Shown in pieces: positions 1 through 64,000 of a stretch of DNA of 64,000 nt. Below the pieces are notes generated by a model. The model saw only the letters and a list, made by a program, of their open reading frames with translations, made no database searches and had not been told where the DNA came from. How positions within the stretch are numbered: the first letter of the stretch is position 1; each line of letters starts with the position of its first letter. Both the position numbers and the translations under genes were made by a program. The stretch is from the NCBI GenBank assembly GCA_944363525.1, contig CALVUF010000003.1, forward strand, positions 42,306-106,305, given 5' to 3'. The stretch comes from an uncultured Bacilli bacterium. GTDB taxonomy: Bacteria; Bacillota_I; Bacilli_A; RFN20; CAG-826.

Positions 1-711
1 GGCGGAAGAAGAAGCTGTCTTGGGAAGTAGGGTAGGAATAAGGGGACTCGCTTAAATGGAATATGGCTTTTCTGTTCATGACGAATACACATATTAGTGG
101 GGACGATTCGGAAATGAAACAAATATCGATTTACCTTATTTCCTTGCTTTCGAGAAATGTTTCCAGACATCCTTTCGGCATACTGAACAAATAAGATGAA
201 TGGAATTCGCGAACTCGCGCCCACCGGCTTTTCTCCCCTCAGTTTTTCTTTGTTTAGGGGGGCTGCCCGATGAACGAAGAGGAGCTTTTTCGTCTTGTTT
301 CGATTCGCTGATTGCCGAGATGGACTATCCGTATATCCAAAACGCCTTCACTGGCCATTGGGTCTATTTACCCGGTTTCGCCCTGATGAAAGTTCAATGA
401 GGATGGCTTTATACCATCCGCAGGTTTTGGGCTTTGATTATTCCGACCTTGCTGGCGCGAAAGTCATGGCGACGAGCCTCGACTATCTTCCGGCGGATGA
501 GGCCGGTCGATATCAAGGAGCTAAAGCAAACCTAAAGCCTCGGAAGCGCCCAGCCAGCCGATGATTTGGCCGAAGCCGAACTCAAGGCTACTTTCCTAGA
601 TGAAAACGGCTATTCTTTATTTATGATGATAACCTTCTGAGCGCTTATGACTAGACTTATTTGTCTACTGGAAATCTTTTGGATTACCAGATGAAAATCT
701 AGATTATTGAT

Positions 712-1596
712 TCATTTGCTTTTGCGCCGCTTCCGCATATAGATGGGGAGGGAGGCGTAAATTAGGTCGCTTGACTCGACAAAATAGAGCAGTTTTTGAT
801 GGGTCTCCGCCCCCTCTAGATGGAGGAGGGTCTTTTTCCCGAGGCGGATGGCTTTGACGGTTTTGTAGGCCTTCTCGTCGTTATGGAGTTCATCTTCGGT
901 TAAGAAGCAGCCGCGGGGCCGGAAATCGAGGGAAGCGGGATAGACGGCGGTATCGACTTCCACATCGTCGGTTATCCGTTGCTTTTCTTTGTCGGCATAG
1001 TTCAAATTGTCCAAATCGACATAGAGGTCGACCTTTTGACCTTTTCGATAGGCTTTCTCCGAGACGAAGGGGATGATGATCCCGCTGGTGTCGCGGCCAT
1101 AATAGGTCTTCTTGTCCCCATAGTCCTTTTCCCCTTCGATCTTGACCTCGAAACGGTGCCCGCCCTTTATTTCCTCAGTTCGGACGTCGCTGGCGAGGAA
1201 GACGACCGATTTGGGATTTAGAGATCCAATCAAGCGTTTATCCAGCGAAGCTTTTTCCTCTTCGCTTAATTCGGCTTTGTCCAGTTCCATCTCGATAAGG
1301 GGGATGGCGTTGCTTAAGTTGCGTTCGGTCTTTTTGTCGAATAGATGCAATTTGCCGACGTCGAAACGGACCTTTATCTTGTCCCCTTTGGCCAGGGTAT
1401 TGGGCTCGACTAAGGAGAGGATGGTGAATTCCTTCCTTCCGCCAAGATGGAAATAGACTAAGGTCTGCTCGCCCAGCCGCTCGACCAATTCCACTTCGAC
1501 CGGGAAGCCGCTTTCATCGATCTTGATGTCGCTTGGCCGGATGCCAAGGTAGGCTTCGAGAGGGTAAACGTCCTCGCTAAGCTGGCATAGTTCCAC
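712..1596 (-). CDS. C-terminal part of the same MalK-like ATPase (TOBE/regulatory domain plus a ~190-aa extension)
   Basis: If one A is removed from the A7 run (+ strand T7 at 1654..1660) the ATPase continues as ...[44 protein letters not shown]..., a typical MalK C-terminal transport-associated domain. This ORF alone lacks an N-terminal ATPase domain. Confidence 0.8.
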
Positions 1597-2404
1597 CTCG
1601 GGGATGGCGATGTCGACCGATTCGTCGATGGAGACAAAGTGCTTTTCCTCGCCTTTTTTTGACGATGGTCCCCTCGAAGATGTTCATCTGCGGGCTGCCT
1701 AAGAAGGTGGCGACGAATATATTCCCCGGATGGTCATAGAGGTTCATCGGGGTATCGACTTGTTGAATCAATCCATCTTTCATGACCACGATCCGGTCGC
1801 CCATCGTCATCGCTTCGGTCTGGTCATGGGTGACGTAGACGAAGGTGGTTTGGATGTCCTGATGGAGTTTCGATATCTCGGCCCGCATCGCGACCCGGAG
1901 TTTGGCGTCGAGGTTGGACAAGGGCTCATCGAAGAGGAAGGCGGAGGGTTCGCGGACGATGGCCCTTCCGAGGGCGACCCGTTGCCGCTGGCCACCGCTT
2001 AGTTCCCGCGGTGTCCGCTTGAGCAGATTCTCGATGCCTAGGATCGCGGCCGCTTTATGGACTTTTTCCTCGATGACCTCTTTCTTAGCCTTTTGGCATC
2101 GGAGCGAATAGGCCATGTTCTCATAGACGCTCATATGGGGGTAGAGGGCGTAATTTTGGAAAACCATGGCGATATTGCGGTCCTTTGGCTCCAAATCGTT
2201 GACGTAGGTATCGCCGATGAAGATGTTGCCGGAGGTGATTTCCTCCAAGCCGGCGATCATCCTTAGGGTGGTCGACTTCCCGCATCCGGAAGGACCGACG
2301 AAGACGATGAATTCTTTGTCGTGGATCTCTAAGGAGGCGTCGGAGACGGCCCGGACCCCGCCTTTGTAGACCTTGGTGACGTTTTCCAATCTGATTCTAG
2401 CCAT
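1577..2404 (-). CDS. Sugar ABC transporter ATP-binding protein, MalK/MsmK family (ATPase domain portion of a frameshifted gene)
   Basis: Translation shows Walker [10 protein letters not shown], the ABC signature [10 protein letters not shown] and Walker [12 protein letters not shown]. The reading frame runs out right after FEGTIVKK at an A7 homopolymer, and the sensible continuation is in the adjacent frame (ORF 712..1596). Confidence 0.9.
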
Positions 2405-2410
2405 GTTTTT

Positions 2411-3244
2411 CTATCCTTTCACGGCCCCGGAGGTGAGCCCAGAGACCATATTCTTAACGAGGAGGAAGTAGAGGACGACGATGGGGACGGCGATGAAGAC
2501 TGCCCCGGCGGCGAAGCGAGCGAACTCGGTTTCCCCTAAGCTCATGAGTCCGACTGCGACCGTCCAATTGTCCCGGTTCTTCAATAGGATCTTCGGGAGG
2601 ACGAAATCCGACCAAGGCCAGGTGAAGCTGGTGAGGGCGGTATAGACGATCATCGGCTTGGCCAATGGCAAAGTGATGGTGCGGAACACCCTTACGTTAT
2701 TGGCCCCGTCGATCCGGGCCGCCTCATAGATCGAGGTCGGGATGGTATCGAAGAACCCTTTCTGCACTAAGTAGCCCATCGGGGCGGTGCAAGAGTAGAT
2801 GGCGATTAAGCCGAAGAGGTTGTTGATCAGCTGAAACTGGGTCATGAGGATGTAGATGATGGTCATCGACATGAAGGAAGGGAACATTCCTAAGACTAAG
2901 GCCCCTTTCATCAATGGTCGCCTTGCCTTGAATTCGAAACGGGAGATGACGTAGGCGGTCAAGATGACGAGGATGGTGGAGAAAACGCATGAGCAAATGG
3001 CGATGATCAAAGTGTTGAGCAACCACTTTGGGTAGTTATACATCGCTGTGTCGGTGAAGAGGGTGATGAAGGATTGGAATGAGTAGGATTCGGGGAAGAA
3101 GCCGGGGATCGAATAGAGGTTCCCGGTCGAGGAGAAGGACGCCAGAATGAGCCAGAGACAAGGGAAAAGGAAGACAAAGGCGACGACGATCAATAAGCAA
3201 TAGGTGATCAAGATATCGATGATCTTCTTGGTTTTGCCTTTCAT
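2411..3244 (-). CDS. Carbohydrate ABC transporter permease (MalG-like)
   Basis: Polytopic membrane protein with EAA loop motif EAARIDGANNVRVFRTITLPLAKP. It lies directly upstream of the ATPase in the same operon. Confidence 0.9.
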   Translation of the reverse strand: MKGKTKKIIDILITYCLLIVVAFVFLFPCLWLILASFSSTGNLYSIPGFFPESYSFQSFITLFTDTAMYNYPKWLLNTLIIAICSCVFSTILVILTAYVISRFEFKARRPLMKGALVLGMFPSFMSMTIIYILMTQFQLINNLFGLIAIYSCTAPMGYLVQKGFFDTIPTSIYEAARIDGANNVRVFRTITLPLAKPMIVYTALTSFTWPWSDFVLPKILLKNRDNWTVAVGLMSLGETEFARFAAGAVFIAVPIVVLYFLLVKNMVSGLTSGAVKG

Positions 3245-4677
3245 CGGTAGGTGTCCTCCTTCTTATAGGATCCGCTGCGAACGTAGACCAGCAGCGAGAT
3301 AGCCGAGGTAATGATGAAGATCAATAACGAGATGGCGGCCCCGATGCCGTAGTAGTCGTTGCTGATCGAGAGGTTGTAGAGCCAGTTGATGAGCAAATCG
3401 GTGTCGGAGGCGCGGAAATAGCCTTCGCTCACGATCCCGCCCCGGAGGAAGTAGAAGGTCCCGAAGTTATTGAAGTTCCCGATGAACTGGGAGATGAGGG
3501 TCGGGGTGGTGGCGAAGATGACGTAGGGCAAGGTGATATCGAAGAACTGCTTCCGTTTGCTCGCCCCGTCGATGTCGGCTGCCTCATAGAGGTCTTTCTG
3601 GATGTTGGAGAGGATCCCGGTGGCGAGCAGCATGGTCGTGGGGACGGTGAGCCAGGTGTTGACGAAGAGACCGATCCCGCGGGCCCACCAAGTGGAATCG
3701 AGGCCGAGGAAATCGACGATGTTCTCATCATGCATATGGGCGTCGCTTAGGTAGTAGTTGATTGGCCCCATGGTCGAGAACATGAATTTGAAGGCGATTA
3801 AGGTGATGAAGCCGGGGATGGCGTAAGCCAAAATCGGGAAGGCCCGCCAGAAGGCCGAGCCCTTGACGCATTTCTTCGATAATAGCAACGCCAAACCTAA
3901 ACCTAAGAAGTAATTGATGAAGGTGGAGAGGAAGGCCCAGGCTATATTCCAGCCGAAGATCTTGAAAAACGTCGTACCGATGTTGGTCGCCCCGAAGATG
4001 GTGGCGAAATTGTCAAAGCCGACGTAATCGACCAAATCGGTTGGGACATCGATCTCGCCACCGAAATTGGTGAAGGCGACTAAGATCATCATGACGATCG
4101 GGATGACTGAGAACACCATAACCCCTAATAAGGGGACGAAGAGGGCGACGTAAGGGAATTTCCTCCCGGTTAAAGAGGCGACGTCCTCTATGAAGGTCCG
4201 GGGTTTTTGGCCCTTTAGCTTGGTAAGCCGGGCCGAAAGGGCGCTCCGAAGGCTGCTAAGGTAAAGCAAGAGGAAGCAAATGATGATGAAGACGGTCAGG
4301 ATCCCCATCAGCATCAAGACGACCGAATTGTCGCCGACCACCCCGGACCAGGGATCGGATTCCTTGGTCCCGAGGGTGAATAGGCCCACTAGGTATTCCC
4401 CGCCGAGCAAGGCCATGAAGACGATAAAGAGGATTTCAAGAAGCAGGAACATGATGCCTTTGGCGTATTGGCCATAGGCGATATTGCCGGCCCCGCAGAA
4501 TAGCAGGGAAAGAAGGACTTTCCAATCGGCTTGGGCGAAGAAGTCCGCAATACCGGCCCCAAAGGATTTGACTTTCGTCCACTGCTTTTGGAAGAAAGAT
4601 TTCGTTTTTGCGGGAATGTTTCGGAAATAGTCGCCAATTGAATTGACTATTTTCCTCCCGCCTCTTTCGCTTTCCAT
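3241..4677 (-). CDS. Carbohydrate ABC transporter permease (MalF-like, long N-terminal region)
   Basis: EAA motif EAADIDGASKRKQFFDITLPYV and multiple TM segments. The 4-nt overlap with the downstream permease fits operon organisation. Confidence 0.88.
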   Translation of the reverse strand: MESERGGRKIVNSIGDYFRNIPAKTKSFFQKQWTKVKSFGAGIADFFAQADWKVLLSLLFCGAGNIAYGQYAKGIMFLLLEILFIVFMALLGGEYLVGLFTLGTKESDPWSGVVGDNSVVLMLMGILTVFIIICFLLLYLSSLRSALSARLTKLKGQKPRTFIEDVASLTGRKFPYVALFVPLLGVMVFSVIPIVMMILVAFTNFGGEIDVPTDLVDYVGFDNFATIFGATNIGTTFFKIFGWNIAWAFLSTFINYFLGLGLALLLSKKCVKGSAFWRAFPILAYAIPGFITLIAFKFMFSTMGPINYYLSDAHMHDENIVDFLGLDSTWWARGIGLFVNTWLTVPTTMLLATGILSNIQKDLYEAADIDGASKRKQFFDITLPYVIFATTPTLISQFIGNFNNFGTFYFLRGGIVSEGYFRASDTDLLINWLYNLSISNDYYGIGAAISLLIFIITSAISLLVYVRSGSYKKEDTYR

Positions 4678-4682
4678 AACTT

Positions 4683-6164
4683 TTAGGCCAAGGTGGTGAT
4701 CGCTTCGTGGATCTGCCGGACCATCTCGTCTAATCCGGCTTGGTAATCGGCCTGCTCCTTATATTTCTGTTGGCTCGCCGGCCTCGTCGGGTCGGTCGCC
4801 AAGTCTTTGTTCAAGGTCTCGCCCGGCGTCCAGATTTGGCCCGTTTCGGTTAAGGAGGGCATTAAGGTGATTAAGCCGTCCTCTAACCGGGAATAGATAT
4901 TCTCCGATATGGCAGAGTCGGAATCAGCAACGACATCAGCCCGGCAGGGGGCGACGCCGAGCATCGTCTCGCGGAGCTTGTTCATCTCGAAGCTGGTGGC
5001 GAAGTTGACGAAGGCTAAGCAAGCGACCGGGTAATCGGTGTAGGAGGAGATGGCATAGCCATTGATCCCGCCCATGGCCTTCATGTCGATTAGTTCAGGA
5101 TTCTCTTCGGAGAGATCACCGGACTTCGGCAGTTTGGGTAAGTCGGCGATGACGAGGTTCTCTTTGGCGGCGGTTTGGGCCTCGCTAGCGCTCATGCCAT
5201 CCGCGACGTATTCGGTCACCATCTCGGTCGTGAAGTTGTTGGTGACGTCGGGGGTGGTCATGGTGGCGAAGATCTCGCCGCGGGCCAATTGGCCATAGCA
5301 AGTGGTGTTGATTGAATCGTCGACGCAGGTTGGGCCCATGGTCTCGGCTAACTGGCGGATGATCCGCGCCCCTTTCCAGGCTTCGCCTTTATTGAAACCG
5401 ATGTCATCGGGGTTGGTTCCATCGTCGCCGAAGACATAGGCCCCATAGGAGAAGAGGTAGCCGGAAGAAAAATAGACGTCGTATAAAGCTTTCATATATC
5501 CCCGTTTGGACGGATCGGCGGCATTGATTTCCTTGGAATACTTGTATAGGGCATTCCAGCTTTCGACCATGTCGGGGATCCCGTTGTTATTGGCGTCCGC
5601 TCCTTCCGGGACCATGTCTTTCCGGTAGAAGAGCATCGGGGCTTGGGCGTTGACGGGGACGCCGAAGGAATAGCGGACCCCGGACTCGATGCCTTTGTAG
5701 GCGTTGATGGCTGATTCGGGGAGATGCTCATAGGCCTCGATCTTCCAAGTCGGGAGGGGCATGACATGACGGCCTTGGACGTATTTCATGATGACGTCGT
5801 TGGCTTGGTAGAGGACATCCGGCCCATAACCATAGGGGCCATCTTCCGCCAAGTTGGAATATTGATCGATGTTGGCGTCGACCGCCTTGATTCCATATTC
5901 GGCGTATTCCTCGTTGAAGGCATTGAGCAACTCGTCGAGGTAACCGAGCGATTTGGCGGTGTCGTTTTCGAGAATCTGGAGGGTGATGTTCCGTTCCAAC
6001 TCTCCTTCGAAGCGGTCAAAGACCGGCATGTCGGAATTGGCTTCGGTGATTTCCTCCCCCGGGGTGGTTCCGCCAGGGTTAGTGGAACTATTGCCGGTTG
6101 TTGGTCCGCATGAGGCGAGAGCCAAAAGGGCGAGGGCGGCGTAGATGGTGTGGGATTTTCTCAT
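4683..6164 (-). CDS. Extracellular solute-binding lipoprotein (family 1 sugar/maltodextrin-binding protein)
   Basis: Signal peptide with lipobox LALASC followed by a Gly/Thr/Pro-rich linker. It is ~490 aa and sits between the GH13 gene and the permeases. Confidence 0.85.
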   Translation of the reverse strand: MRKSHTIYAALALLALASCGPTTGNSSTNPGGTTPGEEITEANSDMPVFDRFEGELERNITLQILENDTAKSLGYLDELLNAFNEEYAEYGIKAVDANIDQYSNLAEDGPYGYGPDVLYQANDVIMKYVQGRHVMPLPTWKIEAYEHLPESAINAYKGIESGVRYSFGVPVNAQAPMLFYRKDMVPEGADANNNGIPDMVESWNALYKYSKEINAADPSKRGYMKALYDVYFSSGYLFSYGAYVFGDDGTNPDDIGFNKGEAWKGARIIRQLAETMGPTCVDDSINTTCYGQLARGEIFATMTTPDVTNNFTTEMVTEYVADGMSASEAQTAAKENLVIADLPKLPKSGDLSEENPELIDMKAMGGINGYAISSYTDYPVACLAFVNFATSFEMNKLRETMLGVAPCRADVVADSDSAISENIYSRLEDGLITLMPSLTETGQIWTPGETLNKDLATDPTRPASQQKYKEQADYQAGLDEMVRQIHEAITTLA

Positions 6165-7855
6165 TTGTCTAACCTCCTTATGAGAAAGCCGTTGGGCTGA
6201 AGCGTTTTCCCTTCATAACGGTGGGCCAGTAGGTGGCCGTGGTCGGGGAGTTCGATCGGTTGATCGGTGGCGTTTATATATAGCTCGATTCCTTCTTCCC
6301 CATTGCTTCGGACGAGATGGAGAAGCCTGTTTTCCGCCTGGCAAGCGAATTGGGGGAGCCGGCTGATTTGCTTATTATGGATACCGATTAGGATCCGGAG
6401 CAATTCCGAATGAGGAGTGGGCTTTTCCCCGTCAAGTGGGAAGCAGCGGCGGGAGTCAGGGTCGAAATTCCCGGGTAAGGGAATCTCAGTCCCATAATAG
6501 ATCCCAGGGCAGCCGGGGAGGAAGATGAGGGCGGATAAGGCGCATTCCAATTGGTCGATGTTCTCTTGACAAAGGGTGTAAAAGCGGAAGGTATCGTGGG
6601 AGTCGAGAAGGTTGAGATTGGCCTGAATCTGGGTGGGCCGGAGGTTGGCGTAAATTCGGTTTAAGGCGGAGGCGCATTCGGCCGCGTCAGTTTCCTTTGA
6701 GGCTAAATATCTTTCCAAAGCATAGGTGACCGGATAATTCATGACACCGTCGAATTCGTCACCTTTTAGGAAGGCGTGGGGGTTATGCCAGTGCTCGCCG
6801 AGGATCAAAGCCTCGGGATAGGCGGACTTGATGGCTTTTCGGAAATCCCGCCAGAATTCGTGGCTCACCTCATCGGCGACGTCCAGCCGCCAGCCATCGA
6901 TGCCGAGCTCTAGATAATGGAGGGCGACGCTTTTTAAATATTCGGCGCAGGATGGCGAATCGGGGTTGAGCTTAGGCATGTAAGGGCAAACGGAGAAGAA
7001 CTCGTAGTTCGGGTGCTTTAGGTCGATATGGTCGCCTTGGACGAAGAACCAATCCCAATAAGGCGACTTCCTTCCGTTTTTAACCGCGTCTTGGAAGAAA
7101 GACGATTCGGAGGACAGGTGGTTGAAGACCGCGTCTAAGACGATCCGAATCCCTAAGGCGTGGGCCTCCTCGATCAGATTCTTCAGCGTTGCCTCATCCC
7201 CTAACTGGGGATCGATGGTCAGATAATCGACGATGTCGTATTTATGGTAGGAGGGGGAAAGGAAGATCGGGGTCAGGTATAAGACGTTGACCCCGAGGTT
7301 GGATAAATAGGGCAAACGCTCGATGATCCCGGCTAAATCCCCACCGGCAAAGGACTTTGGGGTCGGTTTGTCCCCCCAAGCCAAATTGATGTAAGAACGG
7401 TCTTTGCCCTTGTCGCCAAGTTTGAAGCGGTCAGGGAATATCTGATAGAAGAAAGCCTGATCGAGCCAAGCGGGCAAAGAGGGGATATCGACCGCATGGA
7501 GATAGGGGAACTGGAAGAAATCCTTATAGGAGTAGGCGAAATCGTAATGGTCGAGCAAGCCCCGCTCGGTATAGAAATAGGAATGGCTGTCCTCGACGAT
7601 TTCGAAGACATAGGCCAGCCGTTTGTCAGGAATAGGGGCGATGGCTTCGAAATAGGCGAAGTCCTTATCCAAATAAGCGAGCTGCATCGCAATCTTTTCT
7701 CTGGCGCTTGGGAAAGGGTATTTGCCGCCGAAATGGGCGTAGACCTTCAGGTTCCGGTCTTCATTTCCGAGACGGAGGCGGAGGCAAAAATAAGTTTCCG
7801 ATACCAAGGATGCGTAGGGGGATTCGCTTAGATGGAACAGAGCTTGGGTATTCAT
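6161..7855 (-). CDS. GH13 alpha-glucosidase of the neopullulanase/cyclomaltodextrinase/maltogenic amylase type, cytoplasmic
   Basis: GH13 conserved regions are present: VLDAVFNH (region I), GIDGWRLDVADEV (region II), LGEHWH (region III) and LLDSHDTFR (region IV). It also has the FYQIFPDRF motif typical of the neopullulanase subfamily. No signal peptide. RBS AAGGA lies upstream of the ATG at 7855. Confidence 0.88.
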   Translation of the reverse strand: MNTQALFHLSESPYASLVSETYFCLRLRLGNEDRNLKVYAHFGGKYPFPSAREKIAMQLAYLDKDFAYFEAIAPIPDKRLAYVFEIVEDSHSYFYTERGLLDHYDFAYSYKDFFQFPYLHAVDIPSLPAWLDQAFFYQIFPDRFKLGDKGKDRSYINLAWGDKPTPKSFAGGDLAGIIERLPYLSNLGVNVLYLTPIFLSPSYHKYDIVDYLTIDPQLGDEATLKNLIEEAHALGIRIVLDAVFNHLSSESSFFQDAVKNGRKSPYWDWFFVQGDHIDLKHPNYEFFSVCPYMPKLNPDSPSCAEYLKSVALHYLELGIDGWRLDVADEVSHEFWRDFRKAIKSAYPEALILGEHWHNPHAFLKGDEFDGVMNYPVTYALERYLASKETDAAECASALNRIYANLRPTQIQANLNLLDSHDTFRFYTLCQENIDQLECALSALIFLPGCPGIYYGTEIPLPGNFDPDSRRCFPLDGEKPTPHSELLRILIGIHNKQISRLPQFACQAENRLLHLVRSNGEEGIELYINATDQPIELPDHGHLLAHRYEGKTLQPNGFLIRRLDK

Positions 7856-7892
7856 TCAATTTCCGTCCTTTTTTGTTTATGATACGGGCAAT

Positions 7893-8651
7893 ATGGCAAG
7901 CAAACGAGTGACGATTAAGGAATTAGCGGCCGAGGCTGGGGTCTCCATCGCCACCGTGTCTTACGTCTTGAACAACCGGACCGATCAGAAGATCAGCGAG
8001 GAGAAGCGGAAGAAGATTCTTCAGTTGGCTAACCTTTACCATTACATTAAGAATCCGGCGGCCGCTTCTTTGGCTAGCGGCCATCATGGTTTAGTGTCGT
8101 TGATCTTCGATTGGGATGAGGGGACGCTTCCGCTAGCGAATAAGGCGATCATCGCCGACCGGTTGACCAGAGCCTTCGCTAAGCGGGGTTATCGGGTGTG
8201 CTTAGAGCCCTCCGGTTCTTTGCCTGATGGTTCGATGGTCGACGCCATCGTCGCCATCGGCTTATCGGCCGAGCGGTTCCGGCAAGTCGGCAACAACATT
8301 TTCATCCCGCTTATATCGGTCGACTCCTTAGTCGGAGGCGATTGGCTATTCAACGTCATTTACGATGATTATGATCACTATGAAGGTCAGACCTTAGCCT
8401 GCCTGCCAATCGCTTCGGATGAATTATTGGGTTATTTCCGAACCCATTTCGACCTGCGGATCGCGACGGGCCTCGATCAGTATCGGGCTTTGCCAGAAGG
8501 CTGTTACGTCCGGGATCCGGCGTTGTTGCCTTATCTAAGAGAAGGCGACGTCGGAATCGATTGCTTTACCGAGGCTAAACTCGCCAAGATCGTTGAAGTT
8601 ACTCTTTCCTCCATCAACGAGGAAGGGGCTTCGGTCCATTGCAAGATTTAA
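7893..8651 (+). CDS. LacI-family transcriptional regulator (short, 252 aa)
   Basis: N-terminal HTH is VTIKELAAEAGVSIATVSYVLNN with a hinge and a reduced sugar-binding-like core. It is divergent from the GH13/ABC operon with only 37 bp between the start codons. Confidence 0.8.
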   Translation: MASKRVTIKELAAEAGVSIATVSYVLNNRTDQKISEEKRKKILQLANLYHYIKNPAAASLASGHHGLVSLIFDWDEGTLPLANKAIIADRLTRAFAKRGYRVCLEPSGSLPDGSMVDAIVAIGLSAERFRQVGNNIFIPLISVDSLVGGDWLFNVIYDDYDHYEGQTLACLPIASDELLGYFRTHFDLRIATGLDQYRALPEGCYVRDPALLPYLREGDVGIDCFTEAKLAKIVEVTLSSINEEGASVHCKI

Positions 8652-8693
8652 GGAAGGGCGTGAGGAGGAGAACAGCCTCACGCCCTTTTTTCA

Positions 8694-10247
8694 TTAGGCC
8701 GCGGCCTTGATGGTGATGATGTGGGAGTAGACGTTGTAGCTGAGGTCGTAGGTGCCGGCGACTTTGCACTTGAAGTTGTAGTTGCCGCCGGTGGGGTTGG
8801 CCGCTTCCCAGACATCGGCCGAGTTGGCGGTGTCTGAGTAGGTGAAGTTGTAGTCAGCGGCTTTGTTCGACCACCCATCGCCGACGGTGGTGGATCCAGC
8901 GGTGAAGCCGGCGATGGCGAATTCGGCGTTGGCCACCATCGCTATCCCTTTGAGTTCGTAGACTCGGGGATCGGTGGCGCTGACGGTGAACTTGTAGGTA
9001 TCTTTGAGGATATCGTTGTCATGGACAGTGGAGGGGGTCCAAGATAGACCGTCGCTGCTGGCCATGGTGCCGTTGAGGTAGTAGTCATAGACCGGTAAGG
9101 TCTTGGTCTTATCAACGGTGGCGGCCAGGCTTCCGGCGGCGTTATCGGCGCCCGGAGTGTAGAGGAAGGTGTATTCCCCAGCTTCCTTGGCGATGATGTT
9201 GTTACCGTTCTCCGGCTTAGTGAAGAGGGCTTGGGAAGCGGTGTCGAGGTTCGTGTAATTGATGTAGATATTGGCGTCAGCGGTCGAGCCATCGGCTTGG
9301 GTGGCGATGGTGTGGAACATGAATTCCTCGTTGGCGTCGAGATAGATAATCAGTTTGTAGGTCCCATCTTGCTGGTCCGCGAACCGGGTGGTGACATTCA
9401 ACTGGTTCTGCCAATTGGTGATTTTGGATCCTTTGATGTAATAGGCGAGGGTGGTCTCCGGTTTTTCTTCAACTGGGTCGCCATTCCGCTTGATGGTGAT
9501 ATTGTCGAGGTTATTGATGTGCTCGGTATCCTCGGGATCGATATGGTCGGGATAGGTCTTCAAGGTGACGGTGTAGTTGCCATCCTGGAGAATCTTGATG
9601 TTCGATTTCCGGTTCGAGGCCGCGATGCCACCCGCCCCTTCGACGATGTCGGACAGCTCAGACGCATTGATAATATAGCCGACGCCGTACTGCCAATCCC
9701 AGGCGTAGGGATCGGTCTCGGTTTCTTTAAACGAGGTGATCTGGAACTGATCGTTGGCGTAGAAATCGGTCGTGATGGTGAAGACGTTTTTGTTGGCTTC
9801 CTTGGTCAACTTATGGGCGTCAGTGGGGTTATCGCCCCAAGAGGAGGTCGAGAGGACGGGGGAAGTGCCGGCCCCGGCGAGGTAGAACACCCGGGTGTCT
9901 TCTTGATAAATTGAAACGGCCCCAAAGAGGGTGGTGTCCTCGGTGAGGGGGGTCTTGAAGTCGTAGATCCGGGAGAAGGTCGGGGTTAGGTACCAGCCAA
10001 CGAACTCACCTTCGCTCGGAGTGTAGGCGTAATTGGTGGGGACTCCACCGGTTTCGGCGAGCGTTTCGGTGTGGACGGTTTTGCCGTCGACTTGATAAGT
10101 GATGGTGACGCCGGTTTCCTCGGATTCGGTGGGGGTGGAAGTTGGAGTGGGTTCCGGCGGGGTGCTGGATGTGGACGTGGCGGCTGGGTCGCAGGCGACG
10201 AGGCCGAAGGCGGCCAGCAAGACGACGAACGCTTTTTTCTTAAACAT
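8694..10247 (-). CDS. Surface lipoprotein with N-terminal Listeria-Bacteroides repeat (Flg_new) and four ~100-aa internal repeats; putative glycan-binding
   Basis: Lipobox LVAC and a T/S/P-rich linker. The segment TITYQVDGKTVHTE...GEFVGWYLTPTFSRIYDFKTPLTEDTTLFG matches the Flg_new repeat pattern. Four aromatic-rich modules recur (VFYLAGAGTS..W, LAYYIKGSKITNW, DYYLNGTMASSDGLSW, AIAGFTAGSTTVGDGW). RBS AAAGGAGG precedes the start. Confidence 0.7.
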   Translation of the reverse strand: MFKKKAFVVLLAAFGLVACDPAATSTSSTPPEPTPTSTPTESEETGVTITYQVDGKTVHTETLAETGGVPTNYAYTPSEGEFVGWYLTPTFSRIYDFKTPLTEDTTLFGAVSIYQEDTRVFYLAGAGTSPVLSTSSWGDNPTDAHKLTKEANKNVFTITTDFYANDQFQITSFKETETDPYAWDWQYGVGYIINASELSDIVEGAGGIAASNRKSNIKILQDGNYTVTLKTYPDHIDPEDTEHINNLDNITIKRNGDPVEEKPETTLAYYIKGSKITNWQNQLNVTTRFADQQDGTYKLIIYLDANEEFMFHTIATQADGSTADANIYINYTNLDTASQALFTKPENGNNIIAKEAGEYTFLYTPGADNAAGSLAATVDKTKTLPVYDYYLNGTMASSDGLSWTPSTVHDNDILKDTYKFTVSATDPRVYELKGIAMVANAEFAIAGFTAGSTTVGDGWSNKAADYNFTYSDTANSADVWEAANPTGGNYNFKCKVAGTYDLSYNVYSHIITIKAAA

Positions 10248-10329
10248 GCTTGTTCCTCCTTTGCTTGTGAACTTAAGCGTTTAAGTTAATTACATATTAC
10301 AAGCCGCCGGAACGCATATCAACAAAAAA

Positions 10330-18278: not shown

Positions 18279-18746
18279 CTAGCGGTGCTTCTCCCGGTAC
18301 TTCAATGGACTTAGCCCGACTATTCGATTGAAGATGCGGCTGAAATGGCTTTGGGAGGAAAAACCTAGGTAGGCGGAGATCGCCGGCAGCGGTTTGTCGG
18401 TGTAGTGGAGCAGTTCTTTCCTTTCCTTAACTTTCTCCCGCATGACGAATTCCGATAGGTTAATGCCGGTTTCCTCCTTGAATTTCGTCGAGAGCTTTCT
18501 TCGGCTGGTAAGGAGGGATTCAGCCATGTCGCTGGTTTTGATTGGCTCCGACAGATGATGGATTATGTAATTCCGGACATCGCTCACCAGTTTGGAATTG
18601 TATTCGCCTTCTTTCAGTCGATTGACCGCGGTGGTGTAATCGAGGACCATCTGATATTGAAGGGAAAAGGCCTCGATGGCGTTTTTGCATAATTCGACCT
18701 GTTGGATGTATGAATCGGACATCTTCAAGGCGTCTTGGACGTCCAT
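18279..18746 (-). CDS. AraC-family transcriptional regulator, HTH domain only (N-terminally truncated, RhaR/RhaS-like)
   Basis: C-terminal dual HTH YLGFSSQSHFSRIFNRIVGLSPLKYREKH. It is only 155 aa, whereas AraC-family regulators are typically ~280 aa, so the ligand/dimerisation domain is missing. Confidence 0.7.
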   Translation of the reverse strand: MDVQDALKMSDSYIQQVELCKNAIEAFSLQYQMVLDYTTAVNRLKEGEYNSKLVSDVRNYIIHHLSEPIKTSDMAESLLTSRRKLSTKFKEETGINLSEFVMREKVKERKELLHYTDKPLPAISAYLGFSSQSHFSRIFNRIVGLSPLKYREKHR

Positions 18747-19265
18747 CCCCGCCCCGGATGGCTGCTCGGCACTGGATTTTTGTCCACTCCTCTAATTTTA
18801 TATGTCCTAGAGACAATAAACCCTGAGTATGCTTATAAATTGTTGGAGAATGAAGAGATGCCGGGCTCTCTCTTCATGCCGAAATCCGGAGCTACGACCA
18901 TCTGGGAATCCTGGGAAGGTACCTATGCCCAAGGCGGGATCGCTTCCCTCGATCACTATTCCAAAGGGGCGTGCCTAGAATGGGTATTCTCTCGGATGAT
19001 GGGCATTAACCCCGACGGAGAGAACCATTTCACCCTCTCCCCGCTTCCTGGCGGCCACTTCGCCTACGCGAGCTGCGAATACCGCTCGGTGTTCGGGAAA
19101 GTGGCGGTGAAGTGGAAAAAGGAGGAGGGCAAGTGGGCGTTCCAAGTCGAGGTCCCTGCCAATTGCTTTGCCCCCTTCGTTTATCCCGACAAGACAAGTA
19201 AGGAGCTAAACGCTGGAACTCACGAGTTGGAATACAGGCACCCCTACAAAACGGATAAAGAATAA
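18735..19265 (+). pseudogene. Remnant of a GH78 alpha-L-rhamnosidase (C-terminal ~170 aa only)
   Basis: GATTIWESWEG...SLDHYSKGACLEWVFSRMMGINP...FTLSPLPGGHFAYASCEYRSVFGKVAVKWKKE matches the C-terminal region of bacterial alpha-L-rhamnosidases (Bac_rhamnosid C-terminal domain). The N-terminal ~700 aa of a normal GH78 enzyme are absent, and the fragment abuts head-to-head on the truncated AraC gene. Confidence 0.65.
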
Positions 19266-19313
19266 TCGAAAGAGAAAACCAATCAGAATCGAACTGCTTT
19301 AGATAGAGTCACT

Positions 19314-20624
19314 ATGGAAAAAAGGTATCTCGCCATCGATATCGGGGCCTCCTCCGGCCGCGCCATTCTTTCTTTTGAGAAGGAGGGGCTGCTTTGCTCT
19401 GAGGAAGTCTATCGGTTTCCCAATGGGCCGATTAGTCGCGACGGGCATCTGATCTGGGACCTCGATAAGCTCTTTGAGGAAGTCAAAAAAGGGATTAAAG
19501 CCGCCTTCGCGGTTTGCCCGAACATCCGGAGCCTCTCAATCGATACCTGGGGTTGCGATTACGTGCTTTTAAAAGGCGAGGCCCCGGTTTATCCAGGGTA
19601 TTGCTATCGTGATTCGCGGACCGAGTCGATCATCGATGAGGCCCATTCCCGGATTTCTTTCGTTGAGCTATATTCCTTAACCGGTATCCAGTTTCAGCCT
19701 TTCAACACCATCTATCAGCTTTACGAGGATAAGTTAACCGGGCGGCTTGAAGGCGTGAGCGATTTCCTTATGCTCCCTGAATACCTTTCTTTCCGGCTGA
19801 CCGGGGTCAAGAAAAAAGAATACACCAACGCCACCACGACCGGCCTAGTCGGGGCGGATGGGGAGTTTTCCCGCACCATCACCGATAAACTGGGCTTGCC
19901 GAGCCATTTGTTTCCCAAACTCTCCAAACCGGGGGCGGAATTAGGCCATCTGAGCCAAGAGATCGCTAGCCAAGTCGGGGGCGATTGCCTCGTCCGGCTT
20001 TGCGCTTCCCACGACACCGCCTCGGCGGTTGAAGGGGTGGTGTTGCCATCCACCGCTTTGTATTTGTCGTCGGGAACGTGGTCGCTTTTGGGGGCCAAGG
20101 TCCCCTCGCCAATAACCAACGAGGAGGCCCGCCGGTGCAACTTCTCCAACGAAGGGGGACCGGGCTATATCCGTTTCCAGAAGAACATCATGGGGATGTG
20201 GGTCATCAACCGGCTGAAGCGAGAACTGTGTCCGAACGAGGATTTCCCCTATGTCATCAAATTGGCCAAGCTCAGCAAATCGAATAAGACCGTCGACATC
20301 AATGGGCCAGCCTACTTGGCCCCCGAGTCGATGAGAAAAGCCATTGAAGCGGAAATCGGGGAAGGGGAATTAGGCCCCGGCGAGTTATTCCGCATCGCCT
20401 TCAATTCCTTGGCTAAGTCTTACGCCGGCACCATTAAGCAGATCGAGGACATCACCCATAAATCCTTCGATTCCCTCGTCATCTTCGGCGGCGGGGCCAA
20501 AAACGGCTTCCTCAACGAATTGACCGAGCGGATATCCGGCAAGCGGGTCATCGCCTTGCCGGTCGAGGCCACGAGCCTTGGCAATCTGAAAATCCAAATG
20601 AAAGGAGATAAAGCATATGACTGA
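19314..20624 (+). CDS. rhaB: Rhamnulokinase (FGGY carbohydrate kinase)
   Basis: N-terminal YLAIDIGASSGRAIL and FGGY-family features, with rhaA and rhaD immediately downstream. No SD sequence is visible upstream. Confidence 0.85.
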   Translation: MEKRYLAIDIGASSGRAILSFEKEGLLCSEEVYRFPNGPISRDGHLIWDLDKLFEEVKKGIKAAFAVCPNIRSLSIDTWGCDYVLLKGEAPVYPGYCYRDSRTESIIDEAHSRISFVELYSLTGIQFQPFNTIYQLYEDKLTGRLEGVSDFLMLPEYLSFRLTGVKKKEYTNATTTGLVGADGEFSRTITDKLGLPSHLFPKLSKPGAELGHLSQEIASQVGGDCLVRLCASHDTASAVEGVVLPSTALYLSSGTWSLLGAKVPSPITNEEARRCNFSNEGGPGYIRFQKNIMGMWVINRLKRELCPNEDFPYVIKLAKLSKSNKTVDINGPAYLAPESMRKAIEAEIGEGELGPGELFRIAFNSLAKSYAGTIKQIEDITHKSFDSLVIFGGGAKNGFLNELTERISGKRVIALPVEATSLGNLKIQMKGDKAYD

Positions 20625-21861
20625 CAAGTACTTATTGGCAAAGGAAGAATACGCCAAAGCCGGGGTTGATACCGATACCGCCATCGCCCGGATCAAGGAG
20701 ATCCCCATCTCCATCCATTGCTGGCAAGGGGATGACGTCATCGGCTTCGATGGCTCCGCTTCCTTAGAAGGCGGGATCCAGACGACCGGGAATTACCCGG
20801 GAAGGGCTCGGAACTTTGAAGAACTGAAAGCCGACCTCCATGAGGCTTTCTCCCTGATCCCGGGAAAGAAACGGCTGAACCTCCACGCCTCCTACGCTAT
20901 CCTAAATGGGGAGAAGGTTGATCGGGACGCCTATCGGCCCGACCATTTCGCCCCGTGGGTTGAATTCGCCAAAGAGGAAGGGCTCGATGGCATCGACTTC
21001 AACCCGACCTTGTTCTCCAGCCCGAAGATGAAGGATGGCTTATCCTTATCCTCCCCCGATGAAGAAACTAGAGAGTTCTGGGTCCGTCATTGCCAGGCTT
21101 GTCTTAAAATCTCTGAGTATTTCGCTAAGGAGATGCAGAGCCACTGCCTAATGAACATCTGGATCCCCGATGGGTATAAGGATGTCCCGGCTGATCGGCT
21201 TGGCCCCCGGCTAAGATTGAAGCAGAGCCTCGACGAGATCCTCTCGATCGGTTATGACCGGCACCTCGTCAAAGTCGCGGTTGAGAGCAAGGTGTTCGGC
21301 ATCGGGCTGGAGTCCTATACCGTCGGCAATTCCGAGTTCTATATGAATTACGCGGCCAAGAATAATCTTTGTTGCCTCTTGGACAATGGCCATTACCACC
21401 CGCTGGAATACGTAAGCGACAAGATCCCATCCCTACTAGCCTTTTACGATAACGTCGCCCTCCATGTCACTCGAGGGGTCCGTTGGGACTCCGACCATGT
21501 CGTGACCTTCGAAGACGAACTGAAGGAAATCGCCAAGGAGATCATTAGGAACGACGCCGATAAAAAGGTGATGATTGGCCTCGATTACTTCGATGCCTCG
21601 ATCAATCGGATCGCCGCTTGGGTCACCGGGGCCCGGAACATGGAGAAAGCCTTGCTCTATGCGGCTTTAATCAACAATAAGCGGCTGAAGGAATTGCAGG
21701 ATAAAGGCGACTTCACCACCCTCTTCGTTGAGACCGAGGCCATTAAGGATCGGCCTTATGGCTTGGTCTTCGAAGAATACCTCCGGCAGTTTGGGTTAAC
21801 GCTTGATTACCTGACCCCGATCAGGGAATACGAAAAGCAGGTCTTAAGCAAGAGGAAATAA
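20617..21861 (+). CDS. rhaA: L-rhamnose isomerase
   Basis: IARIKEIPISIHCWQGDDVIGFD closely matches E. coli RhaA (LPVSMHCWQGDDVSGFE). It is ~414 aa and overlaps rhaB by 8 nt. Confidence 0.92.
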   Translation: MTDKYLLAKEEYAKAGVDTDTAIARIKEIPISIHCWQGDDVIGFDGSASLEGGIQTTGNYPGRARNFEELKADLHEAFSLIPGKKRLNLHASYAILNGEKVDRDAYRPDHFAPWVEFAKEEGLDGIDFNPTLFSSPKMKDGLSLSSPDEETREFWVRHCQACLKISEYFAKEMQSHCLMNIWIPDGYKDVPADRLGPRLRLKQSLDEILSIGYDRHLVKVAVESKVFGIGLESYTVGNSEFYMNYAAKNNLCCLLDNGHYHPLEYVSDKIPSLLAFYDNVALHVTRGVRWDSDHVVTFEDELKEIAKEIIRNDADKKVMIGLDYFDASINRIAAWVTGARNMEKALLYAALINNKRLKELQDKGDFTTLFVETEAIKDRPYGLVFEEYLRQFGLTLDYLTPIREYEKQVLSKRK

Positions 21862-21863
21862 GC

Positions 21864-22694
21864 ATGAAAGATATTTTGGAAAGTAAGTTCTTAAAAGAGT
21901 TTTGCCTGACCGCCGACAACATGTATCGGCTGGGCTGGGACGAACGGAACGGGGGTAATATCTCGTTATTGCTCAAAGATGACGAGGTCAAAGAATGCCT
22001 CGATGTTAACAAAGTCAAACGGGTCATCCCTTTGATGGGCGTCCATGCGGTCGATTTCGATATCACGCCGCTGATCGGCAAATGCTTCCTCGTCACCGGG
22101 ACCGGCAAGTACTTCAAAAACGTCTTACGGGAACCCTCCGTCAACCTCGGGGTCGTCCGGATCAGAGAAGACGGCAAGTCGCTCGATTTGCTCTGGGGGT
22201 TTGAGGATGGGGGACGGCCGACCAGTGAATTCCCGGCCCATATGATGAGCCATATCGCCCGGCTCAGCGTCGATCCGGAAAACCGGGTGGTGATGCATTG
22301 CCATCCGACCTATACCTTGGCCATGAACTTCGTCCATCCCCTCGATGAGAAGCTCTTCGCCAAAGACCTCTGGCGGATGTGCACCGAATGCGTCGTCGTC
22401 TTCCCCGATGGCATTGGGGTTTTGCCCTGGATGCTCTGCGGGACGACCGAGATCGGGAAGGCGACCGCCGAGAAGATGAAGGAATACCGGCTCGTCGTCT
22501 GGGCGATGCATGGCATCTATGGGGCTGGCAAGGACTTGGATGAGACCTTTGGATTGATCGAGACGGTCGAGAAAGCGGCCCAGATCTATATGCTGACCTT
22601 CGATAAACCCCAGTGCAACACCATCACCGATGAGGCGATGAAACAATTGGTTGACCTGTTCGGGGTCAAAGTCAAAGACGGCTACCTCGATTAA
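21864..22694 (+). CDS. rhaD: Rhamnulose-1-phosphate aldolase (class II aldolase)
   Basis: YRLGWDERNGGNISLLLKDDEV matches E. coli RhaD (LKGWDERNGGNLTLRLDD). It is 276 aa. Confidence 0.92.
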   Translation: MKDILESKFLKEFCLTADNMYRLGWDERNGGNISLLLKDDEVKECLDVNKVKRVIPLMGVHAVDFDITPLIGKCFLVTGTGKYFKNVLREPSVNLGVVRIREDGKSLDLLWGFEDGGRPTSEFPAHMMSHIARLSVDPENRVVMHCHPTYTLAMNFVHPLDEKLFAKDLWRMCTECVVVFPDGIGVLPWMLCGTTEIGKATAEKMKEYRLVVWAMHGIYGAGKDLDETFGLIETVEKAAQIYMLTFDKPQCNTITDEAMKQLVDLFGVKVKDGYLD

Positions 22695-22786
22695 CCTTCT
22701 TCCCCGTTTAGTTCGCTAGACGGGGATTTCTTTTGCCTTCTTTCCGTCTTCGGCGGTTTAATTTAACCGGATTGAAGGAGCAAACC

Positions 22787-23551
22787 ATGAAAAGAGTTAC
22801 CTTAGTGACCGGGGCCGCCTCCGGCCTTGGCAAAGAATTCGCCAAGCTTTACGCCCATGATGGGCACGCCTTGGTCTTAGTCGACAAAGACGAGGAAGGG
22901 TTGAAGAAGGTCGCCAGCGAACTCGGCGGGGATATCGATATCCTCCCGGCCGATTTGACCAAGCGGGAAGAGTTGGAGAAAGTGTTCGACCATTGCCAGT
23001 CCGCCGGCTATTTCGTCAATTACCTGCTGAACGTCGCCGGGTTTGGCGATCGTTGCGATTTTCAGGACATGGCCATCGCCAAGCAACTTGACATGACCGA
23101 GGTTAACTGCAACGCTGTTCTCTATTTCACCCGCGTCTTCTTGACTGACATGCTCAAAAAAGATGAGGGGCATATCATCAACGTCTCCTCGATCGCCGGT
23201 TTCTACCCCGGACCTTATATGTGCACTTACCATGCCACCAAGGGGTTCGTGTTGCTGCTTGGCGAATCGATCGCCTATGAGTTAAGGAAGACCAACGTCA
23301 AATTGCTGACCCTTTGCCCGGGCCCGTTCAATTCGGCTTTTGTGAGCAAAGCCCATAACGATTACACTTTCTCGAAGATAAAACCGGTGTCGGCCGAATA
23401 CGTCGCCAAGTTCGGTTATGAGAAATCGAAGAAGGGCAAAACCCTTGCCGTTATCGGCTTCAAGAATAAGCTGACCGTTTTCGCTTCCCGCTTCGTCTCG
23501 CGGAAATTCATCGCCAAGACCAGCGCGAAGACGATGAAGAAAGACGCCTAG
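22787..23551 (+). CDS. Short-chain dehydrogenase/reductase (SDR family oxidoreductase)
   Basis: Rossmann motif TLVTGAASGLGKEFA and catalytic Y..xK (YHATKGF). Start chosen at MKRV with AAGGAG upstream. Confidence 0.8.
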   Translation: MKRVTLVTGAASGLGKEFAKLYAHDGHALVLVDKDEEGLKKVASELGGDIDILPADLTKREELEKVFDHCQSAGYFVNYLLNVAGFGDRCDFQDMAIAKQLDMTEVNCNAVLYFTRVFLTDMLKKDEGHIINVSSIAGFYPGPYMCTYHATKGFVLLLGESIAYELRKTNVKLLTLCPGPFNSAFVSKAHNDYTFSKIKPVSAEYVAKFGYEKSKKGKTLAVIGFKNKLTVFASRFVSRKFIAKTSAKTMKKDA

Positions 23552-24324
23552 AATTTGGCTTCGACCGCTTCCTTGGCCGCCTTTTCGATGATATCGAAAT
23601 TGGCTTTGACTTTATCTGGCAAAGCGGCGGTTTTGATTTCGCTGATGGGGAAATAGCCATAGAGGGTATAAGCCCAGGTGAGGCTGATTAAGAACCGTCC
23701 CACGTCGAAAGACATATGGAAGCCATCGCGGGTGATGGTATCGCCTAGCCGGCTAGCCCGGAGGTTTTGGACGGCCAAAGCCGAGGGGATGACGCCGGCG
23801 AATTCCTTATTGGTCATCACCTTTTCCTTCACCGTTTTGATGATGGCCTCGAGCATCTGCTTTTGGCTATTGTGGTAAAGCGGGAAGTCCCAGTGGGTCG
23901 AGTCAGCTTGATAGGCCCAGGTCATCTGCCAAAGCAACTTAAAATCGGGGTTGGGGCAGTGGGCCCGGAGATAGGTAACGATCTTATCGAGGTCGGCATA
24001 GGTATCGGGGATGCCGGAATGGCCGCTGTATTGCTGGAGGGTCAAGATATCCCATTTCCGTTCCATTAAGGCTTTCTCCAAGGTGTAGTTAGGATGGTCG
24101 TCGAGCCCATCGTAACGGTAGACCCGATAGGAGTAGTCGGGGATGTTTTCCTTTATGTTCTTGTAATGCCGTTCCAAGGAGCAGCCGCCGATGTAAAGGT
24201 TGCCGATATGGAGTTCCTTGACCCCATGGTCCTTAAGAATCGGAAACAAATAGTCGACCGCATCGTCGGAAAAGGAATTGCCGATGCAAAGCAAAGAAAG
24301 CGAATCTTTTTTCGTCAAAATCAT
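23548..24324 (-). CDS. SGNH/GDSL-type hydrolase (DUF4886-like esterase)
   Basis: LLCIGNSFSDD block I with the Ser nucleophile. Start set at the internal Met (MILTKK), because the 24 upstream codons of the ORF are not hydrophilic or signal-like. Confidence 0.65.
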   Translation of the reverse strand: MILTKKDSLSLLCIGNSFSDDAVDYLFPILKDHGVKELHIGNLYIGGCSLERHYKNIKENIPDYSYRVYRYDGLDDHPNYTLEKALMERKWDILTLQQYSGHSGIPDTYADLDKIVTYLRAHCPNPDFKLLWQMTWAYQADSTHWDFPLYHNSQKQMLEAIIKTVKEKVMTNKEFAGVIPSALAVQNLRASRLGDTITRDGFHMSFDVGRFLISLTWAYTLYGYFPISEIKTAALPDKVKANFDIIEKAAKEAVEAKF

Positions 24325-24445
24325 CGTTTTGACCTCCGCGGTTAATGTTAGGCGGAGGCTAGGGCAAAGTAAAGCGGCAAAAATACCACTACACAAATTT
24401 GGTTTTGTCTATTAAACTACGTGTGTATCAAAGGACAACTTAACC

Positions 24446-25003
24446 ATGGACAGAAGAATCATACGGACCACCGACGTTATCCGTCGTTACGTCCTCAAAG
24501 CCCTTAAGCTGCGGCCGCGCTCCGAAATCAACGTCTCCGACATCTGCAAGGGGTGCAACCTCTCCCGCTCGACTTTCTATCTCCATTACCACTCGGTCAG
24601 CGATGTGGTCGAGGAGATCGCCGATCGGCAGATCGCCGAGTTCAAGCGGATCGCCATGACCTATATCGGGCGGAGCGAGGAGACGGTCCTCCACATCGGG
24701 GCCCACATCCGGAAGAACAGCGATGAGCTCTCGGTTATCCTCGACAACGCCCCGAGCTATTTCGCCAACAAGATGGTCGAGCTGGTGGAGCCGGTCTTGC
24801 TCAGCCAAGACGGGTTCGACGCCGACGCCAAAGCCACCCGTTACTTCTCCATCTTCATCATCTATGGCTGCATGGGCATGTTTGGCCGTTGGCTCAGCTC
24901 CGGACGCGACATCACCGCGGTCGAGCTCATCCGCAAGTTCATCGATTACTTCCAAATCTTCAAGAATCAGAATTTGCTCAATAAGCCTGCAGAGGCTCAA
25001 TAA
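24446..25003 (+). CDS. TetR/AcrR-family transcriptional regulator
   Basis: N-terminal HTH EINVSDICKGCNLSRSTFYLHYHS and an alpha-helical C-terminal domain. Confidence 0.8.
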   Translation: MDRRIIRTTDVIRRYVLKALKLRPRSEINVSDICKGCNLSRSTFYLHYHSVSDVVEEIADRQIAEFKRIAMTYIGRSEETVLHIGAHIRKNSDELSVILDNAPSYFANKMVELVEPVLLSQDGFDADAKATRYFSIFIIYGCMGMFGRWLSSGRDITAVELIRKFIDYFQIFKNQNLLNKPAEAQ

Positions 25004-25130
25004 ACGCCTTAAAAACGCTTAAACCCGGCGGTTTCGCTGGGTTTTCTTTTTTCATTTTTTCGTCCGGCTTTTGCGTGCTTCTTTTCCAACCCATTTATTG
25101 CTTAGCCTAATTAGGCTAAAATAGCGCGGT

Positions 25131-26564
25131 ATGGCCGAAAACGCGACGCGCATCAAAGGGGGAAGGAAAAACACCAAGTACTTCCTCTATATCGCCATCG
25201 TCTTGATCGCGACCGCGCTTTCGTTATTCTTTGCCCTTAACGGCCAGTTCGATGAAGTCGTGGAGTCGCTCCGCACCGCCGATTGGCGTTACCTCCTTTT
25301 GATCCTCGGCTTGGTCTTCCTTTCCTACTGCGTCGACGGGCTGATTATCCTTATCTTCTGCCGCCTCTACACTCGGAAGTATAAGTTCCACCAAGGGCTC
25401 GCCGCTTCCTTAGTCGGGCAATTCTATTCCAACGTCACCCCGGGCTCTTCCGGTGGCCAGGTCATGCAATGCTATACCCTCAAAAGCCAAGGGGTGGCGG
25501 TCAGCAACGCCGCCTCGATCTTCGTCATGTGGTTTATCCTTTACCAATCGGCGTTGATTGGGCTTGATATCGTCGCCTTCTTCTTTGAGATGGACGTCAT
25601 TTTGTCCGCCCCCAATTACCATATCCCCGGGACCAGCATTTACCTTCCGATGGTCCCGCTTGTGGTCATTGGCTTTCTGCTTAACATCTCGGTCATCTTC
25701 TTGCTGGTCGTCATGTCTTATTCCCACCGGTTCCATAATTTCATCATCCATTACGTCATCGGCTTCCTAGGCAAGATCCATCTCATCAAGCATCCCGACC
25801 GAGCCCGGGAATCGGTTCGGATTCAGGTCGAGAACTTCAAGATTGAGCTCCGGCGGTTGATGTCGAATATCCCGGTTTTGATTCTTCAGTTGGTGTTATT
25901 TTTGGTGATGCTCTTGTTACGGAACGCCGTCCCGTATTTCTCCGGCCTTTCGATCGGGGCCTATGAATACGCGACTAAGGACTTATTTCATTCGATCTTC
26001 CTCGCCGCCTTCCACCAGATGGTGACGGGGCTGATCCCATTGCCCGGTTCAGCTGGGATCTCAGAGTTTTTCTTCAACGCCTTATTCTCGACCATGATCC
26101 CTAATCCGACCTTATTGGCCTCGGCCCAGATCATTTGGCGGACCGCCACCTTCCACTTGATGTTCTTAGTCTCCGGCCTAACCGCTGCCCTTTACCGTTC
26201 CCGGCCGAAGGAGCCGATGCATTACGCCAACCGCCAGACCTTCGTCGATATCCAGCTTGCTACCTACGAAGAACGGAAGAAGAGCTCCGATACCCTCTTT
26301 GAGACGCGACAACTATCCCGTCGGGCTCTGCAAAAACGGATTGGCGATTCCTTGGGCAAGAAGAATAAGAACGACACAGACGAGATCCATCTCCCCGACG
26401 AAGTCACTTCCTTCGTGATCGAGACCGAGGTCAAGGAAACCCCGAAGGTGGAGCCGGTAATGGAGAAAAAGGCTAAAATAAAGAAAGAGAAGCCGGCTAA
26501 GGTTAAGAAAAAGAAGACCGAAGCCCCGGCCCTTGATGATTCCTGGGAGCATTGGGATATATGA
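25131..26564 (+). CDS. Flippase-like membrane protein (lysylphosphatidylglycerol-synthase TM-region / UPF0104 family)
   Basis: Multi-TM protein with the conserved TPGSSGGQ motif of the MprF-like flippase domain. Lysine-rich cytoplasmic tail. It is translationally coupled to the downstream GT4 gene. Confidence 0.7.
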   Translation: MAENATRIKGGRKNTKYFLYIAIVLIATALSLFFALNGQFDEVVESLRTADWRYLLLILGLVFLSYCVDGLIILIFCRLYTRKYKFHQGLAASLVGQFYSNVTPGSSGGQVMQCYTLKSQGVAVSNAASIFVMWFILYQSALIGLDIVAFFFEMDVILSAPNYHIPGTSIYLPMVPLVVIGFLLNISVIFLLVVMSYSHRFHNFIIHYVIGFLGKIHLIKHPDRARESVRIQVENFKIELRRLMSNIPVLILQLVLFLVMLLLRNAVPYFSGLSIGAYEYATKDLFHSIFLAAFHQMVTGLIPLPGSAGISEFFFNALFSTMIPNPTLLASAQIIWRTATFHLMFLVSGLTAALYRSRPKEPMHYANRQTFVDIQLATYEERKKSSDTLFETRQLSRRALQKRIGDSLGKKNKNDTDEIHLPDEVTSFVIETEVKETPKVEPVMEKKAKIKKEKPAKVKKKKTEAPALDDSWEHWDI

Positions 26565-27736
26565 AGATCGCTTTATTCTCCGATACCTATCCCCCGGAGA
26601 TCAACGGGGTCGCGACCTCGACCTATAACCTCCGCAAGACGATGGAGGACCACGGCCATGAGGTCTTAGTCGTCACCACCAATCCTTTCTCGAAGGAAGT
26701 GAGTTTTGAGAATGGGGTCATCCGTTTACCCGGTTTGCGCTTAAAACGGCTTTACGATTACCGGTTGTCTTCTTTCTATAACGAAAAGGCGATGCGGATC
26801 ATCGTCAACTTCCGGCCCGACATCGTCCATTGCCAACATGACGTCGGGGTCTCGATCTTCGGGAATCTGGTGGCCGCCAAACTCCATATCGGCTCGGTCT
26901 ATACCTTCCATACCCTGTATGAGGATTATGCCTATTACGTCACCAAGGGCCATTTCGACCGTTTCGCCCGGCAAGCCATTCGGCTTTACTTCCGGGGGAA
27001 GGCCGGGCTCTATGATGAATTCATCGCCCCGAGCATCAAGACCAAGGATTACCTCCGTTCGATCGGCATCGATTCGACCGTGACCGTCATCCCGACCGGC
27101 ATCGAGTTTGAACGGTTCTCGCCTTTAAACGCGGACAAAGCCAAGACGGCCGAACTCCGGCAGCAGTTCAATCTTTCCCCCGATGATTTCATCGTTTTAT
27201 CGCTTGGCCGGATTGCCAAGGAGAAGTCAATTGACGTGGTTATCAATGGTTTCGCAGCCTTTTTGCGGCGTTATCCATCGATTAAGGCCAAAATGCTCGT
27301 CACTGGTTGGGGCCCGGCCGAGAAAGAGCTGCAGGCTTTGGCTGCTAAGTTGCAAATCGCCGATAAAGTCATCTTCACCGGCAAATGCGACCCCGATCAA
27401 ACCCAGTGGTATTACCACCTGGGCAATGTCTTCGCTTCCGCCTCCTTATCGGAAACCCAAGGACTGACCTTCATGGAGGCGATGGCGGCCCATCTGCCGG
27501 TCCTCGCCCGTTATGACGATAACCTGGCCGGGACGGTCAAAGACGGGGTCAACGGCTTCTTCTTCGCCGATGAAGAGGACTTCGCCTATAAACTCAAGCG
27601 GATCTATGATCTTGGTACTGAAGGAAGGAAGAAGCTCGGCAATGCCGCGAGCGATTCCATCGAGGACTATTCGATGGAGAAGTTCTATGCCAATGTCTAT
27701 GAGGTGTATAAACGTGTCGCGAAGAAATCCTGGTGA
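26552..27736 (+). CDS. GT4-family glycosyltransferase, monoglycosyldiacylglycerol synthase-like (membrane glycolipid synthase)
   Basis: N-terminal MKIALFSDTYPPEINGVATSTYNL and a GT-B fold (EX7E region FFFADEED). It resembles Acholeplasma/Firmicutes 1,2-diacylglycerol 3-glucosyltransferases. Confidence 0.75.
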   Translation: MGYMKIALFSDTYPPEINGVATSTYNLRKTMEDHGHEVLVVTTNPFSKEVSFENGVIRLPGLRLKRLYDYRLSSFYNEKAMRIIVNFRPDIVHCQHDVGVSIFGNLVAAKLHIGSVYTFHTLYEDYAYYVTKGHFDRFARQAIRLYFRGKAGLYDEFIAPSIKTKDYLRSIGIDSTVTVIPTGIEFERFSPLNADKAKTAELRQQFNLSPDDFIVLSLGRIAKEKSIDVVINGFAAFLRRYPSIKAKMLVTGWGPAEKELQALAAKLQIADKVIFTGKCDPDQTQWYYHLGNVFASASLSETQGLTFMEAMAAHLPVLARYDDNLAGTVKDGVNGFFFADEEDFAYKLKRIYDLGTEGRKKLGNAASDSIEDYSMEKFYANVYEVYKRVAKKSW

Positions 27737-28517
27737 ATTGACTGTCTCGGAAATCAAAAGCCTGAAGAAAGGAATCGAGGTTTCCTTTTCCAATGGGGGC
27801 AAACTGCTTTTAAGCCCCGATTCCTACACCGAGTTCCATCTTTATTCGGGCAAAGAGATTAGCCCATCCGAATATAAAGAGCTGGAACGGTTCGCTGAGT
27901 CGGATGCCTTATATTCCCAAGCCCTTTCTTGGCTATCCAGGAGCCGCCTTTCCATTAAAGAGACTCGACAACGGCTTAGCGAGAAGAACGCTGACCCGAA
28001 GCTAGTGGAGACGGTTATCAGCCGTCTGGAATCCCAGCATCTATTGGATGACGAAGCCTACGTTAAGGAATACCTGGAATATCGGGCTTATCCCTCCTTA
28101 TATGGGGTGAAGAGGATCCGGTTCGAATTAAGCCAAAAAGGTATTGGAGATGACCTTATTTCCAAACTTTCCTTCCCTGAGGAGAAGGAAATCAAACGGG
28201 CTGAGGAATTCGTCAAGCTGCAAGCCCGGAAGTTATCTAATGTCCCATTAGGGCAAAGGAAGCGAAAGCTGCTAATGGCTTTACAGTCCCGGGGGTTTAG
28301 CCTCGAGGTAGCCGAGCAAGCGACAGCTTCGGTTTCGATTCCCTTCGACCCTAAGAAAGAGAGAACGAGCCTCGAAATGGAGTTTGCTAAAGCGAAAGCC
28401 CATTACGAAGTGAAGTACCAGGGGTATGATTTACGGGAAAGGATTTACGGCCGCTTGGCCCGGAAAGGGTATCGAAGCGCGGACATTAAGCAAATATTGG
28501 AGGAGAACGATTTATGA
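27714..28517 (+). CDS. recX: Recombination regulator RecX
   Basis: Three-repeat helical RecX architecture (LSWLSRSRLSIKETRQRLSEK..., YVKEYLEYRAYPSLYGVKRIRFEL). Start chosen at the GTG preceded by GAGGTG. The longer ORF from 27513 only overlaps the GT4 gene in another frame. Confidence 0.75.
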   Translation: MSRRNPGELTVSEIKSLKKGIEVSFSNGGKLLLSPDSYTEFHLYSGKEISPSEYKELERFAESDALYSQALSWLSRSRLSIKETRQRLSEKNADPKLVETVISRLESQHLLDDEAYVKEYLEYRAYPSLYGVKRIRFELSQKGIGDDLISKLSFPEEKEIKRAEEFVKLQARKLSNVPLGQRKRKLLMALQSRGFSLEVAEQATASVSIPFDPKKERTSLEMEFAKAKAHYEVKYQGYDLRERIYGRLARKGYRSADIKQILEENDL

Positions 28518-29560
28518 TTAAGGACTTACACGATGGGGACCGGGTTTACGGCCGGTTCCTGATCAACGATTGCAAGAAGTGCGTATCCGGCAAGGGAAAG
28601 AACTATCTGACCCTTGTCCTGCAAGATAAAAGCGGTACCGTCGATGCGAAAAAATGGGACGTCAACGATGGGGACGAAGAGCTTTTCGCCCGGGGGAAGG
28701 TGGTCGAGATCACGGCCGATGCCCTCCTTTATAACAAGGCCTTGCAACTGAAGATCCATTCGGGGGAGAAAGTCGATCCGGCTTCGATCAAGTGGGACGA
28801 CCTCCTCATGAGCGCCCCCCGTTCTTCCTCCGAGATGGAGCAAAAGCTTAACGCCTACATCGAATCGCTGGTCGATCCCGACCTTAAGGCGCTGGTGAAG
28901 AAAGTCATCGACAAAAGCGAAGGCAAATACCTTTCTTGGCCCGGGGCGGTCCGGAACCACCATGAATTCGTCAATGGACTTTTGTTCCATTCCTTAACCA
29001 TGGCTGACCTCGCCATCAAGGTGTGCGAGGTTTATCCCTCGCTTAACCGCGACGTCGTTTTAGCCGGGACCTTAATCCATGACATCGGCAAAACCGTCGA
29101 ACTAAGCGGCCCCCAGGCCTGCGCCTTCACTTTAGAAGGGAAATTATTGGGCCACATCTCCCTTGGTTTCTCGCTCGTCAAGGAGGCGGCCGAGGAACTC
29201 GGGATGTATGCCTATGACGATTTAAAGGAAGAGGAGAAGACCATTAACCACCCACTTTACGCCAAAAAGGAACTGGCGGTCATCATGGAGCACATCATGC
29301 TGTCCCACCATGGAAAGCAGGAGTTCGGGAGCCCGATTCTGCCTTTGACTCGCGAATCCCTCATCGTCTCGATGATCGATGACATCGACGCCAAGATGAT
29401 GATCCTTGATAAGGCTTATGCTGAGGTCTTGCCCGGGGATTCGACCGCCAAGATCTTCTCAATGGACGAACGGTATTTCTATAAGCCGACTTACGTAAAA
29501 GAAAACCCCTCGCCGGCCGGCTTAAGCCTCGACGAGGAGTTGAAGGCCATCAAAGATTAG
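28514..29560 (+). CDS. yhaM: 3'-5' exoribonuclease YhaM (OB-fold + HD domain)
   Basis: N-terminal OB fold (GRFLINDCKKCVSGKGKNYLTLVLQDKSGTVDAKKW) and an HD domain (HHEFVNGLLFHSL...LIHDIGK). Confidence 0.85.
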   Translation: MIKDLHDGDRVYGRFLINDCKKCVSGKGKNYLTLVLQDKSGTVDAKKWDVNDGDEELFARGKVVEITADALLYNKALQLKIHSGEKVDPASIKWDDLLMSAPRSSSEMEQKLNAYIESLVDPDLKALVKKVIDKSEGKYLSWPGAVRNHHEFVNGLLFHSLTMADLAIKVCEVYPSLNRDVVLAGTLIHDIGKTVELSGPQACAFTLEGKLLGHISLGFSLVKEAAEELGMYAYDDLKEEEKTINHPLYAKKELAVIMEHIMLSHHGKQEFGSPILPLTRESLIVSMIDDIDAKMMILDKAYAEVLPGDSTAKIFSMDERYFYKPTYVKENPSPAGLSLDEELKAIKD

Positions 29561-29979
29561 TCTTTCTTGACCGCGGAAGCGATATCCATGGCCAGGCGCG
29601 GGAGGTTCATGCCGCTTGTGTCCTGACTTTTCATCGTGAGTTGGAACCCGCCTTCGCCTAAGGCGTAACGGGGGATGACGTGGACGTGGAAGTGGGGGAC
29701 GCTTTGGCCAGCCATCTCGCCGACGTTGGTCAGGATATTGACCCCCTTGGCCCCTAAGACCGCGATCTCGGCCTGACCGATCCGCCGGGCGACGTCGAAT
29801 ACCTTATGCATGGTATCCTGATCGCAATCAAGGAAATTGGCGCAGTGCTTTTTCGGCATGACCAGGGTATGGCCGCGGGTGGTTTGGGAGATGTCGAGGA
29901 TGGCGAGGACGTCATCGTCTTCGTACACCTTCGAGGAAGGGATGGTCCCTTCGATTATTTGGCAGAATACGTCTTTCAT
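29557..29979 (-). CDS. HIT-family (histidine triad) nucleotide hydrolase
   Basis: Histidine triad HFHVHVIPR. 140 aa. Confidence 0.85.
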   Translation of the reverse strand: MKDVFCQIIEGTIPSSKVYEDDDVLAILDISQTTRGHTLVMPKKHCANFLDCDQDTMHKVFDVARRIGQAEIAVLGAKGVNILTNVGEMAGQSVPHFHVHVIPRYALGEGGFQLTMKSQDTSGMNLPRLAMDIASAVKKD

Positions 29980-30036
29980 ATGCTTCTCCAGAAGAAAAGG
30001 GCAAGCTTGCGCCTGCCCTTTGATTATATACCTTCT

Positions 30037-31635
30037 TCAGTCGAATAAATCGGGGAAGGTGGTTTCGAAGTAGTCGTAGATGGTCTGGTCGTGATAAGAG
30101 AGGGCCATTTCCTCGACATAATGCTGCTGGGCCGCTTTCTGGTAGGATTCGGTATCGGAGACCAACCCGGCGACGGAGTAGATGATGTCGTAGATGTTCT
30201 TCCCTTCCATCTTGTCGTAGGAGGCATCGCCGCCTTGGACCAGTTTCGGGGCCTTGACCGCTTCGTCAACCCGGACGATGTACCAGGTCGAGGAATCCTT
30301 ATCGTAGATGCAATAGGGGTATTCCTCATCGTGCTCGTACTGCTCGGGGACCATGTAGTAGGACCCGCCGACGTACCAGCCGAAGTTGCCTTTGGCGTTA
30401 TCTTCCGCCGCCCCTTCCCGGTCGACTTCGTTGGCGACCGTGATCTTGAACAGACGGTTCGAGATCGAGGAGGCGAGGTCGGTTAAGCCGGTCGAGGTGT
30501 ACCAGCCTTCGGTGACGTGGCTGGTGGCGACGGTTTCCCGCTTCTTGATCTCCAAGCCGGTCTCCTTGGTGTAGGCGCCAGCATTGGTGAAGTCAGTCGA
30601 GGAACCGGTGACGTTCCGGTCATCGGAGAGTTCCTTGTAATCCTTGGCGATTTTGCCATAGGTCGTCTCTTCGTAGGTGGCCTCGGTGTTGTCATCGGCC
30701 GAGGCGGCCACGGTGGTGAAGCCGGCTTCGGCGTAGATAGTCTGGGCGAACTGGAAGTCTTCGTTGTTCTCCGCATCGACGAAGTAGCCTTTGTAAAGCT
30801 GATCGAGGAAGTGGAGGTCGCGGTACTTCGGATCGACATCGGTGCCATTGAGGACCAACTTGGCATAGGAACGGACTAACCGTTGGGTGCCGAATTGGAC
30901 GCCATCGATGTCAGGAAGGGCGATGTATTGGACCTTCCGGGCATAGGAACGGCCGAGGACGCCGTAGTTGTTGTCGAGGAGGTATTGCTCGACTAAGGCT
31001 TTCCGATAGATCGTCGGGAGGATGCTCCGCTCGATGTAGTCCTCGTAGGTGACGTACATGTCGGTGAAGTAATCCTCGACGTTTTGGTAATCCTTAGCCC
31101 CGTCGAGGGCGGTTTCCTTATAGGAAGCGACGGTGCCGAGCTTATAAAGCTCCGCGACCTGGGCCCGATAGAATTCCCGTTCGAGGAAGAGGGACCGCCT
31201 CTGATAGGTGGTGTTCTCGACGACGGACCACATCTGGGTCTTGATCTGATCGACGACGTGGCTTATGAAGGCTAAGGCGTTGGCCTGGCCTTTCTCCCCT
31301 TCGCCATAGACCGGATGGTTGGCGACGAAGGAGGCGAGTTTGGAATTGTCAGCATAGACCTCGTACATCCCGCCTTCGCCGAAGAACTCACCGAAGAGCC
31401 CTTTGGAATAAAGAGCGAGGATGTTGTTGAGGACCTTCTCCGAGTTGGAGTCGCCGGCCGTGACCAAAGCATTGTAGATTTGGCCCATGTTGTTGTTGAC
31501 GACGTCATCGAGGTTGAGGATCGGGGCGTCGGCGACATCAGTCGGCAATCCGGCTTCGACGTCGGAGCAGGACGCGAGGCCAAGGGTGGTGGCCGCTAAG
31601 GCGGTCAAAGCAAAGGCTTTCAGTTTATTTTCCAT
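30037..31635 (-). CDS. Large surface lipoprotein of unknown function (paralogue-like of the adjacent PrsA-type lipoprotein N-region)
   Basis: Start at MENKLKAF... (GGAGGAG RBS upstream). Lipobox LGLASC. About 530 aa, acidic, Tyr-rich. A rho-independent terminator (GGGCA...TGCCC + T-run) lies at about 29990..30025. Confidence 0.7.
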   Translation of the reverse strand: MENKLKAFALTALAATTLGLASCSDVEAGLPTDVADAPILNLDDVVNNNMGQIYNALVTAGDSNSEKVLNNILALYSKGLFGEFFGEGGMYEVYADNSKLASFVANHPVYGEGEKGQANALAFISHVVDQIKTQMWSVVENTTYQRRSLFLEREFYRAQVAELYKLGTVASYKETALDGAKDYQNVEDYFTDMYVTYEDYIERSILPTIYRKALVEQYLLDNNYGVLGRSYARKVQYIALPDIDGVQFGTQRLVRSYAKLVLNGTDVDPKYRDLHFLDQLYKGYFVDAENNEDFQFAQTIYAEAGFTTVAASADDNTEATYEETTYGKIAKDYKELSDDRNVTGSSTDFTNAGAYTKETGLEIKKRETVATSHVTEGWYTSTGLTDLASSISNRLFKITVANEVDREGAAEDNAKGNFGWYVGGSYYMVPEQYEHDEEYPYCIYDKDSSTWYIVRVDEAVKAPKLVQGGDASYDKMEGKNIYDIIYSVAGLVSDTESYQKAAQQHYVEEMALSYHDQTIYDYFETTFPDLFD

Positions 31636-33763
31636 CGTAGCAAGCTCCTCCATAAGCCCATTCGCCGGTTCCTTCCCGAGCGGCAACGCTGTTGTAGCCG
31701 ATGGCGCAGGTTTCGGAAATCAGCTTCTGGCTGCCGTCTTGTTTCATGGTGCGGGCGGCATCCTGCTGTTCGAGGTATTCGGCGTAGGTGACCCAGTCAT
31801 CGTCGAAGGACTTTTGGGTGTCATCGACGGCTTTCTGACGGGTGATGCGGATGTAATCCTTGATGAGCTTCCCGAAATCGGCATCGGCGAAGGTGATCTT
31901 CGAGCTGTCGAGTAATTCCTGGAAGATGTAGTTGTCGAGGTTGGAATCGAAGTTCTGGATGGCGTCCTTGACGACCTTGGCCTTGTCGGCGTAGCTGGAG
32001 TCAGCCGAGACCAGCTTATTGACGAAGGTGGTCTTGGCGGTCGCCTTCCCATCGACTACATAATAAGGATAATAGTCGGCTTCCCTATCCGCGGTAACCG
32101 AGCTCGGATTGCTCGGGAGGCGGTCCGGGGTGTGGATGGTGTAGTAGTCGTTGAGCGAAGTAATGTTCGAGCTCGACTTATTGGCATCGTAATCGGCCTT
32201 GGTGTTTTCCTTGATGGTCTTGTTGGTCGCATCGTAGCTCAAGCCATATTCGGAGAGGGCTGAACGGTCGGCGACGATGAAGTGGATGCCTTGGTAGGAG
32301 GAAGTGCCGGCCCGGACGGCGAGGATGATCTGGCCCTTGTCGTTGGTCAAGACATTGCTGTCGATGTCCGGGAGGATGCCGGTGGTGTCGACCGAGAATC
32401 CCGGAAGGGCGGCGTATTTGGTATCGAGCGTACCAGCGGTGATCGGCTGTCCGTTTTCATCCGCTTCCTTGGTGACATCATAGGTTTTGGCTGGGCTGTT
32501 TTCCTCAGTGATGTCACCCACCGGGGTGGCCCCGTCGGCCGTGATTTTCCCGTCAAGGAAGTCGTTATAGGAGATGCGGTTCGGGGTGATGACGGCGATC
32601 TGATGATTATTGAAGTACTTATTGAAGAGAATGTTCCGGGCGTAGTAGGTTGCGGAGTTCTCATTGACCTGGTAGCCGAGGTCCGGCTCACCGCCCTTGG
32701 CGGAATAGGAGACGGAGGCATCGGCGAGGGCGACGGCGGCGCCATAGGGGATGGTGCCGAGCTTGCGGTCGATAAATTCCTGCTTGACCGAGGTGCCGTC
32801 ATCGAGCTTGGCGTCATCGCTCGGGAGGAGACGGTTCTTCATCTCGTCGGTGGCGTAGGCGTTGTTGGCCTGATTGGAATAGAGGGCGTCAAAGGCATAG
32901 AGGCCGAGTTTGAATTCGGGGACGAATTCGGTCGAGAGGTCCATGATGCCCAGGTCGCCGTAATCCGACGAGGATTCGGTGTCATCGGAGAGCTCATAGG
33001 CGATCGAGCCGAAGCTCAAGCGCTGAGCGACCGGTTCGGTGCCATGTTTATTGTCCGAGGTGTCGGCGCCGGCGAGTTCCTTGATGACGTCGCCAAGCTT
33101 CTCCGACTCAGTGGCCGAGATGGTGGCTTGGGCGTGCTCATTGCTGCTAGCCGATTCAAACTTAACGAGGATGTGGGAGACGTGATAGGGCATCCGGGTC
33201 TTGAGGTAGCCATCGCTAACCGGGCCGAATTCCGCTTCGGCCTCAGCGGTCCGTAGGCTATCCCAGAGGCTGCCATCCCGCATCTTGCCAAGGTTGCTAT
33301 TGGTGTAATAGTCCTTGGTGAATTGATCTTCTTCTAATTCGTAGAGCTTAGCGTCGAGCAATTCGTCCACGTTATCGACGTTGTTCGAATCCAAGAGGGC
33401 TTCGAATTCCTCTTGGTAGCTGGTGCCATTGTTATTGGCGTTGGTCTCGGCCTGGCTCTTAATGCCATCGACGGCATTTTGGGCTTGATTCTGCAAGTCG
33501 GCGAGTTTGCTGGCTTGGGCCGGTTCCTGGTAGTACTGGCGGATCAATACTTCCTTGACCTTGGAATAGGCGGTGCTGGCGGAGCTGGCGGAATTCTGAT
33601 AATCGCCGAAGAGGTCCTCGGCGGTATATTTGACTCGATTCCCGGACGCATCCGTGTAAGTTAGCAGCACGCCTTCGTCGTAAGTGACCTCGGAGCAGGC
33701 AGCGAGGGCGCCGCCGGCGACGAGGGCTCCGACTAGACCAAGGGTGAGTTTAGTTTTCTTCAT
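31625..33763 (-). CDS. PrsA-like foldase lipoprotein with parvulin-type peptidyl-prolyl isomerase domain and long C-terminal extension (712 aa)
   Basis: Lipobox ALAAC. The parvulin core reads MPYHVSHILVKFE...FGSIAYELSDDTESSSDYGDLGIMDLSTEFVPEFKLG. The protein is much longer than canonical ~290-aa PrsA. Confidence 0.75.
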   Translation of the reverse strand: MKKTKLTLGLVGALVAGGALAACSEVTYDEGVLLTYTDASGNRVKYTAEDLFGDYQNSASSASTAYSKVKEVLIRQYYQEPAQASKLADLQNQAQNAVDGIKSQAETNANNNGTSYQEEFEALLDSNNVDNVDELLDAKLYELEEDQFTKDYYTNSNLGKMRDGSLWDSLRTAEAEAEFGPVSDGYLKTRMPYHVSHILVKFESASSNEHAQATISATESEKLGDVIKELAGADTSDNKHGTEPVAQRLSFGSIAYELSDDTESSSDYGDLGIMDLSTEFVPEFKLGLYAFDALYSNQANNAYATDEMKNRLLPSDDAKLDDGTSVKQEFIDRKLGTIPYGAAVALADASVSYSAKGGEPDLGYQVNENSATYYARNILFNKYFNNHQIAVITPNRISYNDFLDGKITADGATPVGDITEENSPAKTYDVTKEADENGQPITAGTLDTKYAALPGFSVDTTGILPDIDSNVLTNDKGQIILAVRAGTSSYQGIHFIVADRSALSEYGLSYDATNKTIKENTKADYDANKSSSNITSLNDYYTIHTPDRLPSNPSSVTADREADYYPYYVVDGKATAKTTFVNKLVSADSSYADKAKVVKDAIQNFDSNLDNYIFQELLDSSKITFADADFGKLIKDYIRITRQKAVDDTQKSFDDDWVTYAEYLEQQDAARTMKQDGSQKLISETCAIGYNSVAAREGTGEWAYGGACYDGK

Positions 33764-34026
33764 ACTGGACTCGTTCCTCCTTCGTCATGAACGTAGCGCG
33801 ATAATCATATGCTTTAACAAGTATTGTTACAAGGCTAAATTTCCACGCCAAAACCTAGGGCCGATGGCTTCTTTTTTCCAATTGGCCAAAATCCTCGGTT
33901 TTTCTTCGCCAAATATAAATATTTGGGTTAAATCCGTTGAAGTTGATGGGGCGAGGATGACCGATGCGGCGAAGAAAGGGTTGTTTTTGCTAACAAAATG
34001 ATGCTTTGGGGCTATAATCGAAAACA

Positions 34027-34506
34027 ATGAACGACACACCCAATAACAATTACTCCGAGCGCCGCTGCCCCCAATGCGGCACCAAATTGAACCCCGATGA
34101 CCGTTATTGCCCCCTTTGCGGGGCGGCGGTCGAGGAACCGAAAACCTCGAAGACCCCGGGCTACTGCCCCAAATGCGGGTTTTATAAAGACGACGTCAAC
34201 GCCCCTTGCCCGCACTGTGGCTACTCCCCCAATCAGCAAGCGAGTTTCTCCGCTTATCAGTCTCCATCCAACGGGGCTCAGAACTTCCAAAACAGCGATC
34301 CCGACTACAATAAGCCGATCAAAGGCGCCTTCCTTGGCTTCTTGATGGGTTTCTTCATCGGCATCATCGGTTTGATCCTTTGCCTGATCCTTGGCGACAA
34401 AGCCTGCAAGAAAGGCTGTGTCATTACCTTTATCGTTGTTTTTATCGTCGAAATCATTTTGGTCGCCATACTAGCGGCCTCCGGCAGCCTCGGGTTTATT
34501 CATTGA
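34027..34506 (+). CDS. Zinc-ribbon domain membrane protein (two CPxCG ribbons + C-terminal TM helices)
   Basis: CPQCGTKLNPDDRYCPLCG and CPKCGFYKDDVNAPCPHCG motifs. A TATAAT box lies ~12 nt before the ATG. Confidence 0.6.
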   Translation: MNDTPNNNYSERRCPQCGTKLNPDDRYCPLCGAAVEEPKTSKTPGYCPKCGFYKDDVNAPCPHCGYSPNQQASFSAYQSPSNGAQNFQNSDPDYNKPIKGAFLGFLMGFFIGIIGLILCLILGDKACKKGCVITFIVVFIVEIILVAILAASGSLGFIH

Positions 34507-34603
34507 CTTCCTCAAAGAATAAATTCTTTGTCCTTTTATCACATTTGTTGCCCTGTTGGCTTGAGGTCACTACAATATGGGGGCTTTTTGATAGGAGCTT
34601 TCT

Positions 34604-35434
34604 ATGCCAGCGTTATTGAAAATCGAAAACCTCCATGTCGCGGTCAAGGGGACGGAGATCCTCAAAGGCATCGATTTGGAACTGAATGAGGGTGAGACCC
34701 TCGCTTTATTGGGCCCCAATGGCCATGGCAAGTCGACCTTGCTCGGGACCATCATGGGCAATCCGATCTATGAGGTGACTGAGGGAAATATCGCCTTCAA
34801 AGGCCAGGATGTCTTGGCCATGAAGGTCGACGAACGGTCGAAAGCCGGCCTCTTCCTCGCCATGCAATACCCAGCCGAGATCCCCGGGGTCAATTCCAGT
34901 GACTTCCTGAAAGCGGCCATGAACGCTCGCCGGAGCAAACCCCTGACCCTTTTTGAGTTCTATTCTAAGCTTCAAGCGGCCTATAAGGCGGTCGGCATCC
35001 CCTTTGAGATGAACAACCGGAACCTCAATGAAGGGTTCTCCGGCGGGGAGAAGAAGCGGAGCGAGATTTTGCAGATGCTCTTGCTTGAACCCGACCTCGC
35101 CATGCTCGATGAGATCGATTCCGGCCTCGACGTCGACGCCATGCAGATTGTCGCTTCAGCCATTAAGGAGGAGCAGGCCAAAGGCCGTTCCTTCTTAGTC
35201 GTCTCCCATTACGCCCGTCTCTACTCGATGATCAACCCGACTCGGGCCGCCGTCATCATCAATGGGCGGGTTGCGGTCGATGGGGGACCGGAACTCATCA
35301 AACGGATTGACGCCGAAGGGTATGAATGGATCAAGCGGGAACTCGGCATCGAAATCGCCAAGGAAGAGTCGGCGATGAACGAGGTCTCGATTGGCGTGTG
35401 CGCCACTCGGGTGGCGGCGAAGGAGGGGAAATGA
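34604..35434 (+). CDS. sufC: Fe-S cluster assembly ATPase SufC
   Basis: Walker A GPNGHGKST, signature FSGGEKKR and a SufC-like C-terminus. A TTGCCC-17-TACAAT promoter lies at about 34541..34569. Confidence 0.92.
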   Translation: MPALLKIENLHVAVKGTEILKGIDLELNEGETLALLGPNGHGKSTLLGTIMGNPIYEVTEGNIAFKGQDVLAMKVDERSKAGLFLAMQYPAEIPGVNSSDFLKAAMNARRSKPLTLFEFYSKLQAAYKAVGIPFEMNNRNLNEGFSGGEKKRSEILQMLLLEPDLAMLDEIDSGLDVDAMQIVASAIKEEQAKGRSFLVVSHYARLYSMINPTRAAVIINGRVAVDGGPELIKRIDAEGYEWIKRELGIEIAKEESAMNEVSIGVCATRVAAKEGK

Positions 35435-36099
35435 AGACCCTCGTCTATCGCGATCAAGGCTGGGATGGGCACTTGGAGATAAGCGAGCCGACCAAGCTCA
35501 ACCTCGCTTTCTTTAAAACTTTCCCTTCGTTAGATCTATCAATCAAAGTCCATTCTGGCGTCTCTTTAGTCGCGGCTTTGGGGGATTTCTCCACCGGCGA
35601 AGGCAAGCTGAGCGTCAAAGTCGACTTAGAGGAAGGGGCGAGCCTCGAATGGCATTTGGCCGCGGTCGCCTCCTCTAACGACAAAAAGATCTTCGATATC
35701 TCCGCCTTCCATTTAGCGCGGGAATCGAAGGCCGTCGTCTCCAATTACGGCATCGCTAAAAACGGCGGCCGGCTGACCTTCGCCGGGGTCTCGAAGATCG
35801 AACGGGGCGCCAAAGGGAGCGATACCCGCCAGGAAGCGAAGATCATCGTCTTCGACTCCGGGTCGGACGGGAAATGCTCGCCGATACTCAAGATTGATGA
35901 AAACGACGTCAACGCTTCCCATGGGGCTTCGGTCGGACGCTTAAATGACGACCATCTGTACTATCTTCTTAGCCGGGGTCTGCCAGAAGAGGAGGCCCGG
36001 CGGCTCATCACCATGGGCTATCTGAAACCGGTCCTCGCCTACTTCGACGACGAGACTTTGAAAGGCCAACTCGAGCAGGCGATCGAGGAGGGGTTATGA
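35431..36099 (+). CDS. sufD: Fe-S cluster assembly protein SufD (short form, 222 aa)
   Basis: SufB/SufD C-terminal beta-helix region (DTRQEAKIIVFDSGSDGKCSPILKIDENDVNASHGASVGRLNDDHLYYLLSRGL). The ATG overlaps the sufC stop (ATGA). Confidence 0.8.
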   Translation: MKTLVYRDQGWDGHLEISEPTKLNLAFFKTFPSLDLSIKVHSGVSLVAALGDFSTGEGKLSVKVDLEEGASLEWHLAAVASSNDKKIFDISAFHLARESKAVVSNYGIAKNGGRLTFAGVSKIERGAKGSDTRQEAKIIVFDSGSDGKCSPILKIDENDVNASHGASVGRLNDDHLYYLLSRGLPEEEARRLITMGYLKPVLAYFDDETLKGQLEQAIEEGL

Positions 36100-37331
36100 T
36101 CGATCCGTACAAGATCCGGGAAGACTTCCCGATGTTCGTGAATAAGGTGTCAATGCAAGGGCACCAGCTCTGCTGGTTGGACAATGCCTCGACCACATTT
36201 AAGCCTTATTCGGTTCTAAAGGCCGTCGAGTCCTATTACACCTTCCATACCTCCAATTCCCATCGGGGCGATTATGATCTTTGCTACGACATGGATATGA
36301 AGGTAATGGAGGTTAGGAAGAAGATCGCCGCCTTCATCAACGCCGACCCGACCGAGATCGTCTTTACCTCGGGAACGACCAATTCTATTAACCTCGTGGC
36401 CTTTGGCTATGGAGCGAAGTTCTTAACCAAAGACGATGAGATCCTCATCACTCAAGCCGAGCACGCCTCCAACGTCTTGCCTTGGTTCAAGGTGAGCGAG
36501 ATGACCGGGTGCAAAATCGGCTATATTCCTCTTGATAAACAAGGACGTTTGACCGCGGAAAGCCTGCAAAAGGTCATTAATCCGCGCGTAAAACTCATCT
36601 GCATCGCCCATATAACCAATGTTTTGGGTTACGTGGCGCCTTTAAAGGAAATCGCGCAGATCGCTCATGAGCATGGGGCCTTGGTGGTGGTGGATGGAGC
36701 CCAATCCGTTCCCCATATCAAAACCGACGTCAAAGATCTTGATATCGATTTCCTCTCTTTCTCTGGTCACAAGATGCTCGGGCCGACCGGGATCGGGGTG
36801 CTCTATGGCAAGTTCGATCTGCTCTCAAAAACCGACCCCTTTATGACCGGGGGTGGGATGAATGCCAAGTTCGATATGTGCGGAGACGTGAATTATTTGC
36901 AGCCGCCGCTTCGTTTCGAAGCTGGGACGCAGAACCTTGAGGGCATCGTTGGGCTTGGAGCCGCCATCGATTATCTTAATTCCATCGGCCTTGAAAACGT
37001 CAATGAACACGAGATGATGCTGAAGAAATACTGCGTGGAGAAACTGCAGGAAACCGGGGCGGTGACCATCTATAACGCCGACTCCCCGGCCGGCATCGTC
37101 GCCTTCAACGTGAACGATGTCTTCGCTCAGGACGCCGCCACCTATTTCAACTCCAAAGGCATCGCTGTCCGGAGTGGCCAGCATTGTGCCAAGATCCTCA
37201 TCGACTTCCTCCATACCGTCGCCACCGTCCGGGCCAGCTTCTACCTTTACACCACCAAAGAGGACATCGACCGTTTGGTTGAGGCCGTCAAAACCTGCAA
37301 GGAGGGATACCTGAATGCCTACTTCAATTGA
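36096..37331 (+). CDS. sufS: Cysteine desulfurase SufS (class V aminotransferase)
   Basis: PLP-lysine region SFSGHKMLGPTGIGVLYGK. About 410 aa. Located within the suf operon. Confidence 0.92.
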   Translation: MIDPYKIREDFPMFVNKVSMQGHQLCWLDNASTTFKPYSVLKAVESYYTFHTSNSHRGDYDLCYDMDMKVMEVRKKIAAFINADPTEIVFTSGTTNSINLVAFGYGAKFLTKDDEILITQAEHASNVLPWFKVSEMTGCKIGYIPLDKQGRLTAESLQKVINPRVKLICIAHITNVLGYVAPLKEIAQIAHEHGALVVVDGAQSVPHIKTDVKDLDIDFLSFSGHKMLGPTGIGVLYGKFDLLSKTDPFMTGGGMNAKFDMCGDVNYLQPPLRFEAGTQNLEGIVGLGAAIDYLNSIGLENVNEHEMMLKKYCVEKLQETGAVTIYNADSPAGIVAFNVNDVFAQDAATYFNSKGIAVRSGQHCAKILIDFLHTVATVRASFYLYTTKEDIDRLVEAVKTCKEGYLNAYFN

Positions 37332-37756
37332 AATCACCCCCGAGATCATGCGGGAAATCATCATGGACCACGTCGCCAATCCGCGGCATAAGAAACGGAG
37401 CGATGACCCCTCGGCCCTCACCACCCATTCCTCCTCGGTCAATTGCATCGATGACATCGATGTTTATTTGACTTTCGACGAGCAGGATAAGGTCAAAGAC
37501 GCCTGTTGGGATGGGGTGTCTTGCTCCATTACCACCGCCTCGAGCGACATCCTCTGCGATTTATTGATTGGCAAGGATAAGGAAGAAGCCCTTTCGATCA
37601 TCGATGAATACATGAAGATGATCCGCGAAGAGCCGTACGACGCCTCGAAGCTGCAGGAGGCTTTGGCCTTCGCCAATACCTCGAAGCAGGCGGCTCGGAT
37701 CCACTGCGCCACCATCGCCTTTGACGCCTTCAAGCAACTTTTGGAGGAGCACCATC

Positions 37757-37764
<8 letters not shown>
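37315..37764 (+). CDS. sufU: Zinc-dependent sulfurtransferase SufU (IscU/NifU-like)
   Basis: Conserved cysteines in ...[20 protein letters not shown]... and HCATIAFD. Confidence 0.9.
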
Positions 37765-39156
<1,392 letters not shown>

Positions 39157-39157
<1 letters not shown>

Positions 39158-41034
39158 TGGACGCTTCTTTTGACGTCATCGTCGTCGGTGGGGGCCACGC
39201 CGGGGTTGAGGCGGCCCGGGCGACCGCCCTCCGGGGCTTTAAGACCCTTTTGATCACGCTTAACAAGAAGATGATTGCCAATATGCCCTGCAATCCCCAT
39301 ATCGGGGGTTCGGCCAAAGGGATCGTCGTCCGGGAGATCGATGCCTTAGGCGGGTTGATGGGCCTCGCCGCCGACCACCGGCCTTTGCAGATGAAGATGC
39401 TCAATACCGGCAAAGGCCCGGGGGTCCAGTGTCTTCGAAGCCAGCAGGATAAGCATGGCTATCCCTCCTTCGTCCAAAGCGTCCTCGCCACCATCCCGAA
39501 CCTAACGATTTTGGAAGACGAGGTCAAAGCCCTTTCCCATATCGAGAAGCGGGTCAATGGCGTTTTCACCGCAAAAAACGGACTTTTGCAATCGAAAATC
39601 GTTATTCTGACCACTGGGACTTACCTTGATTCCTCGATTATTTCCGGCTCGACCTCTTATGCTGGCGGTCCTGATGGGGAAGCGGCCTCGATTGGTTTGG
39701 CTGCCTCGCTTAAAGACTTAGGGGTCAAGACCTTCCGCCTTAAAACCGGCACCCCGCCTCGTTTAGATAAGAAGACTATTGATTTATCTAAGGCCGAGAT
39801 CCAATTGGGGAGTGATGAGCCTCTTCGTTTTTCTTGCGCCACCACCCATTACACTCCCTTAAAGGACCAGCTTCCTTGCTATCTTATTTATACGACGCCA
39901 GAGACGATTCAACTGATTAAGGACCATCTTAACGAGTCGGCCTTGTTCAATGGGCTGATCAATAGTTCGGGGCCCCGTTATTGCCCTTCGATTGAGAGCA
40001 AGGTGGTCCGCTTCGCCGATAAGCCCCGTCATCAATTGTTTTTGGAACCGGAATTTGCCGACGGGGATTCGATTTACCTCCAAGGCTTCTCGACCGGCAT
40101 GCCCCATGAACTGCAGGAGCGGATGGTCCATACCTTGCCGGGTTTAGAAAATGCCAAGCTATTGAAATACGCCTATCAAATCGAATATGAGGCTTTATGT
40201 CCTTTGCAATTCGACGCCTCGCTGAAAGTCAAGGCGGTCGATGGTCTTTACTGCGCGGGCCAGATCTGCGGGACCTCCGGGTATGAAGAAGCGGCCGGCC
40301 TTGGCTTGATGGCCGGGATCAACGCCGGGAACGAATTGCTTGGGCTGCCTAAATTCATCCTTTCCCGTTCGGAAGCTTATATCGGGGTGATGATCGATGA
40401 TTTGGTAACCAAAGGGGCCGATGAGCCGTATCGCCTTTTGACGTCTAGAGCCGAGCACCGACTGCTATTGCGTCATGATAACGCCGACGCCCGGTTGACC
40501 GAATACGGCCATCGTTATGGGCTGATAAGCGATGAACGGTACGCCGCCTACCAAATGAAGATGAGCCGGATTGAGCAAGCTATCGCTATCCTTAAAGAAG
40601 ACCTCGTCGATGACCGGGCCGGGCTCAACGCCTATTTAAAAGAGAATGGGTTCCCCTCGACCAATCAGGGATACCATGGGATCGATATCCTTAAGCGTCC
40701 CCATTTCACTTACGCCCGACTCGCTCCATTAATGAAACGGCTAAGCGAACTGAACCTCGATTACGATGAGATTCTTTCGGTTGAGACCAAAGTCAAATAC
40801 GAAGGCTATATCGCCAAAGAGGAAGCCAGTATCGAAAGCAGCCGGAAAAAAGAAGGGCTCCCTTTATCCCCGTCTATCGATTATCTCCACCTCGATGGTT
40901 TAAGATTAGAGGCGCGGCAGAAACTTAACCAGGTCCGTCCCCTCTCGATTGGGGAGGCGAGCCGGATCCCCGGGGTCAACCCGGCTGACGTCGCCATCTT
41001 GCTATTGAAGCTGAAGGAAAAGAACCATGGATGA
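39157..41034 (+). CDS. mnmG: tRNA uridine-5-carboxymethylaminomethyl modification enzyme MnmG (GidA)
   Basis: FAD-binding N-terminus FDVIVVGGGHAGVEAA. About 625 aa. Confidence 0.95.
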
Positions 41035-41728
41035 AGCCAAATTGATATCCGTTTTGTCCGGGGAAGGGATTAACCTCCCGGAGGATTTTTTCCCGAAGCT
41101 CAAGGTCTATGCCGAGCTGCTTTCCGAATGGAACGAGAAGATGAATCTGACCGCCATCACCGACCCGGAGACGGTTTACGAGAAACACTTCCTCGATTGT
41201 CTATTGCTATTAAAAAACCGCGATTTGAACAATAAGGAAATTTGCGATCTGGGTTCTGGAGCCGGGTTCCCGGGGATGCTTCTCGCTTTGGCGGTCCCTT
41301 CAGCCAAGATCACCCTCGTCGACGCGACCAAAAAGAAATTCCTGTTCTTGGAGGAAGTGCAGAAAACCCTGCAAATCCCCAATGTCGAGTTCCATATCGG
41401 CCGGGCGGAGGAGATGAAGGAGTTCCGCGATCATTTCGATATTTTGACTTGCCGGGGCTTCGCGGCCTTGCGGATATTCCTTGAGGTTGCCGCCCCCATC
41501 ACCAAGCGGAAAGGCTTGATCATCGCTATGAAAGGGGCCAAAGCCGAAGAGGAGCTTTTAGAGGCGGAGAAAGCCATTAAGAAACTCCGTCTTGATTATG
41601 TCGGGGCTGACCGGTTTGTTCTGCCTGAATGCCAACAGACCCGGGTGGAGTTAACCTTTAGGAAAACCGGGCCGACCGATCGTAAATACCCCCGGCCCTG
41701 GAAAGACATCCTGGAGCGACCCCTATGA
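41027..41728 (+). CDS. rsmG: 16S rRNA (guanine527-N7)-methyltransferase RsmG (GidB)
   Basis: SAM-binding [14 protein letters not shown]. Lies immediately after mnmG. Confidence 0.92.
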
Positions 41729-42498
41729 GCCGGATCATCGCCATCGCCAATCAGAAGGGCGGGGTCGGGAAGACCACGACCGCCATCAACCTGTCCTCGG
41801 CTTTAGCCTCGCTTAACCGTAAGGTTTTGCTGATCGACATGGACCCGCAGGGCAATTCGGCCCGGGGGTATGGGGTCGACATCGCTTTGGTTGAGAACAC
41901 GATCTTTGAGGTGCTATCCGGCAAGATTTCCGCTAAGGACGCCATCCTCGAAAGTGGTATCCCCAACGTCGACTTATTGCCTTCCAATCTGCGGCTCGCC
42001 ACTTTAGAAGCCTCCTTGGTCTCCTCACCCCAAGCCAATGCCTTTGGCTTATTGGGCCAAGCCCTCGCTGCGGTCAAAGACGATTACGATTATTTGATTA
42101 TCGATTGCCCACCATCTTTGGGCGCCTTGAGCCTTAATGCTTTGACCTGTTCGTCATCGGTTATCATCCCGGTCCAATGCGAATACTTCGCCATGGAGGC
42201 GGTGGGGGCGATCCTCTCCTCCATCAGCAATGTGCAAAGGCGGCTGAATCCGGACTTGAAGATCGAAGGGTTCTTATTGACCATGTATGACGCCCGGACC
42301 CAATTGGGGGCCGAGATTTCGGCTCAGGTAAGGTCGCTATTCAAGGAGAATACCTTCCTGACCTCGATCCCCCGGAACCAATCGATCGTCGATTCCCAAG
42401 CCTCGCAGACGCCGGTGACCGCCTTTAAGCCGTCATCGAGTGGGGCCTCCGCTTATTTTTCTTTAGCCCGTGAGGTCATCGATCATGAGCAAAGGTAA
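41725..42498 (+). CDS. parA: Chromosome-partitioning ATPase ParA/Soj
   Basis: Deviant Walker [20 protein letters not shown]. Confidence 0.92.
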
Positions 42499-43330
42499 GC
42501 CGAAGAAGGCGATGCCGTCCTTATCGGACCTGATTGAACGTTTCTCCCAAGAAGACGTCATCGCGGTCATGGAGAAGGAATATCAAAGTGCCCCAACGAA
42601 ACTTATTCCTTCTTCGCTGATTGACGATACCTCTTTTATCAAGGATGTGCTGGTTCCGGAATCGACGATTGAGACGTTTGCCTCCGGCTTAAAGGAAAAG
42701 GGTTTTTATAATCCCTTAGTCGTCCGGAACCGGGGTGATCGTTATGAATTGATCTTGGGCCGGAAACGGTTCTTAGGGGCCAAGCGGGCCGGCATCCTTT
42801 CCTTGCCTTGCGTCATTGTCAACGTGGGAGACGAAGAGGAGTTATTGATGCTTTTGGCCGATACCCGCGACCAACGGGATACCAACGTGGTGGAATTAGG
42901 GCTTATTTGCTTGGCCCTTCAAGAGAAGTTCGGCTATACCCAGAAGACCTTAGCCGATTTAACCCATCAATCCCGTTCCCAGATCACCAATATCCTTCGG
43001 ATCATGAAACTGCCCTCGGAGATCCGGAATGACATTTGCTTGGGGGCTCTTTCCTATGGCCATGCCAAGGCGCTGGCGTCCTTGCCAAGCGAGGCGGTTA
43101 GTGAATGCGCGCAGAAAATCAAAGAAGGGAACCTCTCGGTCCGCGATGCCGAGGCCTTAGTCCGGGCGGGCCGGAAACTCATCACCCCAAAGCAAGAGAA
43201 AGCGTTGCTGGCCAAATACCCGGCGGCTTCCGAAGTCTCGATCCAGGCCAAATCGGTTACCTTCCGTTTCCAAAGCCCGAAGGATAAAGAGAAATTCGTC
43301 TTGAAGCTGCTCAAAAGCAAGAATAAGTGA
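42485..43330 (+). CDS. parB: Chromosome-partitioning protein ParB/Spo0J (variant arginine patch [12 protein letters not shown])
   Basis: ParB N-terminal domain and HTH ([22 protein letters not shown]). It overlaps the parA 3' end by 14 nt. Confidence 0.85.
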
Positions 43331-43358
43331 TTGACATCTTGACAGGCGGTCTATAATA
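43331..43358 (+). promoter_or_regulatory. Promoter TTGACA - 15 nt - TATAAT driving the FMN riboswitch/ribU transcript
   Basis: Consensus hexamers directly after the parB stop. The spacer is slightly short. Confidence 0.5.
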
Positions 43359-43361
43359 AGG

Positions 43362-43512
43362 ACGCTTCAGGGCGACGAGAATTACGTCGACTGGCGGTGA
43401 CAGCCCGCGAGCGCAAGCACGAATCGGTGAAATTCCGATGCCAACGGTACAGTCCGGATGATAGAAGTGACCGAACTATGTCATTTTCCTCCCCTGAATC
43501 GGAGGATTTTTT
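43362..43512 (+). ncRNA. FMN riboswitch (RFN element) with terminator/SD-sequestering hairpin
   Basis: Conserved RFN blocks are CAGGGCGACGAGAATT...GGCGGTGACAGCCCGCGAGCG and GGTGAAATTCCGATGCCAACGGTACAGTCCGGATGATAGAAG. These are followed by the hairpin CCTCCCCTGAATCGGAGG plus a U-run that includes the GGAGGA SD of ribU. Confidence 0.85.
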
Positions 43513-43513
43513 A

Positions 43514-44212
43514 ATGGAGAGCAAGCAAATCATAGCCATCGTCGCCATCGTGATGGCCTTCATCCTACTGGCGGCCTCCTTCCGTTTCTTCGGGGCTTAT
43601 AACGAGCAACGGAAGTTCAATTCGACCCGCTTCATCGCCCGGGTCGCCATCTTCGGGGCTTTTGCCGCCATCCTTTACGTGGTCCCGATTTTCACCATTA
43701 ACCTGCCATTTATCCCCTCGTTCTTATCTTTGCATTTCGATGAGATCCCGGCCTTCATCGCCGGGTTTGCCTATGGCCCTTTAAGCGGCCTCTCGGTCAT
43801 TTTGATCAAAACGTTGATAAAACTGCCGATGACCTCGACCGTCGGGGTTGGCGAATTGACCGATCTTTTGCTGTCGGGGGCTTATGTCAGTATCGCTGCC
43901 TTCATCTACAAAAAGAAACGGAATCTGAAGGGGGTGGCTATCGGTTTCGGCTTGGCGACTTTGTTCCAATTGGGGTTTGCTATGCTCCTCAACGTCTATT
44001 TGATGATCCCCTTCTACATGAATCTTTATGGCATTGATGAAGCGGGGCTGCTCCGCGTCATGCAGCTGGCGAACCCAGCGATTAAGGACATCGGCTGGAG
44101 CTACGCCTTCTTCGCCGTCTTGCCGTTTAATCTAATCAAAGACGTGATCGTCATCATCGTGACCTTCTTCGTCTATCGATCCATTCACAAGTTGTTACGG
44201 TTTGAAAAATAA
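43514..44212 (+). CDS. ribU: Riboflavin ECF-transporter substrate-specific (S) component RibU
   Basis: FDEIPAFIAGFAYGPLSGLSVILIKTLIKLP...VGELTDLLLSGAYVSIAAFIYKKK matches B. subtilis RibU (FDFSDVPALLAALLFGP...VGELANFLAGTSLVLVAGLIYRK). Five to six TM helices. Confidence 0.85.
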   Translation: MESKQIIAIVAIVMAFILLAASFRFFGAYNEQRKFNSTRFIARVAIFGAFAAILYVVPIFTINLPFIPSFLSLHFDEIPAFIAGFAYGPLSGLSVILIKTLIKLPMTSTVGVGELTDLLLSGAYVSIAAFIYKKKRNLKGVAIGFGLATLFQLGFAMLLNVYLMIPFYMNLYGIDEAGLLRVMQLANPAIKDIGWSYAFFAVLPFNLIKDVIVIIVTFFVYRSIHKLLRFEK

Positions 44213-44237
44213 AAACCCGAACGAGTCGGGCTTTATT
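44213..44237. terminator. Bidirectional rho-independent terminator between ribU and the ferredoxin gene
   Basis: The CCCGA-ACGAG-TCGGG hairpin is flanked by an A-run on one side and a T-run on the other. On the minus strand it reads GCCCGA...TCGGGTTTTTATTTTT. Confidence 0.7.
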
Positions 44238-44256
44238 GGCTTTGGCAGAAGGCGAA

Positions 44257-44436
44257 TTAGTCTTCGTTGATGGCCTGGACCGGGCAATTGGCGATGGCGT
44301 CAGCGGCGCTGTCATCATCGGCGTCGGCGATGACCTCGGCTTTATTGTCGGCATTGATGGCGAAGACGTCGCTGTGGGTGCCGGCGCAAAGGCCGCAGCC
44401 GATGCAGAGATCCTGGTCAACTTTGAGTTTCTTCAT
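44257..44436 (-). CDS. fer: Small 4Fe-4S ferredoxin (~59 aa)
   Basis: MKKLKVDQDLCIGCGLCAGTHSDVF...DAIANCPVQAI has the CxxCxxC...CP cluster motif. GGAGGA RBS lies upstream. The long ORF upstream of the Met is non-coding-like. Confidence 0.8.
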   Translation of the reverse strand: MKKLKVDQDLCIGCGLCAGTHSDVFAINADNKAEVIADADDDSAADAIANCPVQAINED

Positions 44437-44604
44437 GAAATGTAATCCTCCACTCAACGGGGGCATTATAGAGCAGGCCACCCCGGCAAGCAAAGGAAAT
44501 AAGCGACTATAAATGTTAAAGAAACTTAACTCTATTTTGATTATTAGGGTGATTTCTTTCGCCGAACTAGCTAGAATAGCTACGAACTTTTCGGAGGTAA
44601 AAAA

Positions 44605-44832
44605 ATGAAATGGTTCAATAAGCAATCGCGCCTCATCCAGATTCTCCTTCTCTTGATCCCGTTCGTCAACTGGGTCACCGAGTTGGTCGTTCGCTGGACC
44701 GCCTTCTTGGAGAAGCCGGGTATCATCCGCCTCATCCTTGCCATCATCGCCATCCCTGGCCTTGGCATTATCATGGGCTGGATCGACCTCATCTGGGTCC
44801 TGCTATTCAATCATCTTGCCTTCGCGAAATAG
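44605..44832 (+). CDS. Hypothetical small membrane protein (75 aa, 2 TM)
   Basis: GGAGGT RBS and a hydrophobic hairpin. Confidence 0.5.
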   Translation: MKWFNKQSRLIQILLLLIPFVNWVTELVVRWTAFLEKPGIIRLILAIIAIPGLGIIMGWIDLIWVLLFNHLAFAK

Positions 44833-44870
44833 GTTAGCAACCTATCGCCTATTAGCCTATACTAGGCTAG

Positions 44871-45182
44871 ATGGAAACGAGGAAGGAACGGCACGCCAAA
44901 TACCGCCAGAAAATCCTGGCCTTGCCTTCGAGCGCTTTCGCCCCCAATGGCAAGTACCTGCAGGAATGGCGGGATATCGGCGTAGTGGCTCCTTCCTCTT
45001 CTTCGATTTCCTATTCCGCCGATCGAATGGGAAGTTTCAACAATCTAGAGCCGGAGGAGAATTCCACCCCCTACCGGCTTTATTTGAAACGGCGGCGCGT
45101 CCACCTCGCCTTAAAGCTCATCTTCTTAGGCATCGGGGTCGCCATCCTCATCGCCGTTTATTTTCTTTTATTGTGGGAGTGA
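44871..45182 (+). CDS. Hypothetical protein with basic N-terminus and C-terminal TM anchor (103 aa)
   Basis: ORF only, no convincing SD. Located directly upstream of cmk. Confidence 0.35.
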   Translation: METRKERHAKYRQKILALPSSAFAPNGKYLQEWRDIGVVAPSSSSISYSADRMGSFNNLEPEENSTPYRLYLKRRRVHLALKLIFLGIGVAILIAVYFLLLWE

Positions 45183-45185
45183 AGT

Positions 45186-45866
45186 ATGAACAAAGCCATC
45201 TCCATCGCCATCGATGGGCCGGCGGCCGCCGGCAAAAGCACCGTTGCCAAACTCGTCGCCAAATCCCTCGGCTTCGTCTATATCGACACCGGGGCGATGT
45301 ATCGGGCCTTTACCTATGCCGTCTTGAAGAAAGGGCTTAACCCGGAAGACGAGAAGCAGGCCTGCTCGATCATCGATGAGGTCAAGATCGAATTGCTGCC
45401 GGGCTACATCGTCAAATGCAATGACGAGGACGTGACCAAAGCCATCCGCGAGGTCGATGTCTCCTCCAATGTCTCCTACATTGCCTCCTATAAGGATATC
45501 CGGTTGGCTTTGGTCAAGATGCAGCGAAAGATGGCAGAGAAAGTCTCGGTCGTCATGGATGGCCGGGATATCGGGACCTACGTTTTGCCCCATGCCGACG
45601 TCAAGATTTTTCAAATTGCCTCGGTTGAGACACGAGCCAAGCGGCGTTATGAGGAAAACCTAAGTAAAGGGATCCCGACCTCTTTTGAGGACGTCTGCGC
45701 CGACCTTCGGAAACGGGACTACATCGATTCCCACCGGGATTTCGCCCCTTTAAAGCAAGCATCCGACGCCATCCCTCTCGATACCTCGAACATGAGCATC
45801 GAGGAAGTGGTCGACGCCATCCTTGATATCATCGAAGAGAAGACGGGGGTCAAACGGCTATGTTAG
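45186..45866 (+). CDS. cmk: Cytidylate kinase
   Basis: ISIAIDGPAAAGKSTVAK P-loop and Cmk family length. Confidence 0.92.
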   Translation: MNKAISIAIDGPAAAGKSTVAKLVAKSLGFVYIDTGAMYRAFTYAVLKKGLNPEDEKQACSIIDEVKIELLPGYIVKCNDEDVTKAIREVDVSSNVSYIASYKDIRLALVKMQRKMAEKVSVVMDGRDIGTYVLPHADVKIFQIASVETRAKRRYEENLSKGIPTSFEDVCADLRKRDYIDSHRDFAPLKQASDAIPLDTSNMSIEEVVDAILDIIEEKTGVKRLC

Positions 45867-47161
45867 GTTTAGTGGCTCTAGTCGGGGCCCCGAACGTCGG
45901 CAAGTCGACCATCTTCAACCGGATGGTGGGGCAACGTTCCTCGATCGTCGAGGACACCCCGGGGGTTACCCGTGACCGCCTTTATGGTACCGGGGAATGG
46001 CTGACCAAAAAATTCCGCGTCGTTGACACCGGCGGCGTCGAGATCAAAAACGCCCCCTTCCAAACCGAAATCCGGGCCCAGGTCCAAATCGCCATCGAGG
46101 AAGCCGACGTCATCGTCTTCGTCGTCGATGGGAAGATGGGCTTAAGCGGCGATGACAAAGCGGTCGCCCGGATGCTTTATCAATCGGGCAAGCCGGTCAT
46201 CCTCGCCGTCAACAAGATCGACAACATCGAGATGGTGGCCGATTCGAGCGAATTCTATGCTTTGGGTTTAGGCGATCCTTTAGTCGTCTCCGGGGCCCAT
46301 GGCATCGGCATCGGGGATTTATTGGATAAGATCATTTCCCTCCTCCCCAATAAGGAAGAGACCGAATATCCCGATAGCATCGCCTTCTCTTTTATTGGAA
46401 GGCCGAACGTCGGGAAATCGAGCCTAACTAACGCCATCCTCGGGGAGAACCGGGTCATCGTCAATAGCTTAGCCGGCACCACCCGGGATTCGATCGATAC
46501 CCCTTTTTCCTCCGAACTTGGCAATTTCGTCGCCATCGATACCGCCGGGCTCGTCAAGCGGGGCCGGATTTACGAATCGATCGATAAATACGCCGCCTTA
46601 CGGGCCATGCGGGCCATCGACCGGAGCCAGGTCGCCGTCTTGGTCATCGACGCCGAGAAAGGGATCCTCGATCAGGACCGGCACGTGGCCGGTTATGCCC
46701 TCGAGGCCAAGAAAGCCATCGTCATCGTGGTCAATAAATGGGACGAAGCCCCGAAAGGGATGATGCAGCAGGAGTTCGAAGAGGAGATAAGAACCAGATT
46801 CAAGTTCCTTTCCTTCGCCAAGGTCATCTTTTGCTCAGCCAAAACCGGGCGCAACGTCCAAGCGATTTTGCCGGCGGTCAAAGAGGCTTATGAGGCGGCC
46901 TCGAGACGGATCGGGACCTCGATCCTCAATCAGATCATCCAAGACGCCCAGCAGATGAACCCGACCCCCGAGTTCAACCATGGCCGGCTCAAGATCGTCT
47001 TCGCCTCCCAAGTCAGCGTCAATCCCCCGACCTTCGTCTGCTTCTGCAACGACCCCAAGTTCGCCCATTTTTCCTACACCCGTTATTTAGAAAACCGACT
47101 CCGGGAAAGCTTCGATTTCACCGGCACTCCGTTGCATATAATCTATCGTCAAAGGACGTGA
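45860..47161 (+). CDS. der: Ribosome-biogenesis GTPase Der (EngA), tandem GTPase domains + KH
   Basis: Two G-domains (VALVGAPNVGKST and FSFIGRPNVGKSS) and a C-terminal KH-like domain. Confidence 0.95.
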   Translation: MLGLVALVGAPNVGKSTIFNRMVGQRSSIVEDTPGVTRDRLYGTGEWLTKKFRVVDTGGVEIKNAPFQTEIRAQVQIAIEEADVIVFVVDGKMGLSGDDKAVARMLYQSGKPVILAVNKIDNIEMVADSSEFYALGLGDPLVVSGAHGIGIGDLLDKIISLLPNKEETEYPDSIAFSFIGRPNVGKSSLTNAILGENRVIVNSLAGTTRDSIDTPFSSELGNFVAIDTAGLVKRGRIYESIDKYAALRAMRAIDRSQVAVLVIDAEKGILDQDRHVAGYALEAKKAIVIVVNKWDEAPKGMMQQEFEEEIRTRFKFLSFAKVIFCSAKTGRNVQAILPAVKEAYEAASRRIGTSILNQIIQDAQQMNPTPEFNHGRLKIVFASQVSVNPPTFVCFCNDPKFAHFSYTRYLENRLRESFDFTGTPLHIIYRQRT

Positions 47162-47303
47162 TTTTCCTTCCAACTGGCCGATTTATTTCTTTTATATAAA
47201 AGAAAAGGACTAAATAAAAAAGAAATTCTTAAAGATTTATTGCAAAACATTCGATGGAATGGTACTTTTATCCTATCATCAGCCATTAGGAGGTCTAATA
47301 CTC

Positions 47304-47576
47304 ATGAACAAAGCTGAACTCATCGCCGTCGTCGCCGAAAAAGCCGAACTCTCGCACACCGATGCCGGCAAGGCCATCGAATGCGCCCTCGAAACCATCG
47401 AAGAAGCCCTCATCCGGGGCGAAGCCGTCAAGCTCTCGGGCTTCGGCATCTTCGAGAAGAAGGAACGGGCCGCTCGGGTTGGCACCAATCCGTCGACCGG
47501 CGCCAAGATCGAGATCGCGGCCAACAACTCCGTCGGCTTCAAGCCCTCGAAGAACCTCAAAGAAAAGCTTAACTAA
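47304..47576 (+). CDS. hup: DNA-binding protein HU
   Basis: MNKAELIAVVAEKAELS...GFGIFEKKERAARVGTNPSTGAKIEIAANNSVGFKPSK. GGAGGT RBS. 90 aa. Confidence 0.95.
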   Translation: MNKAELIAVVAEKAELSHTDAGKAIECALETIEEALIRGEAVKLSGFGIFEKKERAARVGTNPSTGAKIEIAANNSVGFKPSKNLKEKLN

Positions 47577-47597
47577 AAAGAAGCGATTATTCTTGAC

Positions 47598-47625
47598 CCC
47601 GCCTCGTCCGCGGGGTTTTCTTATT
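47598..47625 (+). terminator. Rho-independent terminator after hup
   Basis: CCCCGC-ctcgtcc-GCGGGG followed by TTTTCTTATT. Confidence 0.75.
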
Positions 47626-47627
47626 GT

Positions 47628-48219
47628 CGTGGGCTTGCTGGATTTATTGAAACGGTTCAATCGATTGCTTCCTTCCCTGGCCGTCGGGGGCACGGTTCGG
47701 GATTTCCTTTTGGGCTATGAGCCAGACGACATTGATCTGGTGACCCCTTTGAGCCCGGACGAGGCGTTGAACCTCCTGCCGAAAGGGGCTTATCCCTTCG
47801 CGAAGTATGGGTCTTTCCATTTAGTCTTTGAAGGAACCCCCATCGATTTGACGTGCCTAAGGGAGGAAGGGGAGTATTCCGATTTCCGGCACCCGAGCTA
47901 TCTTAAGTTCGGGGTCGGGCTGGCGGATGATTCGGTTCGCCGGGACTTCACCATCAACGCCTTATACTTAGATAAAGATGGCAGCGTCTATGATTATCAC
48001 CAGGGGATATCCGATCTGAAAAACGGGGTTTTGCGCTTTGTCGGCGATCCATATGTTAGAATCAAAGAGGATCCGTTAAGGATAATTCGGGCCGAACGGT
48101 TCCAAAAGCGCTTAAACCTCGCCTATGAAGTGAAAACCGGACAAGCGATTGAGGATTTGCAGGGTTTACTGAATAAACTCAATCCGTCCAAAATCCAAAT
48201 GGAAAGGAGCAAGGAATGA
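47628..48219 (+). CDS. Polymerase-beta nucleotidyltransferase head domain protein (CCA-adding enzyme / poly(A) polymerase family), ~196 aa, apparently truncated
   Basis: The GGTVRDFLLGYEPDDIDLVT motif corresponds to GGAVRDxLLGxxxxDxDxxT of class II tRNA nucleotidyltransferases. The neck/body/tail domains are missing. GTG start right after the hup terminator with no obvious SD. Confidence 0.55.
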
Positions 48220-48878
48220 ACACCAAACCACTCGGGATGGAAGGAATCGACTTCCGTTATTTATTGCTCGACTTCTATAAGAAATTGGGGCTCAGCGAGA
48301 ATGAGGCAATGGTCATCTTGATGGTTGACCAGCTTTTGCGCCAAGGCAATGACTTCATCTCCCAAAGCGACCTTTCCTTCAAGATGAATCTCAGCGAAAA
48401 AGAACTCGATGGCTTGATGGCGGGATTAATGCAAAAGGATATGCTCGCCATCGATAGCCGCGGTGGCCGCCTCAAGACTTCCTTATCCCCGATCAAAGAG
48501 AAACTTTATGGCTTATTCCAGCAGGCCATCGCCGAGAAGCGGGCGACTCCGGTCGCAGCGAGGAAAGCCGAGGCCATCGGGAAGGTTCGTGATTATTTCG
48601 AGAAACGGCTCAACCGGACGTTATCGCCTCTAGAAGCCGATACCATCGCCGCCTGGCTCGATGACGGCTATTCCGACGAGGATATCAAAGGGGCCTTAGA
48701 AAGCGCCATCGCCGCCGGAAGGAAGACTTTTAAAGCCATCGATGGCCAGCTAAGGATGTCGAGGAAGCGCGATGACATCGAGAAAGAAGGCTACACTGGG
48801 GTCAATTCGCGGTGGAACAAAGACATCGAACATACCATCGAGATCGCCCGGACCAAGTGGGTCGAAGACGATGACTGA
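48216..48878 (+). CDS. dnaD: DnaD-domain replication initiation/primosome protein
   Basis: N-terminal winged-helix-like region and C-terminal DDBH2 segment (YFEKRLNRTLSPLEADTIAAWLDDGYSDEDIKGALESAI). It sits directly upstream of nth, as in Bacillus. Confidence 0.75.
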   Translation: MNTKPLGMEGIDFRYLLLDFYKKLGLSENEAMVILMVDQLLRQGNDFISQSDLSFKMNLSEKELDGLMAGLMQKDMLAIDSRGGRLKTSLSPIKEKLYGLFQQAIAEKRATPVAARKAEAIGKVRDYFEKRLNRTLSPLEADTIAAWLDDGYSDEDIKGALESAIAAGRKTFKAIDGQLRMSRKRDDIEKEGYTGVNSRWNKDIEHTIEIARTKWVEDDD

Positions 48879-49500
48879 TCCTTCCTATATCGCCTCTGAA
48901 TTGGGATGGCTTTATCCGGACGCCCATTGTACTTTGGATTTCGCTAACCCGTTTCAGTGTTTGGTCGCGGTCAGTCTCTCAGCTCAGACCACCGATAAGA
49001 AGGTCAATGAAGTGACTCCGGCTTTATTCGCCGCTTTCCCCGATCCGGAAAGCTTAAGCCAAGCCTCAGTCGAGGAAGTCGGGGGCTATATCCGTTCCTT
49101 GGGTTTATGGAAGAATAAGGCCAAAAACCTAGTGGCTTTAGGGAAAGAATTAAGCGAACGGTTCGACGGGCAAGTCCCCGCGACCGAAAAGGAACTGACC
49201 TCCTTGCCGGGGGTCGGGATCAAGACCGCCTCGGTCGTCTTAGCTGAATGCTTTCAGGTCCCGGCCTTCCCGGTCGATACCCATGTCGGGCGGGTGAGCA
49301 AGCGGCTTTACCTGGCCAGTTTATCCGATACTCCGGAGCAGGTCATGGTTAAACTCAAAAAGAAGTTCCCGATTGAAAGCTGGATTGCTTTGCATCACCG
49401 CTTCATCGCCTTTGGCCGCGATATCTGCCACGCCCAAAACCCGGGATGTAACCGTTGCCCCTTCACTTCGTTTTGTCGTTATTTAAAAAGTGCTCGATGA
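48871..49500 (+). CDS. nth: Endonuclease III (DNA-(apurinic or apyrimidinic site) lyase)
   Basis: HhH-GPD motif LTSLPGVGIKTASVVLAE...DTHV and the C-terminal 4Fe-4S cysteines C..QNPGCNRCPFTSFC. Confidence 0.92.
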   Translation: MTDPSYIASELGWLYPDAHCTLDFANPFQCLVAVSLSAQTTDKKVNEVTPALFAAFPDPESLSQASVEEVGGYIRSLGLWKNKAKNLVALGKELSERFDGQVPATEKELTSLPGVGIKTASVVLAECFQVPAFPVDTHVGRVSKRLYLASLSDTPEQVMVKLKKKFPIESWIALHHRFIAFGRDICHAQNPGCNRCPFTSFCRYLKSAR

Positions 49501-50077
49501 CGATCGGGAGATAGTCGTAACGGGGCCGGTAGCCTTGTTTGACTAAATACCCATGTTCCTTCATTTCTTCATAAGGGATCGAGGAACGGGGGTGAGAACG
49601 GTAAAACTCGATGATGTAATCGGCTGGGACTAAATACACCTCATTTAGCAAATGCCAGTTGATCAGAAAGAAAGCGATGCCTTTTTGGGCGATGACCTTT
49701 TCCAAATGCTCGATTTGCTGCAAAGGGATATTGGCTAAAGGGAAAGAGGTTTTGGAACGGGTGCTTTTGGCCTCGAAGTCGATGTAATGGCCCTGGTAGA
49801 CCCCGTTGTAGTCGGTGGTCGATTGGGTTTGGAAGAAAGCCTCGGTGATCTTCGGCCCGTGGGCGTAATCGACTTTGACCGTTTGGATCGGGGTCGGGCG
49901 CTTAGTGATGAGGGCCAATCCTTTCTCGACGTAATAGTCGTTGCTTTGGTTGATCTCGGCCTCAAAATCCAACCCCCGGTTGCCAGGGGCGACTTTCAGA
50001 TGGAGCTTTTTGCCTTTGGGAATCTCGACTTTCGACACGGGCGGCTTCATCCCGCCGGGGTAATGGAACTCGCTCAT
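49463..50077 (-). CDS. recU: Holliday-junction resolvase RecU
   Basis: RecU family length (204 aa) with conserved YQGHYIDFEAKST catalytic region. Confidence 0.85.
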   Translation of the reverse strand: MSEFHYPGGMKPPVSKVEIPKGKKLHLKVAPGNRGLDFEAEINQSNDYYVEKGLALITKRPTPIQTVKVDYAHGPKITEAFFQTQSTTDYNGVYQGHYIDFEAKSTRSKTSFPLANIPLQQIEHLEKVIAQKGIAFFLINWHLLNEVYLVPADYIIEFYRSHPRSSIPYEEMKEHGYLVKQGYRPRYDYLPIVIEHFLNNDKTK

Positions 50078-50799
50078 GCTAAATCCTCTTTGACGAATTG
50101 CTCAAGCCGGGCTAAGTCGACCGATTCGCCATTGACGATGGCTTCGAGGGTCCTTCGCAAGGGATTGGGCCCTTTGTGGTAATAGGAGAGCATCTGAAGG
50201 TATTCCCGGATCACGATGTCTTCCCTTTCTAAGAACGCTTGGTAAAGGCGCAACAGGTTGGTCGCGTCGGTTAAGGCGTCATGGGCTTGGCCGATCTCGT
50301 TTAATTCGAATAGATTCAAGGCCTTCCCTTGGGATAAGGGGTTCCCGTCCTTGCCGGGGACGAAGCGATTAAGGAAGGATTCGAAATCGAAGATCCGGTG
50401 GGCCAAATCCCGAGCCATGATGATCGAGGAATCGAGGTTGGCTTCGGCCGAATTGATGAACATCTGGGCGTCCTGGGGGCCATAGGTGACGAATAAACAA
50501 GTGGGGTAATCGGCCCCGACATAGCGTTTCAGCATCTCCTGGGCCTTGGCAAAGCGGATGCCTTTCTTCTCGATTAAGCCTTCGGTGATGCCCGTCAGAT
50601 TGGAGACGAAAGCCCCGATCTTCTCCTTCGGCTTGACGTAGGTCTTGAACCCTTTGAACTGCTTTTTGATCTTCCCTTCTTCATCCAACAGGGCTTTGAC
50701 CGCCCCGATTTCGATGATCTCGTGGTGGATTTGGGTCGCTTCTACGTCGAGGAAGACCAAGCAGCGCCGTCCTCGGAGGGCTTTGAGGAGTTGTTTCAT
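50074..50799 (-). CDS. DEDDh 3'-5' exonuclease (DnaQ/KapD-like)
   Basis: Exo I motif VFLDVEAT and exo III motif HDALTDA. Confidence 0.75.
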   Translation of the reverse strand: MKQLLKALRGRRCLVFLDVEATQIHHEIIEIGAVKALLDEEGKIKKQFKGFKTYVKPKEKIGAFVSNLTGITEGLIEKKGIRFAKAQEMLKRYVGADYPTCLFVTYGPQDAQMFINSAEANLDSSIIMARDLAHRIFDFESFLNRFVPGKDGNPLSQGKALNLFELNEIGQAHDALTDATNLLRLYQAFLEREDIVIREYLQMLSYYHKGPNPLRRTLEAIVNGESVDLARLEQFVKEDLA

Positions 50800-50881
50800 T
50801 CCTTATTAAAATATCATAAACCGACCGGCGGGTTTATTGAATAAGCGAAAGGGGTTGAATATAATTCAACGCGGAGGATTT

Positions 50882-51241
50882 ATGGACGGGAACATCAAGC
50901 TCAATGCCAAAAAGATCCTCGAGAAGGTGTTCGTCCCCCATGGCCATGGCTATGACCCGGACGAAGTCGACGCCTATCTCGACGAAATTATCGCCGATTA
51001 CCAAAGCTTTGAGCGGTTCTACGCCGAGTCGAGCAAGTACATCGCCGAGCTCGAGACCTCGATGCGGAAATCTAGAGAAAGGATATCCGAACTCGAAGTC
51101 GAGAACGCCAAGATGAGCAAGCGGCTCGCCGGCATCAAGGAAGGCGATTCGGTCAGCAGCGAGAACATCGAGTACCTGAACCGGATCAGACGGCTGGAAA
51201 ACGCCCTCTACGCCAAAGGGATCGACCCGACCAAAATCTAA
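50882..51241 (+). CDS. gpsB: Cell-cycle protein GpsB (DivIVA-domain protein)
   Basis: KLNAKKILEKVF...GYDPDEVDAYLDEIIADYQSFE matches the GpsB/DivIVA N-terminal domain. A TTGAAT-17-TATAAT promoter (50842..50870) and GGAGGA RBS support the internal ATG start. Confidence 0.75.
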   Translation: MDGNIKLNAKKILEKVFVPHGHGYDPDEVDAYLDEIIADYQSFERFYAESSKYIAELETSMRKSRERISELEVENAKMSKRLAGIKEGDSVSSENIEYLNRIRRLENALYAKGIDPTKI

Positions 51242-51254
51242 CCAAACCAATATT

Positions 51255-51579
51255 CCGACCCGGACGACTGCTGCCGTAAGGTAGAGGAAAGTCCATGCTC
51301 GCACCGCCTGTGATGGCGGTAGTGATTGCGCTGAAGGAAGAAATAACTTCAGGTGCGCGGGAGCGCGCAACGGCGGACCAATCTCTCTAGCAGAAGGCGG
51401 TCCCTAAGGTGCCACAGAGACGAGCTTGATGGCGACATCAAGATGAAACGTTGGTAAACCCCACAAGCGAGAAACCCAAATTCGGTAGGGGAAGCGCCCA
51501 CGGCGAAACGAAGCCACGGGGGCCAGGCTTAGCCTGAGATAAATTGTCGTCCTCGACATAACATGGCTTACAGGGTCGG
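51255..51579 (+). ncRNA. rnpB: RNase P RNA (rnpB), type B (Firmicutes-type), compact
   Basis: GGTAGAGGAAAGTCCATGCTCGCAC matches the B. subtilis rnpB P4 region. GTGCCACAGAGACGA...GGTAAACCCCACAAGCGAGAAACCCAAATTCGGTAGGGGAA matches the P10-P12/P4 3' strand. The P1 helix is CCGACCC...GGGTCGG. It lies between gpsB and pgsA as in B. subtilis. Confidence 0.88.
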
Positions 51580-51602
51580 AAACTCATGATAGGTAATTGC
51601 AT

Positions 51603-52232
51603 ATGAACATCCCAACCAAGATCACCTGCGCCCGCATCGCCCTCGTGGTGGCCTTATTGATCGGCCTCTTCGTCGTCTCGGTCATCCCCGACCTCGAAGT
51701 CCCGACTTACGGCGGGGTCAACTTGGTCAACCTCATCGCCGCCTTGGTGTTCATGCTCGCCTCAACCACCGATTTCCTCGATGGCTATTTGGCGAGGAAA
51801 TGGAAACAGGTCACCAATTTAGGGAAGTTCCTCGATCCGGTGGCCGATAAGATGCTGGTCGACTCGATGCTCATCTTCTTCGTCTTCCCTTGGTCCTATG
51901 CCCCGGAGCAGACGCTCTTCATCCCGGTTTTCTGCGTCATCATCATGGTCGTCCGCGATTTGGTGGTCGACGCCATCCGCTTCATCGCCGCCCAAAAGGG
52001 CCAGGTTGTGGCGGCCAATATCTTCGGCAAGCTCAAGACCGTCTCCCAGATGATCGCCATCCCGGTCATCATGCTCAATGGCTGGCCGTTCTCCTATTTC
52101 GATTCGTCCTGGGCGGCGGGTTTACGGATCGGCTCTTGGCTCATTTACCTCGCCACTTTCTTCTCGGCCATGTCCGGGATCATCTACGTCATCCAGAACC
52201 GCTCGGTTTTGAAGGAGGATAGGAAACAATGA
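51603..52232 (+). CDS. pgsA: CDP-diacylglycerol--glycerol-3-phosphate 3-phosphatidyltransferase
   Basis: CDP-alcohol phosphatidyltransferase motif DFLDGYLARKW...G..LDPVADK. pgsA-cinA-recA synteny. Confidence 0.9.
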   Translation: MNIPTKITCARIALVVALLIGLFVVSVIPDLEVPTYGGVNLVNLIAALVFMLASTTDFLDGYLARKWKQVTNLGKFLDPVADKMLVDSMLIFFVFPWSYAPEQTLFIPVFCVIIMVVRDLVVDAIRFIAAQKGQVVAANIFGKLKTVSQMIAIPVIMLNGWPFSYFDSSWAAGLRIGSWLIYLATFFSAMSGIIYVIQNRSVLKEDRKQ

Positions 52233-52714
52233 CCGCGCCCGACCTATTAGCCTTATTGAAAGCCAACCATTTGACTATTGGCTCCGTCGAATCGTTGACC
52301 GGGGGCTTATTCGCCTCCACCCTTTGCGAGATTCCGGGGGCCAGCGATGCCTTCGTGGGCGGGTTGGTGACCTATACCGCCAAGGAGAAAGTTGCCTTAG
52401 CCCATGTCGATCCCTATCTAATTGAACGGAAAGGCGTAGTGAGCGCCGACGTCGCGACCGCGATGGCTAGTGGGGGAAAGGCCGCCCTCGGGGTCGATAT
52501 CTGCGTTTCCTGCACCGGCAATGCCGGGCCGAGCGAGGAAAAAGGCGGGGCTGGCGTCGGGACCGTCTATCTTGGCCTGGCCTATAAAAACGTCGTCTAC
52601 TGCGCCCCGCTCCACCTTCAGGGCGAGCGGAACCAGATAAGAAAACAGACCGTCGAGACCATGATCGACTTCGTCGGATCGCTTTTCGCCAAAGTCGAGA
52701 TTAAAAATAAGTGA
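52229..52714 (+). CDS. cinA: CinA C-terminal domain protein (NMN amidohydrolase PncC-like)
   Basis: LTIGSVESLTGGLFASTLCEIPGAS signature of the CinA_C domain. Only the C-terminal domain is present (161 aa). Confidence 0.85.
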   Translation: MTAPDLLALLKANHLTIGSVESLTGGLFASTLCEIPGASDAFVGGLVTYTAKEKVALAHVDPYLIERKGVVSADVATAMASGGKAALGVDICVSCTGNAGPSEEKGGAGVGTVYLGLAYKNVVYCAPLHLQGERNQIRKQTVETMIDFVGSLFAKVEIKNK

Positions 52715-52770
52715 CGATTTGGATTTTCCCGTCTACATATTCATTAGGGGTAAATTAGGAGACAACACAA

Positions 52771-53784
52771 ATGGCAAACGAAACACAGGACACTCGCCTC
52801 AAAGCCTTGGACGACGCCCTCAAGATCATCGAGAAGACCTATGGCAAGGGGGCGGTCATGTCGCTTGGCGAACGGCCAAAGGTCGATTGCGACGTCATCC
52901 CGACCGGCTCGATCCTCCTCGACCAAGCCTTAGGCGTCGGCGGCTATCCCAAGGGTCGGATCATCGAGATTTATGGACCTGAATCCTCGGGCAAAACCAC
53001 TTTGGCCCTCGAAGCCATCGCCGAAGCCCAGAAAAAGGGCGGAAGGGCCGCCTTTATCGACGCCGAGCAGGCAATCGATCCGGATTACGCCGCCAAACTC
53101 GGGGTCAACATCGACGAGCTCATCCTCTCCCAGCCCGATTCGGGCGAACAGGCCCTCGAGATCTGTGAGATGCTCGCCACCTCCGGGGCGATCGACGTCA
53201 TCGTCGTCGACTCGGTCGCGGCCTTGGTCCCCCAAGCCGAACTCGAAGGGGTCATGACCGATAACCAGGTTGGGCTTCAAGCCCGCTTGATGTCGAAAGG
53301 GCTCCGGAAGATCGCCGGCATCCTCAACAAGACCGGCACCGTCGTCATCTTCATCAACCAGCTCCGGGAGAAAGTCGGGGTCGTCTATGGCAATCCGGAA
53401 GTCACCACCGGCGGTCGGGCCTTGAAGTTCTACGCCTCGATCCGGATCGACATCCGCCGGGCCGAAGCCATCAAGCAAGGGTCGGAAATCGTCGGCAACA
53501 CCGTCAAGATCAAAGTGGTCAAGAACAAGGTGGCGCCGCCGTTCAAGTCCTGCGTCGTCGATATGATCTATGGCCAGGGCATATCGAAGTATGGTGAGAT
53601 CCTCGACCTCGGCGAGGAGTTTGGCCTGCTCAAGAAATCCGGCAACTGGTATGAGCTTAACGGCAACAAGATCGGCAATGGCCGGGAAGCGGCGAAAGCA
53701 TATCTTAAGGAGCATACCGATGAATGCGCCGCCCTCGAAGCCAAGGTTCGGGAAGCGGTCAAAACCGGCGAAGTGCAGAAATAA
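52771..53784 (+). CDS. recA: Recombinase RecA
   Basis: Walker [10 protein letters not shown] and the L1/L2 loops. It is followed by the terminator ACGGGGC-ttcg-GCCCCGT + T-run at 53787..53815. Confidence 0.97.
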
Positions 53785-53786
53785 GC

Positions 53787-53815
53787 TCACGGGGCTTCGG
53801 CCCCGTTTTCTTATT
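53787..53815 (+). terminator. Rho-independent terminator after recA
   Basis: Perfect 7-bp GC-rich stem, tetraloop TTCG, then TTTTCTTATT. Confidence 0.8.
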
Positions 53816-54122
53816 CGTCGCAATTCGCGTATAAATACGCAAAAAGCCAATCATTTACACGATTTATCCATCCTATTCCTTGCAAAAAGCCTATGATTTT
53901 ACAGATTTTGCTTTTTGATATGCGCTGTTATTGGCTGGGCGAGAAATTAGACGTTAAAGAGTGTTAAAAAACCTTTCGTCAAGCACCATCTTTATTGGTA
54001 AAATACGCTCGTGCCTAAGGTACAAACCCCTTGTTCGATGGCCGTCAGGCTGAAGATATAAAGAGTTGTCCGCTTTCGTGAAGCAGCGTAATCGTGCCCT
54101 GGGCCCATAAGGAGCTAATTTC

Positions 54123-55703
<1,581 letters not shown>

Positions 55704-55706
55704 ACC

Positions 55707-56528
55707 ATGCGAGTCCTTTTCTTAGGCGACGTCGTCGGGCCGATTGGCCTCCAAGCCGTGGAGACCCTCCTCCCTTCGCTTAAGGAAAGGCTTTCGCCGC
55801 ATCTAAGCATCGTCAACGGGGAGAACGCCTCCAAGGGGCGGGGCTTAACCAGGGCCGACTATAACCGGCTGAAAGGGGCCGGGGCCGACGTCATCACCTT
55901 AGGCAACCATTTCCTCGATAAGAAGCAGATTTCCTCCTTCATCGACGATTGCCCTGATTTGCTTCGGCCGGTCAATTCCTCTGATTATTCAAAAGGACAA
56001 GGGGTTGGGGTCTATGAAACCTCAGCCGGGCCAATTGCCGTCATCTCGGTCCTCTTGCCGGCCTTCGTTCAAAATAAAGTCGATAACCCGTTTGAAGTGG
56101 TCGAGAAATTGCTGCCGGATTTACCGCCAGTCCGCATCATTGACCTCCATGGCGAATCGACTTCCGAGAAACAGCTTTTCCATCATTACTTCCGTGGGAA
56201 GTGCTCGGCGATACTCGGTACCCATACCCATGTCATGACCGCCGATGCGGATATAAAAGACGGAACGGCGTTTATGGCTGACGTCGGGATGTGCGGGGAA
56301 GCCGATTCGATCATCGGCGTCGATCCCGATAGCGCCATCCGCCGGATCATCAAACAAGACGGGGCCCATTTCCATTGCAATGAAACCGGGGTTTCTTTGC
56401 TTTGCGGGGCCTATTTAGAAATCGAAGCGAATGGGAAGGCGAATAAAATACTCCCCTTCCGCTTCCTTGACCATAAGGAGATTGCCTATGAGCCGTTGCC
56501 AAATCATATCGTTGCCGGACTTGACTAA
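55707..56528 (+). CDS. ymdB: Metallophosphoesterase YmdB (2',3'-cyclic nucleotide phosphodiesterase family)
   Basis: MRVLFLGDVVG...GENASKGRG...ITLGNH calcineurin-like motifs. Immediately after rny as in Bacillus. Confidence 0.9.
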   Translation: MRVLFLGDVVGPIGLQAVETLLPSLKERLSPHLSIVNGENASKGRGLTRADYNRLKGAGADVITLGNHFLDKKQISSFIDDCPDLLRPVNSSDYSKGQGVGVYETSAGPIAVISVLLPAFVQNKVDNPFEVVEKLLPDLPPVRIIDLHGESTSEKQLFHHYFRGKCSAILGTHTHVMTADADIKDGTAFMADVGMCGEADSIIGVDPDSAIRRIIKQDGAHFHCNETGVSLLCGAYLEIEANGKANKILPFRFLDHKEIAYEPLPNHIVAGLD

Positions 56529-58227
56529 AGCCCGGAATCGCCAGGATGGGGCCTCGATCAAATACGATGAGGCCGTCTATAGCGAGGCCTTGAAACAGTT
56601 CGCTAATGGCCGTAAATACCTGGTCAAGACTTTCGGCTGCCAAGGCAATGTCCGGGATGAGGAGATCATCTCCGGTTATTTGGAGAAGGCCGGCTTTACC
56701 AAAACCAGCGACGAGAAAGAAGCCAACCTCGTCATCATCAATACTTGCGCCGTCCGGGAAAACGCCGAAGACAAGGTCTATGGCGAGATCGGCAAGTTCA
56801 AGGGCAACACCAAAGCCGACAAGAACTTCATCCTCGGCGTCTGCGGCTGCATGATGCAGGAGGAGAAGAAGGCCGAGAGCCTGATCAAGACCTACCCTTT
56901 CATCAAACTCATCTTCGGGACCCATAACATCGCTGACCTCCCTTCGATGCTCGATCGGATCATTTCTAGCGGGCATGGCCTCGTCGACGTCATCTCCTAT
57001 CCGGGCGACGTCATTGAGAACTTACCCTCGATCCGGCTTGATCCTTACAAAGCCTTCGTCAACATCTCCTATGGCTGCGATAAGTTCTGCACTTATTGCA
57101 TAGTCCCCTATACCCGGGGACGGGAAAGAAGCCGGCCGCTGCAATCGATACTAGATGAATGCCGGAAGCTGGTGGAGGATGGTTATCAAGAGATCACCCT
57201 TTTAGGCCAGAATGTGAACTCCTATGGAAAGGATTTCCATGACGGGACCAACTTCGCGACCGTCTTGGAGGAAGTGGCGAAGCTCGGGATCCCTCGGCTC
57301 CGCTTCACCACCTCCCATCCCTGGGATTTCTCCTTGGATATGCTCGATGTCATCGCCAAGTATCCCAACATCATGAAGTGCATCCATCTCCCCGTCCAAA
57401 GCGGTTCGACCGCGGTCCTCCGCCAAATGGGGCGGCGGTATACTCGGGAGCAATATTTAGAATTGGTCAAAGCCATCCGGGAAAGAATGCCCGGCTGCGC
57501 TATCACGACCGATATTATCGTCGGCTTCCCCAATGAGACCGAGGAGCAATTCGCCGAGACTTTGACCCTCTGCGAGGAAGTCAAATATGACGCCGCCTTC
57601 ACCTTCATTTATTCTCCGCGGGCCGGGACCCCGGCGGCTAAGATGGTCGATAACGTTTCCGATGAGGTGAAGCACGAACGGTTTAATCGCCTCCTCAAAG
57701 TCGTCGAGGCCGGGGTCATTTATCACTCCTCCCAAATGGTCGGGAAGGTTTACGATGTCCTAGTCGATGGGCCGAGCAAGAAAAACGAGGACATCCTGTG
57801 CGGCTATACCGAATCGAATAAGCTGGTCAACTTCCCGGGCCCGAGCTACCTCAAGGGCCATATCGTCAAGGTCAAGATCGTGGAGGACCATGCTTTCTCG
57901 ATGCTTGGCGAACTCCAAGACGACCCGGTCGAGGTCTTATTGAAATCGGCTAAAGGGAAGTTGGCGAAAGAGCCGGCTTATATCGAATACCTCGCGGCAA
58001 AAAAAGCCTATGAGGAAGACGCGGAACTCCAAGCCAATCTCAAGGCCAAAGAAGCGGCCCAAAAGGCCTTAGCCTTATCGATGGGAACCGATGAATATGA
58101 TGCAAAGAAAGCGGCTTTTGCGGCCCTTTCGGAACTAGTTGAGAATAATCCTAATTACATCAATTTGGTGTCCGCGACCGCCGATCTGCGGGCTTTATTC
58201 GTGGAAATGAAGGCTATTCTCCAATGA
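56488..58227 (+). CDS. miaB: tRNA-i6A37 methylthiotransferase MiaB (radical SAM + TRAM)
   Basis: MTTase N-domain cysteines (KTFGCQGN...NTCAV), radical SAM motif CDKFCTYC and a TRAM domain. AAGGAGA RBS precedes the ATG. It overlaps the ymdB 3' end, and the C-terminal ~100 aa form an extra tail. Confidence 0.85.
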   Translation: MSRCQIISLPDLTKARNRQDGASIKYDEAVYSEALKQFANGRKYLVKTFGCQGNVRDEEIISGYLEKAGFTKTSDEKEANLVIINTCAVRENAEDKVYGEIGKFKGNTKADKNFILGVCGCMMQEEKKAESLIKTYPFIKLIFGTHNIADLPSMLDRIISSGHGLVDVISYPGDVIENLPSIRLDPYKAFVNISYGCDKFCTYCIVPYTRGRERSRPLQSILDECRKLVEDGYQEITLLGQNVNSYGKDFHDGTNFATVLEEVAKLGIPRLRFTTSHPWDFSLDMLDVIAKYPNIMKCIHLPVQSGSTAVLRQMGRRYTREQYLELVKAIRERMPGCAITTDIIVGFPNETEEQFAETLTLCEEVKYDAAFTFIYSPRAGTPAAKMVDNVSDEVKHERFNRLLKVVEAGVIYHSSQMVGKVYDVLVDGPSKKNEDILCGYTESNKLVNFPGPSYLKGHIVKVKIVEDHAFSMLGELQDDPVEVLLKSAKGKLAKEPAYIEYLAAKKAYEEDAELQANLKAKEAAQKALALSMGTDEYDAKKAAFAALSELVENNPNYINLVSATADLRALFVEMKAILQ

Positions 58228-59096
58228 TCATCGTCTTAACTGGGGTCACCGGCTCAGGCAAAAGCGAGCTGGCGATTCGCTTGGCGCACAAGCTCAATGC
58301 CGGCATCGTCAATGCCGACGCCTTTCAGGTATATGAGGAGCTCAATATCGCCACCGCTAAGCCGACGCCGGAAATGATGATGGAAGCCCCGCATTTTCTT
58401 TTCGATTTCATCCCCCTTACTTCGACCTATTCGGTGGCGGAGTACCAAGAGGATCTTCGCTCGGCCATCGCCACCTTAGAGAAGCAAGGTAAAAACGTCA
58501 TTATCGCCGGCGGGACGGGGCTTTATATCCGGGCTGGGCTTTACGATTATGAATTCCCGACGTTGCCGGAAGTCGATCTCTCATCCTATGAAGCCTTAGA
58601 TGACCAAAACCTATATCAATCGGCCTTGCAGCTTGATGAAGCGGAAGCCAAGACCATCCATCCCCATAACCGGGTTCGCTTGCTTCGGCTGATAGAGATG
58701 GCTTTAGGTGGGCAAAAGAAAAGCGAGATCAAATCCTCCCAGATCCATAAACCGATCTATGATGTCCATTTCTTTGGGCTGGAGGTTGACCGGGAGGATA
58801 TTTATATCCGGGTTGAGAAGCGGGTCGATAAGATGTTTCAGCTCGGTTTAGTCGAGGAGAACCGCCGTCTCGTCGAGAAATATGGCCGTGATTGCCAAGC
58901 CTTCCGGGCTATCGGGGTTAAAGAACTCTTCCCTTATTTCGATGGGAAGATCACCTTGGAGCAAGCCAAAGACGACATCAAGAAGAACACCCGTCATTAC
59001 GTCAAACGGCAGGAAACCTTCTTCCGTCATCAATTCCCCATCGTTTGGGCCAAAACCAAGGAGGATATCCTGAATGGCTTATCCATCGTTGTTTGA
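58224..59096 (+). CDS. miaA: tRNA dimethylallyltransferase MiaA
   Basis: P-loop LTGVTGSGKS and IPT family features. Confidence 0.92.
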   Translation: MIIVLTGVTGSGKSELAIRLAHKLNAGIVNADAFQVYEELNIATAKPTPEMMMEAPHFLFDFIPLTSTYSVAEYQEDLRSAIATLEKQGKNVIIAGGTGLYIRAGLYDYEFPTLPEVDLSSYEALDDQNLYQSALQLDEAEAKTIHPHNRVRLLRLIEMALGGQKKSEIKSSQIHKPIYDVHFFGLEVDREDIYIRVEKRVDKMFQLGLVEENRRLVEKYGRDCQAFRAIGVKELFPYFDGKITLEQAKDDIKKNTRHYVKRQETFFRHQFPIVWAKTKEDILNGLSIVV

Positions 59097-59772
59097 TCGG
59101 ACCATCCAACTGTTGGGGGAAGATGGCTTTAACAAACTTCGCCAAGCCAAAGTCGCAATCATTGGTTTAGGTGGGGTCGGCGGGACTTGCTTTATGTGCT
59201 TGTTTCGAAGCGGCGTCTCCTCTTTCCTTTTAATGGATGGGGATGAGGTGAGCGAAAGCAACCTCAACCGCCAGATCCTTTATTCGCCTTCCGATATTGG
59301 AAAAAAGAAAGTCGAGGCGGCTTATGCCTACGCCAGCCCATATTTGGCCGAAGGGGCTTCCGTTGATTTAAAGCCATATCGATTAATGCCAGGGGATATC
59401 GATAACTATGGGCTCGATCAGTATGAAGCCGTCATCGATTGCATCGACGATGTGCCGGCGAAAGTCGCTTTAGCCGAGTATTGCGTGAACCATGATATCC
59501 CTTTATTGATGTCGCTAGGGATGGGGAATCGGCTTGATCCAACCAAGGTCGGATTGACCTCTTTGGATAAGACCTCGGGCTGCCCCTTGGCCCGGAAAGT
59601 CCGTTATGAATTGAGGAAGCAGAAGGTAGATATAAGTAAGATCAGTGTCGCCTTTTCCACCGAAGAACCATTAAAGAAAGGCCCGGTTCCGGCCTCGATC
59701 ATGACTGTTCCCTCTTCGGCTGGATTAGCCTTAGCCTACCAAGCGATGAAGATTTTGCTCTTCAAAAAGTGA
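59074..59772 (+). CDS. tcdA: tRNA threonylcarbamoyladenosine dehydratase (ThiF/MoeB-like E1 fold, TcdA/CsdL)
   Basis: Rossmann motif VAIIGLGGVGG and TcdA-like length (232 aa). Confidence 0.8.
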   Translation: MAYPSLFDRTIQLLGEDGFNKLRQAKVAIIGLGGVGGTCFMCLFRSGVSSFLLMDGDEVSESNLNRQILYSPSDIGKKKVEAAYAYASPYLAEGASVDLKPYRLMPGDIDNYGLDQYEAVIDCIDDVPAKVALAEYCVNHDIPLLMSLGMGNRLDPTKVGLTSLDKTSGCPLARKVRYELRKQKVDISKISVAFSTEEPLKKGPVPASIMTVPSSAGLALAYQAMKILLFKK

Positions 59773-59809
59773 TTTGGGGGTAAACTTCCCTCAGCGAGGT
59801 ATATATCCG

Positions 59810-61429
59810 ATGGGACTTTTGCAGATTAACGAAGTGGCTAAACGCGCGGGTATCGAGGAAAACTTCCTTATTCCCTATGGCCGGGATAAGGCTAAGATCG
59901 ATCCGGCGATTTATAAGAGGTTAGAAGAAAATAAGGACGGAAAGCTAGTTTTGGTGACCGCGATCACCCCGACTAAAGCCGGAGAAGGGAAGACCACCGC
60001 CTCGATCGCTTTATCGATGGGGATGGGACGGATTGGCCAGAAAGCCCTCCTTTGCTTACGGGAGCCGTCTTTAGGGCCGGTGTTCGGCTTAAAAGGCGGG
60101 GCAACCGGGGGCGGCAAAGCGACGGTGGAACCAGCCGAAGACATCAACCTTCATTTCACCGGCGATATGCACGCCTTGACCTCATCCATTAACTTAATAT
60201 CAGCCGTCATCGAGAACTCGTTATATCAAGGCAATCCGCTCCATATCGATCCTAATCGCATCGTCTGGAAACGCTCATTGGATATCAACGACCGTTCCTT
60301 ACGGGAGATTACCGTGGCCTTAGGCGATAAAAAGGGCACTCCCCATCAAAGTTCCTTCTGCATCACCGTCGCCAGCGAATTGATGGCTATCCTTTGCCTT
60401 GCTAAAGATGAAGAGGATTTCCTCACTCGGTTAGGCCGGATAACGGTCGCTTTTGACCTTGCGGGCAAACCTTTGACCGTCGCCGATTTCCATATCACCC
60501 ACGCGGTCATGAAGCTGATGAAGATGGCGTTGCTTCCCAATCTCGTCCAGACCGCCGAAGGGAATCCGGTTCTGATCCATGGCGGGCCTTTTGCCAACAT
60601 CGCCCATGGGTGCAATTCCTTAATCGCCACCAAGTTAGCATTGAAGTTATCGCCTCTAGTAATTACCGAAGCCGGCTTTGGGGCGGATTTAGGGGCTGAG
60701 AAGTTCCTCGATATCGCTTGTCAGGAAGGGAATCTCCATCCCGACTGCGCCGTCCTCGTCGCCACCATCCGGGCCTTGAAGATGCATGGCGGCGTCCCTT
60801 TTGATGAATTGGATAAGCCCAATGTCGATGCCTTAATGACTGGGATGGCGAATCTTGATAAGCATTATGCCAACCTTTCCCTTTACGGGATGCCGGTCGT
60901 GGTAGCCATCAACCATTTCGCCACCGATTCGGAAGAAGAGATCCAAGCCTTGAAAGAGCATTGCCGGAAGCGGGGCTATGCCTATGCTTTCCTCGATGGC
61001 TTCCTAAAAGGCGGAGAAGGCTCGATCGAATTGGCTCGGCTGGTTCAAAAGACTTTGGCCGAGAATCCTCATAGCCATTTCCATCCTCTTTATGACCGGA
61101 AAGAGCCGATCAAGACAAAGATCGAACGGATCGCTAAAACCATTTATGGGGCTGATGGGTTCGATTATTCCGATACAGCGGAATCGAAGCTGTTGGTCGT
61201 TTCCTCTCTAGGCTTAGATGAGGCTTATGTCTGCATGGCCAAGACCCCGAATTCCTTATCCGATGATCCGAAGAAACTCGGGGTACCGAAAGGATTCCGG
61301 ATTCAGGTTCGGGATATAGATTTCGCTTCCGGAGCCAACTTCGTCATCCCTCTTTGCGGGTCGATTTTGACCATGCCGGGTCTCCCTAAGATTCCGGCAG
61401 CGGTCAAAATGGAGGATAAACCATGGTGA
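59810..61429 (+). CDS. fhs: Formate--tetrahydrofolate ligase
   Basis: TPTKAGEGKTTASIALS P-loop and FTHFS family conservation throughout. Start placed at MGLLQINEVAKR, which has a GAGGT SD upstream. Confidence 0.93.
   Translation: MGLLQINEVAKRAGIEENFLIPYGRDKAKIDPAIYKRLEENKDGKLVLVTAITPTKAGEGKTTASIALSMGMGRIGQKALLCLREPSLGPVFGLKGGATGGGKATVEPAEDINLHFTGDMHALTSSINLISAVIENSLYQGNPLHIDPNRIVWKRSLDINDRSLREITVALGDKKGTPHQSSFCITVASELMAILCLAKDEEDFLTRLGRITVAFDLAGKPLTVADFHITHAVMKLMKMALLPNLVQTAEGNPVLIHGGPFANIAHGCNSLIATKLALKLSPLVITEAGFGADLGAEKFLDIACQEGNLHPDCAVLVATIRALKMHGGVPFDELDKPNVDALMTGMANLDKHYANLSLYGMPVVVAINHFATDSEEEIQALKEHCRKRGYAYAFLDGFLKGGEGSIELARLVQKTLAENPHSHFHPLYDRKEPIKTKIERIAKTIYGADGFDYSDTAESKLLVVSSLGLDEAYVCMAKTPNSLSDDPKKLGVPKGFRIQVRDIDFASGANFVIPLCGSILTMPGLPKIPAAVKMEDKPW

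Positions 61430-64000: not shown

Follow-up and report, generated by a model that had tools for sequence, protein, structure and literature searches.

The ATPases of CUT1 ABC importers carry regulatory domains (RDs) that keep the MalK dimer together, as is known from MalK structures. Escherichia coli MalK, B. subtilis MsmX (PDB 6yir) and M. tuberculosis SugC share with the gene analysed here the motifs of the NBD and an RD composed of OB_MalK and TOBE_2. Tandem TOBE or di-Mop arrangements are also found in the C-terminal domain of ModE (1h9r/1b9m), in ModG (1h9j), and in the trans-inhibition domains of ModC and MetN. In Bacillota, one 'multitask' MsmX-type ATPase commonly serves several CUT1 importers and the ATPases are exchangeable (PMC7658222), and in E. 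coli chemostats adaptive malK mutations recur through the regulatory role of MalK (PMC7863352). Finally, homopolymer frameshift pseudogenes and 'authentic frameshifts' of bacterial genomes, in which genes interrupted at A/T runs are sometimes rescued in the mRNA by slippage, were described by Baranov et al. 2005 (PMC1088944).

Here, we analyzed a malK/msmX-type gene in a stretch of 64,000 nt from an uncultured Bacilli bacterium (GCA_944363525.1, CALVUF010000003.1:42306-106305), the whole of which is termed the window. As in the frameshifts of Baranov et al., an A-run with one additional base divides a conserved gene. Unlike typical MalK/MsmX ATPases of ~360-370 aa, the repaired product comprises 563 aa, with a predicted second regulatory-type domain (RD') appended. 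The reading that we prefer, at a probability of roughly 0.8, is that the seven-base run (A7) represents a clonally inherited loss-of-function frameshift in a CUT1 malK of NBD-RD-RD' architecture, set within recurrent malK loss in its clade. The frameshift itself is ordinary; of modest interest are the doubling of the regulatory domain and the fact that null-type lesions recur specifically in malK.

Gene structure and operon context

The A7 run on the coding (minus) strand, which is T7 on the plus strand, divides two overlapping minus-strand ORFs, and the coordinates originally given for both ORFs and for the run proved correct (Table 1). The ORFs overlap by 20 nt, and 107 nt around the run are common to both open frames. 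The coding-strand context reads ATC GTC AAAAAAA GGC GAG GAA AAG, and deletion of one A generates a MalK/MsmX-type ATPase with a length of 563 aa (~560 aa had been estimated), in which the break lies at aa 250/251, inside RD. The 5′ ORF is preceded by a ribosome-binding site (AAAGGA, 8 nt 5′ of the ATG) and ends with K249-K250, 25 out-of-frame residues and TAG.

The repaired protein matched three Pfam families as well as the NCBIfam UgpC subfamily. Specifically, ABC_tran covered aa 21-162 (PF00005, E = 3e-31), OB_MalK covered aa 236-293 and thereby bridged the break, and TOBE_2 covered aa 286-355. The Walker A, Q-loop, LSGGQ signature, Walker B, and H-loop were all visible in the NBD sequence, with FLFDEP as Walker B and YVTHDQ as H-loop in the 5′ ORF. 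The RD was contiguous with the NBD only after removal of one A, being split in the sequence as it stands, and the NCBIfam UgpC/MalK profile then matched aa 1-363 continuously through the junction (profile positions 1-355 of 357). The UgpC subfamily profile scored 486 bits and so exceeded its cut-off of 432, and the E. coli MalK equivalog, which demands 568 bits, reached 403; by these scores the gene is a UgpC-subfamily member and not an E. coli-MalK equivalog.

Both ORFs were recovered by exact look-up in a public protein collection. Clustering at 90% identity placed the 3′ ORF among 18 members, 15 of them listed, and 10 of those listed were different, uninterrupted proteins of 563 aa whose junction was exactly as predicted. 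Hence the original prediction of one gene split by a +1 insertion, repairable by removing one A, is borne out both by the continuous profile match and by the intact relatives, and comparison with the latter indicates that the 563-aa form is the ancestral state. A split shared by orthologues had been raised as a possible outcome; apart from related loci with other lesions, the orthologues were single uninterrupted ORFs. For annotation, the consequence is one disrupted malK rather than two genes.

Table 1. Position of the disrupted malK gene, its parts, and its neighbors in the window.
Feature	Coordinates	Strand	Remarks
Second GH13 amylase, start only, downstream of malK	1..79	-	Runs off the window; 557-aa Alpha-amylase at the equivalent place in L001/L002
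malK/msmX-type CUT1 ABC importer ATPase gene, disrupted	712..2404	-	563 codons after removal of one A
3′ ORF, 294 aa	712..1596	-	Frame already open from 1683
RD′, aa 364-563, ~200 aa	715..1314	-	Predicted diverged tandem-TOBE regulatory-type domain
RD (OB_MalK + TOBE_2), aa 236-363	1315..1699	-	Split by the frameshift
5′ ORF, 275 aa	1577..2404	-	Complete NBD + 25 out-of-frame residues
A7 homopolymer with +1 insertion	1654..1660	-	Ancestral A6 (nearest intact strain), AAGAAA (species representative), AAAAAG (sister species)
malG-like permease, 277 aa	2411..3244	-	Intact; BPD_transp_1
malF-like permease, 478 aa	3241..4677	-	Intact in the window; W110* in L001
malE-like lipoprotein solute-binding protein, 493 aa	4683..6164	-	SBP_bac_1, SBP_bac_8
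GH13 neopullulanase-type amylase, 564 aa	6161..7855	-	First gene of the cluster; Alpha-amylase_N + Alpha-amylase
LacI-family regulator, 252 aa	7893..8651	+	Divergent; only HTH recognised

The gene is encoded beside two BPD_transp_1 permeases, an SBP_bac_1 binding protein and GH13 enzymes, in the order GH13 amylase, malE, malF, malG, malK, GH13 amylase, with a LacI-type regulator divergent from them. From this context and the domain matches, the region can be assigned to a MalK/MsmX/UgpC-type ATPase subunit that would serve a maltodextrin-type CUT1 ABC importer. The host markers RNase P class B, RNase Y, DnaD, and a MiaB-YlbF fusion suggest an organism of the Bacillota, broadly defined. GC content was 52.6%, and since all conserved genes examined were full length under table 11, a code with UGA read as Trp was excluded and the standard code was used.

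The A7 haplotype and its relatives

Nine contigs encoded a protein identical to the 275-aa product, out-of-frame tail included, and we retrieved three of them. The first, a SPAdes node of 107 kb (L001, ENA ERZ24773499), had 1 mismatch to the window over 5.4 kb; the second, of 48 kb (L002, ENA ERZ24773507), had 0 mismatches over 5.4 kb; and the third, from the Logan assembly of run ERR4096580 (L003), had 0 mismatches over 4.1 kb. Together with the window, these made up four copies of the haplotype, and in the assemblies compared 4/4 carried A7. The sole mismatch in L001 was a change from TGG to TAG at codon 110 of malF (W110*), and because of this extra nonsense codon the data sets are distinct, and the operon was hit a second time within the clone. 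All of the A7 assemblies represent one clone, such that independence here pertains to libraries and assemblers and not to separate mutations.

These copies bear directly on whether A7 is an artefact of sequencing or assembly, with A6 and an intact gene in the actual genome, as the original prediction had allowed. Consensus errors are most often indels in homopolymers, the genome was derived from a metagenome, and the matching SPAdes contigs had low coverage (~6-8x according to contig names), all of which would favor an error. However, at least four assemblies, built from different runs by three assemblers or pipelines, had A7 between flanks that were 100% identical, and the haplotype was never seen with A6 in the collection. 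Moreover, of five runs of at least 7 bases in the window, only A7 coincided with a switch between two long frames; the other four 7-base runs showed no frame switch when checked, and so did not suggest that homopolymers are generally miscalled in the assembly. An artefact is consequently very improbable.

The related alleles had other forms of the tract. In the nearest intact strain (L004/L005), which was 97.6% identical in the gene, the tract was A6, and in the GTDB species representative (L006, CASFTG010000003) it was AAGAAA. The haplotype of the A6 allele lay ~40 SNPs from the A7 haplotype within the gene. The exact repaired 563-aa protein was absent among ~15 billion proteins, and therefore no assembly in the collection has the A7 haplotype with A6. 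A scan of JGI metagenomes for the A6/A7 site with degenerate flanks returned no matches.

The comparison of orthologues at the homopolymer, which had been proposed with the original prediction, also addressed whether the run is a contingency tract in which reversible A6/A7 slippage turns the transporter ATPase ON and OFF. The lesion does sit within a homopolymer, the tract is A6 in the nearest intact strain, and both alleles were present in one accession series (runs ERR4096580 and ERR4096632). Against this, A6 and A7 lie on haplotypes that are ~40 sites apart in the gene, copies of the A7 haplotype were uniformly A7 without length heterogeneity among assemblies, the tract was interrupted in other strains (AAGAAA, AAAAAG), and the losses of the gene in other strains were irreversible lesions. 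Contingency loci typically have longer runs, by comparison with which seven bases is short. At the assembly level, neither ON/OFF length polymorphism on one background nor a long conserved tract was found. We thus consider the phase-variable tract that had been put forward very improbable, and of the options originally listed an inactivating mutation is strongly favored, the same A7 having recurred in assemblies of the clone from other runs; that is, A7 appears to be a real inactivating mutation, clonally inherited and fixed in one circulating clone.

Recoding and the fate of the truncated product

A real insertion could still yield useful full-length MalK if it were bypassed, either through +1 ribosomal slippage, leaky or programmed, or through transcriptional slippage. 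Several features of the site are compatible with ribosomal slippage: on AAA-AAA-A, tRNA-Lys can re-pair perfectly one base downstream; the next codons in the 0 frame are the rare Arg codons AGG and CGA, and in the +1 frame the abundant GGC comes next (2.9, 2.4, and 32 per 1000 codons in the window, respectively, the last being the most common Gly codon); and a +1 shift anywhere in the 107-nt frame overlap regains the C-terminus. Additionally, measurements in E. coli put the non-programmed suppression of frameshifts at 1-10% (PMC10861913), and at A/T runs in disrupted genes restoration at the mRNA level is possible (PMC1088944). Nevertheless, the frameshift was not conserved, orthologues elsewhere being single uninterrupted ORFs, and the AGG codon arises automatically when an A is inserted before GGC. 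No stimulatory element for frameshifting was identified near AAA-AAA-AGG-CGA.

With respect to transcription, selection against slippage-prone runs is evident from ~9 nt (PMC1088944). Slippage at A/T runs leads to insertions, exponentially with run length, and transcription deletions occur rarely at homopolymeric runs (PMC5574713). The locus differs from the slippage-rescued frameshifts of the former study in having a run of 7 nt, under that ~9 nt, and from slippage-corrected frameshifts of the latter in that correction of the mRNA would take a 1-nt deletion and not the favored insertion. Because of this length threshold, and because the A7 allele needs either a 1-nt deletion or a 2-nt insertion, unlike the insertions that slippage produces, rescue at the level of transcription seems less likely. 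A small fraction of full-length protein may arise by +1 slippage at AAA-AAA-AGG; recoding that supplies useful amounts of MalK is decidedly unlikely.

The sequence of events that we propose is that replication slippage would have expanded A6 at codons 249-250 by one A, after which translation would run out of frame for 25 codons and then stop, leaving a bare NBD from which RD and RD′ are lost. As for the 3′ ORF, its GTG at 1596 falls within its sole GAGG, no start codon for it was found after the stop of the 5′ ORF, and a promoter and terminator scan gave a site count not above that of shuffled sequence, with neither an internal promoter nor a start for this ORF. Judging from these features, it has no plausible independent start. 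We infer that the A7 allele is null or strongly hypomorphic.

The alternative in which the truncation itself is functional holds that the 275-aa NBD-only product still powers MalFG, so that the outcome is deregulation and not loss of transport. The 5′ ORF retains all catalytic motifs and a ribosome-binding site. Moreover, 6/6 of the substitutions that the window lineage had accumulated upstream of the break were synonymous. Several lesions of relatives (E252*, E297*, and a 74-bp deletion in RD′) also lie 3′ of the NBD, and regulatory-domain mutations of MalK are recurrently selected in E. coli (PMC7863352). However, the NBD was very strongly constrained in all comparisons, such that the contrast of 6 vs 0 is not specific to this lineage, and in other relatives the NBD itself was destroyed (G147 deletion, 52-bp deletion, and a 17-bp duplication at codon ~90). 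The product would also be deprived of the RDs, which hold the MalK dimer together in CUT1 ATPases. A functional truncation is thus unlikely, and loss of function by A7 remains the reading that we prefer. In line with the latter, the window lineage had 2 changes 3′ of the frameshift, both non-synonymous, against the 6 synonymous ones on its 5′ side (p = 0.036).

A predicted second regulatory-type domain

The C-terminal part of the repaired protein (aa 364-563) had no Pfam match at E <= 1, TOBE included. We built a profile of this extension from the window sequence and two relatives and searched it with HMMER against 1.84 billion representative proteins, among which six proteins were matched. 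One of these (P0099) was an intact full-length relative of 577 aa, and the other five were fragments or remnants. The extension is therefore apparently confined to a very small uncultured clade, and the 'Mollicutes-style' label it had been given was not upheld, there being no detectable homologue outside these six metagenomic protein clusters. A polybasic C-terminal tail was conserved in all extension homologues. In intact alleles, RD′ had a dN/dS of 0.17-0.23, compared with 0 non-synonymous changes in the NBD, and these values indicate that RD′ is under purifying selection where the gene is intact.

Structure prediction on the extension, as had been recommended, returned a confident model and TOBE-type matches. 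Specifically, AlphaFold2 with a 12-row alignment rendered an all-beta structure with one helix (mean pLDDT 85.7, pTM 0.73; the five models ranged in pLDDT from 62 to 86), and a longer model of 294 residues had the same secondary structure. Foldseek connected the extension model to SugC, GlcV, Thermococcus MalK, and B. subtilis MsmX (E ~1e-3, probability 1.0, 15-19% identity), and across two fold searches that agreed, the best structural matches were the regulatory domains of MalK/SugC/MsmX and the di-Mop of ModE. In profile-profile comparisons (hhalign) of RD with RD′ and of the halves of RD′, nothing significant was found (probability <10%), and only motif-level echoes were present.

Given these matches, the best interpretation of RD′ is that of another tandem-TOBE regulatory domain of MalK type, one that has diverged strongly, for a predicted architecture of NBD-RD-RD′, and the original view that the extension has no recognisable fold gives way to a predicted one. 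From predicted structure alone, we infer that RD′ may be a duplicate of RD. It differs from the known tandem TOBE/di-Mop systems in lacking a Pfam TOBE match or a significant profile match, and in its extra helix (model residues 20-28) and polybasic C-terminal tail. A literature search on doubled MalK regulatory domains found nothing relevant. A CUT1 ATPase with a second, cryptic regulatory-type domain would constitute a natural experiment in how ABC importers gain regulatory inputs.

Recurrent malK lesions in the clade

Including the A7 insertion, at least 7 independent malK lesions were present in the clade. Within the same species, a G was deleted at nt 147, just after Walker A (L009 from ENA, L010 from Logan, and protein variant P0013), 52 bp were deleted in the Walker B/D-loop region (L011), and 74 bp were deleted within RD′ (L013). 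In sister lineages, with ~76-80% nucleotide identity, we found a 17-bp tandem duplication together with a 1-bp deletion (L012), E252* through a GAG to TAG change (L014), and E297* as an in-frame TAG (L007). Six of these other lesions came from one ENA project (ERZ162680xx-1xx), and the G147 deletion was the only one among them that a second assembler confirmed.

At the loci with a broken malK, the visible malE, malF, and malG were full length except for malF W110* in L001. Likewise, among listed cluster members, malK was internally disrupted in 5/15, vs 0/42 for MalF, MalE, and the upstream amylase taken together (Fisher p = 7e-4), these counts being of distinct sequences in cluster listings and not a phylogenetically corrected sample. 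As judged from these loci, the pattern in the clade is one in which malK is knocked out repeatedly and malE, malF, and malG rarely.

Two operon remnants were also recovered. One comprised the 3′ end of malF, ten malG codons, and the last ~110 malK codons (L008), and in the other a GH13 N-terminus led directly into the final ~85 residues of the extension (P0100). We considered and rejected selection on the last ~85-120 aa kept in remnants (L008, P0097, P0100), because the extension had itself been the query by which the remnants were recovered, such that its retention in them reflects ascertainment bias.

Loss of malK might be tolerated or favored if a shared MsmX-like ATPase could energise MalFG; alternatively, import of maltodextrins or its regulation may be dispensable in some hosts. 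The lesions resemble the evolved malK/malT changes of E. coli (PMC7863352) in that many independent malK mutations occur and other transport genes are intact. In E. coli, however, the mutations were mostly missense and released MalT, whereas in the clade studied here they were of null type, with no evidence of a MalT-like partner. A further and more doubtful idea is that malK loss is positively selected, with the NBD-RD-RD′ MalK acting as a brake, by trans-inhibition or inducer exclusion through its doubled regulatory module, on a maltodextrin importer that a generic MsmX-type ATPase could also drive. If this were true, gut populations would repeatedly inactivate the brake and gain deregulated uptake of starch products, mutation of the A6 tract being one way among several to this end, and ABC importers would have a new sensor domain in RD′.

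The malK-specific lesions suggest that, of the operon's parts, the dedicated ATPase is the one that can be dispensed with or the one on which selection acts. Their recurrence agrees with the idea that Bacillota share a 'multitask' ATPase among importers.

Operon lesions in the A7 clone and its relatives

The A7 allele of malK is not the only lesion on its background. In L001 (ERZ24773499), which represents the same clone recovered from another metagenome, codon 110 of malF reads TAG in place of TGG (L001:1056, corresponding to window position 4349), and this stop is a second operon lesion atop the A7 allele. Among relatives, malK orthologues were disrupted by deletions, a duplication, and premature stop codons, which arose independently of one another, and malE, malF, and malG were full-length where visible at these loci. 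L009 and L010 carry one lesion, recovered by two assemblers.

Operon remnants were also observed in relatives. L008:2821-3458 retained the 3′ end of malF, ten malG codons, and the final ~110 malK codons, and protein P0100 consisted of a GH13 N-terminus joined in frame to the final ~85 residues of the malK C-terminal extension.

Features of the window and malK lesions in relatives (window positions unless a locus is named)
Feature	Location	Strand	Details
malK orthologue lesion	L009/L010		G147 deleted
malK orthologue lesion	L011		52-bp deletion
malK orthologue lesion	L013		74-bp deletion
malK orthologue lesion	L012		17-bp duplication + 1-bp deletion
malK orthologue lesion	L014		E252*
malK orthologue lesion	L007		E297*
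Divergent LacI-family regulator	7893..8651	+	252 aa; Pfam recognises HTH only
MiaB-type methylthiotransferase	56431..58227	+	UPF0004, Radical_SAM, TRAM + C-terminal Com_YlbF-like domain
677-aa protein	61684..63717	+	one ABC_tran domain, N-terminal

The extension tail and operon flanks

The extension terminates in a hydrophobic strand and then a conserved polybasic tail (window 715..745), as do all the homologues (P0001, P0002, P0097, P0099, and P0100). This tail might bind membranes or nucleic acids.

Downstream of malK, the sequence that separates it from the next GH13 gene (window 79..711) differed between strains. In the nearest intact strain (L004/L005) it held an opposite-strand ORF of 192 aa without a Pfam match, most of which was missing from the window, where only short broken ORFs were present. 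On the other flank, the LacI-family regulator may have a shortened or highly diverged effector-binding domain.

Other genes and RNAs in the window

The MiaB-type protein with its Com_YlbF-like domain is an unusual fusion; as listed, its ORF includes an N-terminal lead of ~60 aa that overlaps the preceding ORF. Five large ORFs (517, 480, 383, 549, and 712 aa) in 8694..13105 and 30037..33763 had no Pfam match at E <= 1e-5 and may encode lineage-specific proteins, and ~500 residues beyond the ABC_tran domain of the 677-aa protein were without a match at E <= 1e-6. Finally, an FMN riboswitch immediately preceding a gene for a RibU-like ECF S-component and a class B RNase P RNA, the Bacillota type, were located at window sites 43359..43473 and 51256..51575.

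Follow-up and report, generated by a model that had tools for sequence, protein, structure and literature searches.

A probable single deletion between short near-repeats left araC and GH78 remnants beside intact rhaBAD in an uncultured gut Bacilli bacterium

In this study, we trace two truncated genes in the rhamnose locus of an uncultured gut Bacilli bacterium to what was most probably one deletion between 13-nt repeats. Within the window, the 64-kb stretch of DNA analysed here, the 3′ parts of an AraC-family regulator gene and of a GH78 alpha-L-rhamnosidase gene meet at their broken 5′ ends, directly upstream of rhaB, rhaA and rhaD. We put the probability of the whole account, in which a single event created two stubs that are now dead and drifting and left rhaBAD intact, at roughly 0.88. 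Gene content, the colinearity of the flanks, the junction and its microhomology, its spread in the population and the frameshifts are all read directly from the DNA.

Results

Alignment to related genomes with full-length genes, namely the intact loci L008 and L101 of a sister species, displays the deletion directly. The intact order consists of the AraC gene and, running divergently from it, genes for a GH3 enzyme, a GPH symporter, a GDSL esterase, in some cases a second GH3, and GH78, followed by rhaB, rhaA and rhaD. In L008, araC occupies 427..1722 (minus strand) and is followed by GH3, GPH, an SGNH/GDSL esterase, GH78 (854 aa) and rhaBAD; L101 has the same arrangement plus the second GH3, and its left flank is the same as that of the window. 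The neighbours of the locus are conserved as well. A nucleoside hydrolase gene (17375..18244, minus strand; Pfam IU_nuc_hydro) is the left neighbour of araC in the same order in L101 and L008 and anchors the left flank, while an SDR oxidoreductase gene (22787-23551, plus strand) and a DUF4886 gene (23548-24396, minus strand; called at 258 aa, 23548-24324, in public contigs) are the right-hand neighbours in all relatives.

By blastn, window positions 17854-18771 correspond to L008 1-918 (96.2% identity) and positions 18759-27000 to L008 9446-17669. The two segments share window positions 18759-18771, 13 nt that constitute the repeat found at both L008 sites: AraC-derived DNA extends to 18771, and GH78-derived DNA begins at 18759. 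The junction (18759..18771) thus retains one copy of the microhomology, which reads TGGCTGCTCGGCA in the window. Its 13-nt consensus, TGGC[C/G]GCTCGGCA, occurs in L008 once in araC (~906-918, TGGCCGCTCGGCA) and once in the GH78 gene (9446-9458, TGGCGGCTCGGCA), with TGGCNGCTCGGCA being the repeat at both breakpoint sites of the intact allele. The parental repeats are identical at 12 of 13 nt and share the perfect 8-nt core GCTCGGCA; at their sole mismatch (C vs G) the retained copy has T, and L100, a second scar-bearing sequence, has C. In L008, an 8-bp hairpin is predicted to precede the right-hand repeat by 8 nt.

Sequence shared by both breakpoints, of which one copy is left between colinear flanks, is what marks a microhomology-mediated deletion. 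These data support the proposal, already made in an earlier note on this DNA, that one deletion would have cut the 5′ ends of both genes and taken the divergent control region with them. The loss of ~2 kb of rhamnosidase sequence that the note had envisaged falls well short of the event, for ~8.54 kb are missing from the window in L008 coordinates, about four times as much, and ~10.8 kb if the ancestor had the gene order of L101. The locus indeed lacks a transporter, as had been remarked, and it does so because the deletion removed the GPH-family symporter, a glycoside-type protein that is no known rhamnose permease. An inversion or translocation is unsupported, since tblastn and blastn matched none of the deleted genes or DNA anywhere across the 64 kb, which cover only part of the genome.

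The identical scar is present in ~12 independently assembled contigs from at least five samples, in both ENA and Logan assemblies, with 100% identity over 3.4 kb across the junction and contigs reaching 258 kb. From another study, L100 carries the same junction at 97.9% identity. Errors of assembly, whether a chimera or a short repeat joined wrongly, would agree with a junction that falls on a 13-nt repeat and with data that all derive from metagenome assemblies. Nevertheless, 13 nt is far below assembler k-mer sizes, and recurrence of the junction in so many contigs and in a version diverged by 2% therefore speaks against an artefact, to which we assign a negligible chance.

The remaining regulator ORF (18279..18746, minus strand) opens with an internal Met and encodes 155 aa, equal to residues 238-392 of the 392-aa sister-genome protein; ~237 further N-terminal residues are present in the L008 and L101 orthologue. 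In tblastn, residues 274-431 of the L008 protein (listed at 431 aa) matched window positions 18752-18279 at ~94-95% identity. The ORF contains the ~100-aa C-terminal domain with two helix-turn-helix motifs that characterises the AraC/XylS family, as seen with Pfam HTH_18 (residues 74-152, 68.2 bits vs a cutoff of 33.6) and HTH_AraC (44.6 bits vs 26.6). Its matches to longer models are confined to the C-terminal part, at positions 235-383 of 383 in TIGR04094 and 158-285 of 292 in the full-length AraC model, and the N-terminal effector-binding/dimerisation domain is absent. As only C-terminal model parts aligned, the ORF comprises the ~100-aa DNA-binding domain and ~50 aa of linker; its description as a DNA-binding domain only was therefore right about the domain that is kept but passed over the linker.

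Assignment of the regulator to RhaS or RhaR was not borne out. The window ORF scored 41.6 bits against the NCBIfam RhaS equivalog (cutoff 288) and 37.3 and 35.8 bits against the RhaR equivalogs (cutoffs 363 and 525), and the full-length L008 regulator likewise stayed far below the RhaS and RhaR cutoffs. The best model for the regulator was TIGR04094, at 146 bits vs a cutoff of 200 and hence itself below cutoff. With scores so far under the equivalog cutoffs, we do not regard it as an orthologue of RhaS, RhaR or AraC. What it shares with these two-domain sugar regulators, and with XylS, is the arrangement of an intact regulator head-to-head with a glycosidase and rhamnose operon; the window differs in keeping only the C-terminal 155 aa and an out-of-frame stub of eight codons.

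This stub (18747..18771, minus strand) lies immediately upstream of the internal Met and encodes ...CRAAIRGG. One additional C (+1) in the C-run at 18747-18750 puts the stub out of frame with the ORF; in the DNA comparison, the window has CCCC where L008 and L100 have CCC. Across the same region the family consensus is LVSRAAIRGGMD, and the L008 protein runs through it as VICRAAIRGGMDVQ.

Relatives do not carry the short AraC protein as a conserved full-length family member: most of the 50 proteins in the 90%-identity cluster have 392 aa, and the reading as a deletion stands. The lengths of database matches were rejected as evidence for a short AraC family, because matches reached at most ~1.75 times the length of the query (272 aa with the 155-aa query, 308 aa with the 176-aa query); full-length relatives were therefore hidden in both searches. 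The full-length AraC and GH78 relatives surfaced only through sequence-cluster membership and the genome scan.

For GH78, the final 168 codons of 854, together with the stop codon, survive in the window (18759..19265, plus strand), within an ORF listed at 176 aa (18735..19265, plus strand). A profile search confirmed GH78 similarity and agrees with the view that the ORF is the last ~170 aa of an alpha-L-rhamnosidase: the match to Bac_rhamnosid6H was confined to the end of the catalytic domain (profile positions 259-338 of 339), and Bac_rhamnosid_C, the C-terminal beta-sandwich, scored 43.6 bits vs a cutoff of 22.1. Pfam found no Bac_rhamnosid_N, Bac_rhamnosid or Ig domain in the ORF, which lacks a complete (alpha/alpha)6 catalytic domain with its N-terminal domains. 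The 854-aa L008 protein has all five domains (Ig_Rha78A_N, Bac_rhamnosid_N, Bac_rhamnosid, 6H and C), and its residues 687-854 matched the remnant at 94% identity in tblastn. Its 90%-identity cluster is mostly of 854 aa. In gut Bacillota, GH78 is found with GH3 beta-glucosidases and rhaBAD, and the five-domain GH78 of the intact relatives, directly upstream of rhaBAD, resembles these; the window differs in having just the ~80 last positions of the 6-hairpin profile and the C-terminal beta-sandwich. The 12-nt overlap of the two ORFs (18735-18746) exists as reported, and it is purely mechanical, because the TTG at 18735 simply happens to be the earliest start codon that follows a stop. In public contigs, the called gene begins at the ATG at 18858 and encodes 135 aa.

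Judged by the changes they carry, the two stubs appear to be pseudogenes. The frameshifts are private to each lineage, with the +1 C of the window just upstream of the Met and a -1 at 18459 in L100, whose stub also has the nonsense codon Y150*; L100 is a single 1.2-kb low-coverage scaffold, so that both of these disruptions could stem from sequencing errors. In other scar-bearing variants, the conserved WESWEG motif has a W-to-R change and the second helix-turn-helix a G-to-W change. For both stubs together, nonsynonymous and synonymous changes stood at 12:5 after the scar lineages split vs 9:19 on the remaining branch (Fisher p=0.016, from small counts); taken gene by gene, the ratios were not significant (p ~0.2 each). 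Pairwise dN/dS between the window and L008 was discarded as a test of decay, since it was ~0.2 for both stubs and for rhaB and did not discriminate, leaving the lineage-polarised counts as the useful measure. A stub dN/dS of ~0.2 would therefore mean that most divergence is older than the deletion or accumulated in the intact lineage.

A different fate for the 155-aa protein would be that of a functional regulator made of a DNA-binding domain only, either like MarA and SoxS or as a truncation-born constitutive activator kept by selection, which would switch on rhaBAD or other genes even when no sugar signal is present. Its ORF is uninterrupted in the window and the ~12 contigs, and homologues on long contigs (P0015, P0017, P0018, P0008 and P0027) start at or near the same conserved Met. 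Isolated C-terminal domains of this family can activate, as a passage in PMC5481539 states for the C-terminal domain of XylS, which alone activates transcription (Kaldalu et al. 2000). The natural single-domain proteins MarA, SoxS and RamA are comparable in size (107-129 vs 155 aa) and in consisting of a double helix-turn-helix only. However, these proteins are conserved at their length, whereas the short form in the window is a minority deletion allele whose homologues at 90% identity or more have 392 aa, and the MarA, SoxS and RamA models gave the window ORF 32-42 bits against cutoffs of 174-250. The short database matches are in part the search artefact of bounded match length described above. 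Further, AraC coding sequence persists out of frame upstream of the ATG, the gene's own promoter region and the facing operator region are deleted, and GGGGCGGGG directly abuts the ATG, which leaves no good Shine-Dalgarno spacing. Together with the frameshift and stop codon of the L100 stub, the nonconservative changes at conserved positions and the elevated ratio of nonsynonymous to synonymous changes, this makes a functional regulator very unlikely in our view.

In contrast to the decay of the upstream module, to which the term pathway decay in the earlier note does apply, rhaBAD has been preserved. The genes rhaB (19314-20624), rhaA (20617-21861) and rhaD (21864-22694), all on the plus strand, are intact as had been stated, with the lengths found in relatives, dN/dS of 0.03-0.2 and no excess of lineage-specific changes in any of the three. 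RhaA reached 593 bits against NF002203 (cutoff 572) and RhaD 356.5 bits against NF002963 (cutoff 170); RhaB, at 375 bits against TIGR02627, was below the cutoff of 528, with rhamnulokinase still clearly the best match. The weak ribosome-binding site of rhaB, where the note had seen no obvious Shine-Dalgarno sequence, is not a sign of decay: the intact relative L008 has almost the same 48-nt spacer between GH78 and rhaB, and the weak site is therefore ancestral.

From the architecture of the operon, we infer that rhaBAD lost its promoter. A scan for consensus promoters was uninformative here, because it returned nothing in the window and nothing in the control region of the intact relative either. 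Rfam and tRNA scans detected no RNA element at the locus. Rhamnogalacturonan as the ancestral target, which had been suggested, found no support; the lost GH78, one or two GH3, GPH symporter and esterase would be no less suited to small plant rhamnoglycosides.

Discussion

Our findings suggest the following course of events. The ancestor would have possessed a locus for glycoside and rhamnose utilisation, in which araC (392 aa) faced one tightly packed operon of GH3, GPH symporter, GDSL esterase, possibly a second GH3, GH78, rhaB, rhaA and rhaD. A single deletion between 13-nt near-repeats, of which one sat in the araC linker region and its partner at GH78 codons 687-691, would have removed 229 N-terminal araC codons, the divergent control region, GH3, the symporter, the esterase and 686 GH78 codons. 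The 155-aa "AraC" ORF would then run from the first in-frame Met downstream of the break, and the rhamnosidase ORF of 176 (or 135) aa is predicted to be unable to form the (alpha/alpha)6 catalytic domain. Both 5′-truncated stubs would be non-functional, drifting remnants, and rhaBAD would represent the former distal genes of an operon that has lost its upstream control region, its dedicated hydrolases and its transporter.

Deletions between short direct repeats arise by slipped-strand mispairing and RecA-independent illegitimate recombination, with E. coli lacI providing the classic examples. The scar described here resembles those deletions in the short sequence shared by both endpoints and in the exactly one copy left at the junction, a pattern typical of replication slippage or of RecA-independent illegitimate recombination at short direct repeats, either of which may have been at work; it differs in that the mechanism is deduced from the scar alone.

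The scar lies within a tract of high identity (~16,600..19,950, ~3.3 kb) that in sliding windows is 94-99% identical to L008 and L101, whereas the DNA on either side is ~80-85% (about 82%) identical. Homology-facilitated illegitimate recombination ending at the junction, considered on the basis of 96% vs 83% identity, was rejected, as the sliding window gave 95-97% identity to L008 on both sides of the junction and a drop only ~1.2 kb further right, inside rhaB. The tract raises the question of whether homologous recombination brought in from the sister species either the scarred allele itself or sequence on which the scar formed afterwards. Such a transfer is compatible with the deletion as described and concerns only the place of the event. 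In its favour, the MnmG of the window shares only 88% amino acid identity with that of its closest non-conspecific relatives. Moreover, L010 is the nearer match to the window right of ~20,150 (85-91%), and inside the tract L010 is 57-84%, mostly ~70%, identical to both the window and L008; this shift in similarity suggests that an L010-like resident sequence was replaced. On the other hand, neither a scarred sister-species genome nor a window-species genome with an intact locus was seen, and L100, at 1.2 kb, is not assignable to a species. On balance, we rate import as a tentative reading, a little short of an even chance. If it is true, gene loss in these gut Bacilli spreads horizontally, beyond vertical descent alone. 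A broader picture, in which the loss allele or its DNA moved between species and, separately, truncated paralogues reflect recurrent selection for sensor-less constitutive regulators in genome streamlining, appears improbable to us.

Returning to the deletion itself, this is ordinary gene loss, and its value is that of a worked case with a hint of interspecies recombination across the locus. It offers a clean, base-resolved example of an uncultured gut Bacilli bacterium losing a glycan-foraging module, in which one slip at 13-nt repeats would have cost it the sensor of the regulator, two hydrolases, an esterase and a transporter, and orphaned the rhamnose catabolic genes. This may have practical application in annotation, as the public 155-aa "AraC family regulator" and 135/176-aa "rhamnosidase" entries would be pseudogene fragments, and rhamnoside use predicted from them would be wrong.

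The closest named relatives by MnmG are Candidatus Enteromonas MAGs, at 67% identity. The gene contexts of other short homologues of the regulator (L095, L096 and L099) are heterogeneous and share no common theme. In several other genomes, paralogues of AraC that are cut at or close to the conserved Met of the window ORF adjoin unrelated genes; one of these, from a Candidatus Enteromonas genome, lies directly against a GH3 fragment.

Locus anatomy

In this part of the analysis, ORF listing and profile searches upheld the anatomy first described from the sequence. The AraC-type ORF (18279..18746, minus strand, 155 aa) carries a Pfam HTH_18 double helix-turn-helix at residues 74-152 and matches full-length models at their C-termini only (TIGR04094 235-383/383; AraC 158-285/292). 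The GH78-type ORF (18735..19265, plus strand, 176 aa) encodes the end of the catalytic domain and a C-terminal beta-sandwich, its sole profile matches being to that sandwich and to the final ~80 positions of the six-hairpin GH78 profile (259-338/339). The 12-nt overlap between the two ORFs is genuine but mechanical, TTG at 18735 merely being the first start codon after a stop; in public contigs, gene callers start the fragment at ATG 18858, giving 135 aa. Full-length rhaB, rhaA and rhaD lie 3′ of the GH78 fragment, with an SDR gene and then a convergent DUF4886 gene beyond rhaD, and a minus-strand nucleoside hydrolase gene lies to the left of the AraC ORF.

The AraC gene was formerly longer and is now broken. 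In the alignment of homologues, the motif ...LVSRAAIRGGMD... is conserved just ahead of, and including, the first Met of the window ORF, and ...IQCRAAIRGG is encoded right upstream of that Met on the minus strand in another frame (ORF 18520..18816), so that AraC coding sequence persists out of frame. Its continuation past the ATG rules out a naturally short family member. Our protein searches returned no match longer than ~1.75 times the query, and the many short matches are therefore no evidence for a short family; when proteins are clustered at 90% identity, AraC is typically 392 aa long and GH78 854 aa, the short versions (155 and 135 aa) making up a minority, which contradicts a conserved family of this short length.

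The intact locus in relatives

Scanning a genome collection with RhaB revealed two close relatives (loci L008, 87% identity, and L010, 81%), other matches being at most 60% identical and from Oscillospiraceae and other Clostridia. In L008, the araC ORF (427..1722, minus strand) runs unbroken through ...VICRAAIRGGMDVQ... and matches the window ORF at 95% identity over its last 155 aa. Divergent from it are genes for a GH3 (813 aa), a GPH-family symporter (729 aa; MFS_2, TIGR00792), a GDSL/SGNH esterase (257 aa) and a five-domain GH78 (854 aa), followed by rhaB, rhaA, rhaD, the SDR gene, DUF4886 (minus strand) and a TetR gene, exactly in the window's order. A further locus of the same sister species, L101 (GCA_949282565.1), has this arrangement with an extra second GH3 and shares the window's left flank (araC of 392 aa, nucleoside hydrolase, 115-aa ORF, MgsA, 4HBT, VTT). 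Since the genes from GH3 to rhaD lie on one strand and overlap or are <180 nt apart, we infer a single operon, which would be driven from the araC-GH3 divergent region.

Erosion of this operon is seen elsewhere. L008 lacks the 2.3-kb second GH3 gene found in L101 and L010, and short remnants of both its ends remain between esterase and GH78 (L008 7211-7388 versus L101 reverse complement 16,886-19,189), a second, independent event. A different close relative has a GH78 protein of 478 aa (P0201; contig of 116,761 bp) that is cut after ~466 residues and ends in an aberrant tail, APLCQKASDRCL, suggestive of a frameshift; this would make a third route by which the clade is losing the locus.

The deletion junction

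The earlier note had proposed that one deletion truncated both regulator and rhamnosidase, and comparison with related genomes supports this. By blastn, window 17854-18771 corresponds to L008 1-918 (96.2% identity) and window 18759-27000 to L008 9446-17669; these colinear segments share window 18759-18771. This 13-mer occurs at both L008 sites, as TGGCCGCTCGGCA in araC and TGGCGGCTCGGCA in the GH78 gene, with a single copy, TGGCTGCTCGGCA, left in the window. A single short direct repeat remaining at a colinear junction is what slipped mispairing or RecA-independent illegitimate recombination classically leaves behind, and either process, acting between the 13-nt repeats, would have produced the deletion. 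The scar is that of an ordinary microhomology-mediated deletion, reconstructed to the base, one more example of a familiar process. At 8 nt upstream of the right-hand repeat, L008 has a predicted 8-bp hairpin, TGGTCGAGGCCCTCGACCA (9420-9438), which might have favoured slippage.

The loss exceeds what was first proposed (the sensor domain, the divergent promoter region and ~2 kb of rhamnosidase): measured against L008 it is 8,540 bp, rising to ~10.8 kb if the ancestral gene order was that of L101. It took 229 N-terminal araC codons, the control region, GH3, symporter, esterase and 686 GH78 codons; the missing genes had no tblastn match anywhere else in the 64-kb window. By tblastn, the surviving parts correspond to residues 274-431 of the L008 AraC ORF (equivalent to ~235-392 in the 392-aa form, the L008 ORF being listed at 431 aa) and to residues 687-854 of L008 GH78. 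The RhaR/RhaS label for the regulator and the hint at rhamnogalacturonan both needed correction.

Surviving genes and stubs

The rhaB, rhaA and rhaD genes are as long as in relatives, with dN/dS of 0.03-0.2, and amino-acid changes specific to the window are not in excess in them (rhaB 7 versus 30 and 56; rhaA 12 versus 19 and 9; rhaD 5 versus 21 and 8). The missing rhaB Shine-Dalgarno had been read as decay, but the 48 nt between GH78 and rhaB, where no good one is present, are nearly the same in intact L008, so that the weak ribosome-binding site is ancestral. Even in intact genomes none is recognisable before rhaB (window 19266-19313) or before GH3 in L008 (1780-1817), and the lineage may rely little on Shine-Dalgarno-led initiation. 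Consensus promoter scans were empty in the window and also in the L008 divergent control region, and hence say nothing either way about promoter presence.

Differences in the stubs were polarised among the window, L008 and L100, a ~2%-diverged contig with the same scar. The window AraC stub has gained one C in the run directly 5′ of Met; L100 lacks it and instead has a -1 frameshift at 18459 together with a nonsense codon, Y150*. In the GH78 stub, the window-specific changes include replacement of W by S in the conserved MPGWLF motif, and among other scar-bearing variants W is replaced by R in WESWEG and G by W in the C-terminal helix-turn-helix of AraC. Nonsynonymous to synonymous changes number 12:5 after the scar-lineage split versus 9:19 on the remaining branch (Fisher p = 0.016 combined, ~0.2 per gene), small counts that involve a low-coverage scaffold (L100) and support apparent neutral drift of both stubs. 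Residual constitutive function of the window's intact 155-aa ORF is conceivable in that the XylS C-terminal domain by itself can activate transcription (PMC5481539), but it is unlikely here, the deletion having taken both the control region of the ORF and the operator region opposite it.

Distribution and mosaic structure

When the 155-aa protein, RhaB and the nucleoside hydrolase were searched for by exact match, each was found on 11-12 contigs of up to 258 kb, which stem from at least five samples assembled in ENA and Logan. The scar was present in every locus fetched, with 100% identity to the window over 17,300-20,700 as far as the contig reaches, and L100, from a different study, has the same junction at 97.9% identity. 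This is a genuine scar, fixed in a lineage.

Sliding identity to the L008/L101 species is 94-99% from ~16,600, near tRNA-Leu (16688-16772), to ~19,950 in mid-rhaB, and ~80-85% on both flanks, which places the scar within a probable interspecies recombination tract; right of ~20,150, L010 is closer to the window (85-91%). The tract looks like an interspecies homologous-recombination import containing the scar, although transfer may have gone either way and have come before or after the deletion. Window MnmG shares 88% amino-acid identity with its closest non-conspecific relatives, and its best named matches are Candidatus Enteromonas and 'Bacilli bacterium' MAGs (64-67%). The organism belongs to the Bacilli and is an uncultured gut bacterium.

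Only two features are mildly unusual: this tract, and the repeated occurrence of AraC paralogues truncated in a similar way. In Candidatus Enteromonas sp. GCA_051872275.1 (L005 5616-6495), a 164-aa, ~50% identical AraC homologue starts at the same conserved Met, upstream of which no AraC homology is visible, and overlaps head-to-head by 2 nt a 128-aa internal GH3 fragment (Pfam profile 149-260/316); this is an independent scar of the same geometry. Further short homologues (158-181 aa) stand in unrelated contexts: a type I restriction-modification system (L095 7001-7507), a nucleotidyltransferase toxin-antitoxin-like pair (L096 7001-7546) and a LysR regulator (L099 7001-7477). In the homologous proteins P0015 and P0027, homology begins at or near the GGMD motif; such starts may reflect a domain-boundary or gene-calling effect, or recurrent truncation.

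Elsewhere in the window, Rfam and ARAGORN scans matched an FMN riboswitch (43359-43473), a class B RNase P RNA (51256-51575) and the tRNA-Leu, and nothing further. Two adjacent large minus-strand ORFs, 30037-31686 (549 aa) and 31625-33763 (712 aa), had no Pfam match at E ≤ 1e-5. A 598-aa plus-strand ORF (56431-58227) encodes a MiaB-like radical-SAM methylthiotransferase (UPF0004, Radical_SAM, TRAM) with a C-terminal Com_YlbF/YmcA-like region, and represents an unusual fusion or else two merged genes.
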